Translations under genes and position numbers: made by a program | Origin: a virus | Virus record (IMG/VR): IMGVR_UViG_3300036773_000146 | Coordinates: 85,736 to 149,735 of that record | Length of the DNA stretch: 64,000 nt | Reading direction: 5' to 3' (one strand) | The notes under the pieces: model-generated | Told to the model about the DNA's origin: nothing | Seen by the model: only the letters and a program-made list of their open reading frames with translations | Databases searched by the model: none | Shown: positions 1-64,000 of the stretch, one piece after another | Layout: each line of letters starts with the position of its first letter | Numbering within the stretch: position 1 is the stretch's first letter

Positions 1-661
1 CCCAGACCTTGTGCGAGTGCTTGTCGTCCGGCATCGGGTAGTGCGAGTCGCAGGCGAGAATCGGCTCAATGCCGTAGGCGGTGGCCGCGTCGAGCAGCCA
101 CTGGTTGCCGCTGACCTGCTCGGGCGCGCTGCCCGGCTGGATCTCCAGGTAGAGCCGGTCGCCGAAGATCTCGTGCAGGCGCAGCAGATTGCTGGTGGCC
201 AGCTCCTCGTCACCCCGGTTCAGCGGCTTAAGCACGGGGCCGCCGAGGCACGCGGTGGTGGCGATGACGCCCTTGTTCAGGCGTTGCAGGGTGTCCCAGT
301 CGAGCCGGGCGTACTTGCCCCACAGGCCGTCACGGTAGGACTCGGTGGACATGGACCACAGGTTGCGCAGGCCCTCGTCGTCCATGGCCAGCAGGATCAG
401 GTGCCAGTAGTCGGACGGCTTCTTGCCCCCCTCCTTGCGCTCGAACCGGTCATCGACGAAGTAGGCCTCCAGGCCGAAGATCGGCTTGATGCCCTCGGCC
501 TTGCAGGCCAGCTGGAAGTCCGGATGCGCCGCGCAGATGCCGTGATCGGTGATGGCGAGCGCGGTCTGGCCGTCGGCGGCCGCGAGCTTGGCCAGCTCCT
601 TCGGTGTGGAAAGGCCGTCCAACGCGGAATATTCTGAGTGCACGTGCAAATGGGTGAACAT
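1..661 (-). CDS. dnaE: DNA polymerase III alpha subunit, N-terminal PHP domain (partial, runs off window)
   Basis: Manual translation (absent from the ORF track): MFTHLHVHSEYSALDG...ALAITDHG...IKPIFGLEAY...HLILLA...ACDSHY, the DnaE PHP signatures. GAGG upstream of the ATG at 661. Confidence 0.93.
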   Translation of the reverse strand, partial: MFTHLHVHSEYSALDGLSTPKELAKLAAADGQTALAITDHGICAAHPDFQLACKAEGIKPIFGLEAYFVDDRFERKEGGKKPSDYWHLILLAMDDEGLRNLWSMSTESYRDGLWGKYARLDWDTLQRLNKGVIATTACLGGPVLKPLNRGDEELATSNLLRLHEIFGDRLYLEIQPGSAPEQVSGNQWLLDAATAYGIEPILACDSHYPMPDDKHSHKVW

Positions 662-760
662 CTGGGCATCCTCTGGTACGGATGCGATGTGCGAGCGCCG
701 GAGCCCCTACCTGGGCGAGGCTCCGGCGATCGGCTACATCGTATCGGACAGGTGAGTGGA

Positions 761-1837
761 TCAGTCCGCCGATGCGGTGGAGACGTTCTTGAGACGGGCC
801 TTCATCGCTTCCATCCGGTCCCGGGTGGTCGAACCCGAGGAGGCGTCGCCCTCCTCCGGAAGAGCGCCCGCCATGTCGCCGTCGTGGCTGGAGTCGGGCT
901 CGCTGACCGGCTCCGCGCGCTTGGCCACGCGCTGCTTCGGCGTGGCCTTCTGCTCGTCCTTGGACTCGTCGTCGTCCTTGGTCCCGAGGACCGGGAACGG
1001 GTGCCGGGTGTCGAAGAACTTGTCGTAGTGGTTGTCGGCGGCCTGCTCCTCGATCACGGCTTCGAGGTCGAGGATCTTCGCGTACGACTCGCGCACCGCC
1101 GGGTCCTGAAGGGTGTACGGCTTGCCGTCGTCGTTGAAGATCTTGTCCAGGGGGACGATGTCGAAGTCGGTGTCCTTGCCGGAGCCCACCTTGGTGATCT
1201 TGTAGTCCCGGTCGAGGACCGTGCCGTAGGTCTCCGCGCAGGCCTGGAATTTCTGGAAGAAGTTGCTCATCGCCTGGTTGAGAACGATGACCTCCTTCTC
1301 CTTCTTGGTCTTGCCCGTCGACTCGCCCTTGACGTCGGTCTCCTCGATCTCGACCTCGCGGTCCTGGTAGCCGACCGGCAGTCCGACCTGGTACTCCTCG
1401 ATCTCACCGCGCGCGAGCATGGCCTTCGTACCGATGATCTCGTCGCGCAGAACCGCGCGGGCCCAGACCCGGATCTGCGGGAAGTACTTGCCCCGCTTGT
1501 TGTTGGGGTTGGTCATCTCGTCGCAGATGAAGCACTCGCCGTCGAACTCGGGGAAGACCAGGTCGCCTTCCTTGGTCTTCGACTTGCGGCAGACGGCACC
1601 CATGGTCTCGGGCCACTTCTTGCCCGACTCGGACTTGAAGTCCGGCGGCGTGCCCTTGGTGGGGACGAAGCTGTGCTGGTGGATCCAGATCCACTCTTCG
1701 TGATCGTCGACCAGCCGCACGATCGCGGACTCGTCCTCTGCCAGCCGGAGGTAGTTGGTCTTGCGGAAGCCGGAGCGGGCGGCCTGCTCTTTGACCGCTT
1801 CGCGGGCGGACTTGCCACCCTTGTTGAAATTCGCCAT
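761..1837 (-). CDS. Single-stranded DNA-binding protein, gp32-like
   Basis: Cys motifs (CRK...CFIC), DRDYKITKVGSGKDTDF segment, acidic low-complexity C-terminal region; lies between primase and DnaE. Confidence 0.7.
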   Translation of the reverse strand: MANFNKGGKSAREAVKEQAARSGFRKTNYLRLAEDESAIVRLVDDHEEWIWIHQHSFVPTKGTPPDFKSESGKKWPETMGAVCRKSKTKEGDLVFPEFDGECFICDEMTNPNNKRGKYFPQIRVWARAVLRDEIIGTKAMLARGEIEEYQVGLPVGYQDREVEIEETDVKGESTGKTKKEKEVIVLNQAMSNFFQKFQACAETYGTVLDRDYKITKVGSGKDTDFDIVPLDKIFNDDGKPYTLQDPAVRESYAKILDLEAVIEEQAADNHYDKFFDTRHPFPVLGTKDDDESKDEQKATPKQRVAKRAEPVSEPDSSHDGDMAGALPEEGDASSGSTTRDRMEAMKARLKNVSTASAD

Positions 1838-1904
1838 TTTCGTGCCATTTCCTTCGCGTGTGGTGTCGTATTTTTGTCGTGTAACGCGTGGAGGTGTCGT
1901 GTTT

Positions 1905-2741
1905 TTAGTTTCCGTCCAGGAGTGCGGCGGCCGCTGCGGCTGCCATGTCCTGGTCGGGTTCGTGGTCTTCCCGGAGGTAGGCCGTGCTCATACCGTACGT
2001 GCGGTGTACGACAAAACGTGAGTCCGTGCGGCTGCGCCCGCAAAATCCGACGCAGAAACGGATCGACACCTCCTGTGCGGCGAGCTGACTGACGATCATC
2101 GACTGCCAGCGAGCCAGACGCCCGGTTTCCGGACACCCACTCGACCACCGGTAGTAGCCCCAGAGCCACGGCTGCTGATCGAGACCTTCATCATGCACGA
2201 GATCCGGCTCTTTGTCATCCCCTTCCGGGTAGTGGCGGGGTGACGAGTCACTCTCGGGCTCCAGACCCATCTCACGCATGATCTCGTGCTGCGTGGCCCG
2301 GGTGTCCGGAGACGGATTCCGGCGCATCGCCTCGCGCTTGATCCGCTCTTCGAGCAGCCGCTTCTGGACGCGGTCGAGGTGCGTCTCGCCGAGCGGGGCC
2401 CGGTTGTAGGCCCGGCGGGCGTCCTCGTCCAGCAGCAGCTGGAACACCTCGGTCAGGTACGGGTCGTCCGGTCCCCCGGCGGCCGCGTAGTGCTCCCGCA
2501 GACTCCGGCGGGTGATGCCCTCGTAGGGGAAGGAGAACCCCAGCGCGCGGTAGTAGCCGTTCACGTCGAAGACGACCATGGGCACGATGGCCAGCACCGT
2601 GCACGAGGACGCCTCCAGAGGCCCGCTGCCCGCACGCCGGGGTCGGTCGTACCAGCCGGGCTCCACGACCGCCTGCGGGGCAGCTGAGGGCCCGTACTGG
2701 TACCCGGAGAGATCCAGCGGCGGGCCGAATCCCCCGCTCAT
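1905..2741 (-). CDS. Degenerate J-domain-like protein
   Basis: GYYRALG...LTEVFQLLLDEDARRAYNR resembles J-domain helices I and III/IV; no HPD motif. Confidence 0.5.
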   Translation of the reverse strand: MSGGFGPPLDLSGYQYGPSAAPQAVVEPGWYDRPRRAGSGPLEASSCTVLAIVPMVVFDVNGYYRALGFSFPYEGITRRSLREHYAAAGGPDDPYLTEVFQLLLDEDARRAYNRAPLGETHLDRVQKRLLEERIKREAMRRNPSPDTRATQHEIMREMGLEPESDSSPRHYPEGDDKEPDLVHDEGLDQQPWLWGYYRWSSGCPETGRLARWQSMIVSQLAAQEVSIRFCVGFCGRSRTDSRFVVHRTYGMSTAYLREDHEPDQDMAAAAAAALLDGN

Positions 2742-2935
2742 GCGCCTTCGGGATCAGCGACGGACCACTCCTGCGGCTCCTCGTCGTCCCAGTCGCCCGC
2801 CGGGGCGGCCGGGCGACCGTCGCCGGAGAGGCTGGCGCTCAGGGTGATGCCCTCGGGCAGCTCCTCGCCGCCCTCCTGCTGCTCCGCCTGGTGCTCGGTG
2901 CCGTACTTGCGCATGGCGATCATCCTTCTTTCCAT
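2738..2935 (-). CDS. Small acidic hypothetical protein
   Basis: Overlaps neighbours in operon fashion; high GC3; start uncertain. Confidence 0.55.
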   Translation of the reverse strand: MERRMIAMRKYGTEHQAEQQEGGEELPEGITLSASLSGDGRPAAPAGDWDDEEPQEWSVADPEGA

Positions 2936-5028
2936 TCGGTGAGAGCCGTGGGCCGCTGCCAGAGCGACCAGGGCACGGCGGTCTTGACGAACCGATCCAC
3001 CACGTCGTCGGGCAGGTCGGCGGGATCCTTCCCACGGTAGGGGAACTCGACTACCCGGACCGGCACATACCGCGTCAGGGCACCGAGGAGTCGTTCGGTG
3101 CCCTCCCAGCCGCCGGGGTCCGGGTCGAACCAGACCGTCAGCGACCGGGCTCGTTGCAGGATGCGCACCTGCTCGTCGGTGACCACCTTGCCGAAGCTGG
3201 CGATCATCGGCTGGTGATGGCAGTGCCGCAGGACCGACATCGGGCTCTCCACGAGCACCTGGTCGAGGTTCGGGCCATCCCAGCCGTAGATGATCCGGTT
3301 ACGCGGGCAGCCGACGGAGTTCCGGTACTTCTCCGGGTGCGCGTCCTGCGGGCGGATAGCGCGAGCCTGCCAGCCGACCAGACGGCCCTCCCACCGGATC
3401 GGGATGATGATCCGCTCTTGGGGGTCGCGCGGCACCGGCGATCCGTCATAGTCACGCAGAACCGCACCGGCCTCGTCGCGCTCGTATCCCATCGGATAGT
3501 GCTCGGCGTAGCCGATGCCGAAGCGGCGGCAGTTCTCTTCTGGGATCCCCCGGCAGGTGATGTCGCCGTAGGTCGCCTCGTCGGTCATGTACGGGTGGAC
3601 GTTGTCCCAGGTCCACGGGTCCATGGTGGAATCCGGATAGACGGGCATCTCCTCGGCGCGCAGGGCCTGTCGGTTGAAGATCGCGTCGAGCTGCTCCAGG
3701 ATCTTCGTCTTGTCCAGGACGTGCCCGTCGAGGCCCGTCTGCTCACCCAGCCATGCCCGTGCCGCCGTGTGGTCGTGCTCGCCGCGCACCAGGGCGATGA
3801 ACCACAGCATGCCGCCGCGCGCACCGCAGCCGAGGCAGTTCCCCGTGAGCACGTTCCCGGCGAGCACGAAGGACTGCGTGGTCGGCACCTCGGCACAGTA
3901 GACATCCTCGATCCGGTCGGTCTCTTCCACAGAGACCACCCACCAGTGCGTCCGCTCGTATCGACGTCGCTCCTTGGCCTCCTCGAACCGCACCCGATGT
4001 GCGGGGATGAGGAAAAATTCAGGAGTCAGCGTGGAGTTGCGGAACGACAGCGCAGAAAGCTGGCCCTCTCGGCCGTGGATTCCAACTCGTGTCTTGGTCG
4101 AGAGTGAATAGGTGGCGACTCCGAGGCGATCACAGAGTGCCACGATGAAACGCAATGTCTCTTCCGATGCGCAGCTCAAGGTGATATGCCCGTCATCTGC
4201 CACGCACCCGTCGGCCGCGAAGTACCCGGCCAACCAGCCCCAGAGGTAGCTTGCCCCCTCGTTCAATGAAGGGAGGCTCTTCCAGGAGCGGGGAAGTCCT
4301 CGGGTGATCACAGATCGGTCAGAGTAGTGCTTCACCTCATGGCCTGCGAAGTGCGGCAACATGGCCGCATCTTTTGCTCCGAAGAAGTTCGCTCGTGCGC
4401 CGTGTTCGGTCTGCTGACCATCTCCGTAAACAAATCCGGCCATGATCCCGATGGGCGACAGTCCGGTGCGGCCCGTGCGCGTCATGGCCCACACTGACGG
4501 GATTCGCTGACGGGGTTTGAGCTGGACCGTAGTGGTCTCCACCAGCCTGCTTTCGCGCCCCTTGGGCCGGATGTACCAGCGATGCTCGCCCGTGGTCTCC
4601 ACGACGCGCTGGACACCGTTGCGTGACATCGTGACGCGGTAGATCCGATCGCGCCCATAGTGCTTGACCGGCGCATCCACCCACTTGCCATTGCCGTCAA
4701 GCAGCCGCACAGTCTGCCCAGCCAGCTTCGCGATCGGCACCTCGCCGTCGTAGGTCTTCACCAGGGTGTCCCCGGTGAGGCAGTGAAAGGCGAGCTTTTT
4801 GTAATTAAGTGACGCCGAAGGGTTACGGTCACCGTGGGCATGCGCATCCGGCACCGGGCAGCTGTGCACGATCTCGCCACGCGCCGTCGGCTGGCGGATG
4901 TTCTGGGCCCCGATCTCGGCCAGCAGATCCAGGCAAAGCTGCTTCTTGGTCTCGTCGTCGAGCAGGCCTGCATCGAACAGTCCCGCGCCCTGCGGCAGCG
5001 TCGCGGCACCCCGGTTGAAGTTAGCCAT
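2920..5028 (-). CDS. dnaG: DNA primase (Zn finger + TOPRIM) containing an intein
   Basis: Start MANFNRG overlaps the helicase stop. CPVPDAH...FH[intein]CLGC zinc finger, RIIIPI..GRLVGWQAR, LVES, WFDPDPGG, KDPAD. Confidence 0.9.
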   Translation of the reverse strand: MANFNRGAATLPQGAGLFDAGLLDDETKKQLCLDLLAEIGAQNIRQPTARGEIVHSCPVPDAHAHGDRNPSASLNYKKLAFHCLTGDTLVKTYDGEVPIAKLAGQTVRLLDGNGKWVDAPVKHYGRDRIYRVTMSRNGVQRVVETTGEHRWYIRPKGRESRLVETTTVQLKPRQRIPSVWAMTRTGRTGLSPIGIMAGFVYGDGQQTEHGARANFFGAKDAAMLPHFAGHEVKHYSDRSVITRGLPRSWKSLPSLNEGASYLWGWLAGYFAADGCVADDGHITLSCASEETLRFIVALCDRLGVATYSLSTKTRVGIHGREGQLSALSFRNSTLTPEFFLIPAHRVRFEEAKERRRYERTHWWVVSVEETDRIEDVYCAEVPTTQSFVLAGNVLTGNCLGCGARGGMLWFIALVRGEHDHTAARAWLGEQTGLDGHVLDKTKILEQLDAIFNRQALRAEEMPVYPDSTMDPWTWDNVHPYMTDEATYGDITCRGIPEENCRRFGIGYAEHYPMGYERDEAGAVLRDYDGSPVPRDPQERIIIPIRWEGRLVGWQARAIRPQDAHPEKYRNSVGCPRNRIIYGWDGPNLDQVLVESPMSVLRHCHHQPMIASFGKVVTDEQVRILQRARSLTVWFDPDPGGWEGTERLLGALTRYVPVRVVEFPYRGKDPADLPDDVVDRFVKTAVPWSLWQRPTALTEWKEG
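3838..4782 (-). mobile_element. Intein (315 aa) with LAGLIDADG homing endonuclease
   Basis: Begins CLTGDTLV and ends VYCAEVPTTQSFVLAGNVLTGN|C. Block B TTGEHRW; motifs MAGFVYGDG and LAGYFAADG; lower GC than flanks. Confidence 0.93.
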
Positions 5029-6337
5029 CGGTCGCCTCCGACAGGGCGCGGATGTCGCCGACCCCGAGGCGCCAGGCCATGTTCCAGGCGTTCGGCATGG
5101 GTTCCACACGACGGCCCTTGAGCTTCTGCCAGAGCACGCCGTCCTCGTTGTCCTCGGTCGGTTGCAGCATGGCGGTGTGCACGTGGTCGGCGCTGCGCTC
5201 GACCTCGGAGGACTCGGCGAAATCCTCCATGTGGTGCCGCCCGCCCTTGCGCGCGTTCTTGATGCCCTCACGGTTGATCTGGGCCATCACCATCAGCGAG
5301 AGCTTGTCCGCGCCCGAGGAGACCAGTCGCTTGAATCCGCGCATGATCTGCGCGACTTCCTCGTTGCGCTTGTAGGTGCGGGAGCCGGGCATCGGCTCGA
5401 CGTGCGAGAGCTGGTCGACGATCAGCGACTCGGCCCCGACGGAGAGGGCCCGGCGGACGATGGCCACGGGGTCGCGGTCGCCCTCGTCGGGCATGACCGC
5501 GATCGGGCCGTGCTCGGTGTCGGACACCTGGCGCCGTGCCACGTGGAAGCGCAACAGCGAGCCCTCGTCGAGCTTGCCTTGCTGGAACCGGGCGTAGGAG
5601 ATGCCCGCCAGCACGCAGGCCATCCGGTCGTAGGTCATCTCCAGGTCGTTCTCCAGGGTGACCAGCATGCAGCGGCGCCCCCGGCGCCAGTCGGCCACGG
5701 CCGCCTTGATCGCGACCCAGCTCTTGCCGACGCCGGAGCCCGCGCCGAAGATGGCGATCTCGCCGGGCCAGATGCCCATCAGGTGCTCGTCGATCAGCGG
5801 CAGGCCGAAGGTCAGGCCTTTGACGTGGTTGCGCGCCGTGGCGCGCTCCTGGTAGCGGATCCAGGCGTCGTCCAGGCCGATGTCGGCGGCCATCTCCTGG
5901 TGATGGCTGGTGACCCGCTGAGAGAGGTCGTAGAGCTGCCCCGCATAAGTCCGGACCAATTCCGGCCGGTCGGGTGCCGGAGCGTCGGCCATCTCGACCG
6001 CCAGGGCCTTGACGAACACCTGCACCACGTGGTTGGCGTACTGGCTGCGCAGCTCCTCGACGGCCCACTGGATCGAGTCGTCGTCGTACTCGTCGTCCAC
6101 GACCAGGCCGAGCCGCTCCATCTCGCGGCCCCAGGTGGTGGTGATGCCCTCTTTCGTGGGCGCGAGCTTGCGGCCGCTCTTGTGGTACTGGTCGAGTGTC
6201 CAGGCCACGAGATCGCGACCCAGCTCGGTGGGGATGCACTCGCGGTTGTGTTCGCTGGAGAAGCCCTCGCGGACGAGATAGTCCAGCGAATCGGTGGTGG
6301 TGAGGTTGTTGTAGAGGACTTCCTCGGCGTGGTTCAT
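5021..6337 (-). CDS. dnaB: Replicative DNA helicase, DnaB-like
   Basis: Walker A GAGSGVGKS, VTLEN, LIVDQL, MAQINRE, ESSEVERSAD. Confidence 0.9.
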   Translation of the reverse strand: MNHAEEVLYNNLTTTDSLDYLVREGFSSEHNRECIPTELGRDLVAWTLDQYHKSGRKLAPTKEGITTTWGREMERLGLVVDDEYDDDSIQWAVEELRSQYANHVVQVFVKALAVEMADAPAPDRPELVRTYAGQLYDLSQRVTSHHQEMAADIGLDDAWIRYQERATARNHVKGLTFGLPLIDEHLMGIWPGEIAIFGAGSGVGKSWVAIKAAVADWRRGRRCMLVTLENDLEMTYDRMACVLAGISYARFQQGKLDEGSLLRFHVARRQVSDTEHGPIAVMPDEGDRDPVAIVRRALSVGAESLIVDQLSHVEPMPGSRTYKRNEEVAQIMRGFKRLVSSGADKLSLMVMAQINREGIKNARKGGRHHMEDFAESSEVERSADHVHTAMLQPTEDNEDGVLWQKLKGRRVEPMPNAWNMAWRLGVGDIRALSEATDG

Positions 6338-6430
6338 TGCGGCTCCGGTGCGCCTGTGCCTGTGGGCATGAACATGGTGCTGCTCCTGATCACTGCCCCC
6401 GCCCTGATGGAGCGGGGGCCCTCGGCGAGG

Positions 6431-6862
6431 TCAGAGCATGGACGAAATCCTGGCGGCGAACACGGGGTCACTGGTCTTGTGGAAGCGAGCCACCGAGACC
6501 GGCGCGCCGAGCCACTCGCCACCGGCCTGCTCGAAGGCGTACCGGGCGATGTCCATCCCCAGTCCCTCCCAGCGAGCGGCGAACCCCATGAAAACGGTGT
6601 TTTCCTTGCGGACGTCACGCGGGAACGGCCCGTGGACGGCCAGCAGCTGTTCGATCACGTAGTCGCGGACGTGTTCCCACTCGTAGGAGCCGGACGCGTC
6701 TACGTCATTCTTCGGGTCGTGGGCGGGCTCCTGGGGTGCAGGAGCGACGGCCGGGATGACCGTGACCCGCTCCTGCACCATGGGAACCTCAGCCCGGACT
6801 GTCTGGACCTCTGCGGCTTGGGTCGTCCGCGCACGGTCCGTATCGGTCTGGAAGTTCAGCAC
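6431..6862 (-). CDS. Hypothetical protein
   Basis: AGGAG before the GTG start; high GC3. Confidence 0.7.
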   Translation of the reverse strand: MLNFQTDTDRARTTQAAEVQTVRAEVPMVQERVTVIPAVAPAPQEPAHDPKNDVDASGSYEWEHVRDYVIEQLLAVHGPFPRDVRKENTVFMGFAARWEGLGMDIARYAFEQAGGEWLGAPVSVARFHKTSDPVFAARISSML

Positions 6863-6912
6863 CGGTTCTCCTCATGGTCGAATGCTTATCTGCCCAGGTC
6901 AGAGCAGTCTTC

Positions 6913-7296
6913 CTAACGCCTGTCGAAGACGTTCTTGGTGATCCAGGTCCGGAACCGGATGATCAAGATATCCATCTCGCCCTTGAGGGGCTCCTGATCA
7001 TAGGTGCGGTCCGTGTGGATCTCCAGGTGCGGGACACTGTCTCGAAGCAGGAGATGATGACGCAAGATCTGCTTCTCCTGTTGCGGGGTGTGCTCCGGCT
7101 GGAGGATGAACCAGCAATCGTCGTCGTATCCGGCGAAGTAGCCGGACACGCTGGCGGCCTCTGAACCACGGATGTAAGCCGTGATCTTCTGGCCCCTGAT
7201 CGTGGCCCGGCCGAGCTGACGGAGCATCGTCGTCGCGGTGTCCCGCAACGGTGTCAGCTCCTCGTCCGTGCCAGGATCGATCGGCGTGCTGGGCAC
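6913..7296 (-). CDS. Hypothetical protein
   Basis: AGGAGG RBS upstream; globular-looking sequence. Confidence 0.7.
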   Translation of the reverse strand: MPSTPIDPGTDEELTPLRDTATTMLRQLGRATIRGQKITAYIRGSEAASVSGYFAGYDDDCWFILQPEHTPQQEKQILRHHLLLRDSVPHLEIHTDRTYDQEPLKGEMDILIIRFRTWITKNVFDRR

Positions 7297-7350
7297 AACG
7301 TCCTCCTGGTGTCATATCCCTGGGGCACCCATTGGGTGCTCCGGAAGTGG

Positions 7351-8301
7351 CTAGGGCTGGCTACCACTCCTCTCCGCCCGGTCGCGGCGCAACGAATGCC
7401 CCGGCAGCCGGGTCTTGATCCAGAGCCGGTTCGCCTGGTGGCGGGCCAGCAGGGTGGTCAGTTCATACCGGCGGAAAAAGATCTCCACCGGGTCACCCGG
7501 AGTGGCCTCGTCGTGCTGACGCAGCCGGGTGGGTTCGGGGGCGGGCAGGAGCGGCGTCGCCACGAGCAGGTCCACCAGTTCGACGTTCGTGAGGATCCGG
7601 TCCCGCTCGGAGGGGTATTCCTCCCGCAGGGCGCGGTCGAGATTCCAGTCGTACCGGGCCAGCAGGGCCAGGGCACGCTTGGGGCCGACCCCGGCGATAC
7701 CGATGACATTGTCGGAGGAGTCGCCGCGCAGCGCGGTCACCAGCGGCCAGCGGCGGGGCGTGCAGCCCAGCTCGGCCTCGACCCGGTCGGCGTCCCAGTA
7801 GTCCGGGCCGGTACTCAGGTCGGGGAATCGCCGGACGATGGTGTGCCCGTCGAACGGATTCTGCCCGGCCAGCTGGAGCAGGTCCTTGTCCCCGGAGACG
7901 ATGATGATCTCCTCTTCGCCGACGATGGAATTCCACCAGCCCGCGATGAGGTCATCCGCCTCCTCATCCGGGCGCCAGGCGCTCTGGATACCCGCGCGGG
8001 TGAGGAAGTCCCGCATGGCCGCGAAGGTGGCGTCCTTGGCGAACTCAGGGGCCTCTTTCCGGTTGCCCTTGTAGCTCGCCGACAACGCGAGCCGCCGAAC
8101 ACTGCGGCCGTCCCAGGCCACGGCCACGTGGCTGGCGTCCTCTCCGCCGACGATCTTCGTGAGCATGTTGACGAAGATCATCAAGGCACCGGTCGGCACA
8201 CCGTCATCCGTGGACAGCGCCGTACCCGAGGCCGAGGCCGCATGCACGGCCCGCATGGCCAGATTGTTGCCGTCGATAAGCAGATACTTGCTCACGGTCA
8301 C
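7351..8301 (-). CDS. 5'-3' exonuclease / flap endonuclease (PolA N-terminal-like)
   Basis: LLIDGNNL, VAWDG, YKGNR, EADDLIA, SGDKDLLQL, GDSSDNVIGIAGVGPKRA. Confidence 0.92.
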   Translation of the reverse strand: MTVSKYLLIDGNNLAMRAVHAASASGTALSTDDGVPTGALMIFVNMLTKIVGGEDASHVAVAWDGRSVRRLALSASYKGNRKEAPEFAKDATFAAMRDFLTRAGIQSAWRPDEEADDLIAGWWNSIVGEEEIIIVSGDKDLLQLAGQNPFDGHTIVRRFPDLSTGPDYWDADRVEAELGCTPRRWPLVTALRGDSSDNVIGIAGVGPKRALALLARYDWNLDRALREEYPSERDRILTNVELVDLLVATPLLPAPEPTRLRQHDEATPGDPVEIFFRRYELTTLLARHQANRLWIKTRLPGHSLRRDRAERSGSQP

Positions 8302-8708
8302 TCGCCTCTTTCCGGCTGGGCCAGCCCCGAAAGGACTTTCAGTGCGATGTGATTGAGCAGGTCCTGCAAGAGAACGGGCGCGGAATCACGCCGTTGCGGG
8401 CCGGTGCTGGGCAGCCGCTCGGACTCGTTGAGCCGCTCCAGGCACATCTCCAGGGCGCGGGACAGTTCCTCGCGGACGACGTCCTGCGGGTCCGGGCGCG
8501 GCCCGTGCACCGTCGGCGCGATGTGCTGGCACTGTGCGCACAGCGGGGTGCCGTCATGCGGGCACTCGTAGAGCGCCTCGTACTTTTCACAGCTGGCGCA
8601 GATCAAACCCAGGTGCGCAGGGCACCGGTGCTCGTCGCCCTCGGGCATGCTCTTGCAGTACGAGCTGTCCCGCAGGCCGTAGCCGCAGATCCCTCGGTCG
8701 CCGGTCAC
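8298..8708 (-). CDS. Cys-rich hypothetical protein
   Basis: Several CxxC/CxxH motifs; 4-bp overlaps with both neighbours. Confidence 0.65.
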   Translation of the reverse strand: MTGDRGICGYGLRDSSYCKSMPEGDEHRCPAHLGLICASCEKYEALYECPHDGTPLCAQCQHIAPTVHGPRPDPQDVVREELSRALEMCLERLNESERLPSTGPQRRDSAPVLLQDLLNHIALKVLSGLAQPERGE

Positions 8709-9268
8709 TCGGACTCCTTGTCGTTCAGGAAGGTGATGTCGCGCTCGGCGCGCAGCAGGGCCGTGGAGGCCTTCTTGATGTCGGCGCCGTAGCTCGGCAT
8801 CGGCCGGTCGTCGTCGGCGTGCTCCATCTGGTCCAGGACCAGGGTGATCACCTGGCGGCGCACCTGGGACGCGCCGTTCCAGTGCTTGACCAGGAATCCG
8901 CCGTCACCGATCTCGTACAAGTTCAGGATGGCCACGGCCTTGACCACACGGATGGTCATGGCGAACTGCAAGGCGCTGATCGCCCGGTCGGCGAGCAGGA
9001 TGTGCGCGAGGTTCTCGACGTCGTGCAGGCCGAAGCGGCGATGGCCGGAATCGGTGCGGGGCGGGTCGTAGGTACCCCGGCGCTCGACCAGCCGCTGACG
9101 CAACCACACGGTGCTCTTGCCGAAGAAGACGTGTGCGACTTCCATCGCGGTGAACGTCGGCTTCTGACCGGCGGCCAGGAACATCTCCTCGGTCACCCAG
9201 CGCGGTCTGTCCGGCGGAGTGAGGACGCCTTCGCCGGAGACGACGAACGGCTCGATCGGGTATTGCAT
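8705..9268 (-). CDS. MerR-like HTH DNA-binding protein
   Basis: FTAMEVAHVFFGKSTVWLR...PPRTDSGHRRFGLHDVE; GGAGG before the ATG. Confidence 0.65.
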   Translation of the reverse strand: MQYPIEPFVVSGEGVLTPPDRPRWVTEEMFLAAGQKPTFTAMEVAHVFFGKSTVWLRQRLVERRGTYDPPRTDSGHRRFGLHDVENLAHILLADRAISALQFAMTIRVVKAVAILNLYEIGDGGFLVKHWNGASQVRRQVITLVLDQMEHADDDRPMPSYGADIKKASTALLRAERDITFLNDKESE

Positions 9269-9330
9269 GGGCCCTCCAGGCGAGGCGAAGGGCCGCCCGG
9301 CATCCCCCTGCGGAGCCGGGCGGCCCGAGA

Positions 9331-10005
9331 TCACTTCTTGTCGCGCAGTTGCAGCGCGGCGGTGGCGCGGTCGCGCTTGGCGGCCTTGGCCAGCGCCTCG
9401 GCGCGGCCCGGGTTCTTCCGGATCCAGGCCAGCGTCGCGGCCTCGTCCAGGACGCGTCGCGGCGAGGTCATCTCCAGGTATTCCTGGTGGGTGATCTCGC
9501 CGTCCGCCTCCAGCTGGCGCAGGCCGTCCTCGCCGAGGTTCAGCGAGCCCAGGCGCGGCTCGCGCACGGCGTTGTGGTGGTCGCCCTCGATCACGCCCTC
9601 GGTGATCGCCCAGCCCTCCTTGGTGAAGAGGGTCTCCTCGGTGATCCGGCCGTTCGCGCGCTCGACCTCATCGAGGTGGTTGAACAGGGTGGCCTTGAGC
9701 TGTGCCTCGCTGACCTTCAGGGCCTTGGCGACCGGCTTGAGCGAGGCCAGCGCGCCGACCACAGCCTTCTGCTCGGCCGGAGAGAGCTGACGGTGGCCGT
9801 CGGGCAGGGCCAGATTCGCCAGCTGGCTGGCCAGGTCGAGCAGTGCAGCCGAGGACGCGTTCAGCTCCGGGCTCTGCGGCAGCGGCGTGGTGGGCGCCTT
9901 TTCCGCGACCGGCTCGGGCAGCGCGGCCTTGAGCACGTCGGAGACGGTGGCCTTTGGCTTGGCGAGGGCCAGGCTCACGGACGGGGTCGGGACGAGTTCG
10001 GACAT
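9331..10005 (-). CDS. Hypothetical protein
   Basis: AGGAGG RBS before MSELVP; high GC3. Confidence 0.7.
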   Translation of the reverse strand: MSELVPTPSVSLALAKPKATVSDVLKAALPEPVAEKAPTTPLPQSPELNASSAALLDLASQLANLALPDGHRQLSPAEQKAVVGALASLKPVAKALKVSEAQLKATLFNHLDEVERANGRITEETLFTKEGWAITEGVIEGDHHNAVREPRLGSLNLGEDGLRQLEADGEITHQEYLEMTSPRRVLDEAATLAWIRKNPGRAEALAKAAKRDRATAALQLRDKK

Positions 10006-10076
10006 CTGCGCCTCCTGTGCGGCTGTGGTGTCTGCCGAGTCAGCATAGCGCACTCACTCAGAATTTCAAGTGAGGG

Positions 10077-11663
10077 TCAGTAGCCCAGGATCTCGCGGCG
10101 GTCGGCGGCGGAGACGTAGTTCTCCTCGCCGCCCTCGGTAGTGAGTGCGTCGTGGTCGCGGTTGCGGGTCAGCACCTTGCGCACGATGCCCTCCTCCACG
10201 GTGTTCTCGGCGATCAGGGTGTAGCAGGTCACCGACGGGTGACCGGAGCCGATGCGGTGCACCCGGTTGATCCGCTGCTCGCGCAGGGCGAAGGTCAGGG
10301 CGCTCTCGTACTCGAACACGTAGGAGGCGTTCTGGAGGTTGAGCCCGCGCGCGGCCGCGTCGGAGGCCAGCAGGATCTCGGCGCCGCCGCTGATGAAGGT
10401 GTTCTTCGCCTGCTCGTTGACCGCGACCGAGTTGCCGCCGTGGTACTCGACCACGCCGAACCCGGCCGCACGCAGGTCGTCGCCGAGGGCCCGGAGCACG
10501 GACTGGCCGTAGAAGGTGAAGACGATCGTCTGCGCGCCCTGCCCCTTGATCAGCGGCTTGAGCCGGTTGATCAGCTCCACGGACTTGGACGAGGGGATCG
10601 CGCGCAGGGCCTGCTCGCCAAGCGTCTCCACGATCAGTTTCGAGACGTCGTTCCCGGCGTGCAGGTGGCTGGCCGGGTGACCGGCGGTCATCCGCAGGAC
10701 GGTGAAGGCGAGCTGCTCGGCCTGCTGCGCGGTCGGGCTGGAATAGTCGGGCGCGACCATCTCGGCGATGGCGTCGTAGAACTTCCGGTGCGCCTGGTCC
10801 AGCTCCACGTGGACGGCCTTCTCGACCTTCTGCGGGAACTGCGCGATGACGTCGGGGTCGGTCTTGTGCTTGATCAGCGCGTGCTGCTGGAAGACCTTGC
10901 CGAACCGGTCGCGGGCGTGCGGCTTGTAGCTGTACCGGCCGTACGGGTCACGGCCCCGGGTGTAGTCCTCCTCGAACGAGGCCACCGTGGGCATGGCGTC
11001 CGGGGTGAGGATCCGGGCGATGTTGTAGGCGTCCTCGATATCGGCCTCGGCCGGGGTTGCCGTCAGGCCGAAGGCCCGGACGTGGCCGGTCTTGCGCAGC
11101 TCGCCGAGGATGTAGGCGAACGCCTTGTGCCGCTGGGATCCCCGGCTCTTGAGCGCGGTCACCTCGTCGAAGATCACCATCACCCGCTGGCCGCGCAGGC
11201 TCAGGGTGTCCATCAGCGGGCCGTCGGCGAGCTTCTTGGACTTGCGGCCCGGCACCTCGACCAAGGCCGTCAGATCACGGCTCAGCGTCTCGTAGGTGGA
11301 CACCAGCACCCGGGGACTTCCGGCCTTGGCCAGTCGCTTCTGGCGGCCCTGGCCGTGATAGAGATGCGTGTCCAGCTTGGTGAACCGGGCGAAGTCGTCC
11401 CGCCAGTCGACGATCTTGTTCCGCTCGGCGGCGATGAGCACCAGGTCCACCGCGTCGTCCTCGAACAGCAGCGAGGCCAGGGCCATGCCGAAGATGGTCT
11501 TGCCGATGCCGGTGGACCACAGCACGGCCAGGCCCTGCTCGGCGCCCGGTTCGGTGCGCAGGTAGGCCTCGGCGATGTCGTCGATCTGGAACGGGAACAG
11601 GCCCAAGGGGCTGTGGAACAACGGACCCTCGGGCAGTGCCGACTCCACGGTGGACGCGGTCAC
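10077..11663 (-). CDS. SNF2-like superfamily 2 helicase
   Basis: STGIGKT, VSTYETL, IFDEV, GLTATP, AARGLNLQ, QRINRVHRIG. Confidence 0.88.
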   Translation of the reverse strand: MTASTVESALPEGPLFHSPLGLFPFQIDDIAEAYLRTEPGAEQGLAVLWSTGIGKTIFGMALASLLFEDDAVDLVLIAAERNKIVDWRDDFARFTKLDTHLYHGQGRQKRLAKAGSPRVLVSTYETLSRDLTALVEVPGRKSKKLADGPLMDTLSLRGQRVMVIFDEVTALKSRGSQRHKAFAYILGELRKTGHVRAFGLTATPAEADIEDAYNIARILTPDAMPTVASFEEDYTRGRDPYGRYSYKPHARDRFGKVFQQHALIKHKTDPDVIAQFPQKVEKAVHVELDQAHRKFYDAIAEMVAPDYSSPTAQQAEQLAFTVLRMTAGHPASHLHAGNDVSKLIVETLGEQALRAIPSSKSVELINRLKPLIKGQGAQTIVFTFYGQSVLRALGDDLRAAGFGVVEYHGGNSVAVNEQAKNTFISGGAEILLASDAAARGLNLQNASYVFEYESALTFALREQRINRVHRIGSGHPSVTCYTLIAENTVEEGIVRKVLTRNRDHDALTTEGGEENYVSAADRREILGY

Positions 11664-11953
11664 GCGGCCATTTCTCCGGACAGCGACAGCTCGTAGGTGA
11701 GGTTGCTGCCGTGCGCGCCGCCGGACACGTCGCGGATCACGATGACGAACTCGTCACGCAGCCACAGCTCGGCGAGGCCGCCACAGCGGGCCGGGACGTG
11801 GAAGCGGAAGGAGACGGCCTGGTCGGTGACCTCACGGTCGGCGGGGACCATGAGGGAGCCGGTGCGGACATACCACGGGCCCGGCTCGTACAGAGCGCGC
11901 TCCAGAGCGTGGATCTTGGTGATCGCTCGGGAGACCGCGAGTTCGATCGCCAT
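11660..11953 (-). CDS. Hypothetical protein
   Basis: MAIELAVSR start preceded by AGGAAGG; overlaps the helicase start. Confidence 0.55.
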   Translation of the reverse strand: MAIELAVSRAITKIHALERALYEPGPWYVRTGSLMVPADREVTDQAVSFRFHVPARCGGLAELWLRDEFVIVIRDVSGGAHGSNLTYELSLSGEMAA

Positions 11954-12092
11954 GCCGACCTTCCTGAGGTAGGAGTTCCCACCGCTATTCTCGCAGATGG
12001 CGGCCCTATTCTCAAGATATGAAGGCTCTATTCCCACGTTAATGACTGACGCAGTCGGGCCAAGTATTGGGATTCTGGATAGTCGATCACAC

Positions 12093-12130
12093 ACGAAGGG
12101 CCGCCCCTCCTCAGAGAGACGGCCCTTCGT
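12093..12130. terminator. Hairpin downstream of the lysis cassette
   Basis: ACGAAGGGCCG...CGGCCCTTCGT inverted repeat. Confidence 0.6.
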
Positions 12131-12227
12131 GATCACACTCCCCCGCTGGCAGATCGTGATGATCTTACCTGCCGCAGCGGTGCACCGAACCTCGGGGGTC
12201 TGCGGACTTCGGGTGTTGCCAAGGATC

Positions 12228-12596
12228 TTACTGGGCGTTGCCGTTCGCATCGACCGGGGCGGTCACCTGTGTGCGCAGGTAGAAGGCGACCCCGGCTTCC
12301 ACGAGCACCATGATCCCGGACTGCACGTCGATCGAGAAGTGGAAATGCAGGGCCAGCGCCAGCGCGAGCAGCGCCTTGATGATGCCCGCGACCAGCGGCG
12401 CCGCCTTGTCCTTGGACACGGCCAGTGCGGTGAGGAAGGCGAACGCGGCGGTGAGGACCGCCAGGATCGCGCCGGTGAGGTCCACCGACAGGTGCAGCAG
12501 CGGAGTCAGGAAGATCAGCAGGCCGGAGGCGAGGGCCAGCCACTGGACGGGCTCGCGACCGAACAGCTTGATCGTGGGCAGGGTGGGGGCGGTCAT
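12228..12596 (-). CDS. Holin
   Basis: 122 aa with about 4 hydrophobic helices; FGREPV...RTQVT actinophage holin pattern; directly follows the endolysin. Confidence 0.8.
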   Translation of the reverse strand: MTAPTLPTIKLFGREPVQWLALASGLLIFLTPLLHLSVDLTGAILAVLTAAFAFLTALAVSKDKAAPLVAGIIKALLALALALHFHFSIDVQSGIMVLVEAGVAFYLRTQVTAPVDANGNAQ

Positions 12597-12610
12597 CGTG
12601 GGGGGTCCCT

Positions 12611-13636
12611 TCAGGCGTTCTTGCGGTGGAGCGCGGCCTTGCCGCGCACGTCGTGGGTGACGTTGCCCTGGGCGTCGACCGGGTTGGCCAGCGACCAGTT
12701 GACCTCGGCGCCGATGACCTCGCCCTGGGCGCGAGCCAGGGTCAGGCCGTTGTTGCCCTTGCCGTCGTCGCCGACGCTCCACGGCCGGTCGGCGTCGACC
12801 CGCTGCGAGCCGGACGTGGTCCAGCGCCAGGAGACGCCGGTGGCCGGGCTGCGGCCGAAGAAGGCCACCTTGGTGATGGTGACGCTGGACCAGGGAACCT
12901 GGATGATCAGCTCGTCGGCGGCCGGATCGACGTCCAGGATCACCGACCCTGCGGGAGTCGGGTACAGCTCCGCACTGTCCATGTCGGGAACGCCTTTCTT
13001 GGTGGGGGTTACCGGAGTGGAGCCGCCACCGCCGGAGAAGGGGTTGATGATCAGGATGCGGTCGGTCTGGATGCCGCCGACGAGGGGCTGGATGTTGTTG
13101 TCCTGCCACCCGTTGACCCAGCTGCGCACGGCCGAGCGGCCCCCGCACTGCACGAAGAAGTTCACGTGCCCGCGCGCGGCGTCGGCCGCGTCGGAGAAGC
13201 CGTAGCCGCCCGCGCGGTCGCCGAGCACGGAGACCGCGCCGTCGAGGTAGGCCTGCCAGGAGGCCACCGGGATCGTGACGTTCGGCGGGTTGTAGAGCCA
13301 CCGATCGGCGCACATCAGGATCTTGCCGGTGAAGCCGAGGTAGTTCGCCCCGGCCAGGGCCCGGCGTGCGTACGCCTGGCCCTGCGCATAGCCGCCGAGC
13401 GGGTCGTTGGTGGAGACCTCCATGAACATCGCGGGCATCGCCACTCCGGCCGCTTGCAGCGACTGGTACTCGGCCCGGGTGACGTGCTTGGTGCGCACCA
13501 GGGACGGGTTGGTGATGTCGTCGATGTAGCGCAGGGCGCCGGTGGCGCGCTCGCCGTTGGGGCCGACCGCCGCGTTGACGACGGTCGGACCGCTCAGGTG
13601 ACCGGCGCTGTAGTCGATGTACCAGGTATCGGCCAT
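12611..13636 (-). CDS. Endolysin, DUF1906/GH25-like glycoside hydrolase
   Basis: IDYS, GALRYI, TKHVTRAEY, YLDGAVSVLG..RAGGYG, followed by a linker and C-terminal domain; next to the holin. Confidence 0.75.
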   Translation of the reverse strand: MADTWYIDYSAGHLSGPTVVNAAVGPNGERATGALRYIDDITNPSLVRTKHVTRAEYQSLQAAGVAMPAMFMEVSTNDPLGGYAQGQAYARRALAGANYLGFTGKILMCADRWLYNPPNVTIPVASWQAYLDGAVSVLGDRAGGYGFSDAADAARGHVNFFVQCGGRSAVRSWVNGWQDNNIQPLVGGIQTDRILIINPFSGGGGSTPVTPTKKGVPDMDSAELYPTPAGSVILDVDPAADELIIQVPWSSVTITKVAFFGRSPATGVSWRWTTSGSQRVDADRPWSVGDDGKGNNGLTLARAQGEVIGAEVNWSLANPVDAQGNVTHDVRGKAALHRKNA

Positions 13637-13637
13637 G

Positions 13638-14570
13638 TCAGAGCCCCTTGGTGTGGAGCCACTTCCTGGCTTCGTCGGCCACCAGGTGTGCCTGACCGAA
13701 GTGGTGCTCGGCCACCCACGGCTTCAGTGCGGCCGCCAGCCGCCGGTCGGCCTCGTCGCCGGGCTTGGGTGCCGGGACGGGCGCGGGACCCGGAGCAGGT
13801 GCCGGGCTCGGCAGCGGCAGCGCCTTGCCGGTCAGTTCCTGGTAGGCCTGCCCCAGGGCGGTGAGGTCGATGCCCTGCTCGAAGGCCGTGGTGCCCAGGT
13901 GCTCGGGCCAGATGACCACCCAGGCCTCCTGGACCTGGTTGCTCCAGAACGCGTTGGTGGCCTCGAACTTCTCCGCCCAGCTGATCAGGGCGACGTCGTC
14001 GGCGTCGTAGCCGAAGACGGGGACCGCGTGGCCGCCCCAGTCGCCCGAGCCCGAGACGTAGTCCCAGGTGCCGGTCTGGTTCTGCTGGGCCGTGGAAAGG
14101 TCCACGCCGAGCAGCAGCGAGCCGAAGATGGCCACGGCCGCGCGGATCTCGTCGGTCTTGGTCACGTCGACCTTGGCGAAGGCCAGGGCCTTGGTGCCCG
14201 CGATGCCGCCGGAGTGGACGGCTTCGAGCATGGTCTGCATGTCGACGCCCTGGTCACCGGGACCCTCGGGGTCGGCCGGGTCGAAGTCCGGGTTGCCCGA
14301 CCGCTTGTACAGGTCGAACACGTCGGTCTGGGTGGGCGAGACCTGCGTACCGGTCAGGTACTTGGTGACCTGGCGGCGGTCGTTGGCCACCGAGGTGGGT
14401 CCACAGTCGCCGTAGGTGTCGTTGTCGTAGAGGCCGTAGGTCGCTTTCGAGAGGTAGTCGACCGAGGCCGGATGCGCCGGGACCGCGCCGGTGAGGAACG
14501 CGCTCAGCTTCAGGGCCGGGGCGTTCTTCGGTGCGCGGCGGCCCAGCTTGCGGGCGGCGGTGTTCGTCAT
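13638..14570 (-). CDS. Papain-like cysteine peptidase
   Basis: NDTYGDCG (Cys), WGGHAVPVFGYD (His), ISW; Pro-rich linker. Confidence 0.7.
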   Translation of the reverse strand: MTNTAARKLGRRAPKNAPALKLSAFLTGAVPAHPASVDYLSKATYGLYDNDTYGDCGPTSVANDRRQVTKYLTGTQVSPTQTDVFDLYKRSGNPDFDPADPEGPGDQGVDMQTMLEAVHSGGIAGTKALAFAKVDVTKTDEIRAAVAIFGSLLLGVDLSTAQQNQTGTWDYVSGSGDWGGHAVPVFGYDADDVALISWAEKFEATNAFWSNQVQEAWVVIWPEHLGTTAFEQGIDLTALGQAYQELTGKALPLPSPAPAPGPAPVPAPKPGDEADRRLAAALKPWVAEHHFGQAHLVADEARKWLHTKGL

Positions 14571-14653
14571 GGTGGCAGTGCTCCCTTCCGTGGATTGGGG
14601 AGCGCAGACATGCCCGGCGACCGGGAACCGGGATGATCTACCGCGACCTTGAC

Positions 14654-14681
14654 TTGCCCACAATGAGCCACCGTGTACAGT
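14654..14681 (+). promoter_or_regulatory. Putative SigA-type promoter for a near-leaderless HTH gene
   Basis: TTGCCC-N16-TACAGT, 8 nt before the ATG at 14690; no RBS seen. Confidence 0.4.
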
Positions 14682-14689
14682 CATGAACC

Positions 14690-14881
14690 ATGACGGTAGA
14701 AATTGACGAATGGATGACGCGGCCGGAGGTGGCTCGATACTTCCGCGTGAGCATCGCGACCATCAAGCGCTGGGAGAAGACCCAGCTCCCGGTCTATCAC
14801 GTCGCCGAGCACACGGTTCGCTACAAAAGGGACGATGTGCTCGCGCTGGCCAAGCGCACCGCACCGGCCTCGACGGAGTAG
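14690..14881 (+). CDS. Excisionase/AlpA-like HTH protein
   Basis: WMTRPEVARYFRVSIATIKRWE...VRYKRDDV. Confidence 0.85.
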   Translation: MTVEIDEWMTRPEVARYFRVSIATIKRWEKTQLPVYHVAEHTVRYKRDDVLALAKRTAPASTE

Positions 14882-14884
14882 CTG

Positions 14885-16180
14885 ATGAGCGCACGCCCTT
14901 TCCGGGCGATGCACTGGGCCGACGACATGCCCCCGATCCGCAACGACAAGGGGCACGTGGATCTGCTCGCGCATCGCGTGCTCGGCCACCTCGCGCGCCG
15001 GGCCAACAACGAGACCCTCCAGGCGTGGCCGACGGTCCAGCAAATGGCCATCCGCACCGGCTTCGAGCGCCGGGAGATCCGGCGCGCCCTGATGACCCTG
15101 GAGAAGCTGGGCATCATCGTCGACTACGGCGAGGCTGACAGCGGCGCCACGATCTGGTTTCTCGCCCTGAGCGAGCCCGGCCCGGTGGAGCATCTCCAGA
15201 TGCTCGAAGCCCAGCGGACGGCCATTCTCACGAAATCCAACGCCGAACGGCAGTCGCGGCACCGCGCCCGCCGTAACAGCACTGGCGGCGTTACGGCGCA
15301 TCCCGAGCCTGCGACCAGCGAGAGTAACAGCGGAGGCCCCGTTACAGTCCCTAAGGCTCCTGCGCCGAGTAACAGCGAGGAGCCCGTTATGTCACAGCGA
15401 GGAGCCCGTTACGTAACAGCGGAGACCCCGTTACGTAACGCCGCCAGTGCACCCCTAACTACTAAGGCTCAACTGCCCATGGTTGAACTACCCACGGTTG
15501 AACTGCCCACCCCCGCCGACCGCTCAGCCCATCCGACCGAGGAGGCACCCCGCATGCTGAGGAACTTCAACGGGTACCGGCCACCCGAGGAACCGGCCAA
15601 GCCAACCAAGTCCCGGACGAGCCCGCCCACCGACGACCCGGACTTCGACCGGGCCTGGGAGTTGTACGGCTACAAGACCGGGCGCGTGGCTGCGATCAAG
15701 AAGTGGGCCCAGGCGATGAAGATCGTGGACGCTGAGACGATCATCGCCGCCATCCCGGCCTACGTGGCCATCTCCCGCCTGCCCAAAGAGCCCGAGCGCA
15801 AGGGCGTGACCATCCGGGCACACTTCGCCACCTGGCTGCACGGCCAGCGCTGGGAGGACGAGATCGAACCGCCGAGGAAGGGCTATCAGGGCCAAGCCGG
15901 GTCCGACGCCCGGCCGCGCCAGGAGTACGAGGACGACACCAAGCACCTTCCGGTCCCGGCGCTCATGCGCAAGAGCCCGTTCATCCTCAACCGGCAGGGC
16001 TGCTACGCGTGGTACTGGTACTGGAACCGCGACCAGGCCGACTGGGACCTGGACCAGCTGATCGCCTTCGGGAACACCCCCGACGACGCGCGGGTTCTCC
16101 ACGAGGTCTTCCGCACCGGACCCCGCGAGGGCTGGGCCGATCTGCTGGCCACCGTCAACATCGAAATGGAACGCCCGTGA
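14885..16180 (+). CDS. Replication initiator (N-terminal wHTH, internal iterons)
   Basis: AWPTVQQMAIRTG..RREIRRALMTLEKLG wHTH; NAERQSRHR; FDRAWELY..K.G...A...W and HFATWLHGQRWED C-terminal motifs; followed by a DnaC-like gene. Confidence 0.8.
   Translation: MSARPFRAMHWADDMPPIRNDKGHVDLLAHRVLGHLARRANNETLQAWPTVQQMAIRTGFERREIRRALMTLEKLGIIVDYGEADSGATIWFLALSEPGPVEHLQMLEAQRTAILTKSNAERQSRHRARRNSTGGVTAHPEPATSESNSGGPVTVPKAPAPSNSEEPVMSQRGARYVTAETPLRNAASAPLTTKAQLPMVELPTVELPTPADRSAHPTEEAPRMLRNFNGYRPPEEPAKPTKSRTSPPTDDPDFDRAWELYGYKTGRVAAIKKWAQAMKIVDAETIIAAIPAYVAISRLPKEPERKGVTIRAHFATWLHGQRWEDEIEPPRKGYQGQAGSDARPRQEYEDDTKHLPVPALMRKSPFILNRQGCYAWYWYWNRDQADWDLDQLIAFGNTPDDARVLHEVFRTGPREGWADLLATVNIEMERP
15273..15510. 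repeat. Iteron array, putative replication origin
   Basis: Five 22-bp GTAAC-N12-GTTAC units at 15273, 15324, 15369, 15391 and 15413 (the third and fourth have one mismatch each), an inverted partial copy at 15435, then about 3 copies of a 15-bp (GGTTG)AACTRCCCAY repeat. Confidence 0.8.
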
Positions 16181-16899
16181 CCGACATCTTGCAGACCAAG
16201 TTCGTCACGATCCTCCCGGAGGACGTGTACCCGGACTTCGACATCGACAACGAGCCGGATCCCGGCCCGCATTTCGATCCGGCCACCGGCGAGCACTCAC
16301 CCGCGTACCTGGCCGATCGTGACCTGTGGGGCCTGGTGCGCCGGTACATCCGGATGCACTCGCGCAAGTACGTGCCCGAGCCGGAGTCGTACTCGATGCC
16401 CGAGCCGGTGCATGCCTGGGCCGAACGCTTCTGCACTGGAGAGCTGAGCGAGAAGCCGGTGCTGCTGCTGTACGGCCCCGTCGGGGTAGGCAAGACCTAC
16501 TCGGCCAGCGCCCTGGCCTGCTACCTCGGTGCCTTCTGGCCGAAGATGTTCTTCACCGACGCGCCGACGATCGTGTTCAAGACCGCCAGCGTGCTGCTGC
16601 GCGAACTGAAGAACTTCAGCGCGAGCGAGAGCCGGGACCGGGCGGGCTTCGAGGTGACCCGGGCCAAGGTGCTGGTGGTCGACGACCTGACCCGATTCAA
16701 GGTCACCGACTACGACATGGAATCCCTGGGCGAAGTGATCGACTACCGGAACCAGCATGGCCAGCCGACGGTCATCACGATCAACAACATCACGAACCTG
16801 CCCGATCAGCTGCCCGAGATGCTGCCGGAGTTCCTGGCCAGCCGCCTGCTCGCGGGATACTCGATCCCGATCTTCGGCCCGGATCGGCGGCGATCCTGA
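16177..16899 (+). CDS. DnaC/IstB-like AAA+ ATPase (helicase loader)
   Basis: GPVGVGKT, VLVVDDL, IDYR...PTVITIN, ASRL; GTGA overlap with the initiator gene. Confidence 0.88.
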   Translation: MTDILQTKFVTILPEDVYPDFDIDNEPDPGPHFDPATGEHSPAYLADRDLWGLVRRYIRMHSRKYVPEPESYSMPEPVHAWAERFCTGELSEKPVLLLYGPVGVGKTYSASALACYLGAFWPKMFFTDAPTIVFKTASVLLRELKNFSASESRDRAGFEVTRAKVLVVDDLTRFKVTDYDMESLGEVIDYRNQHGQPTVITINNITNLPDQLPEMLPEFLASRLLAGYSIPIFGPDRRRS

Positions 16900-16901
16900 G
16901 G

Positions 16902-16931
16902 TGGACAGCGAACTACCCGTTCTGGTAGTCT
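16902..16931 (+). promoter_or_regulatory. Putative promoter for dinG
   Basis: TGGACA-N18-TAGTCT with an extended TG; GGAGG RBS downstream. Confidence 0.4.
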
Positions 16932-16962
16932 CATCTTACCAGCCCGCACCGGAGGGAAAATC

Positions 16963-18924
16963 ATGATCACTTGGGCCGAATTCGAGTTGCTCTGCGAGCA
17001 GCAGATGCCGGGCTACGAGCCCCGTCCGCAGCAGCGCAAGCTGGCCACGGCGATCGAGGACTCCCTCGCCACCGGAGAGGTCATCATCGGCCAGGGCGGC
17101 ACCGGCGTGGGCAAGTCCTTCGCCAACCTGGTCCCGGCCGTGGCGCACAGCAAGCTCACGAAGCAGCCGGTCATCGTCTCCACGGCCACCAAGGCCCTCC
17201 AGTCGCAGTACGCGAACCAGGATGTGCCCCGGCTCCAGGAGATGCTCTCCGAGGAGGATGGCGTTCCGGGCTTCACCGCAGCCGTGGTCAAGGGCCGGGC
17301 CTCGTTCGTCTGCCACCAGAAGCTCAAGGAGCTGACCCCGGGCGACGTCGAGCGGATCGAGCAGCTGCGCGCCGAGGTGACCGTCGCGGGTCACACCGGC
17401 GACCTGGACGACGTCACGACCCCGTTGCAGCCCTACGAGCGCGGCAAGGTCGTCACCAGCTCCGACGAGTGCCCCGGCAAGCGCGACTGCCCGTTCGGCG
17501 ACATCTGCTTCGCCGAGGCAGCCAAGGCCCGCGCCCATTCGGCCAACATCGTGATCGTCAACCACGCGGCCCTGATCACCGACCTGAAGCTCAAGATGGA
17601 GACCGACGGCAAGGCGGGCATGCTGCCCGACGCGTCGGCCGTGGTCATCGACGAGTCGCACGAGCTGAGCAACTACGCGACCAACACCCTGGGCGGCGAG
17701 GTCACCCACCGGGGGATCAAAAACGTCACGGGCGAGGTGGCCAACCTGACCGGTCCGGCCGGTGGCCCGGCCGTCGGCGCAGTCCTGCATGCCGCCGAGG
17801 AGTTGTTCGGCCACCTGGGCAACCTGGTGCAGCGCGAGCGCACGGTGAAGCTCACCGACGAGGCCATCCTGGCCGCTGAGAACGTCATTGCGGGCTTCCT
17901 GGGCGCCATGGCGGGTCTGCACCGGGTCGTGGTGGGTTTCCCCGTCCACGGCGACGACAACGCCGCGATGAAGCGCAAGCGGCTGATGAAGAAGACCAGC
18001 GCCCTGTCGGGCAAGCTTTCCGAGATCATCACCGCCGACCCGGAGGACATGGTCCGCTGGATCGAGTCCGACGAGAAGCGCGGTGTGCTGCTCAAGTACG
18101 CGCCCCTGCACGTCGGCCCGTTCCTGCGCGAGATGATCTGGAACCGGACGCCCGCCGTGCTCACCTCGGCGACCGTGGCGATCGGCTCGGACTTCTCCTT
18201 CGTGGCCGAGCAGCACGGCATCGACGAGTACAACGCGGTCGACGCCGGAACCCCGTTCGACTACCCGAAGCAGGCCCGGCTGTACGTGCCCAAGGGCTGC
18301 GTGCCGGACGCGGCAGGCCGGGGCAACTGGGAGATGCAGTTGCAGATCACCGCCAGCGAGCTGATCCCGGCGGCGGGCGGCCGGACGTTGCTGCTGTTCA
18401 GCTCGCGGACGTCGATGAACACCGCGCACCGCACCCTGACTCCGATGCTGCGCAAGCGCGGCTTCACCATCCTGAAGCAGGGCGAGGACACCACCAAGGC
18501 CCTGGCGGCGAAGTTCAAGGCCGACGAGTCGTCGGTCCTGTTCGGGCTGGCCTCGTTCGGCACCGGTTTCGACGTGCAGGGCGACGCGCTGCGACTGGTC
18601 ATCATCGACAAGATGCCGTTCCCGGTGCCGACCGACGTGATCTTCAAGGCCCGCTGCGAGGCGATCGACAAGCACGCCCGGGGCTGGAACGACGGGGCGT
18701 TCATGAAGCTCTCGGTGCCGATGATGGCACTGTCGCTGTTGCAGTGGGCCGGTCGGCTGATCCGCTCGACCGGTGATGAGGGCCTGCTGGTGATCATGGA
18801 TTCACGGCTGGACACCAAGGGCTACGGCAAGAAGGTCCGCGCCGCCCTCCCGGCCGCCGGTCGGCTCGGCAACCTCGGCGAGGCCGTGGACTACCTGGAA
18901 GAGCTTTCCTCCCGCCGCGACTAG
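16963..18924 (+). CDS. dinG: DinG/YoaA family ATP-dependent helicase
   Basis: GGTGVGKS, STATKALQSQ, KGRASFVC, Fe-S cysteines, VNHA, IDESH, LTSAT, IIDKMPFP, QWAGRLIR. Confidence 0.92.
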   Translation: MITWAEFELLCEQQMPGYEPRPQQRKLATAIEDSLATGEVIIGQGGTGVGKSFANLVPAVAHSKLTKQPVIVSTATKALQSQYANQDVPRLQEMLSEEDGVPGFTAAVVKGRASFVCHQKLKELTPGDVERIEQLRAEVTVAGHTGDLDDVTTPLQPYERGKVVTSSDECPGKRDCPFGDICFAEAAKARAHSANIVIVNHAALITDLKLKMETDGKAGMLPDASAVVIDESHELSNYATNTLGGEVTHRGIKNVTGEVANLTGPAGGPAVGAVLHAAEELFGHLGNLVQRERTVKLTDEAILAAENVIAGFLGAMAGLHRVVVGFPVHGDDNAAMKRKRLMKKTSALSGKLSEIITADPEDMVRWIESDEKRGVLLKYAPLHVGPFLREMIWNRTPAVLTSATVAIGSDFSFVAEQHGIDEYNAVDAGTPFDYPKQARLYVPKGCVPDAAGRGNWEMQLQITASELIPAAGGRTLLLFSSRTSMNTAHRTLTPMLRKRGFTILKQGEDTTKALAAKFKADESSVLFGLASFGTGFDVQGDALRLVIIDKMPFPVPTDVIFKARCEAIDKHARGWNDGAFMKLSVPMMALSLLQWAGRLIRSTGDEGLLVIMDSRLDTKGYGKKVRAALPAAGRLGNLGEAVDYLEELSSRRD

Positions 18925-18936
18925 CAGGAGGATGCG

Positions 18937-18976
18937 AGACGAGACCCCCGCGACCGGTGAGCGCGGGGGTCTCGTC
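18937..18976. terminator. Hairpin between convergent operons
   Basis: GACGAGACCCCCGCG...CGCGGGGGTCTCGTC. Confidence 0.75.
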
Positions 18977-18979
18977 GTC

Positions 18980-19633
18980 TCACCAGATGGCCAGCCACGG
19001 AGCCCGGGTGGTCGGCGCCAGACTCGTCATGGTCAGCGCCGAGGGCAGCGCGGTGAGCCCGGTCCCGTAGGAGGCCTGCCGGTAGATGCCCTGGGTGATC
19101 AGCTGACCGGAGCCGACTCCGGCGACCGACGGTGCCGAGCCGACCAGCGTGGGCATGACCGTGCCGACGATCAGCGCGGCCGCGTAGCAGGCGCCGGTGC
19201 CGTCCAGGGTCGCCGGAGTCAGCAGAGCCGGGCCGTACTCCCCGGGCGCCGTCAGCAGGGACGTCAGATCGGTCGTCTGGCCGAGCAGCATGCCGTTGAT
19301 GTCGTAGAGGCCCAGGATGTTGCTCCCGGTCGTCAGCGTGCCGCTGGTGGCCAGCGCGAGGCTCATCCCGGACACCGACTGGCCGTCCACCCACTGCGGG
19401 ATCCGCTGGAGCATGAGCACGCCGGACACGGGGGTGATGGCCGGGGTGATGATGGCCGGATCGTGGCTCCAGCCGAGGTAGCCGTAATCGGCCGGGCCCG
19501 GGGTGGCCAGAGCCTGCATGGCCGCGCGGGACGCGCCCTGTACACCGGTCTCCAGGGTGGTCAGGCGCAGAGCGTTCACCGGTGTCTGCCCGGCGACACC
19601 GTCGATCCAGGTCTGCGGGTCGTAGACGGTCAT
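18980..19633 (-). CDS. Minor tail / fibre-associated protein
   Basis: MTVYDPQTW...TPVNALRLTTLETGV is a typical fibre N-terminus; last gene of the tail operon. Confidence 0.6.
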   Translation of the reverse strand: MTVYDPQTWIDGVAGQTPVNALRLTTLETGVQGASRAAMQALATPGPADYGYLGWSHDPAIITPAITPVSGVLMLQRIPQWVDGQSVSGMSLALATSGTLTTGSNILGLYDINGMLLGQTTDLTSLLTAPGEYGPALLTPATLDGTGACYAAALIVGTVMPTLVGSAPSVAGVGSGQLITQGIYRQASYGTGLTALPSALTMTSLAPTTRAPWLAIW

Positions 19634-22600
19634 CAGGACACTCCCGGGTAAAGGGTCGAGGAGGGGAACATCAGCGGGTCGGGGTAGTTGGCCAGCGTGG
19701 CGTTCTGGTTCGCCGGAGGCAGGGCCTGCGCCCGCTGGATGATCTTGAACTTGTACCACCACCAGCGCGGCACCGGCTTGTTCCACACCTGGAACCGGGC
19801 GTCGGCGCGGATGTCGCCGTAGTCGTCGTAGGGCATGACGTTCGGCGACGAAGCCACGAGCCCAGCCCGGTGGTCGATGCCGCTCATCAGGCCGCCGTAC
19901 CAGGGCCGGATCACCAGGGAGCTGATCGTGGAACCGGCCTTGTGGGAGACGGCCTTCCAGACCAGGGCGGTGCCCGGCTTCTGGTTCAAGTTGATCACCG
20001 GCAGTGTCTCCGGGAAGACCAAGACCCCCTCGGGGTTGTTGCGTACCTCGTAGGCCGGGAACCAGGTGAAGCCGCCGTCATTGGAGAAGCTCCACACGAT
20101 CGGGTCGGCGAACAAACTGATCGTGTCCACGTCCCACTTGTCCGACGTCGGACCGCGCTGCACGACCCGGGCCATGACCATCTGCGTGGTGCTGGGCTTC
20201 TGGGCCATGATCTGGCCGTAGGTCAGGGTGCCGTTCTTGGTCACCTGGCCCCAGGTCGGCGCGCCCGACGGATTGGCCAGCAGCAGGGCGTTGGGGCCCC
20301 AGTTGAACCCGGCGAAGCTGGTGTCGATGCTGTAGTTCGGGCCGTCCGGGCGGGTGACGCCGACGAACATCGAGCCCGCCACGCCGCGCTTCGTACCGGT
20401 GATCAGGACGCTGTTGGCGAGTAGCACCGTGCCGACGACCGTGCGCGAGACCAGGGTCTGCACCGTGCGCAGGCTGGGCAGCGCCGAGTTGTACTCGCGC
20501 TGGTTGAGGAAGGCGATCTGGATGTCGGTGTTCATCGGGAGCGGCGCGGGCACCAGCCCGGCCTGGATGATCGTGCCGTTCTGCACGAGGTTGCCGCTGG
20601 CGTCCAGGTAGATCCCGGCGTCGAAATCGAGGCAGGCCACGTTGCCGTAGACCGGACCGAACACGATGTTGTCCAGGCCGAAGGTCGCGCCGGAGGCCAG
20701 GACGCCGGTGAGGTAGACCACCGCCTGGACCGCGTTCGTCGGCGCCAGGTGGTAGGTGGCCACGTTCACCCAGGCACTGGTGGTGGCGGTGACCGATTGC
20801 GTCGTGGTGGACAGCACCGTGCCGGACGTATTGCGCCACTCCACGTTCATCGTGAGCAGCGTGGTCGCCGCGCTGGGCTTGACGTCGGCCCGGAACTTGT
20901 AGACCGAACCGGCGACCAGGCCGGTGATCGCCGCCGAGGTGCCGACTCCGAAGGCAGCGCTGCTGGTCGAGGTCACCAGGCAATACGCGCTGCTGCTGTA
21001 CGGGCCGCCGGTGGACTGCCAGGCCAGCGTCGCGCTACTGCGCCCGGCCCAGCCGGTCGTGTTGGTGGTGAAGCTCGGGTTGGGTGCGAGGTTGGCGGAA
21101 ACCGCCAGGCTGCGCAGCCGCAGCGACATCACGCCTTCCCACTGGGCGACGTCCGTCCAGAAGACCGCGTCGTTGCTGGACACCACCAGCGGCGGTTTCA
21201 TGTCGTCGCGCCCGGCGGCCTCGACGCCGTTCGTGGCGTCCCAGCTCGCCAGCGGCGTGGTGGCCAGGTTGGACGAGCCCACCTGCCAGTTTGTCGGGCC
21301 GAAGGCATCCAGCCAGAGCTGCATCGTGGTTGCGTCGATCCAGCCGCCGTTGCCGTTGCGCGGTACGCCGACGACTGCGTTGCCCTGTACCCGGCCGTAG
21401 TCGGCGGGAACCCAGGAGAAGCGGGTGAAGCGCTGGCCGAGGCGGCCCTTGATGCCGACGGTGCCGGGCAGGCCCAGGCTGTGGTTGCGGGTGCATTTCC
21501 AGACACCGTTCACCCAGAACATGTAGGCGTACTGGGCGTAGGGGCTCGGGCTGGGGTCCAGCTTGCCCGAGGGCACCTGGTCCGCTGGCAGGCAATCGAT
21601 CCGGATCACGTCGCCCGCCACCACCGTGTACGGGGTGTTGTTGTTCGTGAGCACGTAGGCACGGGTGGGGTCCGGCACGCTCCCGCCGAGGTTGCCGAGG
21701 TAGCCGGTTTCGGTGATGAAGAGCGGGTTGGCCCGGATCAGGGCCACCGTCGAGGTCGCCGACGAGCCCATGGTGCCCACGGTGACCGTGAGCGTGCCCC
21801 AGGGCGATCCGGTGTTGACCCAGTCGTACTGGCCCTCCACGGTCGACTGGGCGGCGTTGGAGACGAGATCGAGTGACGACTCGTTGCCGGATCCGTCGAC
21901 CGGCCAGTTCCAGGACTGACCGGTGTCCATCGGCGGCAGGGTGGTCTGGTTCGCCGCGCTGAAGCTCGCGACCATGCTCGGACTGGTGTAGCCGGTTGCG
22001 AAATCGCGGTAGAGCCAGGGCGTATTCGTCACGCCGTCGCCGACGGTGTAATCGGAGTACCACTCGACGATCTGGCCCGCCTTCACCACGGCGTCGCTCT
22101 CGGCCAGGATGGCCTGGGTCCCGGCGTCCACGATCTGCACGGACAACGGCAGCGTGAGGTCCTTCTGGGCGGTTACCCGGGCCGCGACATGCACCCGGCC
22201 CCCGGCGGGCAGTGCGATGGGCGTCGAGGAGATCCCGCCGTCCTCGCCGGGGACCTGGGAACCGGCCATGATCTGGCCGTAGGAGGCGTTCTGCGCGAGG
22301 AAGGCTCCGTAGGTGCCGTACCCGGCCGCGACGGCGCCCCAGGTCATCGGCGGTTCGGACCGGTCGATCCGGCGCGTCGAGTCCAGGGTCGGGTTCTGGC
22401 TGGAGGAGTCGGAGAGCACCGCGTCGCCGACGACCGTCCAGCTGGCCATGGTCGGGTCGGTCAGGTCCGGGTCGGCGAGCAGCTGTACCGGTTCGGACTG
22501 CTGCGCAGCGAACTGGACGGCCGACACGACACGGTTCGAGGGGAACGGCTGGCTCTTCACCTCGGAGTAGCTGCTCTGCCCGGACGTGAGCAGATGATCT

Positions 22601-24942
22601 TCGGTCAGTATCCAGTTGCCCTGCGCGGAGAGGTTCGCGGTGTCGTAGAACATTTCCACGTACTGCGGCGCGTCGTCGGTGGACACGTAGTTGAGCTTGT
22701 AGGCACCGACCGAGCGGAGCCCGACCATGTATCCGATCTTGGTGACCTGGGTGTAGTCGATCACCTGGTAGGTGTGCAGGCCGGTGGACTCGAAGCTCGG
22801 CGTCACGCCGGTGGTGTGCGTGGGCAGGAAGCTCCACGCCCAGTACGCCTCGCCGATGCGGGCTCGTGCTTCCTCGTCGTAGACGATGCGCGCCGTGGTC
22901 TTGCTCGACGTCGCCCCGGTACCGACGATGGCCGTCTGGCCGCCGTCGAGCGTCTGGGTCAGGGTGTTGACGGTGTAGACGTTGTTCTGGCCGGGGAAGA
23001 GGGCGCTCAGCCCGGCCGTAGAGACGTTCCCCGTGTCGCTGACGGCCCGCTGCCACATCGCCGAGGGGAAGACCTGCACGCTCTTCTGGACGGGCTTGTA
23101 GACCTCGTAGGGCTGCGGGCTGAGGTTGGTGAACTCCAGCTTCCAGTACTTGGCCCGCTGCGGGCTGAAGCTCATGTAGCCCTTGCGCAGGATGTAGCTG
23201 CGGGCGATGGGGGTCCACTCCATGTCCGCGTAGCGGTCCGGCGCGCCGCCGATCATCGCGGCCGGGAAGTCGACGGTGTAGAGGCTCGGGTGGTAGCGCA
23301 CCAACGCGTTGTCCGTACGCGGGTCGTTGACGCCCAGGTAGGTCGAGCCCAGCACGTACGGGAACGGATCGGTGAGGAAGTCCTCGCGGGTGGCGTCGTC
23401 CAGCACCGCGTCCTGCTTGATCACCAGCGCCTGCATGATGCCCTTGAACACGCCGGGGCTGGTGCCGAGCCAGCCGCCGATGCGGATGGTGGTGACGTCC
23501 TGGACGAACGCCACGCTGACCGCCTGGGAGCCGCTGAACTCGACCCGGCCGTAGCGGACGGCCACGCCGAAGTCCGTGCCGTCATACCAGGCGGTGAAGT
23601 TCAACGGCGTGTTCGGATCGAAGCCGAGGAAGACCGGGTCCGGGTCGCCCAGCTGCGGGTCGGGACCGGGGGTGGTGATGTCGGCCGCGCCCACACCCAG
23701 CGGCGCCGTCTGGGTGACCAGCAGAAGGGCATCGCCGAACTCGGTGGTCAGCAACGGCCCCTGCGGCGTCCAGGTCAGCGTGAAGGCTCCGCAATCGATG
23801 ATCGGGTGGTCGTCGTTCTGAGTGCCGTGGGCGAACTTCCAGTTCAGCTGGCCGCCCACCCACCAGGGGCGCGACGGGTCGAAGCTGATGCCCCGGTTGT
23901 CGAGGTCGACGAAGCCGATCGCGTCGATCAGCGTCGGGTCGTTGAAGTGCAGGACGTCGCCGGTGATGCCCTGGCTGTTGTTGACCTGGGCGATCGCGGG
24001 TGGGATCGGATCGGAGTTGGCGGTGAACGCACCGGTGGGCTCCGAGTTCGACCAGTAGAGGTTCACCGTGGGCCCGTCGTAGAGCGGGTCCAGGTAGAGC
24101 CGGTCGAGAATCTGGCCCGCGCCGAGGGAATCCCGGCAGTCCAGGTAGTAGTTGACCACCGCCCAGGGGATCGGCTGCGGTTCGGATTTCCACACGGTGG
24201 TCAGGCCGTTCGAGCCGGAGGTCGTGCCGATGGCGTTGGTGGCCGCGTTGACGCGCACCGAGAAATCGACGACCGAGCCGAACAGGTCGCTGGTGCTGGC
24301 GAAGGTGTCGCGCTGTTCACCGGTGCCCGGGGTCGTCCACGGCACGTCGGCCAGCTGCGTGATCGCGTAGGTGAGGTTCAGGTTGCGGATGGCCAGCGAG
24401 TAGGGAATGGCGACGGCCTGGGCGTTGGTCGGCGCGTTGCCCAGCGTGCTGCGCGAGAGCAGGATGCGCAGGTTCTTCGTCGATACCGGCTTGATCGAGA
24501 AGCTGACCGTGCGCCAGTGGCCGGTGAAGCTGTGCTGCGGGTGCAGGTGACCACTGACCGACTGAGGCGAGGGCAGGACGCCGGGCACCGAGTCGCGCAC
24601 GGCCGCCGAGATCGGCACCGGCGAGGCCGCGCTGGCGTCCAGGCATGCGGTCCAGACCTTCGTCTGGTCGTCGTAGAACTCGACGGTCACGTCCTGCGGG
24701 AAGATCGCGACATCGAACTCCAGCTGGTTGATCCGGCGCGCGGCCGCCAGGGTGATCTGCATGACCTCCCGCGAGGTGTCCGTCGCCGCGCGGGCCGGAG
24801 TCGACCAGAAACGCTGTGTGTCCACGCTCTGCTGGGTCGAGCCGACCTGGTTCTGCTGGATGCCCTCGACGAGGTCGTCCAGGCTCATGCCGCCCGTCCA
24901 GGCACCGGCGACGGCGGAATTCGGGTCGGGCGTCGTCGTCAT
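19633..24942 (-). CDS. Large baseplate/tail protein (about 1769 aa) with carbohydrate-binding-like domains
   Basis: Start MTTTPDPNS overlaps the upstream stop; beta-rich; NLAPNPSFTTNTTGW CBM4/9-like module. Confidence 0.75.
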   Translation of the reverse strand: MTTTPDPNSAVAGAWTGGMSLDDLVEGIQQNQVGSTQQSVDTQRFWSTPARAATDTSREVMQITLAAARRINQLEFDVAIFPQDVTVEFYDDQTKVWTACLDASAASPVPISAAVRDSVPGVLPSPQSVSGHLHPQHSFTGHWRTVSFSIKPVSTKNLRILLSRSTLGNAPTNAQAVAIPYSLAIRNLNLTYAITQLADVPWTTPGTGEQRDTFASTSDLFGSVVDFSVRVNAATNAIGTTSGSNGLTTVWKSEPQPIPWAVVNYYLDCRDSLGAGQILDRLYLDPLYDGPTVNLYWSNSEPTGAFTANSDPIPPAIAQVNNSQGITGDVLHFNDPTLIDAIGFVDLDNRGISFDPSRPWWVGGQLNWKFAHGTQNDDHPIIDCGAFTLTWTPQGPLLTTEFGDALLLVTQTAPLGVGAADITTPGPDPQLGDPDPVFLGFDPNTPLNFTAWYDGTDFGVAVRYGRVEFSGSQAVSVAFVQDVTTIRIGGWLGTSPGVFKGIMQALVIKQDAVLDDATREDFLTDPFPYVLGSTYLGVNDPRTDNALVRYHPSLYTVDFPAAMIGGAPDRYADMEWTPIARSYILRKGYMSFSPQRAKYWKLEFTNLSPQPYEVYKPVQKSVQVFPSAMWQRAVSDTGNVSTAGLSALFPGQNNVYTVNTLTQTLDGGQTAIVGTGATSSKTTARIVYDEEARARIGEAYWAWSFLPTHTTGVTPSFESTGLHTYQVIDYTQVTKIGYMVGLRSVGAYKLNYVSTDDAPQYVEMFYDTANLSAQGNWILTEDHLLTSGQSSYSEVKSQPFPSNRVVSAVQFAAQQSEPVQLLADPDLTDPTMASWTVVGDAVLSDSSSQNPTLDSTRRIDRSEPPMTWGAVAAGYGTYGAFLAQNASYGQIMAGSQVPGEDGGISSTPIALPAGGRVHVAARVTAQKDLTLPLSVQIVDAGTQAILAESDAVVKAGQIVEWYSDYTVGDGVTNTPWLYRDFATGYTSPSMVASFSAANQTTLPPMDTGQSWNWPVDGSGNESSLDLVSNAAQSTVEGQYDWVNTGSPWGTLTVTVGTMGSSATSTVALIRANPLFITETGYLGNLGGSVPDPTRAYVLTNNNTPYTVVAGDVIRIDCLPADQVPSGKLDPSPSPYAQYAYMFWVNGVWKCTRNHSLGLPGTVGIKGRLGQRFTRFSWVPADYGRVQGNAVVGVPRNGNGGWIDATTMQLWLDAFGPTNWQVGSSNLATTPLASWDATNGVEAAGRDDMKPPLVVSSNDAVFWTDVAQWEGVMSLRLRSLAVSANLAPNPSFTTNTTGWAGRSSATLAWQSTGGPYSSSAYCLVTSTSSAAFGVGTSAAITGLVAGSVYKFRADVKPSAATTLLTMNVEWRNTSGTVLSTTTQSVTATTSAWVNVATYHLAPTNAVQAVVYLTGVLASGATFGLDNIVFGPVYGNVACLDFDAGIYLDASGNLVQNGTIIQAGLVPAPLPMNTDIQIAFLNQREYNSALPSLRTVQTLVSRTVVGTVLLANSVLITGTKRGVAGSMFVGVTRPDGPNYSIDTSFAGFNWGPNALLLANPSGAPTWGQVTKNGTLTYGQIMAQKPSTTQMVMARVVQRGPTSDKWDVDTISLFADPIVWSFSNDGGFTWFPAYEVRNNPEGVLVFPETLPVINLNQKPGTALVWKAVSHKAGSTISSLVIRPWYGGLMSGIDHRAGLVASSPNVMPYDDYGDIRADARFQVWNKPVPRWWWYKFKIIQRAQALPPANQNATLANYPDPLMFPSSTLYPGVS

Positions 24943-26249
24943 GCGTTTACTCCCGCGAGCGTCGAGGCCGTGTTCAGCGAGCTGCGGCCGGGTGCATAGG
25001 AGATCGAGGTCATCACGCCGTCGGTGACCAGCTCGGCGGCGGTGGCCTGGGCCACGGTCATCACGCCGTCCTTGGCCTGGTAGGACCGGTCGGTGCCGTC
25101 GGAGTAGGTGATCAGCTCGTCGTTGCCGGGCGTTACGTTGCCCATGTCGTCCAGCACCAGGCTCGTCACCGTGGTTACGTCGCCGTTGAGCGTCCACTCC
25201 TGGCCCTGGAAGCCCGAGAACACCGGGCGAGCCTGCGGGTAAACGGCCTGCTGGGCTGAGCCGGTCAGGCTGTTCGCGTAGGGGTTGAAGTTCAGGTTGG
25301 CGCTCGGCGTGACCTCGGAGACGATCTCCCAGCACTCCGAGCTGGCCGATACGGTCCGGATGGCCAGCGGCAGGCTCACCGTCAGGCCCTTGGGCGAGAC
25401 GGTGAACTGGGTCCCGGCGGGCTTGAAGACGTTCAGCACCCGTACCACCTGGTACTGCTCGTCGGTGGAAAGCGCCCGCTTCGGGTAGATCACCCACTCG
25501 GACCGGTTGCGGGTGTTCGTCCGGCCGGAGAACAGCTGGCCCGCGCCGGACCAGTCGCCGTAGGTCTTCTGCGCCATGGCGCCGTAGGTCTTGACGTTGT
25601 CGCGCAGGAATCCCCAGGTGTAGGTGAGGATCCCGGAGCTGAAGCGCCCGGCGTTCTGCTCGTCGATCCAGTTCCAGGACTCGTAGATCTCGACCTCGGT
25701 ACCGATCAGCGCCTCGGCCATCAGTTTGAGCCCGGCGTAGCTGGCGCCGTACGGGATCGAGCGGGTGAACTTGATCAGCCGGTCGCGGTAACTGGCGTCG
25801 CGCGAGTGCAGGTCGTCCCACTCGGCCGGGGTCGCCGGATCGGTGTAGGGGTTGAACGCGAAGTCCGGCTGCAACTCGGCCTGGGTCCGCTGGATGCCGA
25901 AGAGGGCGCCATAGAAGCGGTCCAGGTCCAGGAAGTGCATGCCGGAGAAGGCGTTTTGCAGCCGCGCCACGGCCGTCTGCTTGCGCAGGCCGCCGACGCC
26001 GCTGGCGCCGAGCAGGACCTTGAGCAGCTTCATCAGGTTCGAGCTGTCGCGCAGATCGTAGAGCGTCGGGTCGAGGTGGCTCAGGCGGCTGCTGGTGAGC
26101 CGGTCCGGCACGATCGGGTCGGACACCTGGAAGACGCCCTGGGAGACGTCCGGCTGGCCGGGGGTCAGCTGCTGGGAGAGCAGGCTCTTCGTGGCGTCGC
26201 TATCGAAGCTCTGGAAGAAGCTGGGGTTGTCGATCCAGGTCCCGGCCAT
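24939..26249 (-). CDS. Baseplate wedge protein (gpI-like)
   Basis: LDLDRFYGALFGIQR...DASYRDRL; follows the baseplate J gene. Confidence 0.65.
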   Translation of the reverse strand: MAGTWIDNPSFFQSFDSDATKSLLSQQLTPGQPDVSQGVFQVSDPIVPDRLTSSRLSHLDPTLYDLRDSSNLMKLLKVLLGASGVGGLRKQTAVARLQNAFSGMHFLDLDRFYGALFGIQRTQAELQPDFAFNPYTDPATPAEWDDLHSRDASYRDRLIKFTRSIPYGASYAGLKLMAEALIGTEVEIYESWNWIDEQNAGRFSSGILTYTWGFLRDNVKTYGAMAQKTYGDWSGAGQLFSGRTNTRNRSEWVIYPKRALSTDEQYQVVRVLNVFKPAGTQFTVSPKGLTVSLPLAIRTVSASSECWEIVSEVTPSANLNFNPYANSLTGSAQQAVYPQARPVFSGFQGQEWTLNGDVTTVTSLVLDDMGNVTPGNDELITYSDGTDRSYQAKDGVMTVAQATAAELVTDGVMTSISYAPGRSSLNTASTLAGVNA

Positions 26250-28081
26250 CACGCCCCCGTCCGGAAGCTGTTCTTCGCGCGCTGGGAGATCTGCACGTCG
26301 AAGAAGACCGGGTACTGGTTGTCGGCGAAGGTCGCGTCGATGACCCGGCCGCCGCTCGCGTACAGGCTGATCTGGGTCGGCGTGGTCGCCCAGGCGCTCA
26401 TCAGGGCCATGGCGTAGTTCGTGGCGTTGTCGCCGGAGGTCTGGAATCTGACGTTGTCCACGCCCGGCACGTTGTGCACGGCCTGGATCACGTCGGAGAC
26501 CTGGAGCTGGTTGTTGAAGCCGACCCCGGCGCACAGGGTGGCCAGGGCCGTGGAGATGTTGGTGTTCACCGAGGACGGGTCGTACTGGCGGTCGTAGACG
26601 ATCGCGAGGTAGAACCGGATCGGCATCGGGATGCCGCAGTGCACGCGCGCGTCGGTGCCGACCAGGCGCCACTGATCGACGTTCTCCTGGGCGTTGCGGG
26701 CCACGGTGTTGTAGTTGTAGGTGATCGAGAAGGCCGCGCCGTTGGCCGGAACCCGGGTGGTCTGCCAGAGGATGCCCTGGAGCGAGCGCGGCGACCGGCC
26801 GAAGGCGTCGTTGCGCCAGACCGCCCAGTAGTCGGTGCCCTGGGTGTAGGTCGTGCCGCCGATGATCAGCGTGGTGGGCAGCGTCAGGATCGGCCCGAAG
26901 GCGAGTGGGATGAAGAAGTAGCCGATCGGCGGCGTCGGGCTGCTGGGGTTGCTCGTAGCGAACTGGCTGGCCTGGTACGGGCTGTTCAGGGTGGTGTTGA
27001 AGACCCGGCTGTTGGAGAAGACCACCGACTGGACGGCGGTCGTGCCGATCTGGCCGTTGATCCAGATGTCGACCCTGTTGTTGATGCCGCCCAGGGCGAA
27101 GCGGGTGTTGCCCGGGTCGTTGCGGCTGGCCTGCGGCACGTATTCGATGTCGAGGTCGTAGAGGCCGTCGGGCATGTTCGCCGAGGTCGAGGTGATCACG
27201 GCCGTGGAGTTGGCGCCGGTGGTCGAGTTGGTGGGCGTGAAGGTGAAGTCCGTGCCCTGCGTGAGCATCGAGCCCGCGTCGATGTCGCGGCCGCAGTACA
27301 TGTTGTCGGAGAAGATATAGGCGGCGTTCTGCACGGTGCTCGTCGCCGAGCCGGAGACGATCTGGATCTGCTCGCGGTAACGCTTGGACGAGCCGAGCAC
27401 GTTGACCTGGCTGACTGCGTTCACACCCGGCGTCGTCGGGTCCTGCGGCGTGGCCAGGGCGATGGCCTGGTACATGCTCTGGGTGCCCGCCAGCGAGCGG
27501 AAGACGGTCGCCTTGAACCGGGTGCGCAGGTCGGCGTCCGACTCCTGGTTCGAGCCGCCGGTCATCGGTGCCGCGTTGATCACGCTGGTGACCCCGGAGA
27601 GGCCGGTGCCCATCGTGATCAGCAGACCGGCGGCCACGTTGCCCGACGCACCTGCTGCGACGGCCTGCACGGGGATGTCGCCGGTGAGCTGGCCGGGGTT
27701 GAGCACGGTCGAGACGGTGGTCTGCACGATCACCGGCGGGTTGGTCAGGGCGATCACCTGCGTGCCGGGCGGGATGACCAGGGCCGAGCCGGAGCTGAAG
27801 GCGTCCGAGGGCCGGGTGAAGGTCACCACGCCCTGCGCGCGGGAGGCGGGCAGGCGGGTGATGCCGAACAGCGAGCAGAAGTCGTCAAGATCGCCGCCGA
27901 CCTTCGAATCGATGTCGTACTGGTAGTTGATCAGGTGCGAGTCCGAGTACGACTCGGCGATCGCCTCCGATACGGCGTCGAGGATCTTGCGCGTGGGCGT
28001 GCCGGGACTGGTGTCGAGGTCGGGGATGGACGCGTTGAGCGCGGCGACCATTTTCGCGGCGATGTCACCTGTTGACGTCAT
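26249..28081 (-). CDS. Baseplate J-like protein
   Basis: LDDFCSLFGITR..A..AQGVVTF, GASGNVAAG, GGSNQESDADLRTR, VPGVDNV. Confidence 0.9.
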   Translation of the reverse strand: MTSTGDIAAKMVAALNASIPDLDTSPGTPTRKILDAVSEAIAESYSDSHLINYQYDIDSKVGGDLDDFCSLFGITRLPASRAQGVVTFTRPSDAFSSGSALVIPPGTQVIALTNPPVIVQTTVSTVLNPGQLTGDIPVQAVAAGASGNVAAGLLITMGTGLSGVTSVINAAPMTGGSNQESDADLRTRFKATVFRSLAGTQSMYQAIALATPQDPTTPGVNAVSQVNVLGSSKRYREQIQIVSGSATSTVQNAAYIFSDNMYCGRDIDAGSMLTQGTDFTFTPTNSTTGANSTAVITSTSANMPDGLYDLDIEYVPQASRNDPGNTRFALGGINNRVDIWINGQIGTTAVQSVVFSNSRVFNTTLNSPYQASQFATSNPSSPTPPIGYFFIPLAFGPILTLPTTLIIGGTTYTQGTDYWAVWRNDAFGRSPRSLQGILWQTTRVPANGAAFSITYNYNTVARNAQENVDQWRLVGTDARVHCGIPMPIRFYLAIVYDRQYDPSSVNTNISTALATLCAGVGFNNQLQVSDVIQAVHNVPGVDNVRFQTSGDNATNYAMALMSAWATTPTQISLYASGGRVIDATFADNQYPVFFDVQISQRAKNSFRTGA

Positions 28082-28509
28082 GCGGACACCTGCTGTGAGA
28101 TAGTCACGGTTTGTCGGGCGAGGGTGGTCAGCGTGGCGGACAGGTAGATGGCGTCGAGTACCTGGGTCACGGTGACCTTGCCAACCGCCTGCACCACGTC
28201 GGAGGTGTCGTACCGGCCCTGGATGTCCACGGTGGTGTCCCTGATGACGTCGCTCTGCTGGATGATCAAGTAGTTCTGCAACACCCGGTTGACCTCGGCA
28301 CGCACCAGCTGCTGCATCTCGGGGGAGAGCAGCTGGCCGAGGTACTGCGTCAGCACGGAGCCCCAGGTCGGATGGAAGCGGTCAGTGCCGTACTCCTCAC
28401 CCAGGGCCAGGGTCAGATCCTGCTTGATCCGGGGCGCGCCGGAGTACATCAGCATGCCGCCGTCGGTGCCGATGGCGATGTCCCCGTTGATGAGGGCTAT
28501 CTGGCGCAC
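28078..28509 (-). CDS. Baseplate wedge gp25-like protein
   Basis: GTDRFHPTWGS motif; immediately upstream of baseplate J. Confidence 0.75.
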   Translation of the reverse strand: MRQIALINGDIAIGTDGGMLMYSGAPRIKQDLTLALGEEYGTDRFHPTWGSVLTQYLGQLLSPEMQQLVRAEVNRVLQNYLIIQQSDVIRDTTVDIQGRYDTSDVVQAVGKVTVTQVLDAIYLSATLTTLARQTVTISQQVSA

Positions 28510-28563
28510 GTCTCCACCTCCTCGTCCTGCTCATTGGGGCTCCGCGCTGCCTGCTGGAACAGG

Positions 28564-28866
28564 TCAGGCGGGTGGCGCGTCGGTCGTGATGCCCCACTTG
28601 AACAGGACGTCCGTCGGGTACTCCTCCGGGTCGTACTGTTGCAGGAAGTCCTCGTTGCTGAGCACGGTCAGGCCCCCGCCCCTGAGCCAGCTGCCGAGGG
28701 GCGCATGCGCGGTATAGCCGCTGTAGTCCATGTCCAGCGAGCTGTCCTCGGAGTTTTCGACAACGAGGCCTCCATTTGTATTAACGTAGGTCTCCACTTC
28801 GGCGAAGTTATCACCGGTCCAATGGATCATTTCTTCAGGAACGGGACGGCTGAAAAAGAGGGGCAT
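28564..28866 (-). CDS. Hypothetical protein
   Basis: IHWTGDN...EDFLQQY; AAGGA RBS; lower GC at the 5' end. Confidence 0.6.
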   Translation of the reverse strand: MPLFFSRPVPEEMIHWTGDNFAEVETYVNTNGGLVVENSEDSSLDMDYSGYTAHAPLGSWLRGGGLTVLSNEDFLQQYDPEEYPTDVLFKWGITTDAPPA

Positions 28867-28881
28867 CTCGCTTTATCCTTT

Positions 28882-29682
28882 CTAGGGAACCGGCTTGAGT
28901 TCTGCATAAATCTTATTCAGCGGTCCACCATTGATCTGATATCCATTCGTACCACCGAACCTGCTGAGCGTGAGATGTACGGTACGAGACCCCGTCAGGG
29001 TGGCTAAAGTCGTCCCGCTGATCATGTAGGTAATGAACGCGGCGGAGTCTCGCAAAGAGCCACTGTTAATCAGGGCCGGGATCGAGTTCGGCGGGATCAG
29101 GTTGGCTCCCGTGTTCGAGCCATCGCGAGGAACGATGTCGAGGCCGATCTGGTTGTTGATCGACAGGCAGATGGATCCGGAGAACGCGATCTGGTAGGGC
29201 CACCCCGGATCGGGGATCGAGATGGTCACAGCCGTGAACGGCGAGGTCGACTGGGCGCCGGTCGCCGGGATTGAGGGGCTGGCCACGCGCAGGGGCGTCA
29301 CACCGTGCCAGGAGCTGCCGTTGTAGACGTCCGTGAGGCCCGAGTCCAGGCGGATGACCATCTGGCCCGCCACCACGTCGGTCAGGGCGTCCCGGGCCGC
29401 CTGGGAAGCCACGGCGAGCACTGCGGGCCGAGGAGTCGGTGGCACGGGGGTCGTGGACGGCGAGATGAGCAGTCCGAAGGACCAGACGTTGCCGAACTCT
29501 TTCGTGATCATCCAGACCTCGCCGGGCTGCGGCAGGTCGGTGCCCTTGGCACGCATCCAGTCCCGACGCACCTGGAGCTGGCGGCCGAGCTGATCCTGGA
29601 CGGCCGCCAGGTTGCCGTCGACCGACAGCACCTTGGCCTGGAGCGAGGACAGGCCGGTGGACGGTTGGTAGGGCGCGGTCAC
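28882..29682 (-). CDS. Baseplate spike / minor tail protein
   Basis: N-terminal OB-like region (LPQPGEVWMI), SQAARDAL...YNGSSW fibre motif; position after the hub gene. Confidence 0.55.
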   Translation of the reverse strand: MTAPYQPSTGLSSLQAKVLSVDGNLAAVQDQLGRQLQVRRDWMRAKGTDLPQPGEVWMITKEFGNVWSFGLLISPSTTPVPPTPRPAVLAVASQAARDALTDVVAGQMVIRLDSGLTDVYNGSSWHGVTPLRVASPSIPATGAQSTSPFTAVTISIPDPGWPYQIAFSGSICLSINNQIGLDIVPRDGSNTGANLIPPNSIPALINSGSLRDSAAFITYMISGTTLATLTGSRTVHLTLSRFGGTNGYQINGGPLNKIYAELKPVP

Positions 29683-29683
29683 A

Positions 29684-32335
29684 TCAGCCTCCCGGGATGG
29701 ACGAGTTCACGGTGGATGAGCCGGACTTCGACGTGCTGTCCAGCCGGGTGACGTTGTATTTCTTCCCGCCGAGGGGCAGCAGGCCGAATACGTCGTTGTC
29801 CTGCTGGGTGATGCGGCTGGGCGCGACCACCGACACCGAAGTTCGGAAGAAGCCGTCCTTGCCCATCTGGAACGAGTGCTCGACCTGAGTGATGTAGGCC
29901 TGGAAGTTGAATTCCGGCAGCCGCACGATCATGCCGGGCCACGCCTCGGGCATCCAGGTCATCGGAATGGATGCCGAGAACTGGTTGGCCCACTTGCGCA
30001 TGAACAGGAACAGGGCCATGAAGAACTCCGGCATGCCCTGCTTCACCGTGGGGATGGTAACCATGTTCGGCCGGGCACCGAACCGGCCGAGGAAGCTGTC
30101 CAGGAACTCCTGGGTGGCGTCCTGGCCGAAAATGGCCCGGAAGATCTGCGGGAACTCCATGGTGGCGATGCCGCTGGTGGTCAGCTGCCAGGCCAGTCCG
30201 CTGGCGCCGTCGTCGCCGAGCGGGGAGGTCGCGCCGGACTGGTCGATGGCCACTGTCAGGGGCGTGCCGACCACGTACTGGTGGGTAACTGTCTGGAGGT
30301 CCGACCAGGTGACGGTGAAGTCCATCAGCTCGATCGGGTGCACGTCGAGCTTGGCCGTGATGCCCCACAGGTCGAAGTAGTCGGGGAACCAGGCCATGAA
30401 GTCGCCGTTGGGTGCGCTGCACCAGGACCGCATGGACGCGCCCATCAGATTGGCGATGAACGGCAGGATCGGCTGGTCGTTCATCAGGGCCCGGGGCCCG
30501 GCCAGCGCGATGGACTGCACGTTGGGGACGTAGCCCCAGGTGTAGATGTTGATCAATGAGTTGAACACGTCCTGCGAGCTGACGCCCGTGCCGCTGCCGC
30601 CGGTGCCCTGGGCCGCGTCGACCGGGCTGCCGGTGCCGAACTCGTTCGGGTCGGTGACGTTGGCGCTGTAGCCCAGCTTGCTCTGGATCAGCTGGGCGGC
30701 CGCCGGGGTGGTGGCCGCATCCGAGTAGTTGATGCCCGGCAGCAGGCCGCCGCCATCGAAGCTGTTCCCGGCCGCCGAGACATTCACCTGGTTGGCCAGC
30801 GGCACGCCGTCGGTGTGCGCGGCGGCAGTGCTGCCGTTGCCCAGGGAAACCTCGACGTGGCCGGTGCCGATGAAAAGCATGGCGCCCTTGATCAGCTTGG
30901 CCGTGGTCGCGTCGATGGCCACACACTTCTGCCGGATCATGGCAGCCGTCGAGCGGGGGGAGTTCAGCGGCCGCCCGGCCGCGCGGTAGTAGGCCACGTC
31001 CACGAACGAGCTGCAATCGAGCGTGGTCGGGTCCGGGCTGTTGTAGGGATCGTCGCCGCCCTCGCGGTAGCGGATGTGGCCCGGCGGGTGCGAGACGATC
31101 AAGTTGTAGGCCTGCGCGGCCACGTTGCGGCCCGTGGCTCCCTGCGGCTTGCCCACGTTGGTGGCAGTACCGACGCTCGGTGTGCCACCCGCGCCGCCGA
31201 CCACGTTGGTGGCTCCGCTCGTCGCGGCGGCCTGGATGGCGGCCACCATGGCCTCGGCCGGAGCTTCTTGCTGAGCGTATTTGTTCGGGAAGGCGCTGCG
31301 CTGCACGGCCTGGCAGGTGAGCCCGAAGTCGCCGGTCTGGTAGTTCGGCACCTTCACCAGTGCGTCGAAGAACTTCCCCGCCGCGTACTGCGGGTCTTGC
31401 AGCTGCGCGGGGGTGCCCCAGCCCTGGCTCGGCCGCTGCTGGAACAGGCCGACCGAGTCCCGGTCTCCGCTGGGGAGGTTGCGCAGGCCCGCCTCCACGA
31501 TCGCCGTGGCGATGCCCTGCGCGGCGGCGCGACCGGCGAGAGCACGCCCGGCCGCCACGGAGTAGATGATGGCCGCGTTGCTGGCCTGCTCGGCATTGAC
31601 CTGGTAGCCCGCGTAGGTGCCGGGCGCGAGGTTGCCCACGACCAGCGGGCCGCCGGAAGTGCCGGTGCCGCCGGACATGCCGCTGCCCATCGAGCCGATC
31701 AAGTTCGAGTAGTCCGACGCCTTGATGATCTCGTCACCGACGTCGGTGGCGAACTGGAACCAGTCGTTCGGAATGGCGCCGATGTGCACCTTGGATGCGG
31801 GCCAGCCGACGACCTTGTCCAGGATCGCCAGGGTCAGGTCGCGCATGCCGCCATCGCCGGAGGTCTGGCCCGCGTTGGTGCTCGGCTGCGCGGCTTCCCC
31901 GCTGGGCGTGGTCGGCGTGCCGGAGGTACCGGAGATCTGCGCGCCCATCTGGTTGATCAGGGCGGCGGAGTCGGCGGCGCCGGAGTCCCAGTACCAGTAC
32001 TGCAAGCGCTTCATCGTGCACGAGGCCGAGAGGGTCAGCACACGCGGCCAGACCGAGTAGACGGGCCCCACGTTCATGTACCCGGAGAAGACCCGCATCG
32101 GTGCGCCGATGCGCTGCATGGACACGATGATCCGGTCCATCGGCTTGATCTTGCCGTCGTACCGACGCTGGGGATTTTGCAAGTTGAACTGGAAGGTGTG
32201 CACGCCCTCGGTGCGCAGAATCATGTCGCCGCTGGCGAGGTCCTCGGAGATGTCGATGACCTGCTGATTCTGGCCATTGGCATCACTGATGGAGATCAGC
32301 GCGGTCACCCGGGGCTGGTAGATCAATGTGGACAC
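29684..32335 (-). CDS. Baseplate hub / tail lysin with lysozyme-like and NlpC/P60 domains
   Basis: ATAIVEAGLRNL..GDRDSVGLFQQRPSQGWG (lysozyme-like); LDCSSFV...GHVEVSLG (NlpC/P60); hub-like flanks. Confidence 0.85.
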   Translation of the reverse strand: MSTLIYQPRVTALISISDANGQNQQVIDISEDLASGDMILRTEGVHTFQFNLQNPQRRYDGKIKPMDRIIVSMQRIGAPMRVFSGYMNVGPVYSVWPRVLTLSASCTMKRLQYWYWDSGAADSAALINQMGAQISGTSGTPTTPSGEAAQPSTNAGQTSGDGGMRDLTLAILDKVVGWPASKVHIGAIPNDWFQFATDVGDEIIKASDYSNLIGSMGSGMSGGTGTSGGPLVVGNLAPGTYAGYQVNAEQASNAAIIYSVAAGRALAGRAAAQGIATAIVEAGLRNLPSGDRDSVGLFQQRPSQGWGTPAQLQDPQYAAGKFFDALVKVPNYQTGDFGLTCQAVQRSAFPNKYAQQEAPAEAMVAAIQAAATSGATNVVGGAGGTPSVGTATNVGKPQGATGRNVAAQAYNLIVSHPPGHIRYREGGDDPYNSPDPTTLDCSSFVDVAYYRAAGRPLNSPRSTAAMIRQKCVAIDATTAKLIKGAMLFIGTGHVEVSLGNGSTAAAHTDGVPLANQVNVSAAGNSFDGGGLLPGINYSDAATTPAAAQLIQSKLGYSANVTDPNEFGTGSPVDAAQGTGGSGTGVSSQDVFNSLINIYTWGYVPNVQSIALAGPRALMNDQPILPFIANLMGASMRSWCSAPNGDFMAWFPDYFDLWGITAKLDVHPIELMDFTVTWSDLQTVTHQYVVGTPLTVAIDQSGATSPLGDDGASGLAWQLTTSGIATMEFPQIFRAIFGQDATQEFLDSFLGRFGARPNMVTIPTVKQGMPEFFMALFLFMRKWANQFSASIPMTWMPEAWPGMIVRLPEFNFQAYITQVEHSFQMGKDGFFRTSVSVVAPSRITQQDNDVFGLLPLGGKKYNVTRLDSTSKSGSSTVNSSIPGG

Positions 32336-32354
32336 TGCGTGCTCACCTCCTCAC

Positions 32355-32984
32355 TTATTGTGGCTGATGCAGGTTGGGGTTGTAGGTGGTCACCGGCTGG
32401 TTCGGGTTCGGTGCGGGCGCCGGAACGGGCAGGGGTGCCGAGTCGTAGAAGCTGTTCGCCGTGGCGTTCGGGTCATTGACCGAGGCGCTGACCGGGTAGA
32501 AGAACTTCGCCGCGTCGTCGGCCGGGGTCGAGCCCAGGTCCACGGAAGACGTGGTCGGGGTGGAGGTGTCCAGCGGGTCGGTGACCGACTCGAAGACGAT
32601 CTGCGGCAGGAACAGGTTCGAGCCGGTCTGGTCCATGTCCATCACTCCGCCGGTCGGCACACCCTGGCGGAGAAAGTTGCGCGAGGGAACCTGCACGGTC
32701 ATCGAGACCGAGCCCGCGCCGACCACGGAGTTCATGTAGCCGATCAGCCACTGCACGACCATCTGGTACTGCGTGTACCCGGCCAGCTCCAGGGTGATCG
32801 AAAACGGATCGACGGCGCGCTGGTGCGGGTAGAAGGCCCGGTGCCGACGGCCGGTGGACTCGCTGGCGATGACCGTGAAGCCGTGCTGGATGCCCCGGCA
32901 GCGCAGTTTGAGCGCGTACGGCGTCCCGGCGCGCGCGTAGGACAGCGTGCAGTTGGTGACGCCCGGCAGGGCCGTGGTGGGCAT
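32355..32984 (-). CDS. Tail/baseplate protein
   Basis: Position between tape measure and hub; high GC3. Confidence 0.6.
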   Translation of the reverse strand: MPTTALPGVTNCTLSYARAGTPYALKLRCRGIQHGFTVIASESTGRRHRAFYPHQRAVDPFSITLELAGYTQYQMVVQWLIGYMNSVVGAGSVSMTVQVPSRNFLRQGVPTGGVMDMDQTGSNLFLPQIVFESVTDPLDTSTPTTSSVDLGSTPADDAAKFFYPVSASVNDPNATANSFYDSAPLPVPAPAPNPNQPVTTYNPNLHQPQ

Positions 32985-32985
32985 G

Positions 32986-33186
32986 TCAGTCCCGCTCCGG
33001 CACATCGAGCGGCGCGTGGGTGGGGAACAGGAACGTCTCCACGTCGCTCGTGGTGAGGTCGTGCACGAGCCCGAAGCGGCCGAAGGCGAAGCCACCTCCG
33101 GCGGTGCGCACCGGCTCCTCGGCGGGCGGGATGGGCATCGAGACGGGCACGTCGGTGCCCCATGAGACATTCGTGCTGCTGGCCAT
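32986..33186 (-). CDS. Small hypothetical protein
   Basis: MASSTNVSWG...; fills the gap in the operon; GGAAGGTGG upstream. Confidence 0.5.
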   Translation of the reverse strand: MASSTNVSWGTDVPVSMPIPPAEEPVRTAGGGFAFGRFGLVHDLTTSDVETFLFPTHAPLDVPERD

Positions 33187-33188
33187 GA

Positions 33189-33875
33189 TCAACCACCTTC
33201 CACGTTGCCGGACGCTGCGGTTGTGAACTGGGCCAGTACGTAGCTGTGGATGTCCGAGAAACCCTTGGAACTCAAGTACTTTTGCAGGTCGTCGATGGTC
33301 ATGTCGCCGTTGTAGGTGGTCCGCTTCCAGCCCAGACCGGTGGACAGCCGGTCGATGAAGGAGTTCTGGGCGACGGTTTGCAGCTTGCCGGTGTTCTCCT
33401 GGACCACGAACAGCGTCAGCGTGTAGCCGTAGGAGTACTTGCCGGTGGTGTGTTCCATGGTCGCGGAGGCGGTCACGTCGCGCAGGGACTTGATGTAGAC
33501 GTTGAAGTCCCAGTTGTGCACCGGGAGCCCGCGCCGGGTCGGGCTGGCGGAATCCTGGTAGGTGAAGCGGAATGTGGGGTGCATCGGGGTCGGGTCGCTG
33601 CCGTTGAGCTGGGCCATGGTCGGGCGCGCCGACTGCACGTCGATCATCCGGCCGATCGAGGTGGCGAAGTCCTCGGCCAGCTGCCAGGACTCCTTCTTGT
33701 TCGCCCGGTCCTGGCCGAACAGGCCCCGGATGGTCAGGTCGCCCCACGTCATGCCGTGCACCTGCACGACCCGGCCGCCGACGGTGGGCGTGGTCGCGAC
33801 GTTCATCGAGTAGTCGATGGCGACCTGGGACGGGTCGATGCGGAAGGTCAGGCCGCCCAGGTTGGCGCTGCCCAT
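33189..33875 (-). CDS. Tail tube initiator-like protein
   Basis: FRIDPSQV...TPTVGGRVVQ; directly after the tape measure. Confidence 0.55.
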   Translation of the reverse strand: MGSANLGGLTFRIDPSQVAIDYSMNVATTPTVGGRVVQVHGMTWGDLTIRGLFGQDRANKKESWQLAEDFATSIGRMIDVQSARPTMAQLNGSDPTPMHPTFRFTYQDSASPTRRGLPVHNWDFNVYIKSLRDVTASATMEHTTGKYSYGYTLTLFVVQENTGKLQTVAQNSFIDRLSTGLGWKRTTYNGDMTIDDLQKYLSSKGFSDIHSYVLAQFTTAASGNVEGG

Positions 33876-36382
33876 TACTTCGGTCCGGTGGACTGGTCGG
33901 CGGGCACTCCGGCCGAGGCCGAGCTGTTCAGCGAGACTGCGCCCGAGGTGGAGAAGGTGAACAGCTTCTGCGCCTCGGGGGAGAGCGACACGCTGATCGT
34001 GCCGCCGGTGCCGGATGAGGCCGCGTTGTTGTCGGCCTGGCTGCCGCCCTGGCCGGTGTCGGTGTTGGTCGCGCCGATCTCACCGGCCACCGTGCCGTAG
34101 TCCGAGCCGGACCAGCTGCTGGACGTGGAGGTGACCTTCGTGCCCGCGACGGTCCCGGCGATCGAGCCGACGCTCTGGCCGTTGAGGTCACCATTGGAGG
34201 AGACGATCTGGGCGGTGCCCGAGGACAGCTGGTCGGAGAAATTCTGGATGGCCTCGCCGAAGGTGACGGCCTTGTCGCCGTCCTTCGTCTTGACCTTGAA
34301 ACGGATGTTCGGGTCGTTGCCGTACTGGTTCAGCAGTTTCTCGATGACCGGATTGTTCTTCTTGTTGTTTTTCTCGTACGTGTTGTAGTACGTCGCGTTC
34401 GTCTGCCTCGTCACGGCCGCGTCACTCTGACTGCCGCCGAACAGGTTCGACCAGAAACCGGCGGCGCTGTAGTCCTTCTCGCCCTGCTGCTTCATATTCC
34501 AGGCGTAGTTGGAGAAGCCGACGCCCTTCACGCCGCCGTCGTTGATGTCCGGCGCCTTCTTGGACTGGAACTCCTGCTGGCCGACGGCCTGCGGCTTGTT
34601 CGCGGCGGTCATGTTGGCCGCCTGGCTGGAGAGGTTGTTCCCGGCGCCCTGGTTGGCGATCCAGGCGGCGATCTGGTCGTCGGAGGCGTTGGCCATGCCG
34701 GGGTCGACGTACTGCATCATGGCGCGCACGGCGGTGACGTTGTAGCCGCCGGTCTGCATCAGCTGGCGGCCGACCTCCATCTGGAGGCCCGGGCTCTTGG
34801 AGACGGCCGCGCCGCCACCGTTCTGCTGGATGAGCTGGCTCAGCGAGCCCATGGTGCCGCTACCCAGGTAGGACTGCATCATCTTCTGGGTGGTCGCGCC
34901 GAGGGCGCCGGTCATCAGTGCCGGGTTGCCCTGCGAGCCCGCCTCCAGCTGCCCGGGCGTCATCCCTTGCTGGCTGGCGGCCATGTAGAGCATGGCCGGG
35001 TTGTTCAGCGCGCTGAGCTGGTTGGAGGACGTGGTGGCCCGTCCGCCCGCCGCCGCGACGTTGGTGGCGGCACTGGCGATCTGGCCCGCTCCCTGGCCCA
35101 TGCCCGACTGCAAGGCCTGGGCGTAGTTCTGGGTGAAGGCCGCCTGGACCGACTGCGCGCTCAGCCCCGTCTGCTGAGCGGCCTTGGTGACGTTCTGCAA
35201 CTGAGTGGCCAGGCCCGCGAGACTGCCCTGCGCGTGCTGGGCGCTCAAGGTGATCAGCTGCATGGACTGCTGCTGATTCATCCCGAGGCTCTGGTAGTTG
35301 CCGGTGGCGAAGTTCAGTGCGCCGGAACGTCGGTCACCCGTATAACCCAGGGCCGAGACGCCCTGGAACAAGGCCCGGGAGTCGGCATCATTCATGCCGC
35401 CGCCGGTGAAGCGCTGGCCGAGCGAGAAGCCCTCTTCGGCCATCCGGTTGCCCAGGCCCGTGGTCGAATTCGAGTCGCCGCCGGAGAAGAACTGGCCGAG
35501 GTCGCCGAACAGGCCCGGCACGTCGGTCTCGCTGGCCATGCCGGTGTTGCCGCCGCCGTAGATGCTCTGGTAGGGCGCGTTGGCCGCGCGCTGGTCGGTC
35601 AGCCACGTGGCTGCCTTGTTGACCGACTCCCCCGCCGCGATCGCCGCACCCACGTACGGCACACGGCTCAGGGCCGAGCCGACACCGCCCTGCGCGAGAC
35701 CTCCGGCGATGTTGGTCACGGCGGCCGCCTTCCGCAGCCTGCCGGGGTTGGTGGCGCCCTTGGGCAGACCCGCCGTGCCGTGCGTGTTGGCCAGGTAGTT
35801 CGCCGCGCCCGCGCGCATGCGCTGACCGAGACTGCCGTAGGACTGGTAGCTGCCGTTCTGGGGGTTGTAGCCCATGCCACCGTGGCCGCCGCCACCATGA
35901 CCACCCGAGCCGCCGCCGGTGCCGCCGCCTCCGAGCCCGCCGTTCATCGTGAGGACCTGGATGAGCTGGGTCATCTGGTCACGGTCCTGCTGGCGTTGCT
36001 GGGCGAACTGGCCGCTCATCTGCGTCATCATGGTTGCGCTGGAGGACTGAAGATCACGGATCATCGCCGCCGTGGCCTTCATCTCCTGGGTGATGTCGTG
36101 GGCCGCCTGAGTCATGGCCTTCTGGCTCTGGATGATCGCGTCGAACTGGTTCTTGCCGCCCGCCTGGCCGCCGCCGGACTGCCCTCCGCCGACGAAGTTC
36201 TTGAGCTGCTCGAAGAAGTCGTCACCGACGATCTGGACCTTCTGGATCTTGCCCGGGTCCGGGGTGCCGCCCTGCGGGTTGTTGAAGGGGATCTTGCCCG
36301 CCGCGATCATCTCGTCCTGCGTCGGGCGCCGCTTGTCCGAGCCGTCGCTGGAATCGCCCTGGGACCGGTTCTTCTTCGGCAT
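33875..36382 (-). CDS. Tape measure protein
   Basis: 835 aa rich in Ala/Gly/Gln/Met, helical; follows the frameshifted chaperones. Confidence 0.8.
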   Translation of the reverse strand: MPKKNRSQGDSSDGSDKRRPTQDEMIAAGKIPFNNPQGGTPDPGKIQKVQIVGDDFFEQLKNFVGGGQSGGGQAGGKNQFDAIIQSQKAMTQAAHDITQEMKATAAMIRDLQSSSATMMTQMSGQFAQQRQQDRDQMTQLIQVLTMNGGLGGGGTGGGSGGHGGGGHGGMGYNPQNGSYQSYGSLGQRMRAGAANYLANTHGTAGLPKGATNPGRLRKAAAVTNIAGGLAQGGVGSALSRVPYVGAAIAAGESVNKAATWLTDQRAANAPYQSIYGGGNTGMASETDVPGLFGDLGQFFSGGDSNSTTGLGNRMAEEGFSLGQRFTGGGMNDADSRALFQGVSALGYTGDRRSGALNFATGNYQSLGMNQQQSMQLITLSAQHAQGSLAGLATQLQNVTKAAQQTGLSAQSVQAAFTQNYAQALQSGMGQGAGQIASAATNVAAAGGRATTSSNQLSALNNPAMLYMAASQQGMTPGQLEAGSQGNPALMTGALGATTQKMMQSYLGSGTMGSLSQLIQQNGGGAAVSKSPGLQMEVGRQLMQTGGYNVTAVRAMMQYVDPGMANASDDQIAAWIANQGAGNNLSSQAANMTAANKPQAVGQQEFQSKKAPDINDGGVKGVGFSNYAWNMKQQGEKDYSAAGFWSNLFGGSQSDAAVTRQTNATYYNTYEKNNKKNNPVIEKLLNQYGNDPNIRFKVKTKDGDKAVTFGEAIQNFSDQLSSGTAQIVSSNGDLNGQSVGSIAGTVAGTKVTSTSSSWSGSDYGTVAGEIGATNTDTGQGGSQADNNAASSGTGGTISVSLSPEAQKLFTFSTSGAVSLNSSASAGVPADQSTGPK

Positions 36383-36838
36383 CTACATCCACCCCCCGTC
36401 GTCGGCGTGCAGGTCGGTACCACTCAGTGACCCGGAGGTCAGGCCGCCGATCTGCTGCATGAGCTGCTCGTACTCCTCGATCGCCTCGCTGCCCTTGAAG
36501 TCCACGCCCGAGTAGTCCACGCCGAGCTTGCCCTCCTCGGTTTCCACGTCGAGCGACCCGACGGCGTCGGCATCCACGTGTTCACTCGTTGGGGCGGCGA
36601 TCCGGTCCGGCAACAGGTCCCAGGGCACCCAGACCGGGTCGTTACGGGAGACCAGCGCGAGCTTGACCTGCTCGGTCATCCGCTTGCCGGACTCCAGATC
36701 CTCGGCCCACTGCAAGATCTGGGTGGCCTTGAACTGGACATGGCTCAGCCCGGCGCCGGTGAGCAGGCCCTGGCGTTGGGCCAACCGCAACTCCCCGAGC
36801 ATCGTCGGGTCGATCTCGGTCAGCCCGACGCTTTTCCC
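36383..36838 (-). CDS. Tail assembly chaperone, -1 frameshift extension
   Basis: Frame reached by -1 slip at G GGA AAA (GKSVGLTEIDPTMLGELRL...); ends at the tape measure start. Confidence 0.75.
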   Translation of the reverse strand, partial: GKSVGLTEIDPTMLGELRLAQRQGLLTGAGLSHVQFKATQILQWAEDLESGKRMTEQVKLALVSRNDPVWVPWDLLPDRIAAPTSEHVDADAVGSLDVETEEGKLGVDYSGVDFKGSEAIEEYEQLMQQIGGLTSGSLSGTDLHADDGGWM

Positions 36839-37371
36839 ATGTCGTCCAGCACCTCGTCGACCTTGCCCTCCAGCGTGAGGACCTTGTCGAACAGGGCCTC
36901 GACCACGGGTCGGCGCAAGTTGGCCTGGACCCAGGTGAACCGGCCGGGCAGGCCCGAGTCCTTCGGCCCGATGGGCAGCGGCAGCGGCAGGTCGTCCACC
37001 TGGCGCAGGTAGGCGGCCACCAGCATGGCCTGGTAGGCGATCTGGCCGGTCGGAGTGCCCTGGTACGGCGCCAGCAGCGGCCCCATCTCCAGCCGCTCGC
37101 CGGTGGTCGGGGTGACAATCTCGAAGGAGTGGCCGAACAGCACCAGCTGTTCGGTGAGGTGCCCGACCCAGAGCAGGCCGGTGAACACGTCGCGATGCCG
37201 AGGATCGAACTCCAGGACACCCTCCACGGACGGCGGCGCGGCCGGTTCCGGGGGCTGTGCGGCCTCCTGGGCGGCCGGGTGCTCCTGCCGGGTCTCCTCG
37301 GCCGGTGGCGGCGTCGGAGGCAGCTGAGCGAGCGCCTGGGCGGCCGCGTCGTCGGCGAAGAACTCCGTCAT
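36820..37371 (-). CDS. Tail assembly chaperone
   Basis: MTEFFADD...DDMGKASG*; slippery GGGAAAA at 36832-36838. Confidence 0.8.
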   Translation of the reverse strand: MTEFFADDAAAQALAQLPPTPPPAEETRQEHPAAQEAAQPPEPAAPPSVEGVLEFDPRHRDVFTGLLWVGHLTEQLVLFGHSFEIVTPTTGERLEMGPLLAPYQGTPTGQIAYQAMLVAAYLRQVDDLPLPLPIGPKDSGLPGRFTWVQANLRRPVVEALFDKVLTLEGKVDEVLDDMGKASG

Positions 37372-37445
37372 GAAGGCTCCCTGGTCCTGGTGCTGAGTCG
37401 AGCCCGGCCCGCGCTGGCAGACCGGGCTCGATAATGATGATCTTG

Positions 37446-37934
37446 TCAGACGGCCGTCGAGTGCGTGTAGGCCACAACGATGCCCTTGGCCACGGCCAGG
37501 GCGCCGACGGTGATCGTGTCGTTGTCGGCGATGTCGACGACCACGCAGTTGTGGTAGACCTTCCCGCGCGGCCGGGAGCCGTCCGGCGGCTGGATGACCG
37601 TCTGGCAGGTCACGTAGGCCGGGTTGGCCGCCAGCGCGTCGTAGATGTCGACGATGTTCGTGGTGCCTTGCAGGCCCGAGAGCTGGTTCCAGATCGGGGC
37701 GTTCCACAGCTCGCGAATGGTCAGGTTGAGGGTGCCGCCCGCGAGTACACGGGACGTGGCGATCTCGACCGGGTGCCGCGAGCCGAGCGGGTGGATGAAC
37801 TGGTACGACTGACCGGCGTCGGAGAACGCGCGCTGGCCGCTGTCCTCGACTCCTTCCAGGAATGCGATAGGCTGTCCCTGGTACGAAAAAGTCGAGAAGC
37901 CTGAGCCGACGACCCTGACCTGCGTATTTGGCAT
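37446..37934 (-). CDS. Tail tube protein
   Basis: 162 aa, beta-rich; lies between sheath and chaperone. Confidence 0.75.
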   Translation of the reverse strand: MPNTQVRVVGSGFSTFSYQGQPIAFLEGVEDSGQRAFSDAGQSYQFIHPLGSRHPVEIATSRVLAGGTLNLTIRELWNAPIWNQLSGLQGTTNIVDIYDALAANPAYVTCQTVIQPPDGSRPRGKVYHNCVVVDIADNDTITVGALAVAKGIVVAYTHSTAV

Positions 37935-37993
37935 TGTCAGTGCCCTCTCTGTGTAGAGCCTACCACAGAAGAAAGCGTGGTAGCATGGCTTGC

Positions 37994-38887
37994 ATGGAAG
38001 AGAAAAAGCTCATCGAGCTGTGGCCAGCCATGCTGGCCTACGACAACCGGTTGACCATCGAGGCCGAGTTGCAGGCTGCCAAGGATGAACGAGAACGTGT
38101 CCTGAGAGACCTGGACAGCCGTATCGCAGGACTGACTGCCCAAAGGGACAGGCAAGAACGCATTGTCGCCCCACTGCACTCGCTGGGAGTTGCAGATGAG
38201 GAGATCAAGTTCTGGTCGCGAGTACGCATCCTCGGCGATGGAGACTCTTGTTGGGAGTTCACCGGTTCGACGAGAGACCGCAAGAACGAGAACTACGGGA
38301 ACATCCGCTTCCAGGGCAAAATCCAGTTGGCTCACCGAGTCGCGTTCCAACTCGCGCATCCCGGAGAGCCGATGCCCGCCGCCGTGATGCACTCCTGCGA
38401 CAACCCGCCTTGTTGCCGACCGGGACATCTGCGCGGAGGCACGCAAGCAGACAACGTCATCGACGCTGCCAGCAAGAAGCGGATGCGCGGGAAGGCAAAC
38501 CAGCGAGGAGAAGCCAACGACTGGGCTCGTCTGACCGATCAGATCGTCCTGGAAGGACGCCGCCGGTACCGTTTGGGAGAAAGTATCGGCCAGCTCGCCC
38601 AACACTTCGACGTACCCTTGGGGACACTCCAAGGGGCGCTCAACGGCAAGACGTGGACCCACCTCAATGCCATCGAGCCGCCTATCGAAGGCCGCCGTAG
38701 CGGAACCAGGTTCACCGAAGACGACATTCGAGCCATCCGGGCCGACTACGCCCGGAAGCTGGGAGAGAATCCGCCCAGGGGCCTGCATGGCCGACTCTGC
38801 GAGGAGATCGCGCGACGACACGGCGGCATGACTGCCGCCAACATCAACGCGATCGTCCGTCGCAAGTCGTGGGCACATGTCGAGTGA
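37994..38887 (+). CDS. HNH homing endonuclease (antisense insertion)
   Basis: CWEFTG...YG.I...LAHRVAF...VMHSCDNPPCCRPGHLRGGTQADN; two C-terminal HTH-like repeats (GKTWTHL, RKSWAHV); lower GC3. Confidence 0.88.
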   Translation: MEEKKLIELWPAMLAYDNRLTIEAELQAAKDERERVLRDLDSRIAGLTAQRDRQERIVAPLHSLGVADEEIKFWSRVRILGDGDSCWEFTGSTRDRKNENYGNIRFQGKIQLAHRVAFQLAHPGEPMPAAVMHSCDNPPCCRPGHLRGGTQADNVIDAASKKRMRGKANQRGEANDWARLTDQIVLEGRRRYRLGESIGQLAQHFDVPLGTLQGALNGKTWTHLNAIEPPIEGRRSGTRFTEDDIRAIRADYARKLGENPPRGLHGRLCEEIARRHGGMTAANINAIVRRKSWAHVE

Positions 38888-38894
38888 TCCCCGT

Positions 38895-40403
38895 TCAGGG
38901 CGTGGTGGTGGTGTCGGTGACCGAGCCGTTCGACGTGTCGACGGTGAAGCTCACCAGGATGTAGTTCAGCGGCCAGGACGGCTTGTAGGCGAAGCGCACC
39001 TCGATCACCGTCGGATCGCCGCTCGGCGGCGACTGCTCACGCACCTGCAACGAGTTGTAGTCCACGATCAGCCCGACGGTGGCCGACTTGGCGTTCTCCA
39101 GGGCACCGGCCACGATGGACTTGACGTTCAGGGCCGTGCCCGCGTCGATCGGGATGCCGATCAGGCCCGAGGACTCCATGGTCTGCTGGAGCAGGTCGTA
39201 GAGCGCATCCTGGGCGCGAACCAGGGAGATCTCCCGCAGCAGCACGCCACCCGCGTAGTTGGTCGTCAGGCCGTGCCGGACGCGCAGCTGGCTCTGGCGG
39301 TTCGGCTCGACCACCATCACACCGGACTTGGCCATGGTGTCCTTGTTCGTCGGGGTCATCGCCCGCGACACCGCAGCCGGGAAACCGGAGAAGCCCGAGA
39401 CCACCTTGTTCGTCAGCGGCATCTGCGGCTGCTGGGCAACCAGGATCCCGGCGCATCCGGCAGCCAGGTAGTAGCCGTCCACGGTGATGGTGGTGTTCGT
39501 GACGCCGTTGAAGAAGTTCAGCTGGTTCGGGTAGGCCAGCACGATGCGCGAAGAGCTGATCCCGCTTGCCAGCGCGGCCACACCGGACGCCGATCCCGCA
39601 TAGGCCTTGTCCAGGCCGACCATGGCCATCCGCAGGACGCCCTTGTTGGCGTCCTGCATGAGGGCCGCGTTCAGCGTGGCGAACATGCCTGCGAGCGCGG
39701 CCGGATCGGTTACCCCGGAGAACAGGGGAACCACCACGTTCACATCCGAGTTGGCGGCCGAGAGCGTCTGGTAGGCGTCGGCGAACTGCTGGCTGATGGT
39801 GCCGATCGCCGGGTCGACCGCCAGGGTGTAGATCTGGTTCGCACCGTTGGTGATGGCCGTCTGGGCCGCGAAGGTCAGGGGGCTGACGAGCGCGCCGGTC
39901 GAGGGATCCAGCGACGGACCGTAGGTGTCGGCGATCGAGGCGAAATCTTCGAAGAAGTTCAGCGCGAAGTACGAGGCGTCGGTGTACTGATAGCTGACCG
40001 TCACCTGCGGGTAGGCGTCCTCGATCTTGCCGCCCGAGGAGCGGTTGATCGTGGTGACCGAGTTCTCCGTGCCGCCGCTGGTGTTCGCACTCAGCGAGTA
40101 GTCGTGCGGCGTGCTGGTGGCGTCCTTGGTGAAGGTGTAGGGCACCGACTGGCCCGAGGCATTCGGGTCGGTGATGTAGCCCTTGACCACGACCGACGCG
40201 AGGTTGATGCCCTTCTGCGTCAGGGTCACCGCCGTGACGCCGCCTGCGAAGGAGACCGTCTCGGAGTAGGTGTGGTAGCCGATGCCACTGCCGACCAGGC
40301 ACACGACCGTAGGGGCGACCCCGGACACGGCGACGGTCGGACTGGAGCCTGCCTCGACGTACACCCCCGGGTGGAGGTAACTACCGAAATTGGGGCCGGT
40401 CAT
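38895..40403 (-). CDS. Tail sheath protein
   Basis: YLHPGVYVE N-terminus; VRHGLTT...REISLVR; PSWPLNYI C-terminus. Confidence 0.9.
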   Translation of the reverse strand: MTGPNFGSYLHPGVYVEAGSSPTVAVSGVAPTVVCLVGSGIGYHTYSETVSFAGGVTAVTLTQKGINLASVVVKGYITDPNASGQSVPYTFTKDATSTPHDYSLSANTSGGTENSVTTINRSSGGKIEDAYPQVTVSYQYTDASYFALNFFEDFASIADTYGPSLDPSTGALVSPLTFAAQTAITNGANQIYTLAVDPAIGTISQQFADAYQTLSAANSDVNVVVPLFSGVTDPAALAGMFATLNAALMQDANKGVLRMAMVGLDKAYAGSASGVAALASGISSSRIVLAYPNQLNFFNGVTNTTITVDGYYLAAGCAGILVAQQPQMPLTNKVVSGFSGFPAAVSRAMTPTNKDTMAKSGVMVVEPNRQSQLRVRHGLTTNYAGGVLLREISLVRAQDALYDLLQQTMESSGLIGIPIDAGTALNVKSIVAGALENAKSATVGLIVDYNSLQVREQSPPSGDPTVIEVRFAYKPSWPLNYILVSFTVDTSNGSVTDTTTTP

Positions 40404-40443
40404 CGCTGCTCCTCTTCGCTGGCCGGGGCCAGAAGACGCTCGT

Positions 40444-40480
40444 TCACTGGTTGTGGCGTGTGTGCTCTGGCTGGAACAGG
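40444..40480 (-). promoter_or_regulatory. Late-promoter-like motif CTGT-N22-CAA-N5-GA upstream of the sheath gene (representative copy)
   Basis: Same spacing at about 28534, 50771, 56904, 58833 and 63902 (CTGC), with variants at about 14595, 53370 and 54430. Confidence 0.7.
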
Positions 40481-40482
40481 AA

Positions 40483-41142
40483 TCAGGTCCACTGCGTCCG
40501 GTTCCAGTTCCCGGCGTTCAGCGGCTGCTCGGCGGGATCCGACGGCGGCGTGGTCCCGTCCACCCAGGTGACGAACTCGACCTTGCTCAGGGGCAGCAGG
40601 GAGCCGGTGTGGACGTCGGTGAGGAACTCGCCGATCACGTCGAAGCTGGCCGACGTCTCGTAGACCACCTCGTCGGTGCCCCACGGCGTGCCCTGACCGG
40701 CCGAGTCACCGAAGGGCTGGAGGTCGTCGAAGTTCGCGTTCATGGCGATGAACGGATTCTGCTCGATCTGTGCGCGGAAGGCGGCGAGTGCCGGGTTGAA
40801 CTTCGAGCTGATGAAGATCTCCACGAACAGGTCGAACAACCGATCGCGTTGCAGGGAGGTCAGGGCGACGACGGTCAGGGACACCGACCCGGAGAACTTC
40901 CAGCGTGAGCACTGCGTGAGGGCACCGCCCACCACGGCCGACTCGACGTGCCCGATGCCCGCGATGGAGATCTCGGCGTTGTCGGCGTACTGCACCCACA
41001 CGCCCGGGTAGGCACTCTGCTGCACCGGGAATTCCACCGACACCAACGGCGCGTTGTCGCCGGAGAAATCCGGGTCGGCCACGGCCGCGAACCCGGCCTG
41101 CAAGGCCACGGTCACGGCCGTCTTCAGGTGTGTCCGGTACAT
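40483..41142 (-). CDS. Tail completion/terminator protein
   Basis: Position immediately upstream of the sheath; AGGAGG RBS. Confidence 0.6.
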   Translation of the reverse strand: MYRTHLKTAVTVALQAGFAAVADPDFSGDNAPLVSVEFPVQQSAYPGVWVQYADNAEISIAGIGHVESAVVGGALTQCSRWKFSGSVSLTVVALTSLQRDRLFDLFVEIFISSKFNPALAAFRAQIEQNPFIAMNANFDDLQPFGDSAGQGTPWGTDEVVYETSASFDVIGEFLTDVHTGSLLPLSKVEFVTWVDGTTPPSDPAEQPLNAGNWNRTQWT

Positions 41143-41144
41143 GG

Positions 41145-41837
41145 CTACAGCCCTCCTCGGTTCAGGAAGTACTCCCACTCGGCGCCGGTGGTGGCGTAGA
41201 TGGTCGTGAGCGGGACGTTCGCTTCCCAGGCGGCCTCGGCGAGGGCGCCGTTCAGGTATTGGAGGGCCCGCAGGCCCGGGTGCCGCCAGCGCACGCCGAC
41301 ATTGCCGCCGCCGATCTGGCCGTTCGAGCTGCGCTGGGAGATGCGCCCGGGAGCGCCGGGGTAGCTGGCCACCGTCCAGGTCAGTTCCATCTGGCCGGTG
41401 TCCTTGTTCCGCTTGCGGACCTGGCGCCGCTCACCGATCCGGGCCGCCCTTCGGAAGATCAGCACTTGCGTCCGGCCGTCCTCGGTATGCCGGACCTTGA
41501 TCTTCGGGTTCTTCGCCCGCAGGGATCCGTCGGCATCCGCGACCCACATCGGGATGAGCTTGCCCGCCAGCGAGCGCATGGTGCGCGGCGCCGTGCCGTG
41601 CTCCATGAACCATGCCTGCGGGTCGGGGAAGTAGATCCCGAACCACCCCTCGCCGTAGAGCGGCACGAGCCGGTTGGCGGTGGCACCGGTGACGCGCGGC
41701 ATCGTCTGGCGGGCCCGGTGCACGGCGTCGATGGCAAGGTATTTGGCCTCGTCGTCGTTGATGTCCGGAGCCCGCAGGACCATCCGGTCCGGCGTGCCGC
41801 TGCCCAGCACCAGCTGCGGCGCGGTGACCGGGGCCAT
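41145..41837 (-). CDS. Neck / virion morphogenesis protein
   Basis: FMEHGTAPRTM...WRHPGL, a basic HK97-gp10-like pattern. Confidence 0.55.
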   Translation of the reverse strand: MAPVTAPQLVLGSGTPDRMVLRAPDINDDEAKYLAIDAVHRARQTMPRVTGATANRLVPLYGEGWFGIYFPDPQAWFMEHGTAPRTMRSLAGKLIPMWVADADGSLRAKNPKIKVRHTEDGRTQVLIFRRAARIGERRQVRKRNKDTGQMELTWTVASYPGAPGRISQRSSNGQIGGGNVGVRWRHPGLRALQYLNGALAEAAWEANVPLTTIYATTGAEWEYFLNRGGL

Positions 41838-42118
41838 CAGCACTCCTCCCAGCAGAGGATCGAGGGCTCGACGTGCAGCGGATCCAGGGAGTGCAGCTGC
41901 CAGACGGCCCGGGTGTGGCCCTGGTTCTCCGGGACGTCGAAGTTGACTCCGCCAGCGCAAGGCTCGCCCTCGGGTATGTGGTTGCCGCCCGCCGAGGGAT
42001 GCACGTGGAAGAAGCCGACCTTGGCCTCGTCGCGGACGATGAAGCGCGCCCAGTGCCCGCCGCCGAGGTCCACCGCCCCGTCGCCGAGCAGGTCCAGCAG
42101 GTAGTCCGTGCGGGCCAT
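41837..42118 (-). CDS. Small hypothetical protein
   Basis: MARTDY...WQLHSLDPLHVEPSILC; overlapping start/stop on both sides. Confidence 0.6.
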   Translation of the reverse strand: MARTDYLLDLLGDGAVDLGGGHWARFIVRDEAKVGFFHVHPSAGGNHIPEGEPCAGGVNFDVPENQGHTRAVWQLHSLDPLHVEPSILCWEEC

Positions 42119-42846
42119 CAGTCGATCACCCCGTCGGTCGGGATCAGCGGAGCCCGGATCAGCTCGATCGCCGGGAACGACTGCGGCGTGTACGAGCGCT
42201 GGGTGAGCACGGTGTGGAGGGTGACCTTGTCCGTGGGGGTGAGCAGGTACGCCACGGTGCCGGGTTCCTCGAAGCGGGCCTGGATCTGTGCGTAGGTGAT
42301 CGAGTTGTGCTTCTGGTCCGGGTGGTCGTAGCCGGTGCGCAGCGTCGTGCGGCGCGGGCTCGCGGGCAGCCGCCAGCGGGACCCGTCGGCGCGGATGATG
42401 TAGTCGCCCTCGCGCATCCGGAAGTCCCAGGTGGTCTCCACGCCCACCGACTCCGGGTGGACGACGCCGCGCTTGTCGAGCTTCTCCGACTCGTCGTTGT
42501 CCGACCACAGTGCGGGCCGCACGATCCGGGCCCGGTAGCCGCCCTCGAAGGTGGTGCCGAAGCAGTCCGGGCACTTGTTGATCTTCGGCTGCTGGTAGAC
42601 CTTGGCCACCGCGTTCTGGACCGAGCCGGATGTGCCGTAACAGGTGGCGCATCGCGTGACGAGCCCGGCCTCCAGGTCCAGCAGGCTCCACATCAGATAA
42701 AAGATCGAATACTCGCCGAGCCGGTACAAGGCCTGGTCGTGCCGGTACCGCATCTGGTCGACGGCCCAGTTCTGGCGGTCACGGACGTAGAGCTGATTCG
42801 GCGGTGTCGAGGTCGGGATGCCGGGCTGCGGCAGGGGGATCGGCAT
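42118..42846 (-). CDS. Head closure / neck protein with CxxC motifs
   Basis: RCATCY, KCPDCFGTTFEGGY; position in the neck region. Confidence 0.6.
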   Translation of the reverse strand: MPIPLPQPGIPTSTPPNQLYVRDRQNWAVDQMRYRHDQALYRLGEYSIFYLMWSLLDLEAGLVTRCATCYGTSGSVQNAVAKVYQQPKINKCPDCFGTTFEGGYRARIVRPALWSDNDESEKLDKRGVVHPESVGVETTWDFRMREGDYIIRADGSRWRLPASPRRTTLRTGYDHPDQKHNSITYAQIQARFEEPGTVAYLLTPTDKVTLHTVLTQRSYTPQSFPAIELIRAPLIPTDGVID

Positions 42847-42856
42847 GACCAGCTCC

Positions 42857-45091
42857 TCAGTACAACTCGGCCCAGATCCGGAATCTCCAGGGCACGATCA
42901 CTCCGGCGCCGGGGGTGATCGTGTTGACGGTTTCGAACAGGTTGCTCGCCTGGGCACTGATCACGGCGGTGTCTCCCGAGAAGCCCGAGAGGCAGAAGCC
43001 CAGACCTGTTCGTCCCTGGTAGTTGATGGCTTCCGTGGCGCCCACGAACAGGTTCGCCACGGCCAGGGCCGGGAAGGTAACGGCCAGCACGACCGCGTAT
43101 CCGGCGGGGATCCAGACCGGCGCGCCGGTGAGCGCGTTGTCGATCAGGGCGTTGGCGGGCGGTGCCGTGCCACTGCTGCTGACGACCGCCGTGGTGCTCG
43201 CCGGATCACCGGATCGCCAGCCAGAGCTGGTTCCCGTGGTCACCACGCCGAGCTTCGCCGGATCGGCACCGGCCAGCACCGACCAGCTCCGGGCCGGAGC
43301 CGTGCCGGTGAACGCGGCCGTGGCGAAGCGGACCCCGTAGTAGTAGCGGCCCGGCGAGATGTCCAGGACCGCCCACAGGGTGCCCGCGTTCGTGCCCGGG
43401 AGCATGGGTGAGCCCGAGACGCCCAGGGTGCGCGGCATCGACTGCAACGGCGGCTCGCCGACGGGTCGGTAAGAGGGCGGCGCGATCGGCATCATCTGCC
43501 GACCGTGGATCACCGGCTCCATCTGCTGAGCCGTGTAGGCGGCCTGCACGACGGCGGCCGTCGACACCGGATGCGCGCCGTCGGCGGTGTAACCCGGGTT
43601 CCACTTCCACGAGGTCTGGGGATCGGCGATCAGCGATCGCCAGTCGAGGAGCCCGTCGAGCGGATGACCACGCTGGCCGACCTTGACCGTCGCGCCGTCC
43701 GGCGTCGTGAGTGACGCGCCGGACTGCGAAAGCCACATGGCGATCTGCCCGTAGACGGAGGTCAGGTAGGAGGCGTCGTCGGTGGGGTTCTGGGTCGTGT
43801 TGACCGCGCCCGCATTGGTGAAGCGGGACTGATTCGTCGTGGTCGCCCAGGCATCCGAGCTGGCCGAGATCGGGGTGGGATAGCCCGAGTAGACCGGCGT
43901 GCCGGTGGCACCCAGTGTGGTCCACAGGGTTTGCATGGCCGCCTTGACCTGGGCGACCGTCAGGTTCGCGTTGATGTCGTTCATGGCCAGGTTGGCGACC
44001 ACGCCGCTGCACCTGGCCACGACGCTCATCTGCCAGGAGGCGTTGCCGGGCACGTAGCAGCCCGCGCGGTTGCCGCCCTGAGCGATGCGCCACCAGGGGA
44101 TGCCGTCGAGTGCCCGGGGGAAAATCCCGCACGGCTCGCCATCCCGGATGTCGCCGCCGGTGCCCTGGACCAGGCTGTCACCGAACAGGGCCACGCAGCG
44201 CTTCACCGGGACATTGCCGGTGATGGCGGTGGCGTACGGGATCTTCATCCAGGCGCTGGCCGTGGTGCTGTTCGCCGTGGTCGTGTTGCCATTGGTCTGG
44301 GTCGTCACGCCGGTGTCGCACAGGGCGCTGCCGACGGCGGGCAGGCCCGTGGACGTGGAGTCGAGCACCCAGTCCACGAAGGGCGCTGTGTTGCACGCTC
44401 CGGCGCTCCCGGCGTAGGGCAGGTATCCGGTGCTCGATCCGGTGTCGAACGAGCCCAGGACGGCGATGCAGTCGCCCTGGCGCACATACTCGGAGAGCTG
44501 GATCGGCTGGCTCTTGCGGTAGTCGCCCGCCGCGAAAACCACGGTGCCGGACGTGTCGGTCTGGGTGTCCCAGTTGACCACGTAGCGGTTGACCTGGCGC
44601 CAGTACGCGGATCCGGCCGCCGGGGTCTGGCCGGTACCCGCCTGGATGCACACCCAGCTCGCGCCGGAGTTGGTGACCTGGTCGAGCAGCGCGTAGGCCG
44701 TGACGGCGCTGTAGGCCACGCTGCCGGACACCTGGCGCGGGCTTCCGGCCGGGTATTCGATGGTCATGCGCGCGGTGACCGACTGCTGACCGGCGATCTC
44801 GCACGAGGCGTTGCCGCCCTGCGGGGTGTTGCTCGTCCAGATGTTGGCCCATTCGACCTGGAGAACGTTTGCCCCTGCGGCGATCACGCGCAGCAGCTTG
44901 CGGGTTTGGCGGCACCGGGTCTGGATGAGCCCGGCCGTGGCCGTGGCGCCGCCGTTGCCGTTGAAGTGCGTGCCGTTGGCGACCGGCAGGAATGTTCTGG
45001 CCTGGGCGTCCACGTACCCTTTGCTCACGAGCCCGGACGCCAGCACACCATCGGCCGTCAGGTTGACGGGTCCTGCGATCGCCATGGTCAT
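42857..45091 (-). CDS. SGNH/GDSL esterase-domain fibre-like virion protein
   Basis: LFGDSLVQG, GG, MND and DGAHP blocks; chitin-binding-like YSAVTAY...PAAGSAYW; N-terminal SKGYVD. Confidence 0.75.
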   Translation of the reverse strand: MTMAIAGPVNLTADGVLASGLVSKGYVDAQARTFLPVANGTHFNGNGGATATAGLIQTRCRQTRKLLRVIAAGANVLQVEWANIWTSNTPQGGNASCEIAGQQSVTARMTIEYPAGSPRQVSGSVAYSAVTAYALLDQVTNSGASWVCIQAGTGQTPAAGSAYWRQVNRYVVNWDTQTDTSGTVVFAAGDYRKSQPIQLSEYVRQGDCIAVLGSFDTGSSTGYLPYAGSAGACNTAPFVDWVLDSTSTGLPAVGSALCDTGVTTQTNGNTTTANSTTASAWMKIPYATAITGNVPVKRCVALFGDSLVQGTGGDIRDGEPCGIFPRALDGIPWWRIAQGGNRAGCYVPGNASWQMSVVARCSGVVANLAMNDINANLTVAQVKAAMQTLWTTLGATGTPVYSGYPTPISASSDAWATTTNQSRFTNAGAVNTTQNPTDDASYLTSVYGQIAMWLSQSGASLTTPDGATVKVGQRGHPLDGLLDWRSLIADPQTSWKWNPGYTADGAHPVSTAAVVQAAYTAQQMEPVIHGRQMMPIAPPSYRPVGEPPLQSMPRTLGVSGSPMLPGTNAGTLWAVLDISPGRYYYGVRFATAAFTGTAPARSWSVLAGADPAKLGVVTTGTSSGWRSGDPASTTAVVSSSGTAPPANALIDNALTGAPVWIPAGYAVVLAVTFPALAVANLFVGATEAINYQGRTGLGFCLSGFSGDTAVISAQASNLFETVNTITPGAGVIVPWRFRIWAELY

Positions 45092-45101
45092 GAGGACCTC
45101 C

Positions 45102-45782
45102 TCAGAAAAACTCGAAGAATGAGCTGGTGTCGGCGACTACCGGACCCGGCACGGGAGTGGCCATCCAGGTCGACATGCTGGCGCTCTCGTCGGTGTTGAA
45201 GTAGCGCACGTCGTCCACTGTTGTGCGCGCAGTGCCCTCGCTGGCGTGCCCGGCGACGTAGAACGTGGTGACGTTGCTGACGGTGTTGGTGTTGGCTACC
45301 GAAGCGATCATCGTGGCGTTCAGCCACAACTTCAGTGTGAAGCCGTCGTAGGTCATCGCAATGTGAGCCCACGTGCCAGCGGTTAGCGCGGTCCCGTTGA
45401 CCGGCACCACGCCGCCTCCAAGCCGGGCATTGCCCTGCAACACATTGGCTGTGCTGAAGTCCCCGCGCTGGGACCAGATATTGAAGTACGACGAGGCGCC
45501 CGAGTCGAGCGCACCGCAGATCAGGTGCGTGCCTCCAGCAGCCAACGTGGACGGATTGACCCAGGCCATGAGAGTGCATGCCGCACCGGTCACAGCAGGC
45601 ACCGTGCCGGACGCACCGGTGGTTGCCGAGCCGGTGACGTTCTGGAATCCAGCCCCCGTATGCCCGGATCCCGTGAAGGAGCCCGACCCGACGGTGAGGG
45701 TGCTACTGGTTCCCTCGTTGCCAGAGATCGTCGATCCGGACCCCGCGTCGAAGTTCCAAGCGGCAATTGGCGTCCCTGGCAT
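45102..45782 (-). CDS. LamG/ConA-like lectin domain protein
   Basis: AAWNFD, TLMAWV, WAHIAMTYDG..LKLWLN, VDDVRYFN. Confidence 0.85.
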   Translation of the reverse strand: MPGTPIAAWNFDAGSGSTISGNEGTSSTLTVGSGSFTGSGHTGAGFQNVTGSATTGASGTVPAVTGAACTLMAWVNPSTLAAGGTHLICGALDSGASSYFNIWSQRGDFSTANVLQGNARLGGGVVPVNGTALTAGTWAHIAMTYDGFTLKLWLNATMIASVANTNTVSNVTTFYVAGHASEGTARTTVDDVRYFNTDESASMSTWMATPVPGPVVADTSSFFEFF

Positions 45783-46069
45783 CAGCTCACCTTGAGCAGA
45801 ACGAACGTCCAGAGCACCGCGACATCCTGGTCGAAGGTCAGGCTCTTGAATACTCCCCAGAAGGTGTTGGAATCACGAACTGTCGCGGTTCGGATCTGCA
45901 CTTCCGGGAAACCGCCCTGCACGCCCCACGAAAGGATCTTGTACCCCTCCGGCGGCGCGTAGATGTAGTCGTCCACGTTGCCGTTGCTGGAGTTGGCAGG
46001 GATCGACCGAAGGACGCTGTCGTAGGACAGTTCCAGGTCCACAGTGGTGTCGAAAGTGATCTTTGACAT
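45782..46069 (-). CDS. Hypothetical protein
   Basis: Abuts both neighbours; atypical codon use. Confidence 0.55.
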   Translation of the reverse strand: MSKITFDTTVDLELSYDSVLRSIPANSSNGNVDDYIYAPPEGYKILSWGVQGGFPEVQIRTATVRDSNTFWGVFKSLTFDQDVAVLWTFVLLKVS

Positions 46070-46714
46070 CTAGAACCCCTTGCTGAATGCGATGACGTAC
46101 CACTTGGTGGCCGTGGCGTTGTAGACGGCGCCGAGCATGTCCCGCTTGGACGCTGTGGTCGTCAGCGTGACCGAGGCGAGTGTGGTGCCGAGTGCGAAAG
46201 CGGTGTCCAGGGTGATCGTGCGCGAGCCGGTCGCGTCCTGGATCAGCTCCCAGATGATCTTCTGTCCATCGGTGGGGTTGGTCGGATTGCCCAGGGTCCG
46301 GTTGCCGCCCAGGGTCACGCGGAAATGGTTGCCCAGGGCAGCGTTGGTAGCGATCGTGGCCGCGTCGGTGAGCGTCTGCGGCGGCGCGATGTAGCCCGAG
46401 GTGGAGAGGCCGCCTTCGATGCGTACCGTGTACTGGTTTGTCGTGGGGGCTGTGGTGAAGGTCAGCACCACCGCGCTCGTGCTCGTGGCCTGGTTCGGCA
46501 CCGTGACCGCGTTACCGGAGGCGTCGCGTACGGTCACGTTCACCTGGGTCGTACCGAGGCCGTGGGTGATCGTGGGCGTTGTCGACCCGGCGGGGACCGT
46601 GCCGTTGTAAACGCCGGTCGCCCTGTTGTCGACGTACTGCTTCGTGGCGTAATCCAGGGTCGCTGAAGGGTCCAACACGCCCTGGACGCGGGAGATGGCG
46701 ACCCTGGCGGCCAT
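46070..46714 (-). CDS. Virion fibre/collar protein
   Basis: DYATKQYVD, TITHGLGT..V.VTV, VTLGGNRTLGNPTN. Confidence 0.65.
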   Translation of the reverse strand: MAARVAISRVQGVLDPSATLDYATKQYVDNRATGVYNGTVPAGSTTPTITHGLGTTQVNVTVRDASGNAVTVPNQATSTSAVVLTFTTAPTTNQYTVRIEGGLSTSGYIAPPQTLTDAATIATNAALGNHFRVTLGGNRTLGNPTNPTDGQKIIWELIQDATGSRTITLDTAFALGTTLASVTLTTTASKRDMLGAVYNATATKWYVIAFSKGF

Positions 46715-46716
46715 GG

Positions 46717-47634
46717 TCAGACCACCTTGGAGACCACGACGGTGTACTCGCCGGAGGCCATGGCGATGTCTGGCGTGATGCCGATCGTGGTCGTGGTGTC
46801 GCGGGTGATGTAGACCTCGACCTCGTCGAACGGGCTCGCGGTCCGGTAGACGGCCACGGTGACCGCCTTCGAGCCCAGGGAGTGCGTCACGGTCCAGGTG
46901 GCGCCCGCGCTGACCGAGGGGGACGTGGTGGTGTAGCCCGTGTCGTTGTCAGACGCCGCCGCCGGGTTCAGGAAGACGAACGCCGCCGTGGTGGTACCCA
47001 GGGTAAAAGTATCGTTCGACATGATCGCGAGCTGGTTATCGAACGAGCCCTGCTGAACCACCCAGAGAGAGCCCGGCGTCGCCAGCGCGGTGGTGCTCCA
47101 GTTAGCCGCGTAGGCCATGGCCGCAGCTGCTGCGGTCCACACACGCGGGCCGTTCTCCGAGCCAGTCGTCTGGCCGGTCAGCAGGAATACGTCACCGGCC
47201 GTCGGCGTCACACCGTCGATAGTGGACGGCGCCGAGGTGACCGAGACGTTGGCCGCCGTGGCCGCCCGGACCTTGCCCTTGAAGACCAGACCGGCGGACA
47301 ACGTGGCCACCGAACTATCGACGTAGTTCCTGGTCGCAGCGTCCTGGGCACTGGTGGGGTCCAGCAGGCCCGTGATCTTATGGCTGCCCCAGGCCACGTC
47401 GGTGTTCGGCGCGGCGAACTGGTCGAGCCGCTTCGACTGGATCGCGGTGTCCCAGTCGTTGATCGCCGTGTGGTCCGTCGTGGTCGAGCCACGGTTCGCC
47501 AGCGAGGCGCCGAACGCCTGAGCCGCGTCCACCTGCTGCTTGGTGGCGCTGTCGGTCGCCGAAGTACCGTCGGCCTGATTGACGATCTTCAGACCGCCCA
47601 TGTCCTTCTGGGAGATCGCCTTCTTCGCGGTCAT
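46717..47634 (-). CDS. Virion fibre/collar protein
   Basis: DSATKQQVD and DAATRNYVD, VRAATAANV, QTTGSENG, VTHSLG. Confidence 0.7.
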   Translation of the reverse strand: MTAKKAISQKDMGGLKIVNQADGTSATDSATKQQVDAAQAFGASLANRGSTTTDHTAINDWDTAIQSKRLDQFAAPNTDVAWGSHKITGLLDPTSAQDAATRNYVDSSVATLSAGLVFKGKVRAATAANVSVTSAPSTIDGVTPTAGDVFLLTGQTTGSENGPRVWTAAAAAMAYAANWSTTALATPGSLWVVQQGSFDNQLAIMSNDTFTLGTTTAAFVFLNPAAASDNDTGYTTTSPSVSAGATWTVTHSLGSKAVTVAVYRTASPFDEVEVYITRDTTTTIGITPDIAMASGEYTVVVSKVV

Positions 47635-47635
47635 C

Positions 47636-48154
47636 TCATCCTCCGATGAAGGCCACGCCCGCGATGGGCGCGTCCGTCGTGATGGTCAGGTTGGAGTGGT
47701 CCACGTGCGTCACAACGAACTCGTCCCACTGGGTTTGCAGATCGGCGCTGAACACGCTCACGGCCGCCGGATAGTGCCCGAGCCCATGCGTCACATGCCA
47801 GACGGTCTGCGAGACGCTCTGGGTGTGCTGGTAGGCGCCGCCGGTGCCTCCTCCGCCGGTCTGCGACAGAACATCCAAGGCCTGAGCATCCAGCGGGTAG
47901 GCCGTCGTGCCTGTCCGCGCGGCCCACACCCGCGTCACACCGTCGGGCCCCAGAAACTCCGGCACGAGGCCCTGTTCGACGTAGACCGTCGAGTCCGGCA
48001 CGGCACCGCCATCGAGGTCCTGCACGTCGGCCAGCAGTGTCATGGCCTCGTCGGCATAGAGCACCAGCGCGGTGCGCGGCGGCGTCAGGATCGGCGCGAA
48101 GTCCTGGCCGTAGACGAAGGCGGACCTGTCGGCGGGGAAGCGGTATCGGGCCAT
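47636..48154 (-). CDS. Virion structural protein
   Basis: YQHTQ...WHVTHGLGHYPAA module shared with the neighbouring genes. Confidence 0.65.
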   Translation of the reverse strand: MARYRFPADRSAFVYGQDFAPILTPPRTALVLYADEAMTLLADVQDLDGGAVPDSTVYVEQGLVPEFLGPDGVTRVWAARTGTTAYPLDAQALDVLSQTGGGGTGGAYQHTQSVSQTVWHVTHGLGHYPAAVSVFSADLQTQWDEFVVTHVDHSNLTITTDAPIAGVAFIGG

Positions 48155-48164
48155 GCGCTCCCCC

Positions 48165-49040
48165 TCAGTAGCTCGTGCGGAAGTAGTAGCGCGGCCGCCC
48201 GCGCGAGGACATGTAGGCGAAGCCGCCGGGGCTGCGGCCGTAGGCGCCGCCGGAGACCAGCACGGCCGGTCGGCCCAGGCCCATAGACGCGATCTTGAAG
48301 GTGTCGAGCTGGCTCTTCAGGAGCTGCTGCTCATCGGAGAGCACCTGGCTCCAGCGGTCCATGTAGTCGCGCCGGTCCTCGTAGGTGACCTGGCCGCCTT
48401 GCAGCATCGGCTGCTCCACATAGGACCGTCGCAGGTGCTTGACCACCTCGACGTAGAGCGCCTGCTCCAGCAGCGGACCCCATTGCTGAACGGGGAAGGT
48501 GGCTCCGCCATTGCCGTCGAGGGTGTAGGTCTGGTACGGCTGGGCGGTGGTGTTGAGGATGCCCATGGCGATCCGCAGCAGCTGGGCGATCCGGCCCCGG
48601 GTGAAGTGGGACTGGAAGTACACCTGCAAGTTCGGGCCGCCGTCGGGGGAGTCGAACATGTCCGCGAACCGATGCCAGCAGGACTCGACGATCATTTTCA
48701 TGCTGTCGGACAACGCCGCGTAGTCCGGGCTGAACTGGCCGACCTCGATGGCCGTCTGCATGCTCTGCGCGACGCCGGACAGCGCATAGCTCCAAACGAG
48801 GGTGAAACCACCGGTGGCCGAGGTGTCCTCGGAGGACATCTGGATCTCGTAGGCGCCCAGCTCGGCGCGGGTCGCCGGGCGGGCGGTGAACACCGGTGCG
48901 CCGGTCACGGTGTTCGTCATGGTGACCGTGACCGCGTTACCGTCCGGGTCTCCGACCTGGCCGTGCACGTACACGTTGATGCCCAGCACGACGGGGTCGT
49001 ACTGGTTGACCCAGATCTCTTCGGGCAGCATCGCGGTCAC
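48165..49040 (-). CDS. Head-tail adaptor-like protein
   Basis: Position after the head genes; high GC3. Confidence 0.55.
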   Translation of the reverse strand: MTAMLPEEIWVNQYDPVVLGINVYVHGQVGDPDGNAVTVTMTNTVTGAPVFTARPATRAELGAYEIQMSSEDTSATGGFTLVWSYALSGVAQSMQTAIEVGQFSPDYAALSDSMKMIVESCWHRFADMFDSPDGGPNLQVYFQSHFTRGRIAQLLRIAMGILNTTAQPYQTYTLDGNGGATFPVQQWGPLLEQALYVEVVKHLRRSYVEQPMLQGGQVTYEDRRDYMDRWSQVLSDEQQLLKSQLDTFKIASMGLGRPAVLVSGGAYGRSPGGFAYMSSRGRPRYYFRTSY

Positions 49041-49049
49041 GGTGGCTCC

Positions 49050-49736
49050 CTACAGCTCGAACACGGCGATGGTGGGGCTCCAGATGGCGCTGGTGCCGCC
49101 GCCCTGGTCCGGGCCGACGATGGCCGGGTCCTGGGCGCGGATGCGCACCTGGAAGTTCACCGACTGCTGCGTGGGCTGCGCTCCCCGGACGTAGAAGTAC
49201 CCACCGCCGCCGGGGGGCATGTGCGGCACGACTCCGAAGGACGAACCGGTGAATCGGCGCTCGACGGCGGAACTGGAGTTCTCGACGAAGTTCAGGGTGA
49301 TCTGGTTCGAGTGGTCGTTGGCGACGAACATCCAGGAGACCATGATCAGGCAAGGTCGGCCGCCGGGCACCATCGCCGTGGTTTGCACGGCGACCGGCGC
49401 GGCCGTCCAGTTGATCTGGGTGGCGTTGACCTGGGTCGGGTTGCTTGCACTGGCCAGCAGGCCGTAGCCGCCCAGACGGCTCCAGGCGCCCGCCACGAGC
49501 GAGCTGGGCTGGTTCCAGATCCACATGACGTTCAGGTCGGCCTGCCACACCAGGCGGCCGTGCTGGGTGTTGTTCCAGCCGGTCGGGCGAGACGCCTGGT
49601 TCGCCACCGTGAGCACGCCGGGGTTCTGGTCCAGGATCGCGAACGTGGCGTCGTAGTCGGCCGGGTCGAACGGGTCGGAAGCGACCGGGCTCATCAGCCC
49701 CAGGTTCGGCGTCTTGCTGGCGGTTGACATGTCCAC
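49050..49736 (-). CDS. Virion structural protein
   Basis: TPNLGL..P fibre-like N-terminus. Confidence 0.55.
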   Translation of the reverse strand: MDMSTASKTPNLGLMSPVASDPFDPADYDATFAILDQNPGVLTVANQASRPTGWNNTQHGRLVWQADLNVMWIWNQPSSLVAGAWSRLGGYGLLASASNPTQVNATQINWTAAPVAVQTTAMVPGGRPCLIMVSWMFVANDHSNQITLNFVENSSSAVERRFTGSSFGVVPHMPPGGGGYFYVRGAQPTQQSVNFQVRIRAQDPAIVGPDQGGGTSAIWSPTIAVFEL

Positions 49737-49813
49737 CTCAGGGAGTCATGGGTCGGTCGGAGGGGTGGGCCGGGGAGGAAGGGCACTCCCCGGCCCGGCT
49801 CTCGGGTGAAGCG

Positions 49814-50233
49814 TCAGCCGTTCTCGGGCTTGACGTCCTCAGGCGGTACTTCCGGGTCCTGAGCGGGCTCCTGCGCGACGTCGTCCTTGGCCGGGTCCGC
49901 AGGCGCGTCACCGCCGAAGAAGCTCTGCTCGGGCAGGCTGGCGGCCTCCTGAACGGTCTGCGCCTTCACCGCGTCGGCCTCGGCCTCGTCGTCGGGCAGG
50001 ATGACGTTCTCGTCGGCGGTGTCGGTGTCCGGGTCGAACACGTCGGCCGCGTGCTTCACGAGGGCCTGCCGCGTCTGCTCGAACACCGGCGAGACGGACT
50101 TGAGGTCCACCAGGGCGCCGCTGCTCGTGTCGACGCTGCCCGTCTGCCAGGTCGGGAAGATCCGGGCACCGGCTTCGCGAGCCGCGCTCAACGGGTGCTG
50201 CTCGTCGGCCTTCGGGTCCTGCTCGTCGCTCAT
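49814..50233 (-). CDS. Acidic hypothetical protein
   Basis: AAGGAG RBS; high GC3. Confidence 0.65.
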   Translation of the reverse strand: MSDEQDPKADEQHPLSAAREAGARIFPTWQTGSVDTSSGALVDLKSVSPVFEQTRQALVKHAADVFDPDTDTADENVILPDDEAEADAVKAQTVQEAASLPEQSFFGGDAPADPAKDDVAQEPAQDPEVPPEDVKPENG

Positions 50234-50264
50234 CGGATCTCCTTGCTCGGATCGGTTTCCCGGG

Positions 50265-50741
50265 TCACCAGGCCCCGGCCTCGCTGACGATGACGCGAGC
50301 TTTCTTGATCTTCGGCACGGCCTGGTCGTCCTCGATGGTCACGCCGATCACGTTGTCCAGGGTCTTGGGCACCTCACCGGGGCCGACCTGGGCCGTCGGG
50401 CGCGGCGCCTCGGTGGGCACGGTGCCGTCCTCGGCCGGGAGCTGGCCGACGTCCTTGCCGGTGATCTCGCGCATGCGGGCCGTCTGGCGCTGCCAGGCCT
50501 TGGCGTGCTGCTCCATCCGGCTCTTGGACGCGGCGTCGGCCTCGATGATCTCGAAGACGCCGAGGAAGGCGCAGCGCTGGAACTGGCTGTCGTCGAGGAT
50601 GCTGGCCGACACGGGCAGCACGTCTTCGCCGCCGGGGTCGCCTGAACCGGCCCACCGCAGCGCCGGGAAGTCCGGGGTGTCGAACACCGTCGGGCCGGGC
50701 TGGGTGTTGCGGACGAAGAGGGTCTTGGTGTTGACGGACAT
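50265..50741 (-). CDS. Hypothetical head-associated protein
   Basis: AAGGAG RBS before MSVNTKT; late-promoter-like motif upstream. Confidence 0.7.
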   Translation of the reverse strand: MSVNTKTLFVRNTQPGPTVFDTPDFPALRWAGSGDPGGEDVLPVSASILDDSQFQRCAFLGVFEIIEADAASKSRMEQHAKAWQRQTARMREITGKDVGQLPAEDGTVPTEAPRPTAQVGPGEVPKTLDNVIGVTIEDDQAVPKIKKARVIVSEAGAW

Positions 50742-50798
50742 GGTGATCTCCTTTGCGGTCCCTTCGCTGGTTGTGGCGTCCGGGTAGTTCCCGGGACA

Positions 50799-50845
50799 GC
50801 AGAACGGCCCCGGCCTCCCTGTGCGGGAGAGCGGGGCCGGTCTGC
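50799..50845. terminator. Hairpin after the capsid/endonuclease genes
   Basis: GCAGAACGGCCCCG...CGGGGCCGGTCTGC imperfect inverted repeat. Confidence 0.55.
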
Positions 50846-50853
50846 GAGGTGGA

Positions 50854-51600
50854 TCAGGCCAGGCCGCTGAGGTAGACGGCCAGATCCTGAGTGCACATCG
50901 CTTCGTCCAACTCGTCGCGGCCGAGCACGGCGAGTCGCCGATCTTCGCGGAACTTCCTCCAGCGGGCGGGGTCGCTCTCGTCCGCGATGCCCTTGACCTC
51001 CACAGCCAGCTCCAGGCTTGGGACCCAGAAGTCCGGGGCGTACCAGCCGTCCGCCTTCCAGAGCACACCGCTCTCCCGGGCGAACCGTTCTACGGTGATC
51101 TTCCGGAAGCCGCACAGGCCCCAGAACAGCGCCTCCCAGGTCGAGTCCAGAACGACTGCCTCATCCACCACGATGTGCCTCTTCAACTTCGTGTGCCGCT
51201 GGGCGCAGGTGTTTGAGCAGTACTTGTGGTACTTCCCGTAGCTCTTCCGCCGGGTGACCGTCTCCCCGCACCCCTGACAGGTGAAGGTCAGGTAGTTCTC
51301 GGGATCGGCCTGCTTCTTCTTGCCGTACAAGGCTCGGCATTCCGGCGAGCAGTACTTAGTGGTGGCGCGCACCTCGTACGGAATCCGTCCCTCGCCACAG
51401 CTGCACTGCGACTGCGGACTGGCATCCCATGCTCGCCTCTTCTCCTGACCGCGTTCTCGGTTGATCTCGGTCATATGGCACTTGCGAGAGCAGAAGCGCT
51501 GAACGGCACTCCGAGCCTCGGTGAGCCTGCTCTCAAAGGGCTTCTGACACTCGGACAGCGCACAGATCTTGGTAACAACAAGGGCCTCGGTTCGAGTCAT
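50854..51600 (-). CDS. Free-standing PD-(D/E)xK endonuclease with repeated zinc ribbons
   Basis: Three CxxC...[FY]CS..C repeats, then DSTWE...YAPDFWVPSLELAVEVKG; lower GC3. Confidence 0.8.
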   Translation of the reverse strand: MTRTEALVVTKICALSECQKPFESRLTEARSAVQRFCSRKCHMTEINRERGQEKRRAWDASPQSQCSCGEGRIPYEVRATTKYCSPECRALYGKKKQADPENYLTFTCQGCGETVTRRKSYGKYHKYCSNTCAQRHTKLKRHIVVDEAVVLDSTWEALFWGLCGFRKITVERFARESGVLWKADGWYAPDFWVPSLELAVEVKGIADESDPARWRKFREDRRLAVLGRDELDEAMCTQDLAVYLSGLA

Positions 51601-51656
51601 GGGTTGAAGCTTACCTCAACACCATTTCGTCGAACCGAGGCCCTTGTTTATGCAGG

Positions 51657-52688
51657 TCAGGTTGCCGCAGGCACCGTCAGAGGAGTGCTGGAGACAGTCT
51701 TCGTAATGGTGGCCAGGCCCCTGGGATTGAGCACTGCCATGCTCACCATCTCGTCGAACACCCAGCCCTTCCAGAACGACTCCACCGTGTGGTTCTCCTC
51801 CACGTCGAGGGAGTAGAGCACCGGGAAGACGCCGAGGAAGTTCGGCTCGGGCGCGAGGAAGATGGTGCCCTGCGGGACCATGATCGAACGCTGGATCTGG
51901 AACTCGCCGAACGAGGTGATCGACTCACCGGCGACGACGCGGTCCTTGAAGGCCCAGCCGGTGTCGTTGATCGTCCACTGGTACAGGTCCCGGTAGTCCT
52001 GCGGGTTGACCAGCAGCCGGGCCGACTGAAGCTCGTGCATGTCGGTCAGCGAGACGGCGGCGTACAGCGCGGCCGGGGTGAACTGCGTCCCCGCCTGGGT
52101 CACCCGGTGGTCCGGGGTGACCACGTGGTCCGCGCGGTTGGCGTAGGCGTTGACCGCCGCCTGGAGGATGAGCATCAGGCGGGCATCCTCCTGCTTGAGG
52201 ATGCTCTGCTTGGTCTCGTCCTGGGCCTGCTCGACCGCATTGATCCGCAGGTAGACCAGGTCTTCCTTGCGGATCGCGGGGAACGAGGCGATCCGGAAGA
52301 ACCGGATCGGCACGCGCTTGCCCTCGAAGGCGTTGATCCGGACTTCGCCCTCGTGGCCGGACATGATGTAGGCCTGGCCGAGGTCGTCCCACACGTCGTA
52401 CTCGACGGGGGTACCCGGGGTGACCGGGTCCTCCATGAGCACGTTGCGCGTGATGCCCTGGTAGCGCAGCTTCAGCTGGATCGGGCCGACCATGCCGACG
52501 CCGAGGCGCCGGATGCCGTTCGCGCCGTCCTGGAGGACGAGGGCCAGCTTCTCGGTCTTGGCGGTGTGGGTCAGGGTCTTGCCCTGCTCCCGCAGCGACA
52601 TGATGTCCGAGACGTAGTCGTCCGACTTCCTGGCCGTTCGCTTGAGACCACCGGAGAGACCCGGCGTGGAAACGAGAGCAGTGCTCAT
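51657..52688 (-). CDS. Major capsid protein
   Basis: 343 aa; HK97-like ending (LLVNPQDY..., EMVSMAVLNPRGL); position after scaffold and decoration genes. Confidence 0.85.
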   Translation of the reverse strand: MSTALVSTPGLSGGLKRTARKSDDYVSDIMSLREQGKTLTHTAKTEKLALVLQDGANGIRRLGVGMVGPIQLKLRYQGITRNVLMEDPVTPGTPVEYDVWDDLGQAYIMSGHEGEVRINAFEGKRVPIRFFRIASFPAIRKEDLVYLRINAVEQAQDETKQSILKQEDARLMLILQAAVNAYANRADHVVTPDHRVTQAGTQFTPAALYAAVSLTDMHELQSARLLVNPQDYRDLYQWTINDTGWAFKDRVVAGESITSFGEFQIQRSIMVPQGTIFLAPEPNFLGVFPVLYSLDVEENHTVESFWKGWVFDEMVSMAVLNPRGLATITKTVSSTPLTVPAAT

Positions 52689-52718
52689 CTTCGGTATTCC
52701 TTTCTGGCTCTCGCCGGG

Positions 52719-53285
52719 TCAGGCGACGTCGCTCGCCCAGTTGGGGTCCAGACCGCCGATGACGATCTGGGTGGACGACACGATCTTCAGCAGGCGGCCC
52801 ACCGGCTTGTCGGTGATCGTGGTGCCCGGGGTGCCCGCGCCGACCGGGCACAGCTGGCCCCGCTTGGCGGTGGTGATGTAGGCGTACACGAGCGGCGCGA
52901 AGCCGGTGCCCGGGTCGACCCACGTGGCGGTGGAGTCCATTGCCGGGGCCGAGACCTGGAACTCCGCGTCGGGGCTGAGGACCCACACGGCGCAGGCGTT
53001 CACGCCACCCTGGTTGGAGATCTCCGACTCGACGCCGGTGACGCCTTCGATGAAGGCGGCCAGCCCGTACGGGGTCTTCGGGCCGGTGGTGCCGTCACCG
53101 ACGACCGTGACGAGGTCACCGATCGTCTTGGCCATCGCCATTCCGGCGCTCACCGGCACGGCAGGGACGCCGTTGGTGTAGAACGCCGGGTCGAGGTAGA
53201 CGGCCTTCGGGGTGCTCTGGCTGAAGGCGTACAGGGGCTTCAGCGTCCGGTGGTACTGGGCGTTGTCGAGCGTGGTCCGGATCAT
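52719..53285 (-). CDS. Capsid decoration / minor head protein
   Basis: Beta-rich; between scaffold and major capsid. Confidence 0.6.
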   Translation of the reverse strand: MIRTTLDNAQYHRTLKPLYAFSQSTPKAVYLDPAFYTNGVPAVPVSAGMAMAKTIGDLVTVVGDGTTGPKTPYGLAAFIEGVTGVESEISNQGGVNACAVWVLSPDAEFQVSAPAMDSTATWVDPGTGFAPLVYAYITTAKRGQLCPVGAGTPGTTITDKPVGRLLKIVSSTQIVIGGLDPNWASDVA

Positions 53286-53398
53286 GATCCTCTTTCCCTC
53301 CTCCATGAGGATGAAGGTGTAGCGGCGGAGGGCATCCCCGAGGACCGGGCTCGCTCCCTCTCTCGAAGGTTGAGCGAGCTTGAATTTCCCGTTGAACA

Positions 53399-53439
53399 GG
53401 AAAAGACCCCGAAATCCAAGCCGATTTCGGGGTCTTTCC
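53399..53439 (-). terminator. Intrinsic terminator after the scaffold gene
   Basis: AAAGACCCCGAAATC...GATTTCGGGGTCTTT stem with a T-run. Confidence 0.75.
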
Positions 53440-53453
53440 GTGGCGCTTGCGGA

Positions 53454-54404
53454 CTACGAAAGGAACAGGTCCGTGGCGTCGTCCGTCATCGAGTGCGTCG
53501 AGCGGGAACCGCCCGACATCGGCGGCGCCTCCCGGCGCGTGGCCGTCCGGGGCACCAGCGACGGGTTGCGCTGCGACGAGGCCTGCGCGCGCTTGCGCAC
53601 GGCAGTCAGGGTGATGATCTCCTGCTCGATGTGGTCGGTCGACAGCGCCGCGTCCTTCTCGATCCGGGTGGCCAGTTCGAGATCGGCGCCCTCGGTGCCC
53701 GGCTCGACGTCGTGCAGGCCCGCGCTGATGCGCAGCCGAGCCAGGCGCAGGGACGCCATGGTGCGGTTCGACGCCTCCTCGGCCAGCTGCTGTGCGGTCT
53801 TGCGGGACGCGGTCCGCTGGGCGTTGGCGAAGCCACCCTGGAGCGGGAACGCGGTCTGCGGGTTCATCGGGTCGCCGACGCGCACATCGTGCTCGGTGCG
53901 GGTCTCCGACAGCGGCCGCTGGGTCTGCGTACCGTCGACCGGCGCGGTGACGTCCTGAAGGTTCCGGAAGGCGGGGGCCGGGATGTCCTGGCCCGGGGTG
54001 TAGTTGGTCGTGGTCACGTCGGCGGCCACGTCGTTGGTCGACCCCGGCACCAGACCCGGCGCGGTCACGTCGGCGAAGGCCTCCGGCGTCTTGGTTTGGA
54101 CGGTGCCGTCGACTGCCGGGACGGCCGGGGGCTCCGGGACCGGCTCGGCCGGGTTCTCGACGTCGGCCTGAACGAACTTCAGACCCATCGCCGAGGCGAC
54201 GTGACCTTCCAGACCGGCGATCCGGGACAGGTGCTGCAAGCCCCGGGTGAGCCGGTTGATCTGGTCCTGCTGGCGCTCGGCGACCTTGAGCAGGTTGGAC
54301 AGGTCCGAATCCTGCGCGGCGGCGGTCTTGCGCTGCGTCTCCGCCAGCCGGACGATCATCTGCTGCTGCTCGTCGAGAGCCTCGATGGCCTTACGTGGTG
54401 CCAT
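53454..54404 (-). CDS. Scaffold-like protein
   Basis: Coiled-coil N- and C-terminal parts; between protease and capsid; ends DDATDLFLS. Confidence 0.65.
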   Translation of the reverse strand: MAPRKAIEALDEQQQMIVRLAETQRKTAAAQDSDLSNLLKVAERQQDQINRLTRGLQHLSRIAGLEGHVASAMGLKFVQADVENPAEPVPEPPAVPAVDGTVQTKTPEAFADVTAPGLVPGSTNDVAADVTTTNYTPGQDIPAPAFRNLQDVTAPVDGTQTQRPLSETRTEHDVRVGDPMNPQTAFPLQGGFANAQRTASRKTAQQLAEEASNRTMASLRLARLRISAGLHDVEPGTEGADLELATRIEKDAALSTDHIEQEIITLTAVRKRAQASSQRNPSLVPRTATRREAPPMSGGSRSTHSMTDDATDLFLS

Positions 54405-54460
54405 GATCTACTCCTTAAACCTTCAATCGTGGCGTGGGTTCTTGGGCCGACGGCCCAGGT

Positions 54461-56875
54461 CTACTGGTTGGGCTTCTTCTTGCTCTTCGGAACAGGAGGC
54501 GCGTCGTCCTCGTCGTCGGGGTCCTCGTCATCGGCCTCGTCGTCGAGCGGTCCGTCGGTGGACTTCACCGCGACACCGGGCGCGTCCTGCTCGTCCTCGT
54601 CGTCGGGCTTGGCCTCATCGCCGCCGGTCGGGGGCTCTTCCTCGTCCTCGCCGACCTGGCCGCCCTGATCGGCGACCTCCGGATCGACTGCACCTTCGGC
54701 GGCCTCCTCGTCCTCCAGGGTGTCCTGGGCCTCCAGCACACCCTCACCGCACACGGGGCACAGGTCGCCCTCGGCGGCCCCCAGGCCCTCCTCCGACTCG
54801 CCAGCGGCCACGTCAGGCGCCGCCTCGTCGGTATCCACGGACTCCGGCGGTGCCTGCGGGAACTCGGTGCCGCAGGCCGGGCAGATCAGGGTGCCGCCGG
54901 ACTCGTCGGCCATCTCGCGCTCGGGATCCGGGATCTGGGTCTGGTCGTAGGCCTGCTGCTCCTGGCGGAGGTCGATCTGCTTGGCCTTGTCCAGGTTCGG
55001 GTCGTTGAACGGGCTCGGCGGCGCGACGTAGCCGCACACCCGGCACCGGCTGCCGTCGTAGGCGTTGTCCTCGCCGCAGATCGGGCAGCTCTCCTCGCGC
55101 AGGGTGTCGACCTTCGGCGGCGCGACCTGCTCGCCATAGGCGGTGCGCCGGGTTCCCTTACGGGCCCGTACGAAAGGGCGGCGGCCCCGAGAGGACTCCT
55201 TGACGTACCCGGTTCCCGGGCCTCCCTGTTCGATGCCGTGCTCGTTGCGGAAGCCCTCCCAGGCGTCCTCGGCCTTGGTGCGCGACACCTGGCGGCCCTT
55301 GTTCAGCCGGACGTCGTTGCCGGTGGCGTTCTTCTCGCCCTCCTGGTTCAGCCGCTGGCGCACGAGCCACGTGGTGGCCTGCACCGCATGACCCGGTACG
55401 TGCTCGCCCTCCTGGTCGGAGATCCGCTTGCTGGCCTGGTGGTAGGCGTCCACCACGTGGTCGTATCCGGCCGAGCGGGGGATCGTGCCGTCCCTGCGCC
55501 GGGACGCGGCCGCCACCGGCGCCGAGCCGTAGTCCTCGTTGGACAGCCGCTTGCCCGCCGCGACGCCCAGGGCGTGCCGGTCGATGACCACGTGGGCCTG
55601 GTAGTCCGGATGCTCCGGCGGGTGCTCGTCGCCACCGTGCTCGATCAAGTGGCCGAAGTCGCGGATCTTCGGGCCGGACACGGCCTCGTGCATGTGCGCG
55701 CCGCCGAGCACCTTGTCCATCGAATTGGCCTGGCTCTTGGAGGCGAACATCCCACTGCCGGGACCGCCGATGCCGTGGCCCTCGTGCAGGGCCCGCGCAG
55801 CATTGTGCATGTTCCCGGCCCAGCCCTGCTGCGGGCTGTAGATCGCCAGGGCCGAGGCGCCCAGATGCGCATCCCCGAGCGGGTGGCGGGCGTCGGTGTC
55901 GGACTCCTTCTTGCCCGGCCGCACCGGGGCCAGCTTGGCGATCGACTTGCCCACCAGGTGCGCGTCGGCGTACCAGCGCTTGCCGGAGGCTTTCTCGTCC
56001 GGCGTCGCCTGGTTCCAGTGATCCACGATGTTGTCCGGGTGCACCGGATTCGCCTGGAACCACGGGTGCTCAGAGGGGTGGCTGTACCGCGCCGCCTGCA
56101 TGGTCAAGCCCAGCTCGGCGAACTGCGGTCCGGCGTCGACCGTCCGGAAACTGCTCACGACGTTGATCCTCTCGCGGGAAGCCGTGCGCTGGAGCCCGGC
56201 AGTCAGGTGTTCCAGACCCGGCCCGGCAACGACGCTGCCGGTCACATAGGCCGTCGGGTCGGCGGGCGGCTCGACCAGGAGCGAGTTCTCGAAGAACTTC
56301 AGCCCGTGGCAGACCTCGTAGATGTACTTGCCCGGCTGGCCGGAGGCGAAAAACTTGCGGCCCTTCTGGCCGGGGATGTGCTGGCAGTACGAGAACGTGT
56401 CGACGGCCTTGTTTCCGCAGGCGCTACAGATCGAATAGTCGACGTCCACACCCATGCTGGTGCGCTCGATTTTCTTCGCCAGGATGGCCCGCGCGAGCTT
56501 GGGGTAGGTCAGCCCGTCGATCTCGTGCAGGCCCTCGACCCAGGTGTCCGGACTGCCGTCCGGGTTGCGGTGCTCGTGCAGGACCGCATCCACGATCACG
56601 CCGCGCATCTTGCGATGGTTCGAGTTGTGATGGTTGACGAAGGCCGGTTTCCCGAGGAACGTCTGCCAGCCGTAGCCCGGCCGGGTGTCGGCGATCTGCT
56701 CGGCCGGGAAGCCGTCCCAGTTGTCGTTCACCCGGGAGCTGATCATGCGCGACGGAACGTACAGGTAGCCCTCGCGGGGCTCGTACTGGAACTCGTGCCG
56801 GGCGGCATCCTTGATCAGCCCGGTGCGGGGGTGCACCTGGGCATCCAGGATCTGCCCGAAGGCCCACTTCCGCAT
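54461..56875 (-). CDS. Prohead (capsid maturation) protease with inserted cargo domain and zinc-ribbon/acidic tail
   Basis: VNDNWDGF, FLGKPAFVNH, TSMGVDV.YSICSACGN, FFENSLLVEPPADPTA; C-terminal CxxC ribbons. Confidence 0.8.
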   Translation of the reverse strand: MRKWAFGQILDAQVHPRTGLIKDAARHEFQYEPREGYLYVPSRMISSRVNDNWDGFPAEQIADTRPGYGWQTFLGKPAFVNHHNSNHRKMRGVIVDAVLHEHRNPDGSPDTWVEGLHEIDGLTYPKLARAILAKKIERTSMGVDVDYSICSACGNKAVDTFSYCQHIPGQKGRKFFASGQPGKYIYEVCHGLKFFENSLLVEPPADPTAYVTGSVVAGPGLEHLTAGLQRTASRERINVVSSFRTVDAGPQFAELGLTMQAARYSHPSEHPWFQANPVHPDNIVDHWNQATPDEKASGKRWYADAHLVGKSIAKLAPVRPGKKESDTDARHPLGDAHLGASALAIYSPQQGWAGNMHNAARALHEGHGIGGPGSGMFASKSQANSMDKVLGGAHMHEAVSGPKIRDFGHLIEHGGDEHPPEHPDYQAHVVIDRHALGVAAGKRLSNEDYGSAPVAAASRRRDGTIPRSAGYDHVVDAYHQASKRISDQEGEHVPGHAVQATTWLVRQRLNQEGEKNATGNDVRLNKGRQVSRTKAEDAWEGFRNEHGIEQGGPGTGYVKESSRGRRPFVRARKGTRRTAYGEQVAPPKVDTLREESCPICGEDNAYDGSRCRVCGYVAPPSPFNDPNLDKAKQIDLRQEQQAYDQTQIPDPEREMADESGGTLICPACGTEFPQAPPESVDTDEAAPDVAAGESEEGLGAAEGDLCPVCGEGVLEAQDTLEDEEAAEGAVDPEVADQGGQVGEDEEEPPTGGDEAKPDDEDEQDAPGVAVKSTDGPLDDEADDEDPDDEDDAPPVPKSKKKPNQ

Positions 56876-56932
56876 ACGCCGTCACCGCCCTCTCGCTCGT
56901 TCATTGGGCGGCCGGGCGGTGACGGGCGACAG

Positions 56933-57874
56933 TCAGGACGTAGGAGGAGCGCTCGACGAGGGAGTGACCGGCGCGGCGCAGCTGTACTGCGGGTTCGAGT
57001 AGTCGAAATTCGCCACCCGGGAGCAGGTGGACACCTTGCCGTTGGAGTAGGTCTGGGTCCAGCCCGTCGGCGGTTCGCCGTTGTTGCCCGGCGGGCCAGG
57101 GGGCAGTGCGCCGAGATCGGTGGCACTGCCGTCGGTGTAGTTGACGATCAGGTGTCCGTTCACGATGCCCACGCTGGAGATCCCCCGGCCGTCCTGACCG
57201 TTCGCGCCGTTGGTCCCATTCACGCCGTTGACGCCGTCCTTGCCGTCGCGTCCGACCACTTGGCCCAGGTCTTCAGACGTCCCGTCGGAGTAAGTCAGGG
57301 TTAGGTGGCCGTTGCCGATGGACGAGCCGGTGATACCGCGCCCGGTGTCGCCTTTGACGCCGTTCTGGCCGACAATCTGGCCCTTGTCCTCGGTGGTGCC
57401 GTCGGAGTAGGTGACCTGGAAGCGGCCGCCGACGATGGCCGTCGAGGCGATCCCCCGCCCGTTCGCACCGGTCGAGCCGGTCTTCCCTGGCTGTCCGGTG
57501 CTTCCGGCTGCCGGAACGGGGATGGCGGCGATGATGGCCTGCTTGAGCTGCTGGGCCTCCGCGCACGAGCCGGAGTCGGTGAGTGTTTTCTTCGTCTGAT
57601 CGTCACCGAACAGGCACTGCTCCAGGGTGCGGTCGCTGAGCTGACTCGCTTGGCTGGCGAGGTCCTGCTTGGAGGAGACGGCCTGGTTCTTCTCCTGGGT
57701 GGCCGTGTCGGCAACCGACACGGGGACGCTGTAGATCCCCGCCATGATCACTACTGCCAGACCCGCACCGGCGAGGGCGCTCAGCCAGCTTCCGCGCCGC
57801 TCGCGCCGCTTTCCGGCGTAGTACTCGCGGACGAGGTCCTGGGCTTCGGGGGTCAGGGTCTGGTCATTGCTCAT
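56933..57874 (-). CDS. Membrane-anchored collagen-like protein
   Basis: N-terminal TM segment; G-x-x triplets; 3 copies of a GRGI..(S/T)..GHL.(V/L)TYSDG repeat. Confidence 0.75.
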   Translation of the reverse strand: MSNDQTLTPEAQDLVREYYAGKRRERRGSWLSALAGAGLAVVIMAGIYSVPVSVADTATQEKNQAVSSKQDLASQASQLSDRTLEQCLFGDDQTKKTLTDSGSCAEAQQLKQAIIAAIPVPAAGSTGQPGKTGSTGANGRGIASTAIVGGRFQVTYSDGTTEDKGQIVGQNGVKGDTGRGITGSSIGNGHLTLTYSDGTSEDLGQVVGRDGKDGVNGVNGTNGANGQDGRGISSVGIVNGHLIVNYTDGSATDLGALPPGPPGNNGEPPTGWTQTYSNGKVSTCSRVANFDYSNPQYSCAAPVTPSSSAPPTS

Positions 57875-58193
57875 GGTCGGTCCCCTCAAGGGGAAGTTTG
57901 GGTACCCTGACACCGGATTGAATCAGAGTTCGTCGGTACAAGGCCGCGAGGTCCTCGGACTTCATCGCGGTCTTGCGGTACTTCGCTGTCTCCGCTTCGG
58001 CATTATCCGCCCTCTTCTCTGCTTCGTCGGCACGGGATTTGGCACGGATATTCTCCGTCTCCAGCCGACCGAGGGCGGAATCCTCATTTTCGATCTTGCC
58101 CTTGCGACGGCTGTCGAAGATCTTAGCGATCGTCGCAATCAGCGTGGCCAGGCCACCGCCGAAGATCGCTCCCAGGATGAGTTGAAGGTTCAC
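57864..58193 (-). CDS. Single-TM coiled-coil membrane protein
   Basis: LILGAIFGGGLATLIA TM followed by a charged coil; AGGAGG RBS. Confidence 0.7.
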   Translation of the reverse strand: MNLQLILGAIFGGGLATLIATIAKIFDSRRKGKIENEDSALGRLETENIRAKSRADEAEKRADNAEAETAKYRKTAMKSEDLAALYRRTLIQSGVRVPKLPLEGTDHEQ

Positions 58194-58618
58194 TCCTGGC
58201 CTCCTGGAGGCGCCAAGGGAGTGCGAACCAGCTGCCACAACTCGATGTAGCGCCGGGCCAGCAGGAAGACCAGAGCCACGATGGAGGCGAAGACGAACAG
58301 GTTGCCCGTGACCACCTCGGAATGCCCGGCCTTGATCGTCTGAACCAGGCGCGCCACCAAAATCACTGCGTAAGCGAGATATCCGGTCAGCAGCAGCGTG
58401 ATGCCCAGCAACTCCACGCTAGTCCTACGCAGCAAGGCTGCAATGGCCCCCATAGCCCCTCCAGCGGTCAGGCATGAGGCCCAGACGTAGATCCACACAA
58501 TCCAGCTCACGAGCTGGAAGCTCGCCAGCGGGATGAAGAACGACATCACGGCCGAGATGCACATGAACAAGTACGCAGAAAAAAGGAGGCCGCGCGGCAA
58601 CGGCTTCATCACCACCAA
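58190..58618 (-). CDS. 4-TM membrane protein
   Basis: Four hydrophobic stretches; TAAGGAGG RBS. Confidence 0.75.
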   Translation of the reverse strand: MVVMKPLPRGLLFSAYLFMCISAVMSFFIPLASFQLVSWIVWIYVWASCLTAGGAMGAIAALLRRTSVELLGITLLLTGYLAYAVILVARLVQTIKAGHSEVVTGNLFVFASIVALVFLLARRYIELWQLVRTPLAPPGGQE

Positions 58619-58643
58619 AAACCTCCTTACGTCGTGGACGGGG

Positions 58644-58811
58644 TCAGCTACCCGCGATATGCAGGAAGGCGAACAGGGTGCCCAGGAAGCCGACGAACGC
58701 CGCGACGTGGAACATCAGCGGGCTGCGATAGGTGGGCACGAATCGCCACAGAACGGCATGTAGGAAGATCAGCACCAGGGCGATGATGACCAGGATGGCG
58801 GCAAGGGACAT
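58644..58811 (-). CDS. Small 2-TM membrane protein
   Basis: AAGGAGG RBS; MSLAAILVII... Confidence 0.7.
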   Translation of the reverse strand: MSLAAILVIIALVLIFLHAVLWRFVPTYRSPLMFHVAAFVGFLGTLFAFLHIAGS

Positions 58812-58841
58812 GATTTCCTCCTTCGTCACGAATTGGGCATG

Positions 58842-58880
58842 AAAAAGGGGTCCGGGTACAGGCGACTCCGGGACCCCTTT
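58842..58880 (-). terminator. Intrinsic terminator overlapping a late-promoter-like motif
   Basis: AAAGGGGTCC...GGACCCCTTTTT on the - strand. Confidence 0.65.
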
Positions 58881-58893
58881 GGTCACACTCCGG

Positions 58894-59301
58894 TCAGTTC
58901 ACGTAACTCATGCGCACCAGCAGGCCCTTGACCGCCGTCTGCATCTCGTCGGTGGTCAGAGAGACCGAGGGGTCGCCCTGCACCTTGGCCAGCAGAGCGC
59001 GGTAGGCCTGCACGGATTCGGGGATGCCCCAGTTCGGGTCGGGCACATGTGCGTCGATGGCCGCCTGCACCTTGGCTCGATCCACGGAGGAGGGCACCAC
59101 CCACAGGTAGCTCTCGATCGTGGCGCCCGGCATGCCCGGCGTGGCGGACGTCGTGGCCATCTGCACGGGACTGCCGAGCGCCACGCCCAGTTCCTGCAAG
59201 AGCTGCTGCTGGTTGAACGACTTGTTCAGGTCGAACCGGGCACAGTCCGGGAACGGCTGATAGGGCTCTTCCACCGTCTCGGGCGCGGTCGGGTTGGTCA
59301 T
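58894..59301 (-). CDS. Hypothetical protein
   Basis: GGAG RBS; high GC3. Confidence 0.65.
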   Translation of the reverse strand: MTNPTAPETVEEPYQPFPDCARFDLNKSFNQQQLLQELGVALGSPVQMATTSATPGMPGATIESYLWVVPSSVDRAKVQAAIDAHVPDPNWGIPESVQAYRALLAKVQGDPSVSLTTDEMQTAVKGLLVRMSYVN

Positions 59302-59313
59302 GGCTCTCCCAGG

Positions 59314-61581
59314 TCAGAGGAACAGGCCGGACGGGTCGACCTCGCCGTTGAGCATGGCCTCCTCCAGCAGGGCGTAGTGCGTCCCGTCGATCTTCAGGTC
59401 ACCGAAGTTGCGGGCGCGGGCGTCCTCGGCGCCCTCGTTGATCAGCTCGCGTTGCTCGGCCGGGCTGAACTCGGTCAGAGCCGACTTGCTCAGGTGCGAC
59501 CGTGCGGCCGCCGCGATGTCGTCGGCGTCCGCGTCCGTGGGCATCATCAGGGCCTGCGCGGCCGCCGACTTCTGGAAGTCGGCCACGATCTCCGCCGCCG
59601 TCCGCGACGAGTGGTAGGTGTTCGGGGTGGCCGAGCCGCCGTCCTGCAACGTGATGCCGGGCGTCGACTGGTACGGGTCCGGCTGGGCCTCATCATCCGG
59701 AACCGGGTCGAGGTCCTCCTGGCTGAACTCCGGGTGGTACTCGGCGCCGCCGTCCGTGGAGGGCAGCGCGGGCTCCGGCTGCGCGTGCAGCGTGGAGTCG
59801 AAGGACATGTTCGTGGTGAGGCTGGTCGGGCTGGCGTCGAGGTTGTCCCAGTTGGACGGGTCGTCGGACGTGGCGAACCCGGTGCTGACCGGGTTCTTCG
59901 AGGTGGAGTGCTCCGGCTCGGACAGGTTGCGGCCCGGCTGGCTGACCGTGGTGTTGCTGATCGGGTCCCAGCTGGAGGCCGTTTTGGCCGTGTCCAGGCT
60001 GGCCCGTTCGATCTCCTTCCACGGCGTGTTCGCCTTGACCTCCGGGCGCAGGTTCGGGATCTTCTTTGCGTGCTCGACAGACCACCAGGCAGCCTGCTCA
60101 TGGTGGTCACCCTTGGGGTCGTCAGGGTTGGGCACGACGCGACCGTCCTTCATGGACAGATCCTTCTCGGATGGGATCACCACCACGTGGCCCTGGTACA
60201 CCCCATTCGGACTGGTCCAGGTGTGCTTGACGACGCCGTGCAGCGGAAACTCCTGGCCAACCTCCTCTTCGAACTCGCGGATGCCCGCGTGCAGGCTGGT
60301 GAGGTCGCCGGACTCGTGGTGGCCACCAGGCATTTCCCAGGTACCCGCCGCCGGATCCTTCTCGTCCTCCAGGCCGCGTTGGAGCATCAGCACGCGGCCG
60401 GTGTCGTGCGCTTTCAGGGCGATACCGGAGACCGTCGGGCCGGGAGTGTCTTCCTTGGCCGCGAGCACCGGGCCCAGCTCGCCAGCGTCCACCATGTCCA
60501 GCGCAGCCTCATGGTGGCCCTCCTCGACGTGTGCGGTCTTCCACAGCTCGCGCGCGGCGGCGTGCTTCATACCGGTCTGGATCAGGGTGCCGATGATCTC
60601 GGCCGGGTCGACATCGTCGGCCCGGAGGTGGGCCACGGCCACGGCGGCCAGCGAGCCTTCGTACGGGCGTGCGAAGACACTCTGCCCGTTGTCCGGGTCG
60701 TACTTGACCACGGTGGGCACCGTGCGCGCGGGCTCGGCCGGATGGATCTCCTTGCCGAACATGCCTTGGGACTGGGCCTCGAACTGGAGGGCCAGGGCGT
60801 GCGAGCACTTGCGGCCCTCGAAGTGCTTGAAAGCCGGGGACCGGTCGAAGGCGTAGGCGGCCCAGGCGCAGCCGCAGGTCCAGTCGGCGACCTTGTGCGT
60901 GCCGGGCCGGAACACGAGGATCGCCTCGTAGGTGTGCTTGTCGCCCTTCACCTGGCCGCCGATGCCGTCGTTGGAGGCGATGACGATGGTCACGCCGCCC
61001 TCGGCGCGGATGCGCTTGGCCTTGCGCTGCACGTCGGCCCATGACGCGGTGACTTCGAAGCCCAGTTCCCGGTCGCGGGCGGCGGTACGCAGGATGCCCA
61101 TGAAGTCGAGGTTCTTGCGGGCGCGCCACTTCGCCTCGTCGGTGGGCCGGTGCAGGTCCTCCAGCGCGGCGTTGGCCGGATGGTCGAGGTTCATGTGCGG
61201 TCCCGCCGGATCCTCGTACTTGTCCAGGAAGGCTTGGCCGGACGGCGACTTGGCGCCGTGATCGAACATGTGGGCCGGGTGCTGGCCGCGCAGCTCGTCC
61301 ATCATGGCCGAGCCGACACCCCGGCCCCGATCGCCGTACGTCTTGATCATGTGGATGGCGACGGTCGGATGCGGGTGGCCGTCGGGAGTCGCGCTGTAGT
61401 TGAGGATGCCGTCCGGACGACCCCGCTCGCTGCCGGGCAGGTGGGCGTAGATCTGCCGATGCGCCCAGCCCGGGTGCGTTTGCTCGTTCTCGTACTCGTA
61501 CGGATCGATGCCGGTCGTGAAGCGAAGGCCCTCCGGCGGCTCCGGGTGGTTGCGCGAGGGCATCGCCGTGCGGTGGTCCAT
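59314..61581 (-). CDS. Multidomain head-region protein: GNAT-like, SWIM zinc finger, Nudix, acidic tail
   Basis: RGRGVGSAMM...SPSGQAF; WTCGCAW...KCSHALA; WEMPGG...AGIREFEEEVG Nudix box. Confidence 0.8.
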   Translation of the reverse strand: MDHRTAMPSRNHPEPPEGLRFTTGIDPYEYENEQTHPGWAHRQIYAHLPGSERGRPDGILNYSATPDGHPHPTVAIHMIKTYGDRGRGVGSAMMDELRGQHPAHMFDHGAKSPSGQAFLDKYEDPAGPHMNLDHPANAALEDLHRPTDEAKWRARKNLDFMGILRTAARDRELGFEVTASWADVQRKAKRIRAEGGVTIVIASNDGIGGQVKGDKHTYEAILVFRPGTHKVADWTCGCAWAAYAFDRSPAFKHFEGRKCSHALALQFEAQSQGMFGKEIHPAEPARTVPTVVKYDPDNGQSVFARPYEGSLAAVAVAHLRADDVDPAEIIGTLIQTGMKHAAARELWKTAHVEEGHHEAALDMVDAGELGPVLAAKEDTPGPTVSGIALKAHDTGRVLMLQRGLEDEKDPAAGTWEMPGGHHESGDLTSLHAGIREFEEEVGQEFPLHGVVKHTWTSPNGVYQGHVVVIPSEKDLSMKDGRVVPNPDDPKGDHHEQAAWWSVEHAKKIPNLRPEVKANTPWKEIERASLDTAKTASSWDPISNTTVSQPGRNLSEPEHSTSKNPVSTGFATSDDPSNWDNLDASPTSLTTNMSFDSTLHAQPEPALPSTDGGAEYHPEFSQEDLDPVPDDEAQPDPYQSTPGITLQDGGSATPNTYHSSRTAAEIVADFQKSAAAQALMMPTDADADDIAAAARSHLSKSALTEFSPAEQRELINEGAEDARARNFGDLKIDGTHYALLEEAMLNGEVDPSGLFL

Positions 61582-63884
61582 CAGTCCTCCGTACCGAGTG
61601 CCGTGCGCATCTGGGCGGCGATGCGGTGCAGGGCGGCCGTGCTCTGCGGCGTGCGGGCCAACTGCTCCGCGCGCTGTTTCATGGCTTCATCACGACGCTG
61701 CTGGCGTTCCGGCGTCATGACCTCGGCGAGATCGATCCCGGGCCGCTTGCTCGCACGCGGCGACGGGTAAGGACAGAGGTGGTTGGTGCAGTACTTGGTC
61801 TTCACGCCGTCCGGATGATCCACCCTGTCCAGATGATCTTTGATCTGACTCTTCAGGCTCTGCGCGCGAGTAACTCGTTGCTGGGCCAGCTCTTCATCCG
61901 AGACCGCGTCTGCATGGCCCGTACCGCCGCAGTCCTCGCACGTCTCACGGCGCATCCGATAGGCATCCGGATCCTCATCGGGGTGGATGTCCTGCTTCTC
62001 TTGGTAACTGGGGTCGGGCTCCTCAATGTCGTAGTGGCCCTTGCCGCCGCACTCCGGACACGGACCGGCCGGGATGGCACCCTCGGCCGTCAGCGAGCCT
62101 TTCGCGTGCATGAGCGCCATCGGGCCCGGCTCCGAGATCGGGCACACCTGCTGCTGCCAGGGTGTCTCCCACGGACACGGCCCCCGGTCCTGGGGGATGG
62201 CCAGGGACACGGCCGTGGAGTCACCGGGGAAGGTGCAGCGAGCCTCGCGGCGCCAGGTGCACCAGTCGTGCCCGGCCAGGGCGGCCGTGGTGTTCAGCGC
62301 TGCGGCAGTGCCTGCAAGTCCTGCTCCACCTTCGCGAGCGCCTGCTGCACCTCGGGCGTCTGCTCCTTGGCCTCCAGCTCCATGCGCAGCTGCTGGAGCT
62401 GTTCCGCGTTCGGCAGCTTCGTCGTCATGGATGCCCTCCAGGTGGTGCCCGACGGCCTGCGCGGCCGGGCTGGGATTCGGCGAGTGATGGTGCTCAGCAT
62501 AAAGCTCGGCGACCAGTTCGTTCGGACTCGTCGCCGCGTAGGTGCCCACGTGGTTGATGATGTGCTCGCGGTTGCGCTGGACCCAGTCGTCCGCATCCTT
62601 GCCGTGCCCCATGCCGTGAAACGGCTCGGCGCCCGGGATGTGCCGGGACACGTCGTGCAGCATGGCCGAGCGTGCCGTGGTGCTTTTCAAGGATCGGTCA
62701 CCGAATTGCTTGTCGTCCATGAAATGGCCGAACTCGTGCGCGGTGACATGCCCGAGTAGTGACCGCGCACCCGACTTCGCGAACCAGGGCGTGTCCGGGT
62801 GGTTGCCCTCGTGCTCATCATGAGCCAGATCGTGGCGGATGGTGATGTCGCCCCGGCCGTACATGCCCAGCGCGTTATCGGGCAACCCGGCATTATCGTG
62901 AGGGTGCTCGATGTTGACCGAGGGCCAGCCGATGTGGTGCCCGACTGCACTGCTCATGCGCCGGATGTTGCCGGACAGGTGGGTCGCCACGGCGGCCTTG
63001 GCGTCCGGACGCACGTCGGCGAGAGTGCGGAAGTTGAACCGGGGCACACCGTGCTCCCGGTGATGCGCGGCCAGCGGGTGGTCTTCGTCGGCGTAGTCGC
63101 TGTTGTCCTCGTAGCGGTGGCTGAGGTGTTCGTAGTGCTGGCTGAGCTTGTCGAAGCGCTCGCCGGGGCTGTCGTCGTGGCTCAGCAGCGGGAGACCGGA
63201 CTCGCGGACCTGGTCGTTCTCTTTGGCGCCCGCCTCGTGCAGCGCGGCCGCCGTGCTCACCCGTGCGTCGAAGTCGATCAGGTCGTTGATTCCGGCCTGG
63301 CCGCCTGCGCCGGACGCGCCCGAGGCCGGATCGACGGTGGCGCTCGGATGGTTCGAGGGGTCACCGATCAGCTCCGGCGTCCACTGCGCGCCGGGGTGCG
63401 CCGACATGGTGCCGCCGCAGGTGGCGCAGGTAGCCTGCTTGACCCGGCCGTTGTCGGTCTGGCCGGTGAAGTCCTGAGAGCCGCAGTACGAGCACGAGTC
63501 CGGCTGGTCGGTGTCCCGCAGCTGCGCACCCTCCTCCGGTGCCTCAGCGGCCTGCTGAGCGGCCGCGAAGGTGAGCTTCCCGGGGTCGGGACGGTCATAC
63601 AGGATGGTCCCTAGCTCCTCGTAGTCCTCCGAGGCCACGTGCAGACCGGCGGCCTCGTGACCGGACGCGGTGCGGGGGTGATGCAGCGCGCTGAGCTGGC
63701 CCGAGGAATAGTCGCCGCCGCCCATGCCGTTGTGCAGCTCGACCCGGTAATTCTCGTTCCCCGGGACCGGGCCGTCGGACACCTCGATGACCGTGCCGGG
63801 GTATCCGTCGACCGTCTGGACCACATCGCCGGGGCGGTGGTCCCAGTACTGGTCGTTGTCCATCGCGTGGCGACGGTGGGTCAT
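61581..63884 (-). CDS. Multidomain head-region protein with zincin (HExxH) domain and zinc ribbons
   Basis: PGDVVQTVDG SH3/KOW-like start; CSYC/CATC; AHEFGHFMD...YAATSPNELVAE; CPECGGKG and CEDCGGTG. Confidence 0.75.
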   Translation of the reverse strand: MTHRRHAMDNDQYWDHRPGDVVQTVDGYPGTVIEVSDGPVPGNENYRVELHNGMGGGDYSSGQLSALHHPRTASGHEAAGLHVASEDYEELGTILYDRPDPGKLTFAAAQQAAEAPEEGAQLRDTDQPDSCSYCGSQDFTGQTDNGRVKQATCATCGGTMSAHPGAQWTPELIGDPSNHPSATVDPASGASGAGGQAGINDLIDFDARVSTAAALHEAGAKENDQVRESGLPLLSHDDSPGERFDKLSQHYEHLSHRYEDNSDYADEDHPLAAHHREHGVPRFNFRTLADVRPDAKAAVATHLSGNIRRMSSAVGHHIGWPSVNIEHPHDNAGLPDNALGMYGRGDITIRHDLAHDEHEGNHPDTPWFAKSGARSLLGHVTAHEFGHFMDDKQFGDRSLKSTTARSAMLHDVSRHIPGAEPFHGMGHGKDADDWVQRNREHIINHVGTYAATSPNELVAELYAEHHHSPNPSPAAQAVGHHLEGIHDDEAAERGTAPAAAHGAGGQGADARGAAGAREGGAGLAGTAAALNTTAALAGHDWCTWRREARCTFPGDSTAVSLAIPQDRGPCPWETPWQQQVCPISEPGPMALMHAKGSLTAEGAIPAGPCPECGGKGHYDIEEPDPSYQEKQDIHPDEDPDAYRMRRETCEDCGGTGHADAVSDEELAQQRVTRAQSLKSQIKDHLDRVDHPDGVKTKYCTNHLCPYPSPRASKRPGIDLAEVMTPERQQRRDEAMKQRAEQLARTPQSTAALHRIAAQMRTALGTED
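62294..62428 (-). CDS. Nested out-of-frame 44-aa helical protein
   Basis: GGAGG RBS; MTTKLPNAEQLQQLRMELEAKEQTPEVQQALAKVEQDLQALPQR; nearly all codons end in G/C in this frame. Confidence 0.55.
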   Translation of the reverse strand: MTTKLPNAEQLQQLRMELEAKEQTPEVQQALAKVEQDLQALPQR

Positions 63885-63933
63885 GGCGGCCTCCTCGCCT
63901 GTTGGGCAGGCCGCAGCCGCCGGGAAGCAGGTC

Positions 63934-64000
63934 CTAGACGACTTCCTCGTCCCAGTCCTGCTGCCACTTCTCGCTCGTGGCGATGGTCACGTGCTTGCGC
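63934..64000 (-). CDS. 3' end of an upstream gene (possibly portal)
   Basis: ...RKHVTIATSEKWQQDWDEEVV*; identity inferred from position only. Confidence 0.4.
   Translation of the reverse strand, partial: RKHVTIATSEKWQQDWDEEVV

Follow-up and report, generated by a model that had tools for sequence, protein, structure and literature searches.

A basic-Thr-Ala motif at module borders in the head polyproteins of a Bxz1-like phage: a candidate site for the capsid-maturation protease

Several viruses process proteins of the capsid interior at short sequence motifs. The herpesvirus assemblin system consists of the UL26/UL26.5 protease-scaffold, with R and M sites of the consensus (V/L/I)-x-A↓S. In phage T4, the prohead protease gp21 cuts the internal proteins IPI-III and Alt, which have a capsid-targeting sequence, at L/I-x-E; Alt is an ADP-ribosyltransferase, and such head-packaged enzymes are injected after processing. 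The prohead protease of phiKZ (gp175) and SPN3US cuts at S/A/G-x-E, and many head proteins of these phages, among them inner-body or ejection proteins, are processed at this short common motif, with large amounts of protein ejected. Beyond its more than 200 cultured mycobacteriophages of cluster C, the Bxz1-like family includes relatives that infect Gordonia and Rhodococcus as well as numerous phages from soil; its capsid is T=16. In the literature searched, no function or processing is reported for the Bxz1-like proteins Cali gp92/gp93, E3 gp76/gp77, and Stormageddon gp12/gp13, and no proteomic, cleavage, or N-terminal data were found for phages of this family. Phages and conjugative elements also encode polyvalent proteins, in which GNAT, Nudix, zincin-like, ADP-ribosyltransferase (ART), and zinc-ribbon domains are combined; their genes lie beside head genes, and delivery along with the DNA has been proposed for them (Iyer et al. 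2017, PMC5512222). The general theme is already known from T4, phiKZ, and the polyvalent proteins.

The phage described here has a complete genome of 149.7 kb, comes from soil, and is related to the Bxz1-type (cluster C) mycobacteriophages. The window analyzed is a stretch of 64,000 nucleotides of this genome (positions 85,736–149,735 of IMG/VR record IMGVR_UViG_3300036773_000146); coordinates below are those of the window, and the genes and sites listed are on its minus strand. The region of interest is a head-assembly module in which the portal gene is followed by those for p767, p755, the protease polyprotein, the scaffold, the cement protein, and the major capsid protein. The order portal-cargo-protease-scaffold-cement-capsid is common to the window, 24 uncultured relatives, and three cultured phages. 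A DNA-level search of GenBank phages with the region gave no match. We propose, at a probability of about 0.58, that the head polyproteins are tagged with [R/K]-T-A and cut by the phage's own maturation protease, and that their cargo is packaged and delivered; the motif is most likely the sequence that this protease recognizes.

The protease polyprotein (804 aa, 54461..56875) comprises the protease domain (residues 1–230, nt 56186–56875), a DUF7178 domain identified with Pfam (residues 281–506), zinc ribbons, and an acidic tail (residues 580–804). Its gene lies between the portal and the scaffold/major capsid genes, as is characteristic of prohead proteases. The AlphaFold model of the protease domain has a pLDDT of 75.7. 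Among 48,161 chains compared with VIA-align, the best match was T4 gp21 (Z 8.2, rmsd 2.8, 124 residues aligned), and the VZV protease scored 7.7 and the KSHV and HCMV proteases 5.9, best Z values of 7–8 being typical even for models that have no clear match. Since a sequence search of the domain against PDB chains returned nothing meaningful and the top Foldseek matches, pseudorabies pUL26N and gp21, were weak (E 0.03–0.05), the fold assignment rests on VIA-align and on a match to the PHROG head maturation protease (3e-23). With this moderate strength of match, the model points to the T4 gp21/herpesvirus assemblin fold. In a sequence alignment of 18 homologues, residues H82, H87, H100, and S140 (in R-T-S-M-G) are invariant. 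The polyprotein has two [RK]TA sites: QRTAS 230 (nt 56180–56188), 20 residues past the conserved EPPADPTA with which the protease domain ends, and RRTAY 577 (nt 55139–55147). Most relatives have an orthologous site, G-L-Q-x-T-A-[S/M]-[R/K], after the protease domain.

The putative scaffold (316 aa, 53454..54404) contains sites RKTAA 26 (nt 54321–54329), QRTAS 197 (nt 53808–53816), RKTAQ 202 (nt 53793–53801), and PRTAT 286 (nt 53541–53549), the last 30 residues from the C terminus. A site 30–45 residues from the C terminus of the scaffold or polyproteins recurs in the window, E3, Cali, and Stormageddon. As in the herpesvirus system, the protease is N-terminal to the scaffold sequence, in a single chain in relatives L012 and L014, where the scaffold is fused to the protease polyprotein; one site after the protease domain and another about 30 residues from the scaffold C terminus recall the R and M layout, and Ala followed by Ser or Ala forms the center of the motif. 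Unlike herpesviruses, the phage motif has a basic residue and Thr before the Ala, the window protease and scaffold are separate genes, the protease chain holds extra modules (DUF7178 and zinc ribbons), and there are two further tagged cargo polyproteins. The minor capsid (cement) protein (52719..53306; Pfam PF23968, the family of Myrna gp98) has no motif site. The major capsid protein (51657..52688, phrog_2522), about 58% identical to those of Cali, Myrna, E3, and Stormageddon, has a single site, KRTAR 17 (nt 52632–52640); this N-terminal site is present as originally predicted but is not conserved as RTA, being R-[V/I]-A-[R/K] or RKQA in relatives.

The first cargo polyprotein, p767 (61581..63884), includes a conserved N-module (residues 1–103), a zincin-like HEFGH domain (residues about 228–490, nt 62415–63203), zinc ribbons, a Cys-rich block, and CxxC ribbons. 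Its sites are PRTAS 71 (nt 63666–63674), which is SRA, SRSA, or TTAA in close relatives, and MRTAL 760 (nt 61599–61607), five residues ahead of the stop. All the [RK]TA sites of the original prediction are present on translating minus-strand ORFs, and MRTAL 760, which it does not list, brings them to 14. The start of the second cargo polyprotein, p755 (755 aa, 59314..61581), overlaps the p767 stop (TGATG). This protein consists of a GNAT-like module (residues 16–165), a SWIM-type module (residues 179–350), a Nudix domain (residues 393–514), an acidic linker, and a conserved C-module (residues 595–755), and has five sites: HRTAM 4 (nt 61564–61572), LRTAA 165 (nt 61081–61089), WKTAH 348 (nt 60532–60540), AKTAS 533 (nt 59977–59985), and SRTAA 660 (nt 59596–59604). 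The earlier Nudix call stands (Pfam 1.2e-12, residues 393–514), and the other three calls are tentative: the SWIM-type module was assigned solely from a CxC...CxH pattern and a weak Pfam match (E 0.36), the zincin from its HEFGH motif and a weak Peptidase_Mx match (E 0.074), and the GNAT-like module, which gave no Pfam match at E<=1, purely from ESM Atlas look-alikes. The Atlas structural neighbors of the last include GNAT plus LPD11 polyvalent proteins, and homologues of the Nudix domain are fused to a portal/MuF protein in Arthrobacter phages and to a capsid protease in phage Pam4. The window proteins resemble polyvalent proteins in combining unrelated effector-type domains in single polypeptides near the head genes (Nudix, GNAT-like, SWIM, zincin-like, zinc-ribbon, and DUF7178 modules), to which relatives add ART modules. 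No Pfam match to MuF or LPD domains was obtained for the window polyproteins at E<=0.01, nor was a capsid-targeting sequence or MuF domain recognizable in them. The N termini of p767 and p755 show no T4-like capsid-targeting peptide ending in L/I-x-E.

The motif is confined, as an enriched feature, to the head polyproteins. In the eight proteins of the head module, RTA ranked first among all tripeptides (12 against 2.13 expected, P=2.6e-6), whereas the other 168 ORFs had 15 against 15.66 expected; no x-E tripeptide ranked high in the scan of head proteins. The four polyproteins contain 13 [RK]TA sites against 1.77 when whole proteins are shuffled (highest count 8 in 20,000 shuffles), and the rest of the genome 25 against 24.6. 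For [RK]TA[ASG] the counts were 7 against 0.5 in the head polyproteins (15-fold) and 6 against 6.1 elsewhere in the genome. The enrichment over a composition-matched null called for by the original prediction was thus obtained, in head polyproteins only. In the window, the control patterns, non-basic x-TA, reversed A-T-[RK], and [RK]TG, were at expectation; because this holds for non-basic x-TA, the STAAA/TTAAL-like variants also suggested around the zincin domain are without statistical support. The motif usually continues with A, S, or G, the residue before it is often Q, R, S, or L, and a longer repeated sequence context was not found around it. The codons differ between sites (CGA/CGC/CGG/CGT/AAG/AAA; ACC/ACG; GCA/GCC/GCG/GCT), so the signal is at the level of protein and a DNA motif was rejected as its explanation. 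The motif was picked by eye in a genome of 67% G+C that is rich in A, R, and T, and a post hoc compositional artifact of an Arg-, Thr-, and Ala-rich proteome would be one reading of the counts. Local composition bias was rejected, however, by shuffles confined to blocks of 8–20 residues (13 against 1.9–2.25), and the unbiased tripeptide rank, the unenriched ORFs, and the relatives, cultured phages, and breakpoints described below all oppose chance, which is effectively refuted as an explanation.

The motif recurs throughout the related loci. Pooled over the 24 uncultured relatives, [RK]TA occurs 109 times against 25 expected. Among cultured phages, gp8/9/12/13 of Stormageddon (a Gordonia phage) have 15 against 2.0 (its other proteins, 6 against 7.8), gp76/77 of Rhodococcus phage E3 have 6 against 0.93, and gp92/93 of mycobacteriophage Cali have 5 against 1.76. 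A pooled tripeptide scan of homologues was confounded by conserved blocks (VCG and NCG of zinc ribbons), and per-locus scans and breakpoint analysis were therefore used instead. In unbiased scans of single loci, RTA or KTA ranked first in L009, L011, and L018, second in L013 and L024, and fifth in L007; neither was among the top eight over-represented tripeptides in L012, L016, L019, L021, L025, and L028, and the upstream polyprotein of L025 (1288 aa) has no site. Cali gp92/gp93, E3 gp76/gp77, and Stormageddon gp12/gp13 are directly homologous and identically ordered (SWIM plus C-module; protease N-domain). They have the motif as well, and one conserved occurrence, [F/M]-[L/Q]-R-T-A-G-R, lies 40–45 residues from the C terminus. 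They differ in having other cargo modules and the protease and scaffold fused in one gene, and are annotated as hypothetical, "tape measure", "LysM-like", or "prohead protease". Individual sites are conserved only loosely: at orthologous positions in relatives, several of the window's sites read [RK]-x-A or x-T-A, the tag relaxing to [RK]-x-A, LRTAA 165 of p755 is L-[T/S]-x-A-A in distant relatives, and the FQRTAG site of the family is FQKSAA in the window.

The relatives also bear on the identity of the cutter. The motif could be a cleavage site read by the zincin-like domain of p767, which carries the HEFGH signature, or by a host protease; zincin-like domains have been proposed as autoprocessing modules of polyvalent proteins, in an account that has no common punctuation motif read by a prohead protease (Iyer et al. 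2017, PMC5512222). Of the 24 related loci, however, only L005 has a zincin homologue, and L007, L009, L011, L013, and L018 show strong motif enrichment without it. A universal zincin cutter was rejected because the domain is missing from most relatives, and the protease polyprotein and the scaffold, both classical substrates of prohead proteases, themselves carry sites, so that a zincin or host cutter seems distinctly improbable.

Exchange of modules among relatives takes place at the motif. Homology breakpoints fall within 6 residues of a site in 70 cases against 24.4 ± 4.6 expected, and among 280 tripeptides KTA ranked first, TAA second, TAS fourth, and RTA eighth in breakpoint association. 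Sites are located at the edges of alignment blocks, and the modules between them vary among relatives, Nudix, two ADP-ribosyltransferase types (Arr-ms and ADPrib_exo_Tox), zincin, and DUF7178 being present or absent; in L024, for example, an Arr-ms domain (residues 708–795) is flanked by KTA at 674 and 802. Cargo swapping between motifs, as the original prediction anticipated, is therefore borne out by the homologues.

A position at module borders would also suit a short linear motif that is not cleaved and that binds the capsid interior, portal, or scaffold, or is an inherited helix-start or linker element. Several sites lie in predicted helices or conserved blocks and are not clearly disordered (H160–168, H340–349, and the FQ-x-TA helix of the C-module in p755), and the sites are fuzzy in relatives. 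Some relatives have YRRTASG in a loop within the protease fold, so the motif cannot be a linker at every occurrence. The AlphaFold model of p755 from a 13-row alignment was poor (pLDDT 42), with confidence in the SWIM module (179–350) only, and it was therefore unusable for judging linker exposure of sites. Against an uncleaved motif, an ordered tripeptide is enriched far beyond local composition, the positions after the protease domain, near the scaffold C terminus, and at several points in scaffold and cargo are those of known protease substrates, and the longer repeated context that a shared structural element would require is absent. We consider an uncleaved motif unlikely.

With cleavage by the phage protease as the preferred reading, we infer the following sequence of cleavage, packaging of the polyproteins, and delivery into the host. 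The polyproteins would enter the prohead through their conserved end modules (p767 1–103 and p755 595–755). The assembled protease would then free itself at QRTA↓S 230, release DUF7178 at site 577, fragment the scaffold at 26, 197/202, and 286, and divide the cargo so that GNAT-like, SWIM, Nudix, and zincin-containing fragments come apart; these fragments would be retained in the DNA-filled head and reach the host along with the DNA. By analogy with the A↓S sites of assemblin, the cut is probably after Ala. The mechanism may be analogous to that of the T4 internal head proteins despite the absent targeting peptide: gp21 was the top structural hit for the protease domain, head-packaged enzymes that are processed and injected are proposed here as in T4, and relatives of the window phage carry ADP-ribosyltransferase modules like Alt. 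It differs from T4 in a basic-Thr-Ala rather than an x-Glu motif, and in cargo held in multi-domain polyproteins rather than single small proteins. Many head proteins with a short common motif, here identified from sequence, are likewise a feature of phiKZ and SPN3US; the motif is different, however, the window phage is not a jumbo phage and has a Myrna-like capsid protein and a TW1-like cement protein, and no homologues of the phiKZ-type inner body were found in it.

If the tag is the cutting site, it gives a substrate rule for an uncharacterized branch of the gp21/assemblin protease family, one that seems to have more in common with the Ala↓Ser sites of herpesviruses than with the Glu-specific sites used by T4 and phiKZ. 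The tag would also provide a first functional reading of the largest unannotated or mis-annotated genes of Bxz1-like phages, such as Cali gp92 and gp93 ("tape measure"), E3 gp76 ("LysM-like"), and Stormageddon gp8, gp9, and gp12, and would predict that Nudix, GNAT-like, ADP-ribosyltransferase, and zincin enzymes are carried into actinobacterial cells at infection. As Mycobacterium smegmatis and Gordonia terrae serve as culture hosts for relatives, this prediction is testable by virion proteomics. A bolder extension, which we regard as possible though doubtful, is that the whole Bxz1-like family shares one basic-Thr-Ala code, read by an assemblin-fold protease with herpesvirus-like Ala↓Ser specificity; the tag would then be a plug-and-play junction, any module placed between two tags would be loaded into the capsid, released by cutting, and injected, these phages' giant "hypothetical" proteins would be racks of exchangeable anti-host or anti-defense payloads, and gene fission and fusion would occur at the tags.

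Two other large proteins of the genome were compared. A 938-aa multi-enzyme protein has one site against 0.49 expected and is therefore not marked as a substrate by the motif. A further candidate for the tagged set, p1044, whose gene lies upstream of the portal gene, was left out; it has three sites against 0.74 expected (P=0.04), is dissimilar to Stormageddon gp9, and has a core that resembles Cali gp102.

The virus record comprises 149,735 bp with 127-bp terminal repeats and is rated complete; the window is its final 64 kb, the G+C content is 67%, and nearly all genes are on the minus strand. The head module, described here in the direction of transcription and read across the record ends, starts outside the window with a 1044-aa protein (p1044) with a LAGLIDADG insert and the 735-aa portal (phrog_2833, 3e-141). 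Next, on the minus strand of the window, are two cargo polyproteins, p767 (61581-63884) and p755 (59314-61581), followed by a 135-aa protein, two small membrane proteins and a collagen-like 326-aa protein, and then by the 804-aa protease polyprotein (54461-56875), a putative scaffold of 316 residues (53454-54404), the cement protein (52719-53306, Pfam PF23968) and the major capsid protein (51657-52688, phrog_2522, 3e-99). The capsid protein is ~58% identical to those of the cluster C mycobacteriophages Cali and Myrna, Rhodococcus phage E3 and Gordonia phage Stormageddon, which share the order portal, large protein, large protease-containing protein, cement and capsid. Myrna has a T=16 capsid with a minor capsid protein, gp98 (PMC7150772), to which the cement protein here corresponds by common synteny and size.

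The block between the cargo and protease genes (56933-58886, minus strand) encodes two small proteins with multiple transmembrane segments (58190-58618 and 58644-58886), an ORF with a transmembrane segment and a coiled coil (57864-58238) and the collagen-like protein, a PHROG "collagen like minor tail" whose gene keeps its place in several relatives (L005-L009, L016, L019). Directly downstream of the capsid gene is an HNH endonuclease-like gene (50854-51600, minus strand), placed like Cali gp96. p1044 is encoded two genes upstream of the portal (minus strand, positions 2516-5650 of the whole genome, G000; L002:2516-5650) and has a core that resembles Cali gp102. Its LAGLIDADG domain (Pfam 1.2e-8) is within a seemingly intein-type insert, ~575-892, that ends ...LTGN|C; an SFRTAHG site is 34 residues before the C terminus, and the first ~120 residues look like the product of a mis-called start.

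The original prediction took the tripeptide [RK]TA as a maturation protease site that segments the head polyproteins. All of the sites that it listed exist, together with one unlisted (MRTAL, p767 residue 760), and when compared with a composition-matched null they are in excess in the head polyproteins, with the rest of the ORFs at expectation. In a scan of all tripeptides, none chosen beforehand, that compared eight head proteins with the other 168 ORFs, RTA was the most over-represented in the head proteins (12 versus 2.13 expected, P=2.6e-6) and was at expectation elsewhere (15 versus 15.66); KTA occurred 5 times in the head proteins versus 1.08 expected. The four polyproteins (p767, p755, the protease polyprotein and the scaffold) contain 13 [RK]TA sites versus 1.77 in residue shuffles, with a maximum of 8 in 20,000. 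Local composition is ruled out as the cause because the enrichment persists when residues are shuffled only within blocks of 8-20 (13 versus 1.9-2.25), and a DNA motif is excluded since the codons differ among the 14 sites. Both the basic residue and the residue order are required, since in the window non-basic x-TA, reversed A-T-[RK] and [RK]TG each occur about as often as expected. With a small residue following, [RK]TA[ASG], the count in the head polyproteins of the window is 7 versus 0.5. Of the 20 proteins that are 450 residues or longer, none apart from the head polyproteins and p1044 has more than one site. No [RK]TA is present in the portal or in six large proteins of the structural region, one of them 2062 aa long, versus ~4 expected, a pattern that may mean that other virion proteins avoid the tag.

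The enrichment recurs in 24 related loci retrieved from IMG/VR by searching with the protease domain (52-75% identity). After removal of near-duplicates, their polyproteins contain 109 [RK]TA sites versus 25 expected, and all of their other proteins 48 versus 33. In unbiased scans of individual loci, RTA or KTA is the top tripeptide of L009, L011 and L018, takes second place in L013 and L024 and fifth place in L007, but is not prominent in L012, L016, L019, L021, L025 and L028.

Comparison of homologues bears out the proposal that cargo domains are exchanged between tags: the modules differ between relatives, and the changes cluster at the tag. BLAST of relatives' proteins against those of the window gives a mosaic pattern in which the start of p767 (N-module, ~2-103), the SWIM module (p755 ~158-305) and the end of p755 (C-module, ~595-750) are kept; in many relatives these three are in a single chain of 937-1700 residues with variable intervening content. 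Pfam identifies Nudix in the window, L005, L007 and L011, an Arr-ms ADP-ribosyltransferase in L005, L024 and L025, and ADPrib_exo_Tox in L007. DUF7178 is in some protease polyproteins and missing from others, and in L012 and L014 scaffold and protease polyprotein form one chain. With a breakpoint taken as any internal end of a BLAST alignment between polyproteins from two different loci, 70 are within 6 residues of [RK]TA, compared with 24.4 +/- 4.6 when sites are placed at random. In a ranking of the 280 tripeptides that occur 25 times or more, KTA is first for association with breakpoints (60% of occurrences versus a 19.6% baseline), TAA second, TAS fourth and RTA eighth. In the alignments, sites are right at the starts or ends of gaps, and in L024 the KTA tripeptides at 674 and 802 bracket the Arr-ms domain (708-795). 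The gene split of this clade also falls at a tag, since p767 stops five residues past MRTAL and p755 starts with MDHRTAM; the stop and start codons overlap (TGATG, 61579-61583) with GGAGGA just upstream. The two frames form one continuous polyprotein in L011, L012, L016, L018, L019, L024, L025 and L028.

The tag is fuzzy at orthologous positions in relatives. LRTAA 165 becomes L-[T/S]-x-A-A in distant relatives, and AKTAS 533 becomes K-[Q/A/T]-A-[S/A] in close ones. In the C-module, the family sequences FQRTAG and LAKTA[L/V]K are replaced in the window by FQKSAA and LSKSAL, and SRTAA occurs there ten residues upstream instead. Across the family, the protease domain is followed by a site reading G-L-Q-x-T-A-[S/M]-[R/K], with x being Arg only in the clade of the window. 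The proposed site near the capsid N terminus, KRTAR, is present in the window, but relatives have R-[V/I]-A-[R/K]-K or RKQA there. The pattern [RK]-x-A-[ASG] with x other than Thr is enriched two-fold in the polyproteins of relatives and not in their other proteins. Because orthologous tags are fuzzy and this broader pattern is enriched, the recognition rule is likely to be basic-x-Ala with a small residue next, and this phage strongly prefers Thr at x.

The candidate for the cutting enzyme is the N-terminal 230 residues of the 804-aa protein, which match the PHROG head maturation protease (3e-23); His82, His87 and Ser140 are invariant across 18 homologues of this domain. The closest structural matches of its model (pLDDT 75.7) among 48,161 chains are the T4 prohead protease gp21 (Z 8.2) and the varicella-zoster protease (Z 7.7), followed by the KSHV and HCMV proteases. 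One candidate site immediately follows the protease domain, another is 30 residues short of the scaffold C terminus and several are inside the scaffold, a layout that, as read from sequence, mirrors the R and M sites cut by the herpesvirus protease assemblin. The consensus of the R and M sites is (V/L/I)-x-A|S. In some relatives YRRTASG is a loop within the protease fold, which could be an internal self-inactivation site or merely a conserved loop; the form YR[R/T]TA[S/A]G is found in many relatives (L013, L017, L020, L021, L025; alignment A2, columns 183-190), and the window has FFASG. The sole rival enzyme within the head module is the zincin-like HEFGH domain of p767. As a common cutter it was set aside, since only 1 of the 24 related loci has a homologue, and it looks like cargo instead. 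In the three closest relatives (L005 9998-12568, with ORFs of 260, 369 and 257 aa; L006 2560-5121; L009 9998-12553), gene calling splits the protease polyprotein into two or three overlapping ORFs, a sign of frameshifts, of errors in the assembly or of programmed shifts.

Proteins that are packaged in the head and processed by a protease are already known, as are polyvalent proteins. Packaging of the polyproteins in the head is suggested by three lines: gene position, Nudix fusions and the precedent of polyvalent proteins (PMC5512222). Nudix homologues are fused to the portal/MuF protein in Arthrobacter phages Sonali and Mufasa8 and to a capsid protease in Pseudanabaena phage Pam4. Delivery into the host and a possible anti-defence role are proposed by analogy with Alt and the internal proteins of T4 and with phiKZ/SPN3US. 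The literature searched reports neither processing nor N-termini nor virion content of these proteins from Bxz1-like phages.

Three features set this case apart: the Bxz1-like lineage has a basic-Thr-Ala tag, the tag is placed in an assemblin-like way, and it also occurs in cultured phages, which makes it accessible to testing. E3 gp76/gp77 contain 6 sites versus 0.93 expected, and Cali gp92/gp93 contain 5 versus 1.76. In Stormageddon, gp8, gp9, gp12 and gp13, large proteins that flank the portal in the curated annotation, contain 15 sites versus 2.0, and the remaining 34 proteins encoded in the first 50 kb contain 6 versus 7.8. Stormageddon gp8 and gp9 (L030 4708-9214), annotated as hypothetical and located upstream of the portal, have three and six [RK]TA[AGS] sites (0.55 and 0.37 expected, respectively) and are likely to be additional head cargo proteins in a cultured phage.

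Follow-up and report, generated by a model that had tools for sequence, protein, structure and literature searches.

Several phage genes are known to be embedded out of frame in larger genes, such as Rz1 within Rz in the lambda spanins and gene E within gene D in phiX174. Peptidases accompanied by a cognate small inhibitor or propeptide are also well known and include the serralysin-Inh pair, the protealysin-emfourin operon and the thermolysin-type propeptides. Zincin-like MPTase domains are found in the polyvalent proteins of phages and conjugative elements, and the MPTase HExxH domain is nearest to that of lethal factor (Iyer et al. 2017, PMC5512222). The word "overlapping" is absent from the main text of that article (PMC5512222), so nested genes are not named there. 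[quoted passage not shown] 2017, PMC5576092).

The locus described here lies in a 64,000-nt stretch of DNA (the window) from a soil phage with a genome of 149,735 bp and direct terminal repeats. Relatives of the 767-aa protein (Table 1) are mosaics of 500-2700 aa that carry ART, NUDIX, GNAT and zincin modules in a varying order. Residues 1-215 are 55-93% identical in more than 20 relatives, and the stop codon of the gene overlaps the start of the next gene, which codes for a 755-aa GNAT/SWIM/NUDIX protein. The initial annotation, made from the sequence alone, had placed an out-of-frame ORF with a GGAGG motif behind the zincin domain. This is indeed what is found there. A complete ORF of 44 codons on the minus strand (62428-62294; ATG at 62428-62426, TGA at 62296-62294) starts directly behind the HEFGH zincin module and lies, with its own start signals, inside the larger gene and on the same strand, in the +1 frame relative to the 767-aa gene (63884-61581). 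The Shine-Dalgarno site of the nested gene is made up of the codons of a conserved L-E-G at the end of the zincin module. A GGAG-type purine-rich motif is present 5-9 nt upstream of the nested ATG in all lineages, and in three of them the Gly of L-E-G is encoded by the rare codon GGA.

Table 1. Features of the locus, given in positions of the window.
Feature	Position	Strand	Comment
767-aa mosaic "polyvalent" virion protein gene, frame 0	61581-63884	minus	head-gene block
N-terminal module, residues 1-214	63243-63884	minus	common to most relatives
Zincin-like metallopeptidase module, residues 215-485	62430-63242	minus	ends with L-E-G
HEFGH motif, residues 383-387	62738-62724	minus	
N-R-E-H helix	62573-62562	minus	
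G-T-Y-A-A	62546-62532	minus	
E-L-V-A-E-L-Y	62519-62499	minus	
Shine-Dalgarno-like GGAGGG	62439-62434	minus	5 nt ahead of nested ATG
Nested 44-codon gene	62294-62428	minus	frame 0 reads as Ala/Gly-rich linker, residues 486-530
Next module, Cys/Trp-rich conserved unit, residues 533-598	62091-62288	minus	
C-terminal module	61581-62090	minus	two CxxCGGxG zinc-ribbon-like motifs

The long frame across the nested stretch had been described as Ala/Gly low-complexity sequence with A/T-ending codons, and a frame-specific plot of GC3 had been proposed as a check. The description holds, as Ala and Gly make up 61% of the long-frame translation and its GC3 is 0.295. Over about 62440-62320, the plot shows the long frame declining from a GC3 of about 0.9 to 0.25-0.30 and the +1 frame climbing to 0.90-1.00 (0.95 for the nested frame), and the long frame is at 0.95 again from 62294 on, the first codon past the nested stop. 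No lower long-frame value exists among the 10,394 sliding 44-codon windows of the high-GC3 ORFs in the 64,000-nt window, and the next-lowest value elsewhere (0.386) lies inside a spurious ORF extension. The low-GC3 windows of the ORF at 19633-25821 were considered as a second nested gene and rejected, since they represent a spurious 5' extension of that ORF. All eight of the eight read-through sequences share the signature, with a GC3 of 0.81-0.98 in the nested frame versus 0.29-0.38 in the polyprotein frame.

The frame switch itself is the only feature that would suit a sequencing or assembly error with two compensating indels. The contig in the source run has a depth of 61 and shows no difference, however, and an approximately 91%-identical relative from a second study differs by substitutions and has zero indels between 62290 and 62440. 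Furthermore, at least six independent contigs have the same layout, with the +1 frame carrying its own ATG and stop in each. The compensating frameshifts for which a check had been advised are thus excluded, and we consider the probability of such an error to be negligible.

The zincin module was identified from its conserved residues and predicted structure. The H, E and H of the HExxH motif are invariant across 10 diverse sequences, as is E242 (module numbering), and Y235, seven residues earlier, is nearly so. These two residues may be the counterparts of the catalytic Tyr (Y235) and of the Glu that is the third zinc ligand (E242) in lethal factor (family M34). An AF2 model of the module (pLDDT 82.5) had the anthrax lethal factor catalytic domain as its top fold match in VIA-align (Z 8.4, rmsd 4.8, 190 aligned), a Z near 8 being only moderately above background. 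Further VIA-align matches were PPEP-2/3, aminopeptidases and thermolysin, and nearly all rows were zincins. The Foldseek E-values were weak (0.07 or worse), and a sequence search of the PDB gave weak metzincin matches around HExxH (E 0.03 or worse). The predicted structure contains the active-site helix, the edge strand and the C-terminal helical subdomain of a zincin fold in addition to the HExxH motif.

An exhaustive profile search with the zincin module resulted in 108 relatives. A word-indexed search with the zincin alignment gave none among proteins of 174-566 aa, as it was probably swamped by low-complexity words. The cultured-phage and plasmid collections contained no useful match. Scans of metagenome_contigs and genome_contigs with zincin alignments matched patterns and gave zero confirmed relatives, as did a scan of viral_contigs with the zincin module alone. 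Searches of Pfam and PHROGs assigned no significant family to the peptide, to the zincin module or to the one behind it.

The relatives support the earlier proposal that the locus is a captured two-gene cassette. The zincin domain forms the C-terminus of the protein in 81 of the 104 cluster representatives. These C-terminal zincin proteins stop 1-3 residues past the conserved L-E-G, and a homologue of the small gene begins at the overlapping stop in every readable such locus with recognisable homology. Free-standing pairs of a zincin and a small ORF, for which a search had been suggested, were found in L013, L014 and L022, where the small genes match the peptide profile with E-values of 4e-20 to 5e-24. 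The match of the L023 small gene is weak (E 0.009), and in L024 to L028 a small ORF in the equivalent place has only a short motif in common with the peptide. In L016, there are three tandem zincin-ending genes, and the peptide module forms the N-terminus of the products of genes 2 and 3, where it is fused in frame to the zincin protein that follows. The arrangement of an effector cassette, in which a small ORF lies right behind a C-terminal domain and is inherited together with it, is clear in L013, L014, L022 and L016. The loci with a zincin and a small gene adjoin portal and MuF genes. In a FastTree phylogeny, the read-through forms make up one clade among the C-terminal zincin forms (SH-like support of 95). 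The small gene is in the +2 frame in the free-standing forms and in the +1 frame in the read-through forms, which have kept the ATGA.

We propose that the ancestral unit, which is still extant in many phages, consisted of two genes, one for a zincin-ending virion or effector protein and the other, of about 44 aa, for the small protein. The ATG of the latter overlaps the zincin stop (as TAATG, TGATG or ATGA), and the codons of L-E-G would serve as its ribosome-binding site. The distance from L-E-G to the ATG probably changed by one base in a single clade, which put the ATGA out of frame, with the stop being lost as a result. The zincin frame then crosses the small gene with a shift of one base and continues, in frame 0, into further modules that were shuffled in later behind the small-gene stop. 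Such a read-through is cheap because the G/C-ending codons of the small gene seldom make stops in frame 0, which stays open in a fraction of 0.56-0.78 of simulated back-translations of the small gene.

That chance alone leaves frame 0 open in 56-78% of simulations would also suit a gene-model artefact, in which the 767-aa ORF is split among several cistrons with no translation of frame 0 across the small gene, and clade 2 does have an ATG 8 codons past the nested stop. Frame 0 is open in all lineages with DNA, however, and as it contains no stop, ribosomes on the zincin module cannot terminate ahead of 61581. The Cys/Trp-rich module, which begins two codons past the nested stop and is up to 98% identical among the relatives, is internal in every one of them and shares the zincin frame at both types of junction. 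In the window, it has no start codon within its first 25 residues, its earliest frame-0 start-like codon being a GTG at 62210 that lacks a Shine-Dalgarno motif, and the frame-0 GC3 is 0.95 right from the nested stop. Lacking a start of its own, this module can be made only if ribosomes continue into it in frame 0. We infer that frame 0 is translated across the nested stretch and find an artefact of the gene model highly unlikely.

The nested ORF is intact, with its ATG and Shine-Dalgarno motif kept, in four diverged lineages (W/L005, L018, L017 and L006-L012), in which the peptides are 43-64% identical, the stop is in the identical place and the ORF is free of indels. The read-through representatives P0037, P0045 and P0048 were left out of this DNA comparison. 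By the NG86 method, all 10 of the 10 lineage pairs have dN below dS in the nested frame (ratio of 0.16-0.57), and 9 of the 10 have dN above dS in the polyprotein frame, with the proviso that dN/dS is biased in overlapping frames and the lineage pairs are non-independent. The changes within clades show an enrichment of those that are synonymous in the nested frame (odds ratio of 2.9, p=0.0035) and none of those synonymous in the polyprotein frame (odds ratio of 0.82, p=0.71), whereas the direct contrast of changes synonymous only in the nested versus only in the polyprotein frame is borderline (p=0.059). The differences between the deepest clades are spread nearly flat over the three codon positions (19, 16 and 21). 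These sequence comparisons support a signature of purifying selection in the nested frame rather than in the polyprotein frame.

The near-flat spread between the deep clades would also be consistent with a fossil, i.e., a small gene that was captured with the peptidase and is no longer translated, its codon signature and open frame being remnants, so that only the Ala/Gly-rich linker matters. Under such a linker, the +1 frame is stop-free automatically because Ala and Gly codons have no T at position 2. However, the zincin branches of the read-through clade are 0.6-0.9 changes per site long, which makes it an old clade, and yet the ATG, the Shine-Dalgarno motif, the stop and the ORF have been kept in all four lineages. 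Moreover, A/T at the third positions of frame 0 has resisted a genome-wide GC3 of about 0.9, dN/dS is below 1 only in the nested frame, and the within-clade enrichment described above is hard to reconcile with a fossil. Finally, the 149.7-kb phage genome contains no copy of the partner besides the nested ORF, and a partner is present in every readable locus with recognisable homology. A fossil is improbable in our judgment.

Programmed +1 frameshifting near the ATG would be another way to use the nested frame, which would result in a zincin-peptide fusion ending at the TGA beside the full-length product. The internal Shine-Dalgarno-like GGAGGG just upstream is reminiscent of +1 sites of the prfB type, and L016 has natural in-frame fusions of the peptide module and a zincin. 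On the other hand, there is no conserved slippery or hungry-codon site, as the 15-20 nt before the ATG differ from lineage to lineage except for the Shine-Dalgarno-like purines. The ATG, which the product of a shift does not need, is kept in all lineages, and in the free-standing ancestors initiation takes place at the ATG of the small gene. Frameshifting is therefore a very remote prospect.

The peptide had been described as a single amphipathic helix of 44 aa. Its helical character is borne out by structure prediction, but the single helix is not: an extended tail (residues 1-7) is followed by two helices (8-20 and 25-40) with a T-P-E turn between them (mean pLDDT of 75), and the T-P-E-V turn region is invariant in the nested product. 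The ESM Atlas contained no usable match for the peptide. A blastp search with the peptide against 30 relatives of the polyprotein gave no in-frame copy, and hence the hairpin is not merely a frameshifted C-terminal piece of the zincin module. Gene callers picked up the small gene only where contig fragments cut the large ORF (P0032-P0034). Being invisible to them on complete genomes, it represents a conserved protein family that is missing from annotation, and one associated with the peptidase that processes the polyvalent proteins of phages.

A model of the complex of the peptide with the zincin module has an ipSAE of 0.82, compared to 0.00 for the best of three controls. Of 80 solved complexes, 58 reach the ipSAE mark applied, as do 2 of 110 mismatched pairs, a calibration that holds only roughly because the alignments were custom-made and small. 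At least 98% of the contacts are common to the runs, and the peptide pLDDT is at least 87. The modelled contacts include H169, E170, H173, 233-235 and 241-242 of the module, and all eight invariant peptide residues are among the residues in contact (chance of 0.003), keeping in mind that conserved hydrophobic residues tend to fall in any modelled interface. The peptide is thus predicted to sit over the catalytic cleft of the zincin module.

Alternatively, the peptide could tether the next protein to the zincin protein, either as a module for docking or adaptation or as a structural subunit that can detach. In L016, each zincin is trailed by a protein bearing the peptide module, which may serve either the zincin ahead of it or the one to which it is fused, and the neighbouring portal and MuF genes would fit such a role, e.g., co-packaging into the head. 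However, the modelled interface comprises zinc-binding and catalytic residues and not a peripheral surface, and the module is a free-standing one in most loci, where it would have no protein to tether. We regard tethering as doubtful, albeit less so than any of the alternatives discussed above.

We consider it likely that the dual-frame stretch arose by stop loss and that the nested product is still made and caps the zincin cleft as a cognate regulator. The small protein would be made by internal initiation at its own Shine-Dalgarno motif and ATG, and its tail and conserved T-P-E-V turn would cover the HExxH site. The regulator would most likely be a propeptide-like or immunity-like plug by which the processing peptidase would be held inactive in the producing cell. 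It is conceivable, as a tentative extension, that the plug acts in trans on the virion-packaged peptidase at a ratio set by internal initiation and, not being covalently attached, is shed at packaging or ejection, and that absorption by stop loss is general. If the plug does work in this manner, the peptidase would fire, and release the effectors from the polyvalent protein, only after entry into a new host cell, and the uptake of units of a domain and a partner gene by stop loss would be a general route for the growth of giant phage effector genes. The peptide would be a candidate regulator for the restraint of zincin domains in injected multi-enzyme proteins. The proposed origin of the overlap is the opposite of classical overprinting, since an old gene with extant ancestors was covered by the read-through of its upstream neighbour. 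In a GC3-rich genome, the covering would be nearly cost-free, and the out-of-frame reading appears to be reused as a flexible linker.

In comparison to the known systems, the layout is a variation on Rz/Rz1-type embedding and on the effector-then-small-immunity-ORF order. Similar to Rz/Rz1, a small gene sits in the +1 frame within a larger one of the same strand and has a Shine-Dalgarno motif, an ATG and a stop of its own, and the two products presumably act together. Unlike in Rz/Rz1, the embedded gene is the older one and its cover arose by stop loss and read-through instead of overprinting, the covering frame is a low-complexity linker, and there is no lipoprotein or lysis role. As in the MuF and other polymorphic toxin cassettes, the metallopeptidase of the ancestral form sits at the C-terminus of a protein from the head region, the small gene comes directly behind it, and the domain and the small gene travel as one unit. 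Unlike in the MuF cassettes, both members of the pair have ended up in the interior of a polyprotein, the small gene staying out of frame, and toxicity and immunity are putative here. The covering protein resembles the polyvalent proteins of Iyer et al. in that it combines several enzyme modules (ART, NUDIX, GNAT/SWIM, zincin) in a mosaic virion protein whose gene lies among those for the head, but its MPTase has a dedicated small partner. In common with the serralysin-Inh and protealysin-emfourin pairs and with propeptides, a small protein is found beside a zincin (or N-terminally fused to it, in L016) and is predicted to lie over the active site. The partner here, a putative inhibitor, is a 44-aa helical hairpin, however, and the likeness seen to those inhibitors is one of layout and model rather than of sequence or fold.

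The phage record (149,735 bp) has direct terminal repeats and comes from soil, and the window (G+C 67%) is its final 64 kb. The 767-aa protein and its relatives are of the "polyvalent protein" type of Iyer et al. 2017 (PMC5512222). The relatives are mosaics of 500-2700 aa with a common N-terminal module, followed by ART, NUDIX, acetyltransferase, zincin and more modules in varying order. A short S/T-T-A-A-(A)-L-like motif is seen at module boundaries in these proteins (window 63243-63260 and 62280-62293, minus strand).

Features of the nested gene and its surroundings
Feature	Coordinates	Strand	Remarks
767-codon ORF	63884-61581	minus	contains nested ORF
Shine-Dalgarno-like GGAGGG	62439-62434	minus	5 nt 5' of nested ATG
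Nested ORF, 44 codons, +1 frame	ATG 62428, TGA 62296-62294	minus	sequence reading
Next module, ~65 aa, Cys/Trp-rich	62091-62288	minus	D-W-C-T-W ... C-P-I-S-E-P-G-P
755-codon GNAT/SWIM/NUDIX gene	3' of 767-codon ORF	minus	start overlaps preceding stop
Tandem zincin-ending genes of locus L016	L016:714-4920		three genes

The HEFGH module closes with a conserved L-E-G, and the nested ORF starts one codon later. Precisely across it, GC3 of the long frame falls from ~0.9 to 0.25-0.30 and that of the +1 frame is 0.90-1.00; at the nested stop, the long frame is back to 0.95. This stretch is the most extreme of the 10,394 44-codon windows in the high-GC3 ORFs of the window. The coordinates and the frame-specific GC3 profile thus agree with the initial annotation, which had described an ORF with a GGAGG ribosome-binding site, an ATG and near-total GC3. 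The single amphipathic 44-aa helix it had proposed is replaced in the structure prediction by a 7-residue tail and two helices (8-20 and 25-40). The phage genome has no second copy of the small gene. A second candidate nested gene, at 24950-25821 (minus), was rejected as a spurious 5' extension of the listed 2062-aa ORF, whose first ~280 codons have a GC3 of 0.4-0.5 versus at least 0.93 in another frame; the spurious part crosses the neighbouring gene and the real start lies near 24950.

A sequencing frameshift, named at the outset as a possible cause of the two-frame pattern, is excluded by three observations. The source-run contig has a depth of 61 over the nested region with zero differences, a relative with ~91% identity, taken from another study, differs within 62290-62440 by substitutions only, and the same layout is found in independent contigs of other samples.

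An exhaustive profile search gave zincin-module representatives in 108 clusters. Where the match extends to the profile end (104 representatives), the protein ends no more than 12 residues, typically 1-6, past the L-E-G-ending motif in 81. DNA context was readable for three zincin-ending proteins, and a viral-contig scan supplied more loci. In L013, L014 and L022, the zincin stop overlaps (TAATG or TGATG) the start of a 43-44-codon gene whose homology to the nested peptide is clear (profile E 4e-20 to 5e-24), so free-standing pairs do exist. In L016, the second and third zincin-ending genes open with an in-frame-fused peptide module (E 4e-6 and 3e-20), and a shared K-V-G-P-K-G-Y-I-H-G-W motif follows it. 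A comparable P-x-E-V-like motif also occurs in small ORFs at the equivalent position behind more distant zincins (L023, E 0.009; L024 to L028, profile match not significant). In a quick FastTree tree of 22 zincin domains, all internal or read-through forms (in the latter, the zincin frame runs on through the small gene) make up one clade (support 95) nested among the C-terminal forms. Together with the pairs at overlapping stops, this supports the idea of a captured two-gene cassette.

Relative to the zincin, the small gene occupies frame +2 in the free-standing pairs, where its ATG overlaps the stop, and frame +1 in the read-through forms, which retain the ATGA out of register. A one-base spacer change would hence suffice for the stop loss: such a change between the zincin end and the small-gene ATG would have removed the stop and let the zincin frame run on. 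The tree topology fits a single ancient event of this kind.

Four diverged read-through lineages with DNA were compared (window and L005; L018; L017; L006/L007/L009/L011/L012), their zincin modules being ~42% identical to the window's. All four have an ATG-started ORF of 44-48 codons in the same place, with zero internal indels and a GGAG-type motif 5-9 nt 5' of the ATG. The nested peptides are 43-64% identical between lineages (M1, P6, L11, L18, E26, V27, A30 and K33 are invariant); the polyprotein-frame readings of the same stretch are of low complexity and 24-43% identical. By Nei-Gojobori estimates, which, like the within-clade tests that follow, cover few lineages and are biased by overlapping frames, dN is below dS in 10 of 10 lineage pairs in the nested frame (ratios 0.16-0.57) and above it in 9 of 10 in the polyprotein frame. 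Multiple hits are rare inside clades; there, nested-frame-silent changes are enriched 2.9-fold per opportunity (p=0.0035) and polyprotein-frame-silent changes show no enrichment (OR 0.82, p=0.71); the direct contrast of changes silent in one frame only with those silent in the other only is borderline (p=0.059). Every lineage has also kept A/T at frame-0 third positions although GC3 is 0.9 genome-wide, which points in the same direction. From these sequence patterns we infer that the nested frame is translated.

Frame 0 has no stop across the nested stretch. When the peptides were back-translated with phage codon usage, the polyprotein frame was open in 56-78% of simulations, so its openness is expected and in itself is no sign of selection. 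Nevertheless, frame 0 apparently must be translated through this stretch, because it is stop-free, the first start-like codon of the next module lies 25 residues in and lacks a Shine-Dalgarno motif, and GC3 is 0.95 from the module's start. The module begins two codons past the nested TGA, so the small gene's stop codon is also where the shuffled unit has its boundary. Most relatives, although mosaic elsewhere, contain the module, up to 98% identical; its position is internal in every case and follows a T-A-A-like junction. It matched no Pfam or PHROG family and may serve as an anchor, a zinc-binding hinge or a recombination hotspot. Clade 2, another read-through group, has a different module (SWIM/NUDIX) at the same place. 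In L012, an HNH_3 endonuclease gene (L012:429-836), which looks like a homing-type insertion, directly follows the first residues of the module behind the nested gene and splits the polyprotein.

Both motif and fold mark the HEFGH module as a zincin. In the fold search, the anthrax lethal factor catalytic domain matched it best (Z 8.4, rmsd 4.8, 190 aligned), and almost all remaining matches are zincins as well. The predicted complex of module and peptide has an ipSAE of 0.82 (best of three controls, 0.00), above the prediction tool's mark. Of 80 solved complexes 58 reached this mark, and of 110 mismatched pairs 2 did; these counts apply here only approximately, as the prediction used author-built alignments. 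Contacts agree between runs by at least 98%, and partner pLDDT is at least 87. On the zincin, the modelled interface takes in HExxH residues H169, E170 and H173, edge strand 123-129, the helix with N-R-E-H and the surroundings of the invariant Glu. On the peptide, it comprises the tail (1-7) and, in each helix, one face; all eight invariant peptide residues lie in it (chance 0.003). The model thus supports binding of the peptide to the zincin module. Given this model, the close linkage of the two genes and the fusions at the N-terminus seen in L016, the partner is most likely a cognate, active-site-covering regulator, either propeptide-like or immunity-like; the main alternative is a docking or adaptor role.

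Portal and MuF-like genes adjoin these zincin/small-gene loci. A small ORF directly behind a head-associated effector gene is a known pattern (Jamet et al. 2017, PMC5576092), and the loci described here have the same layout.
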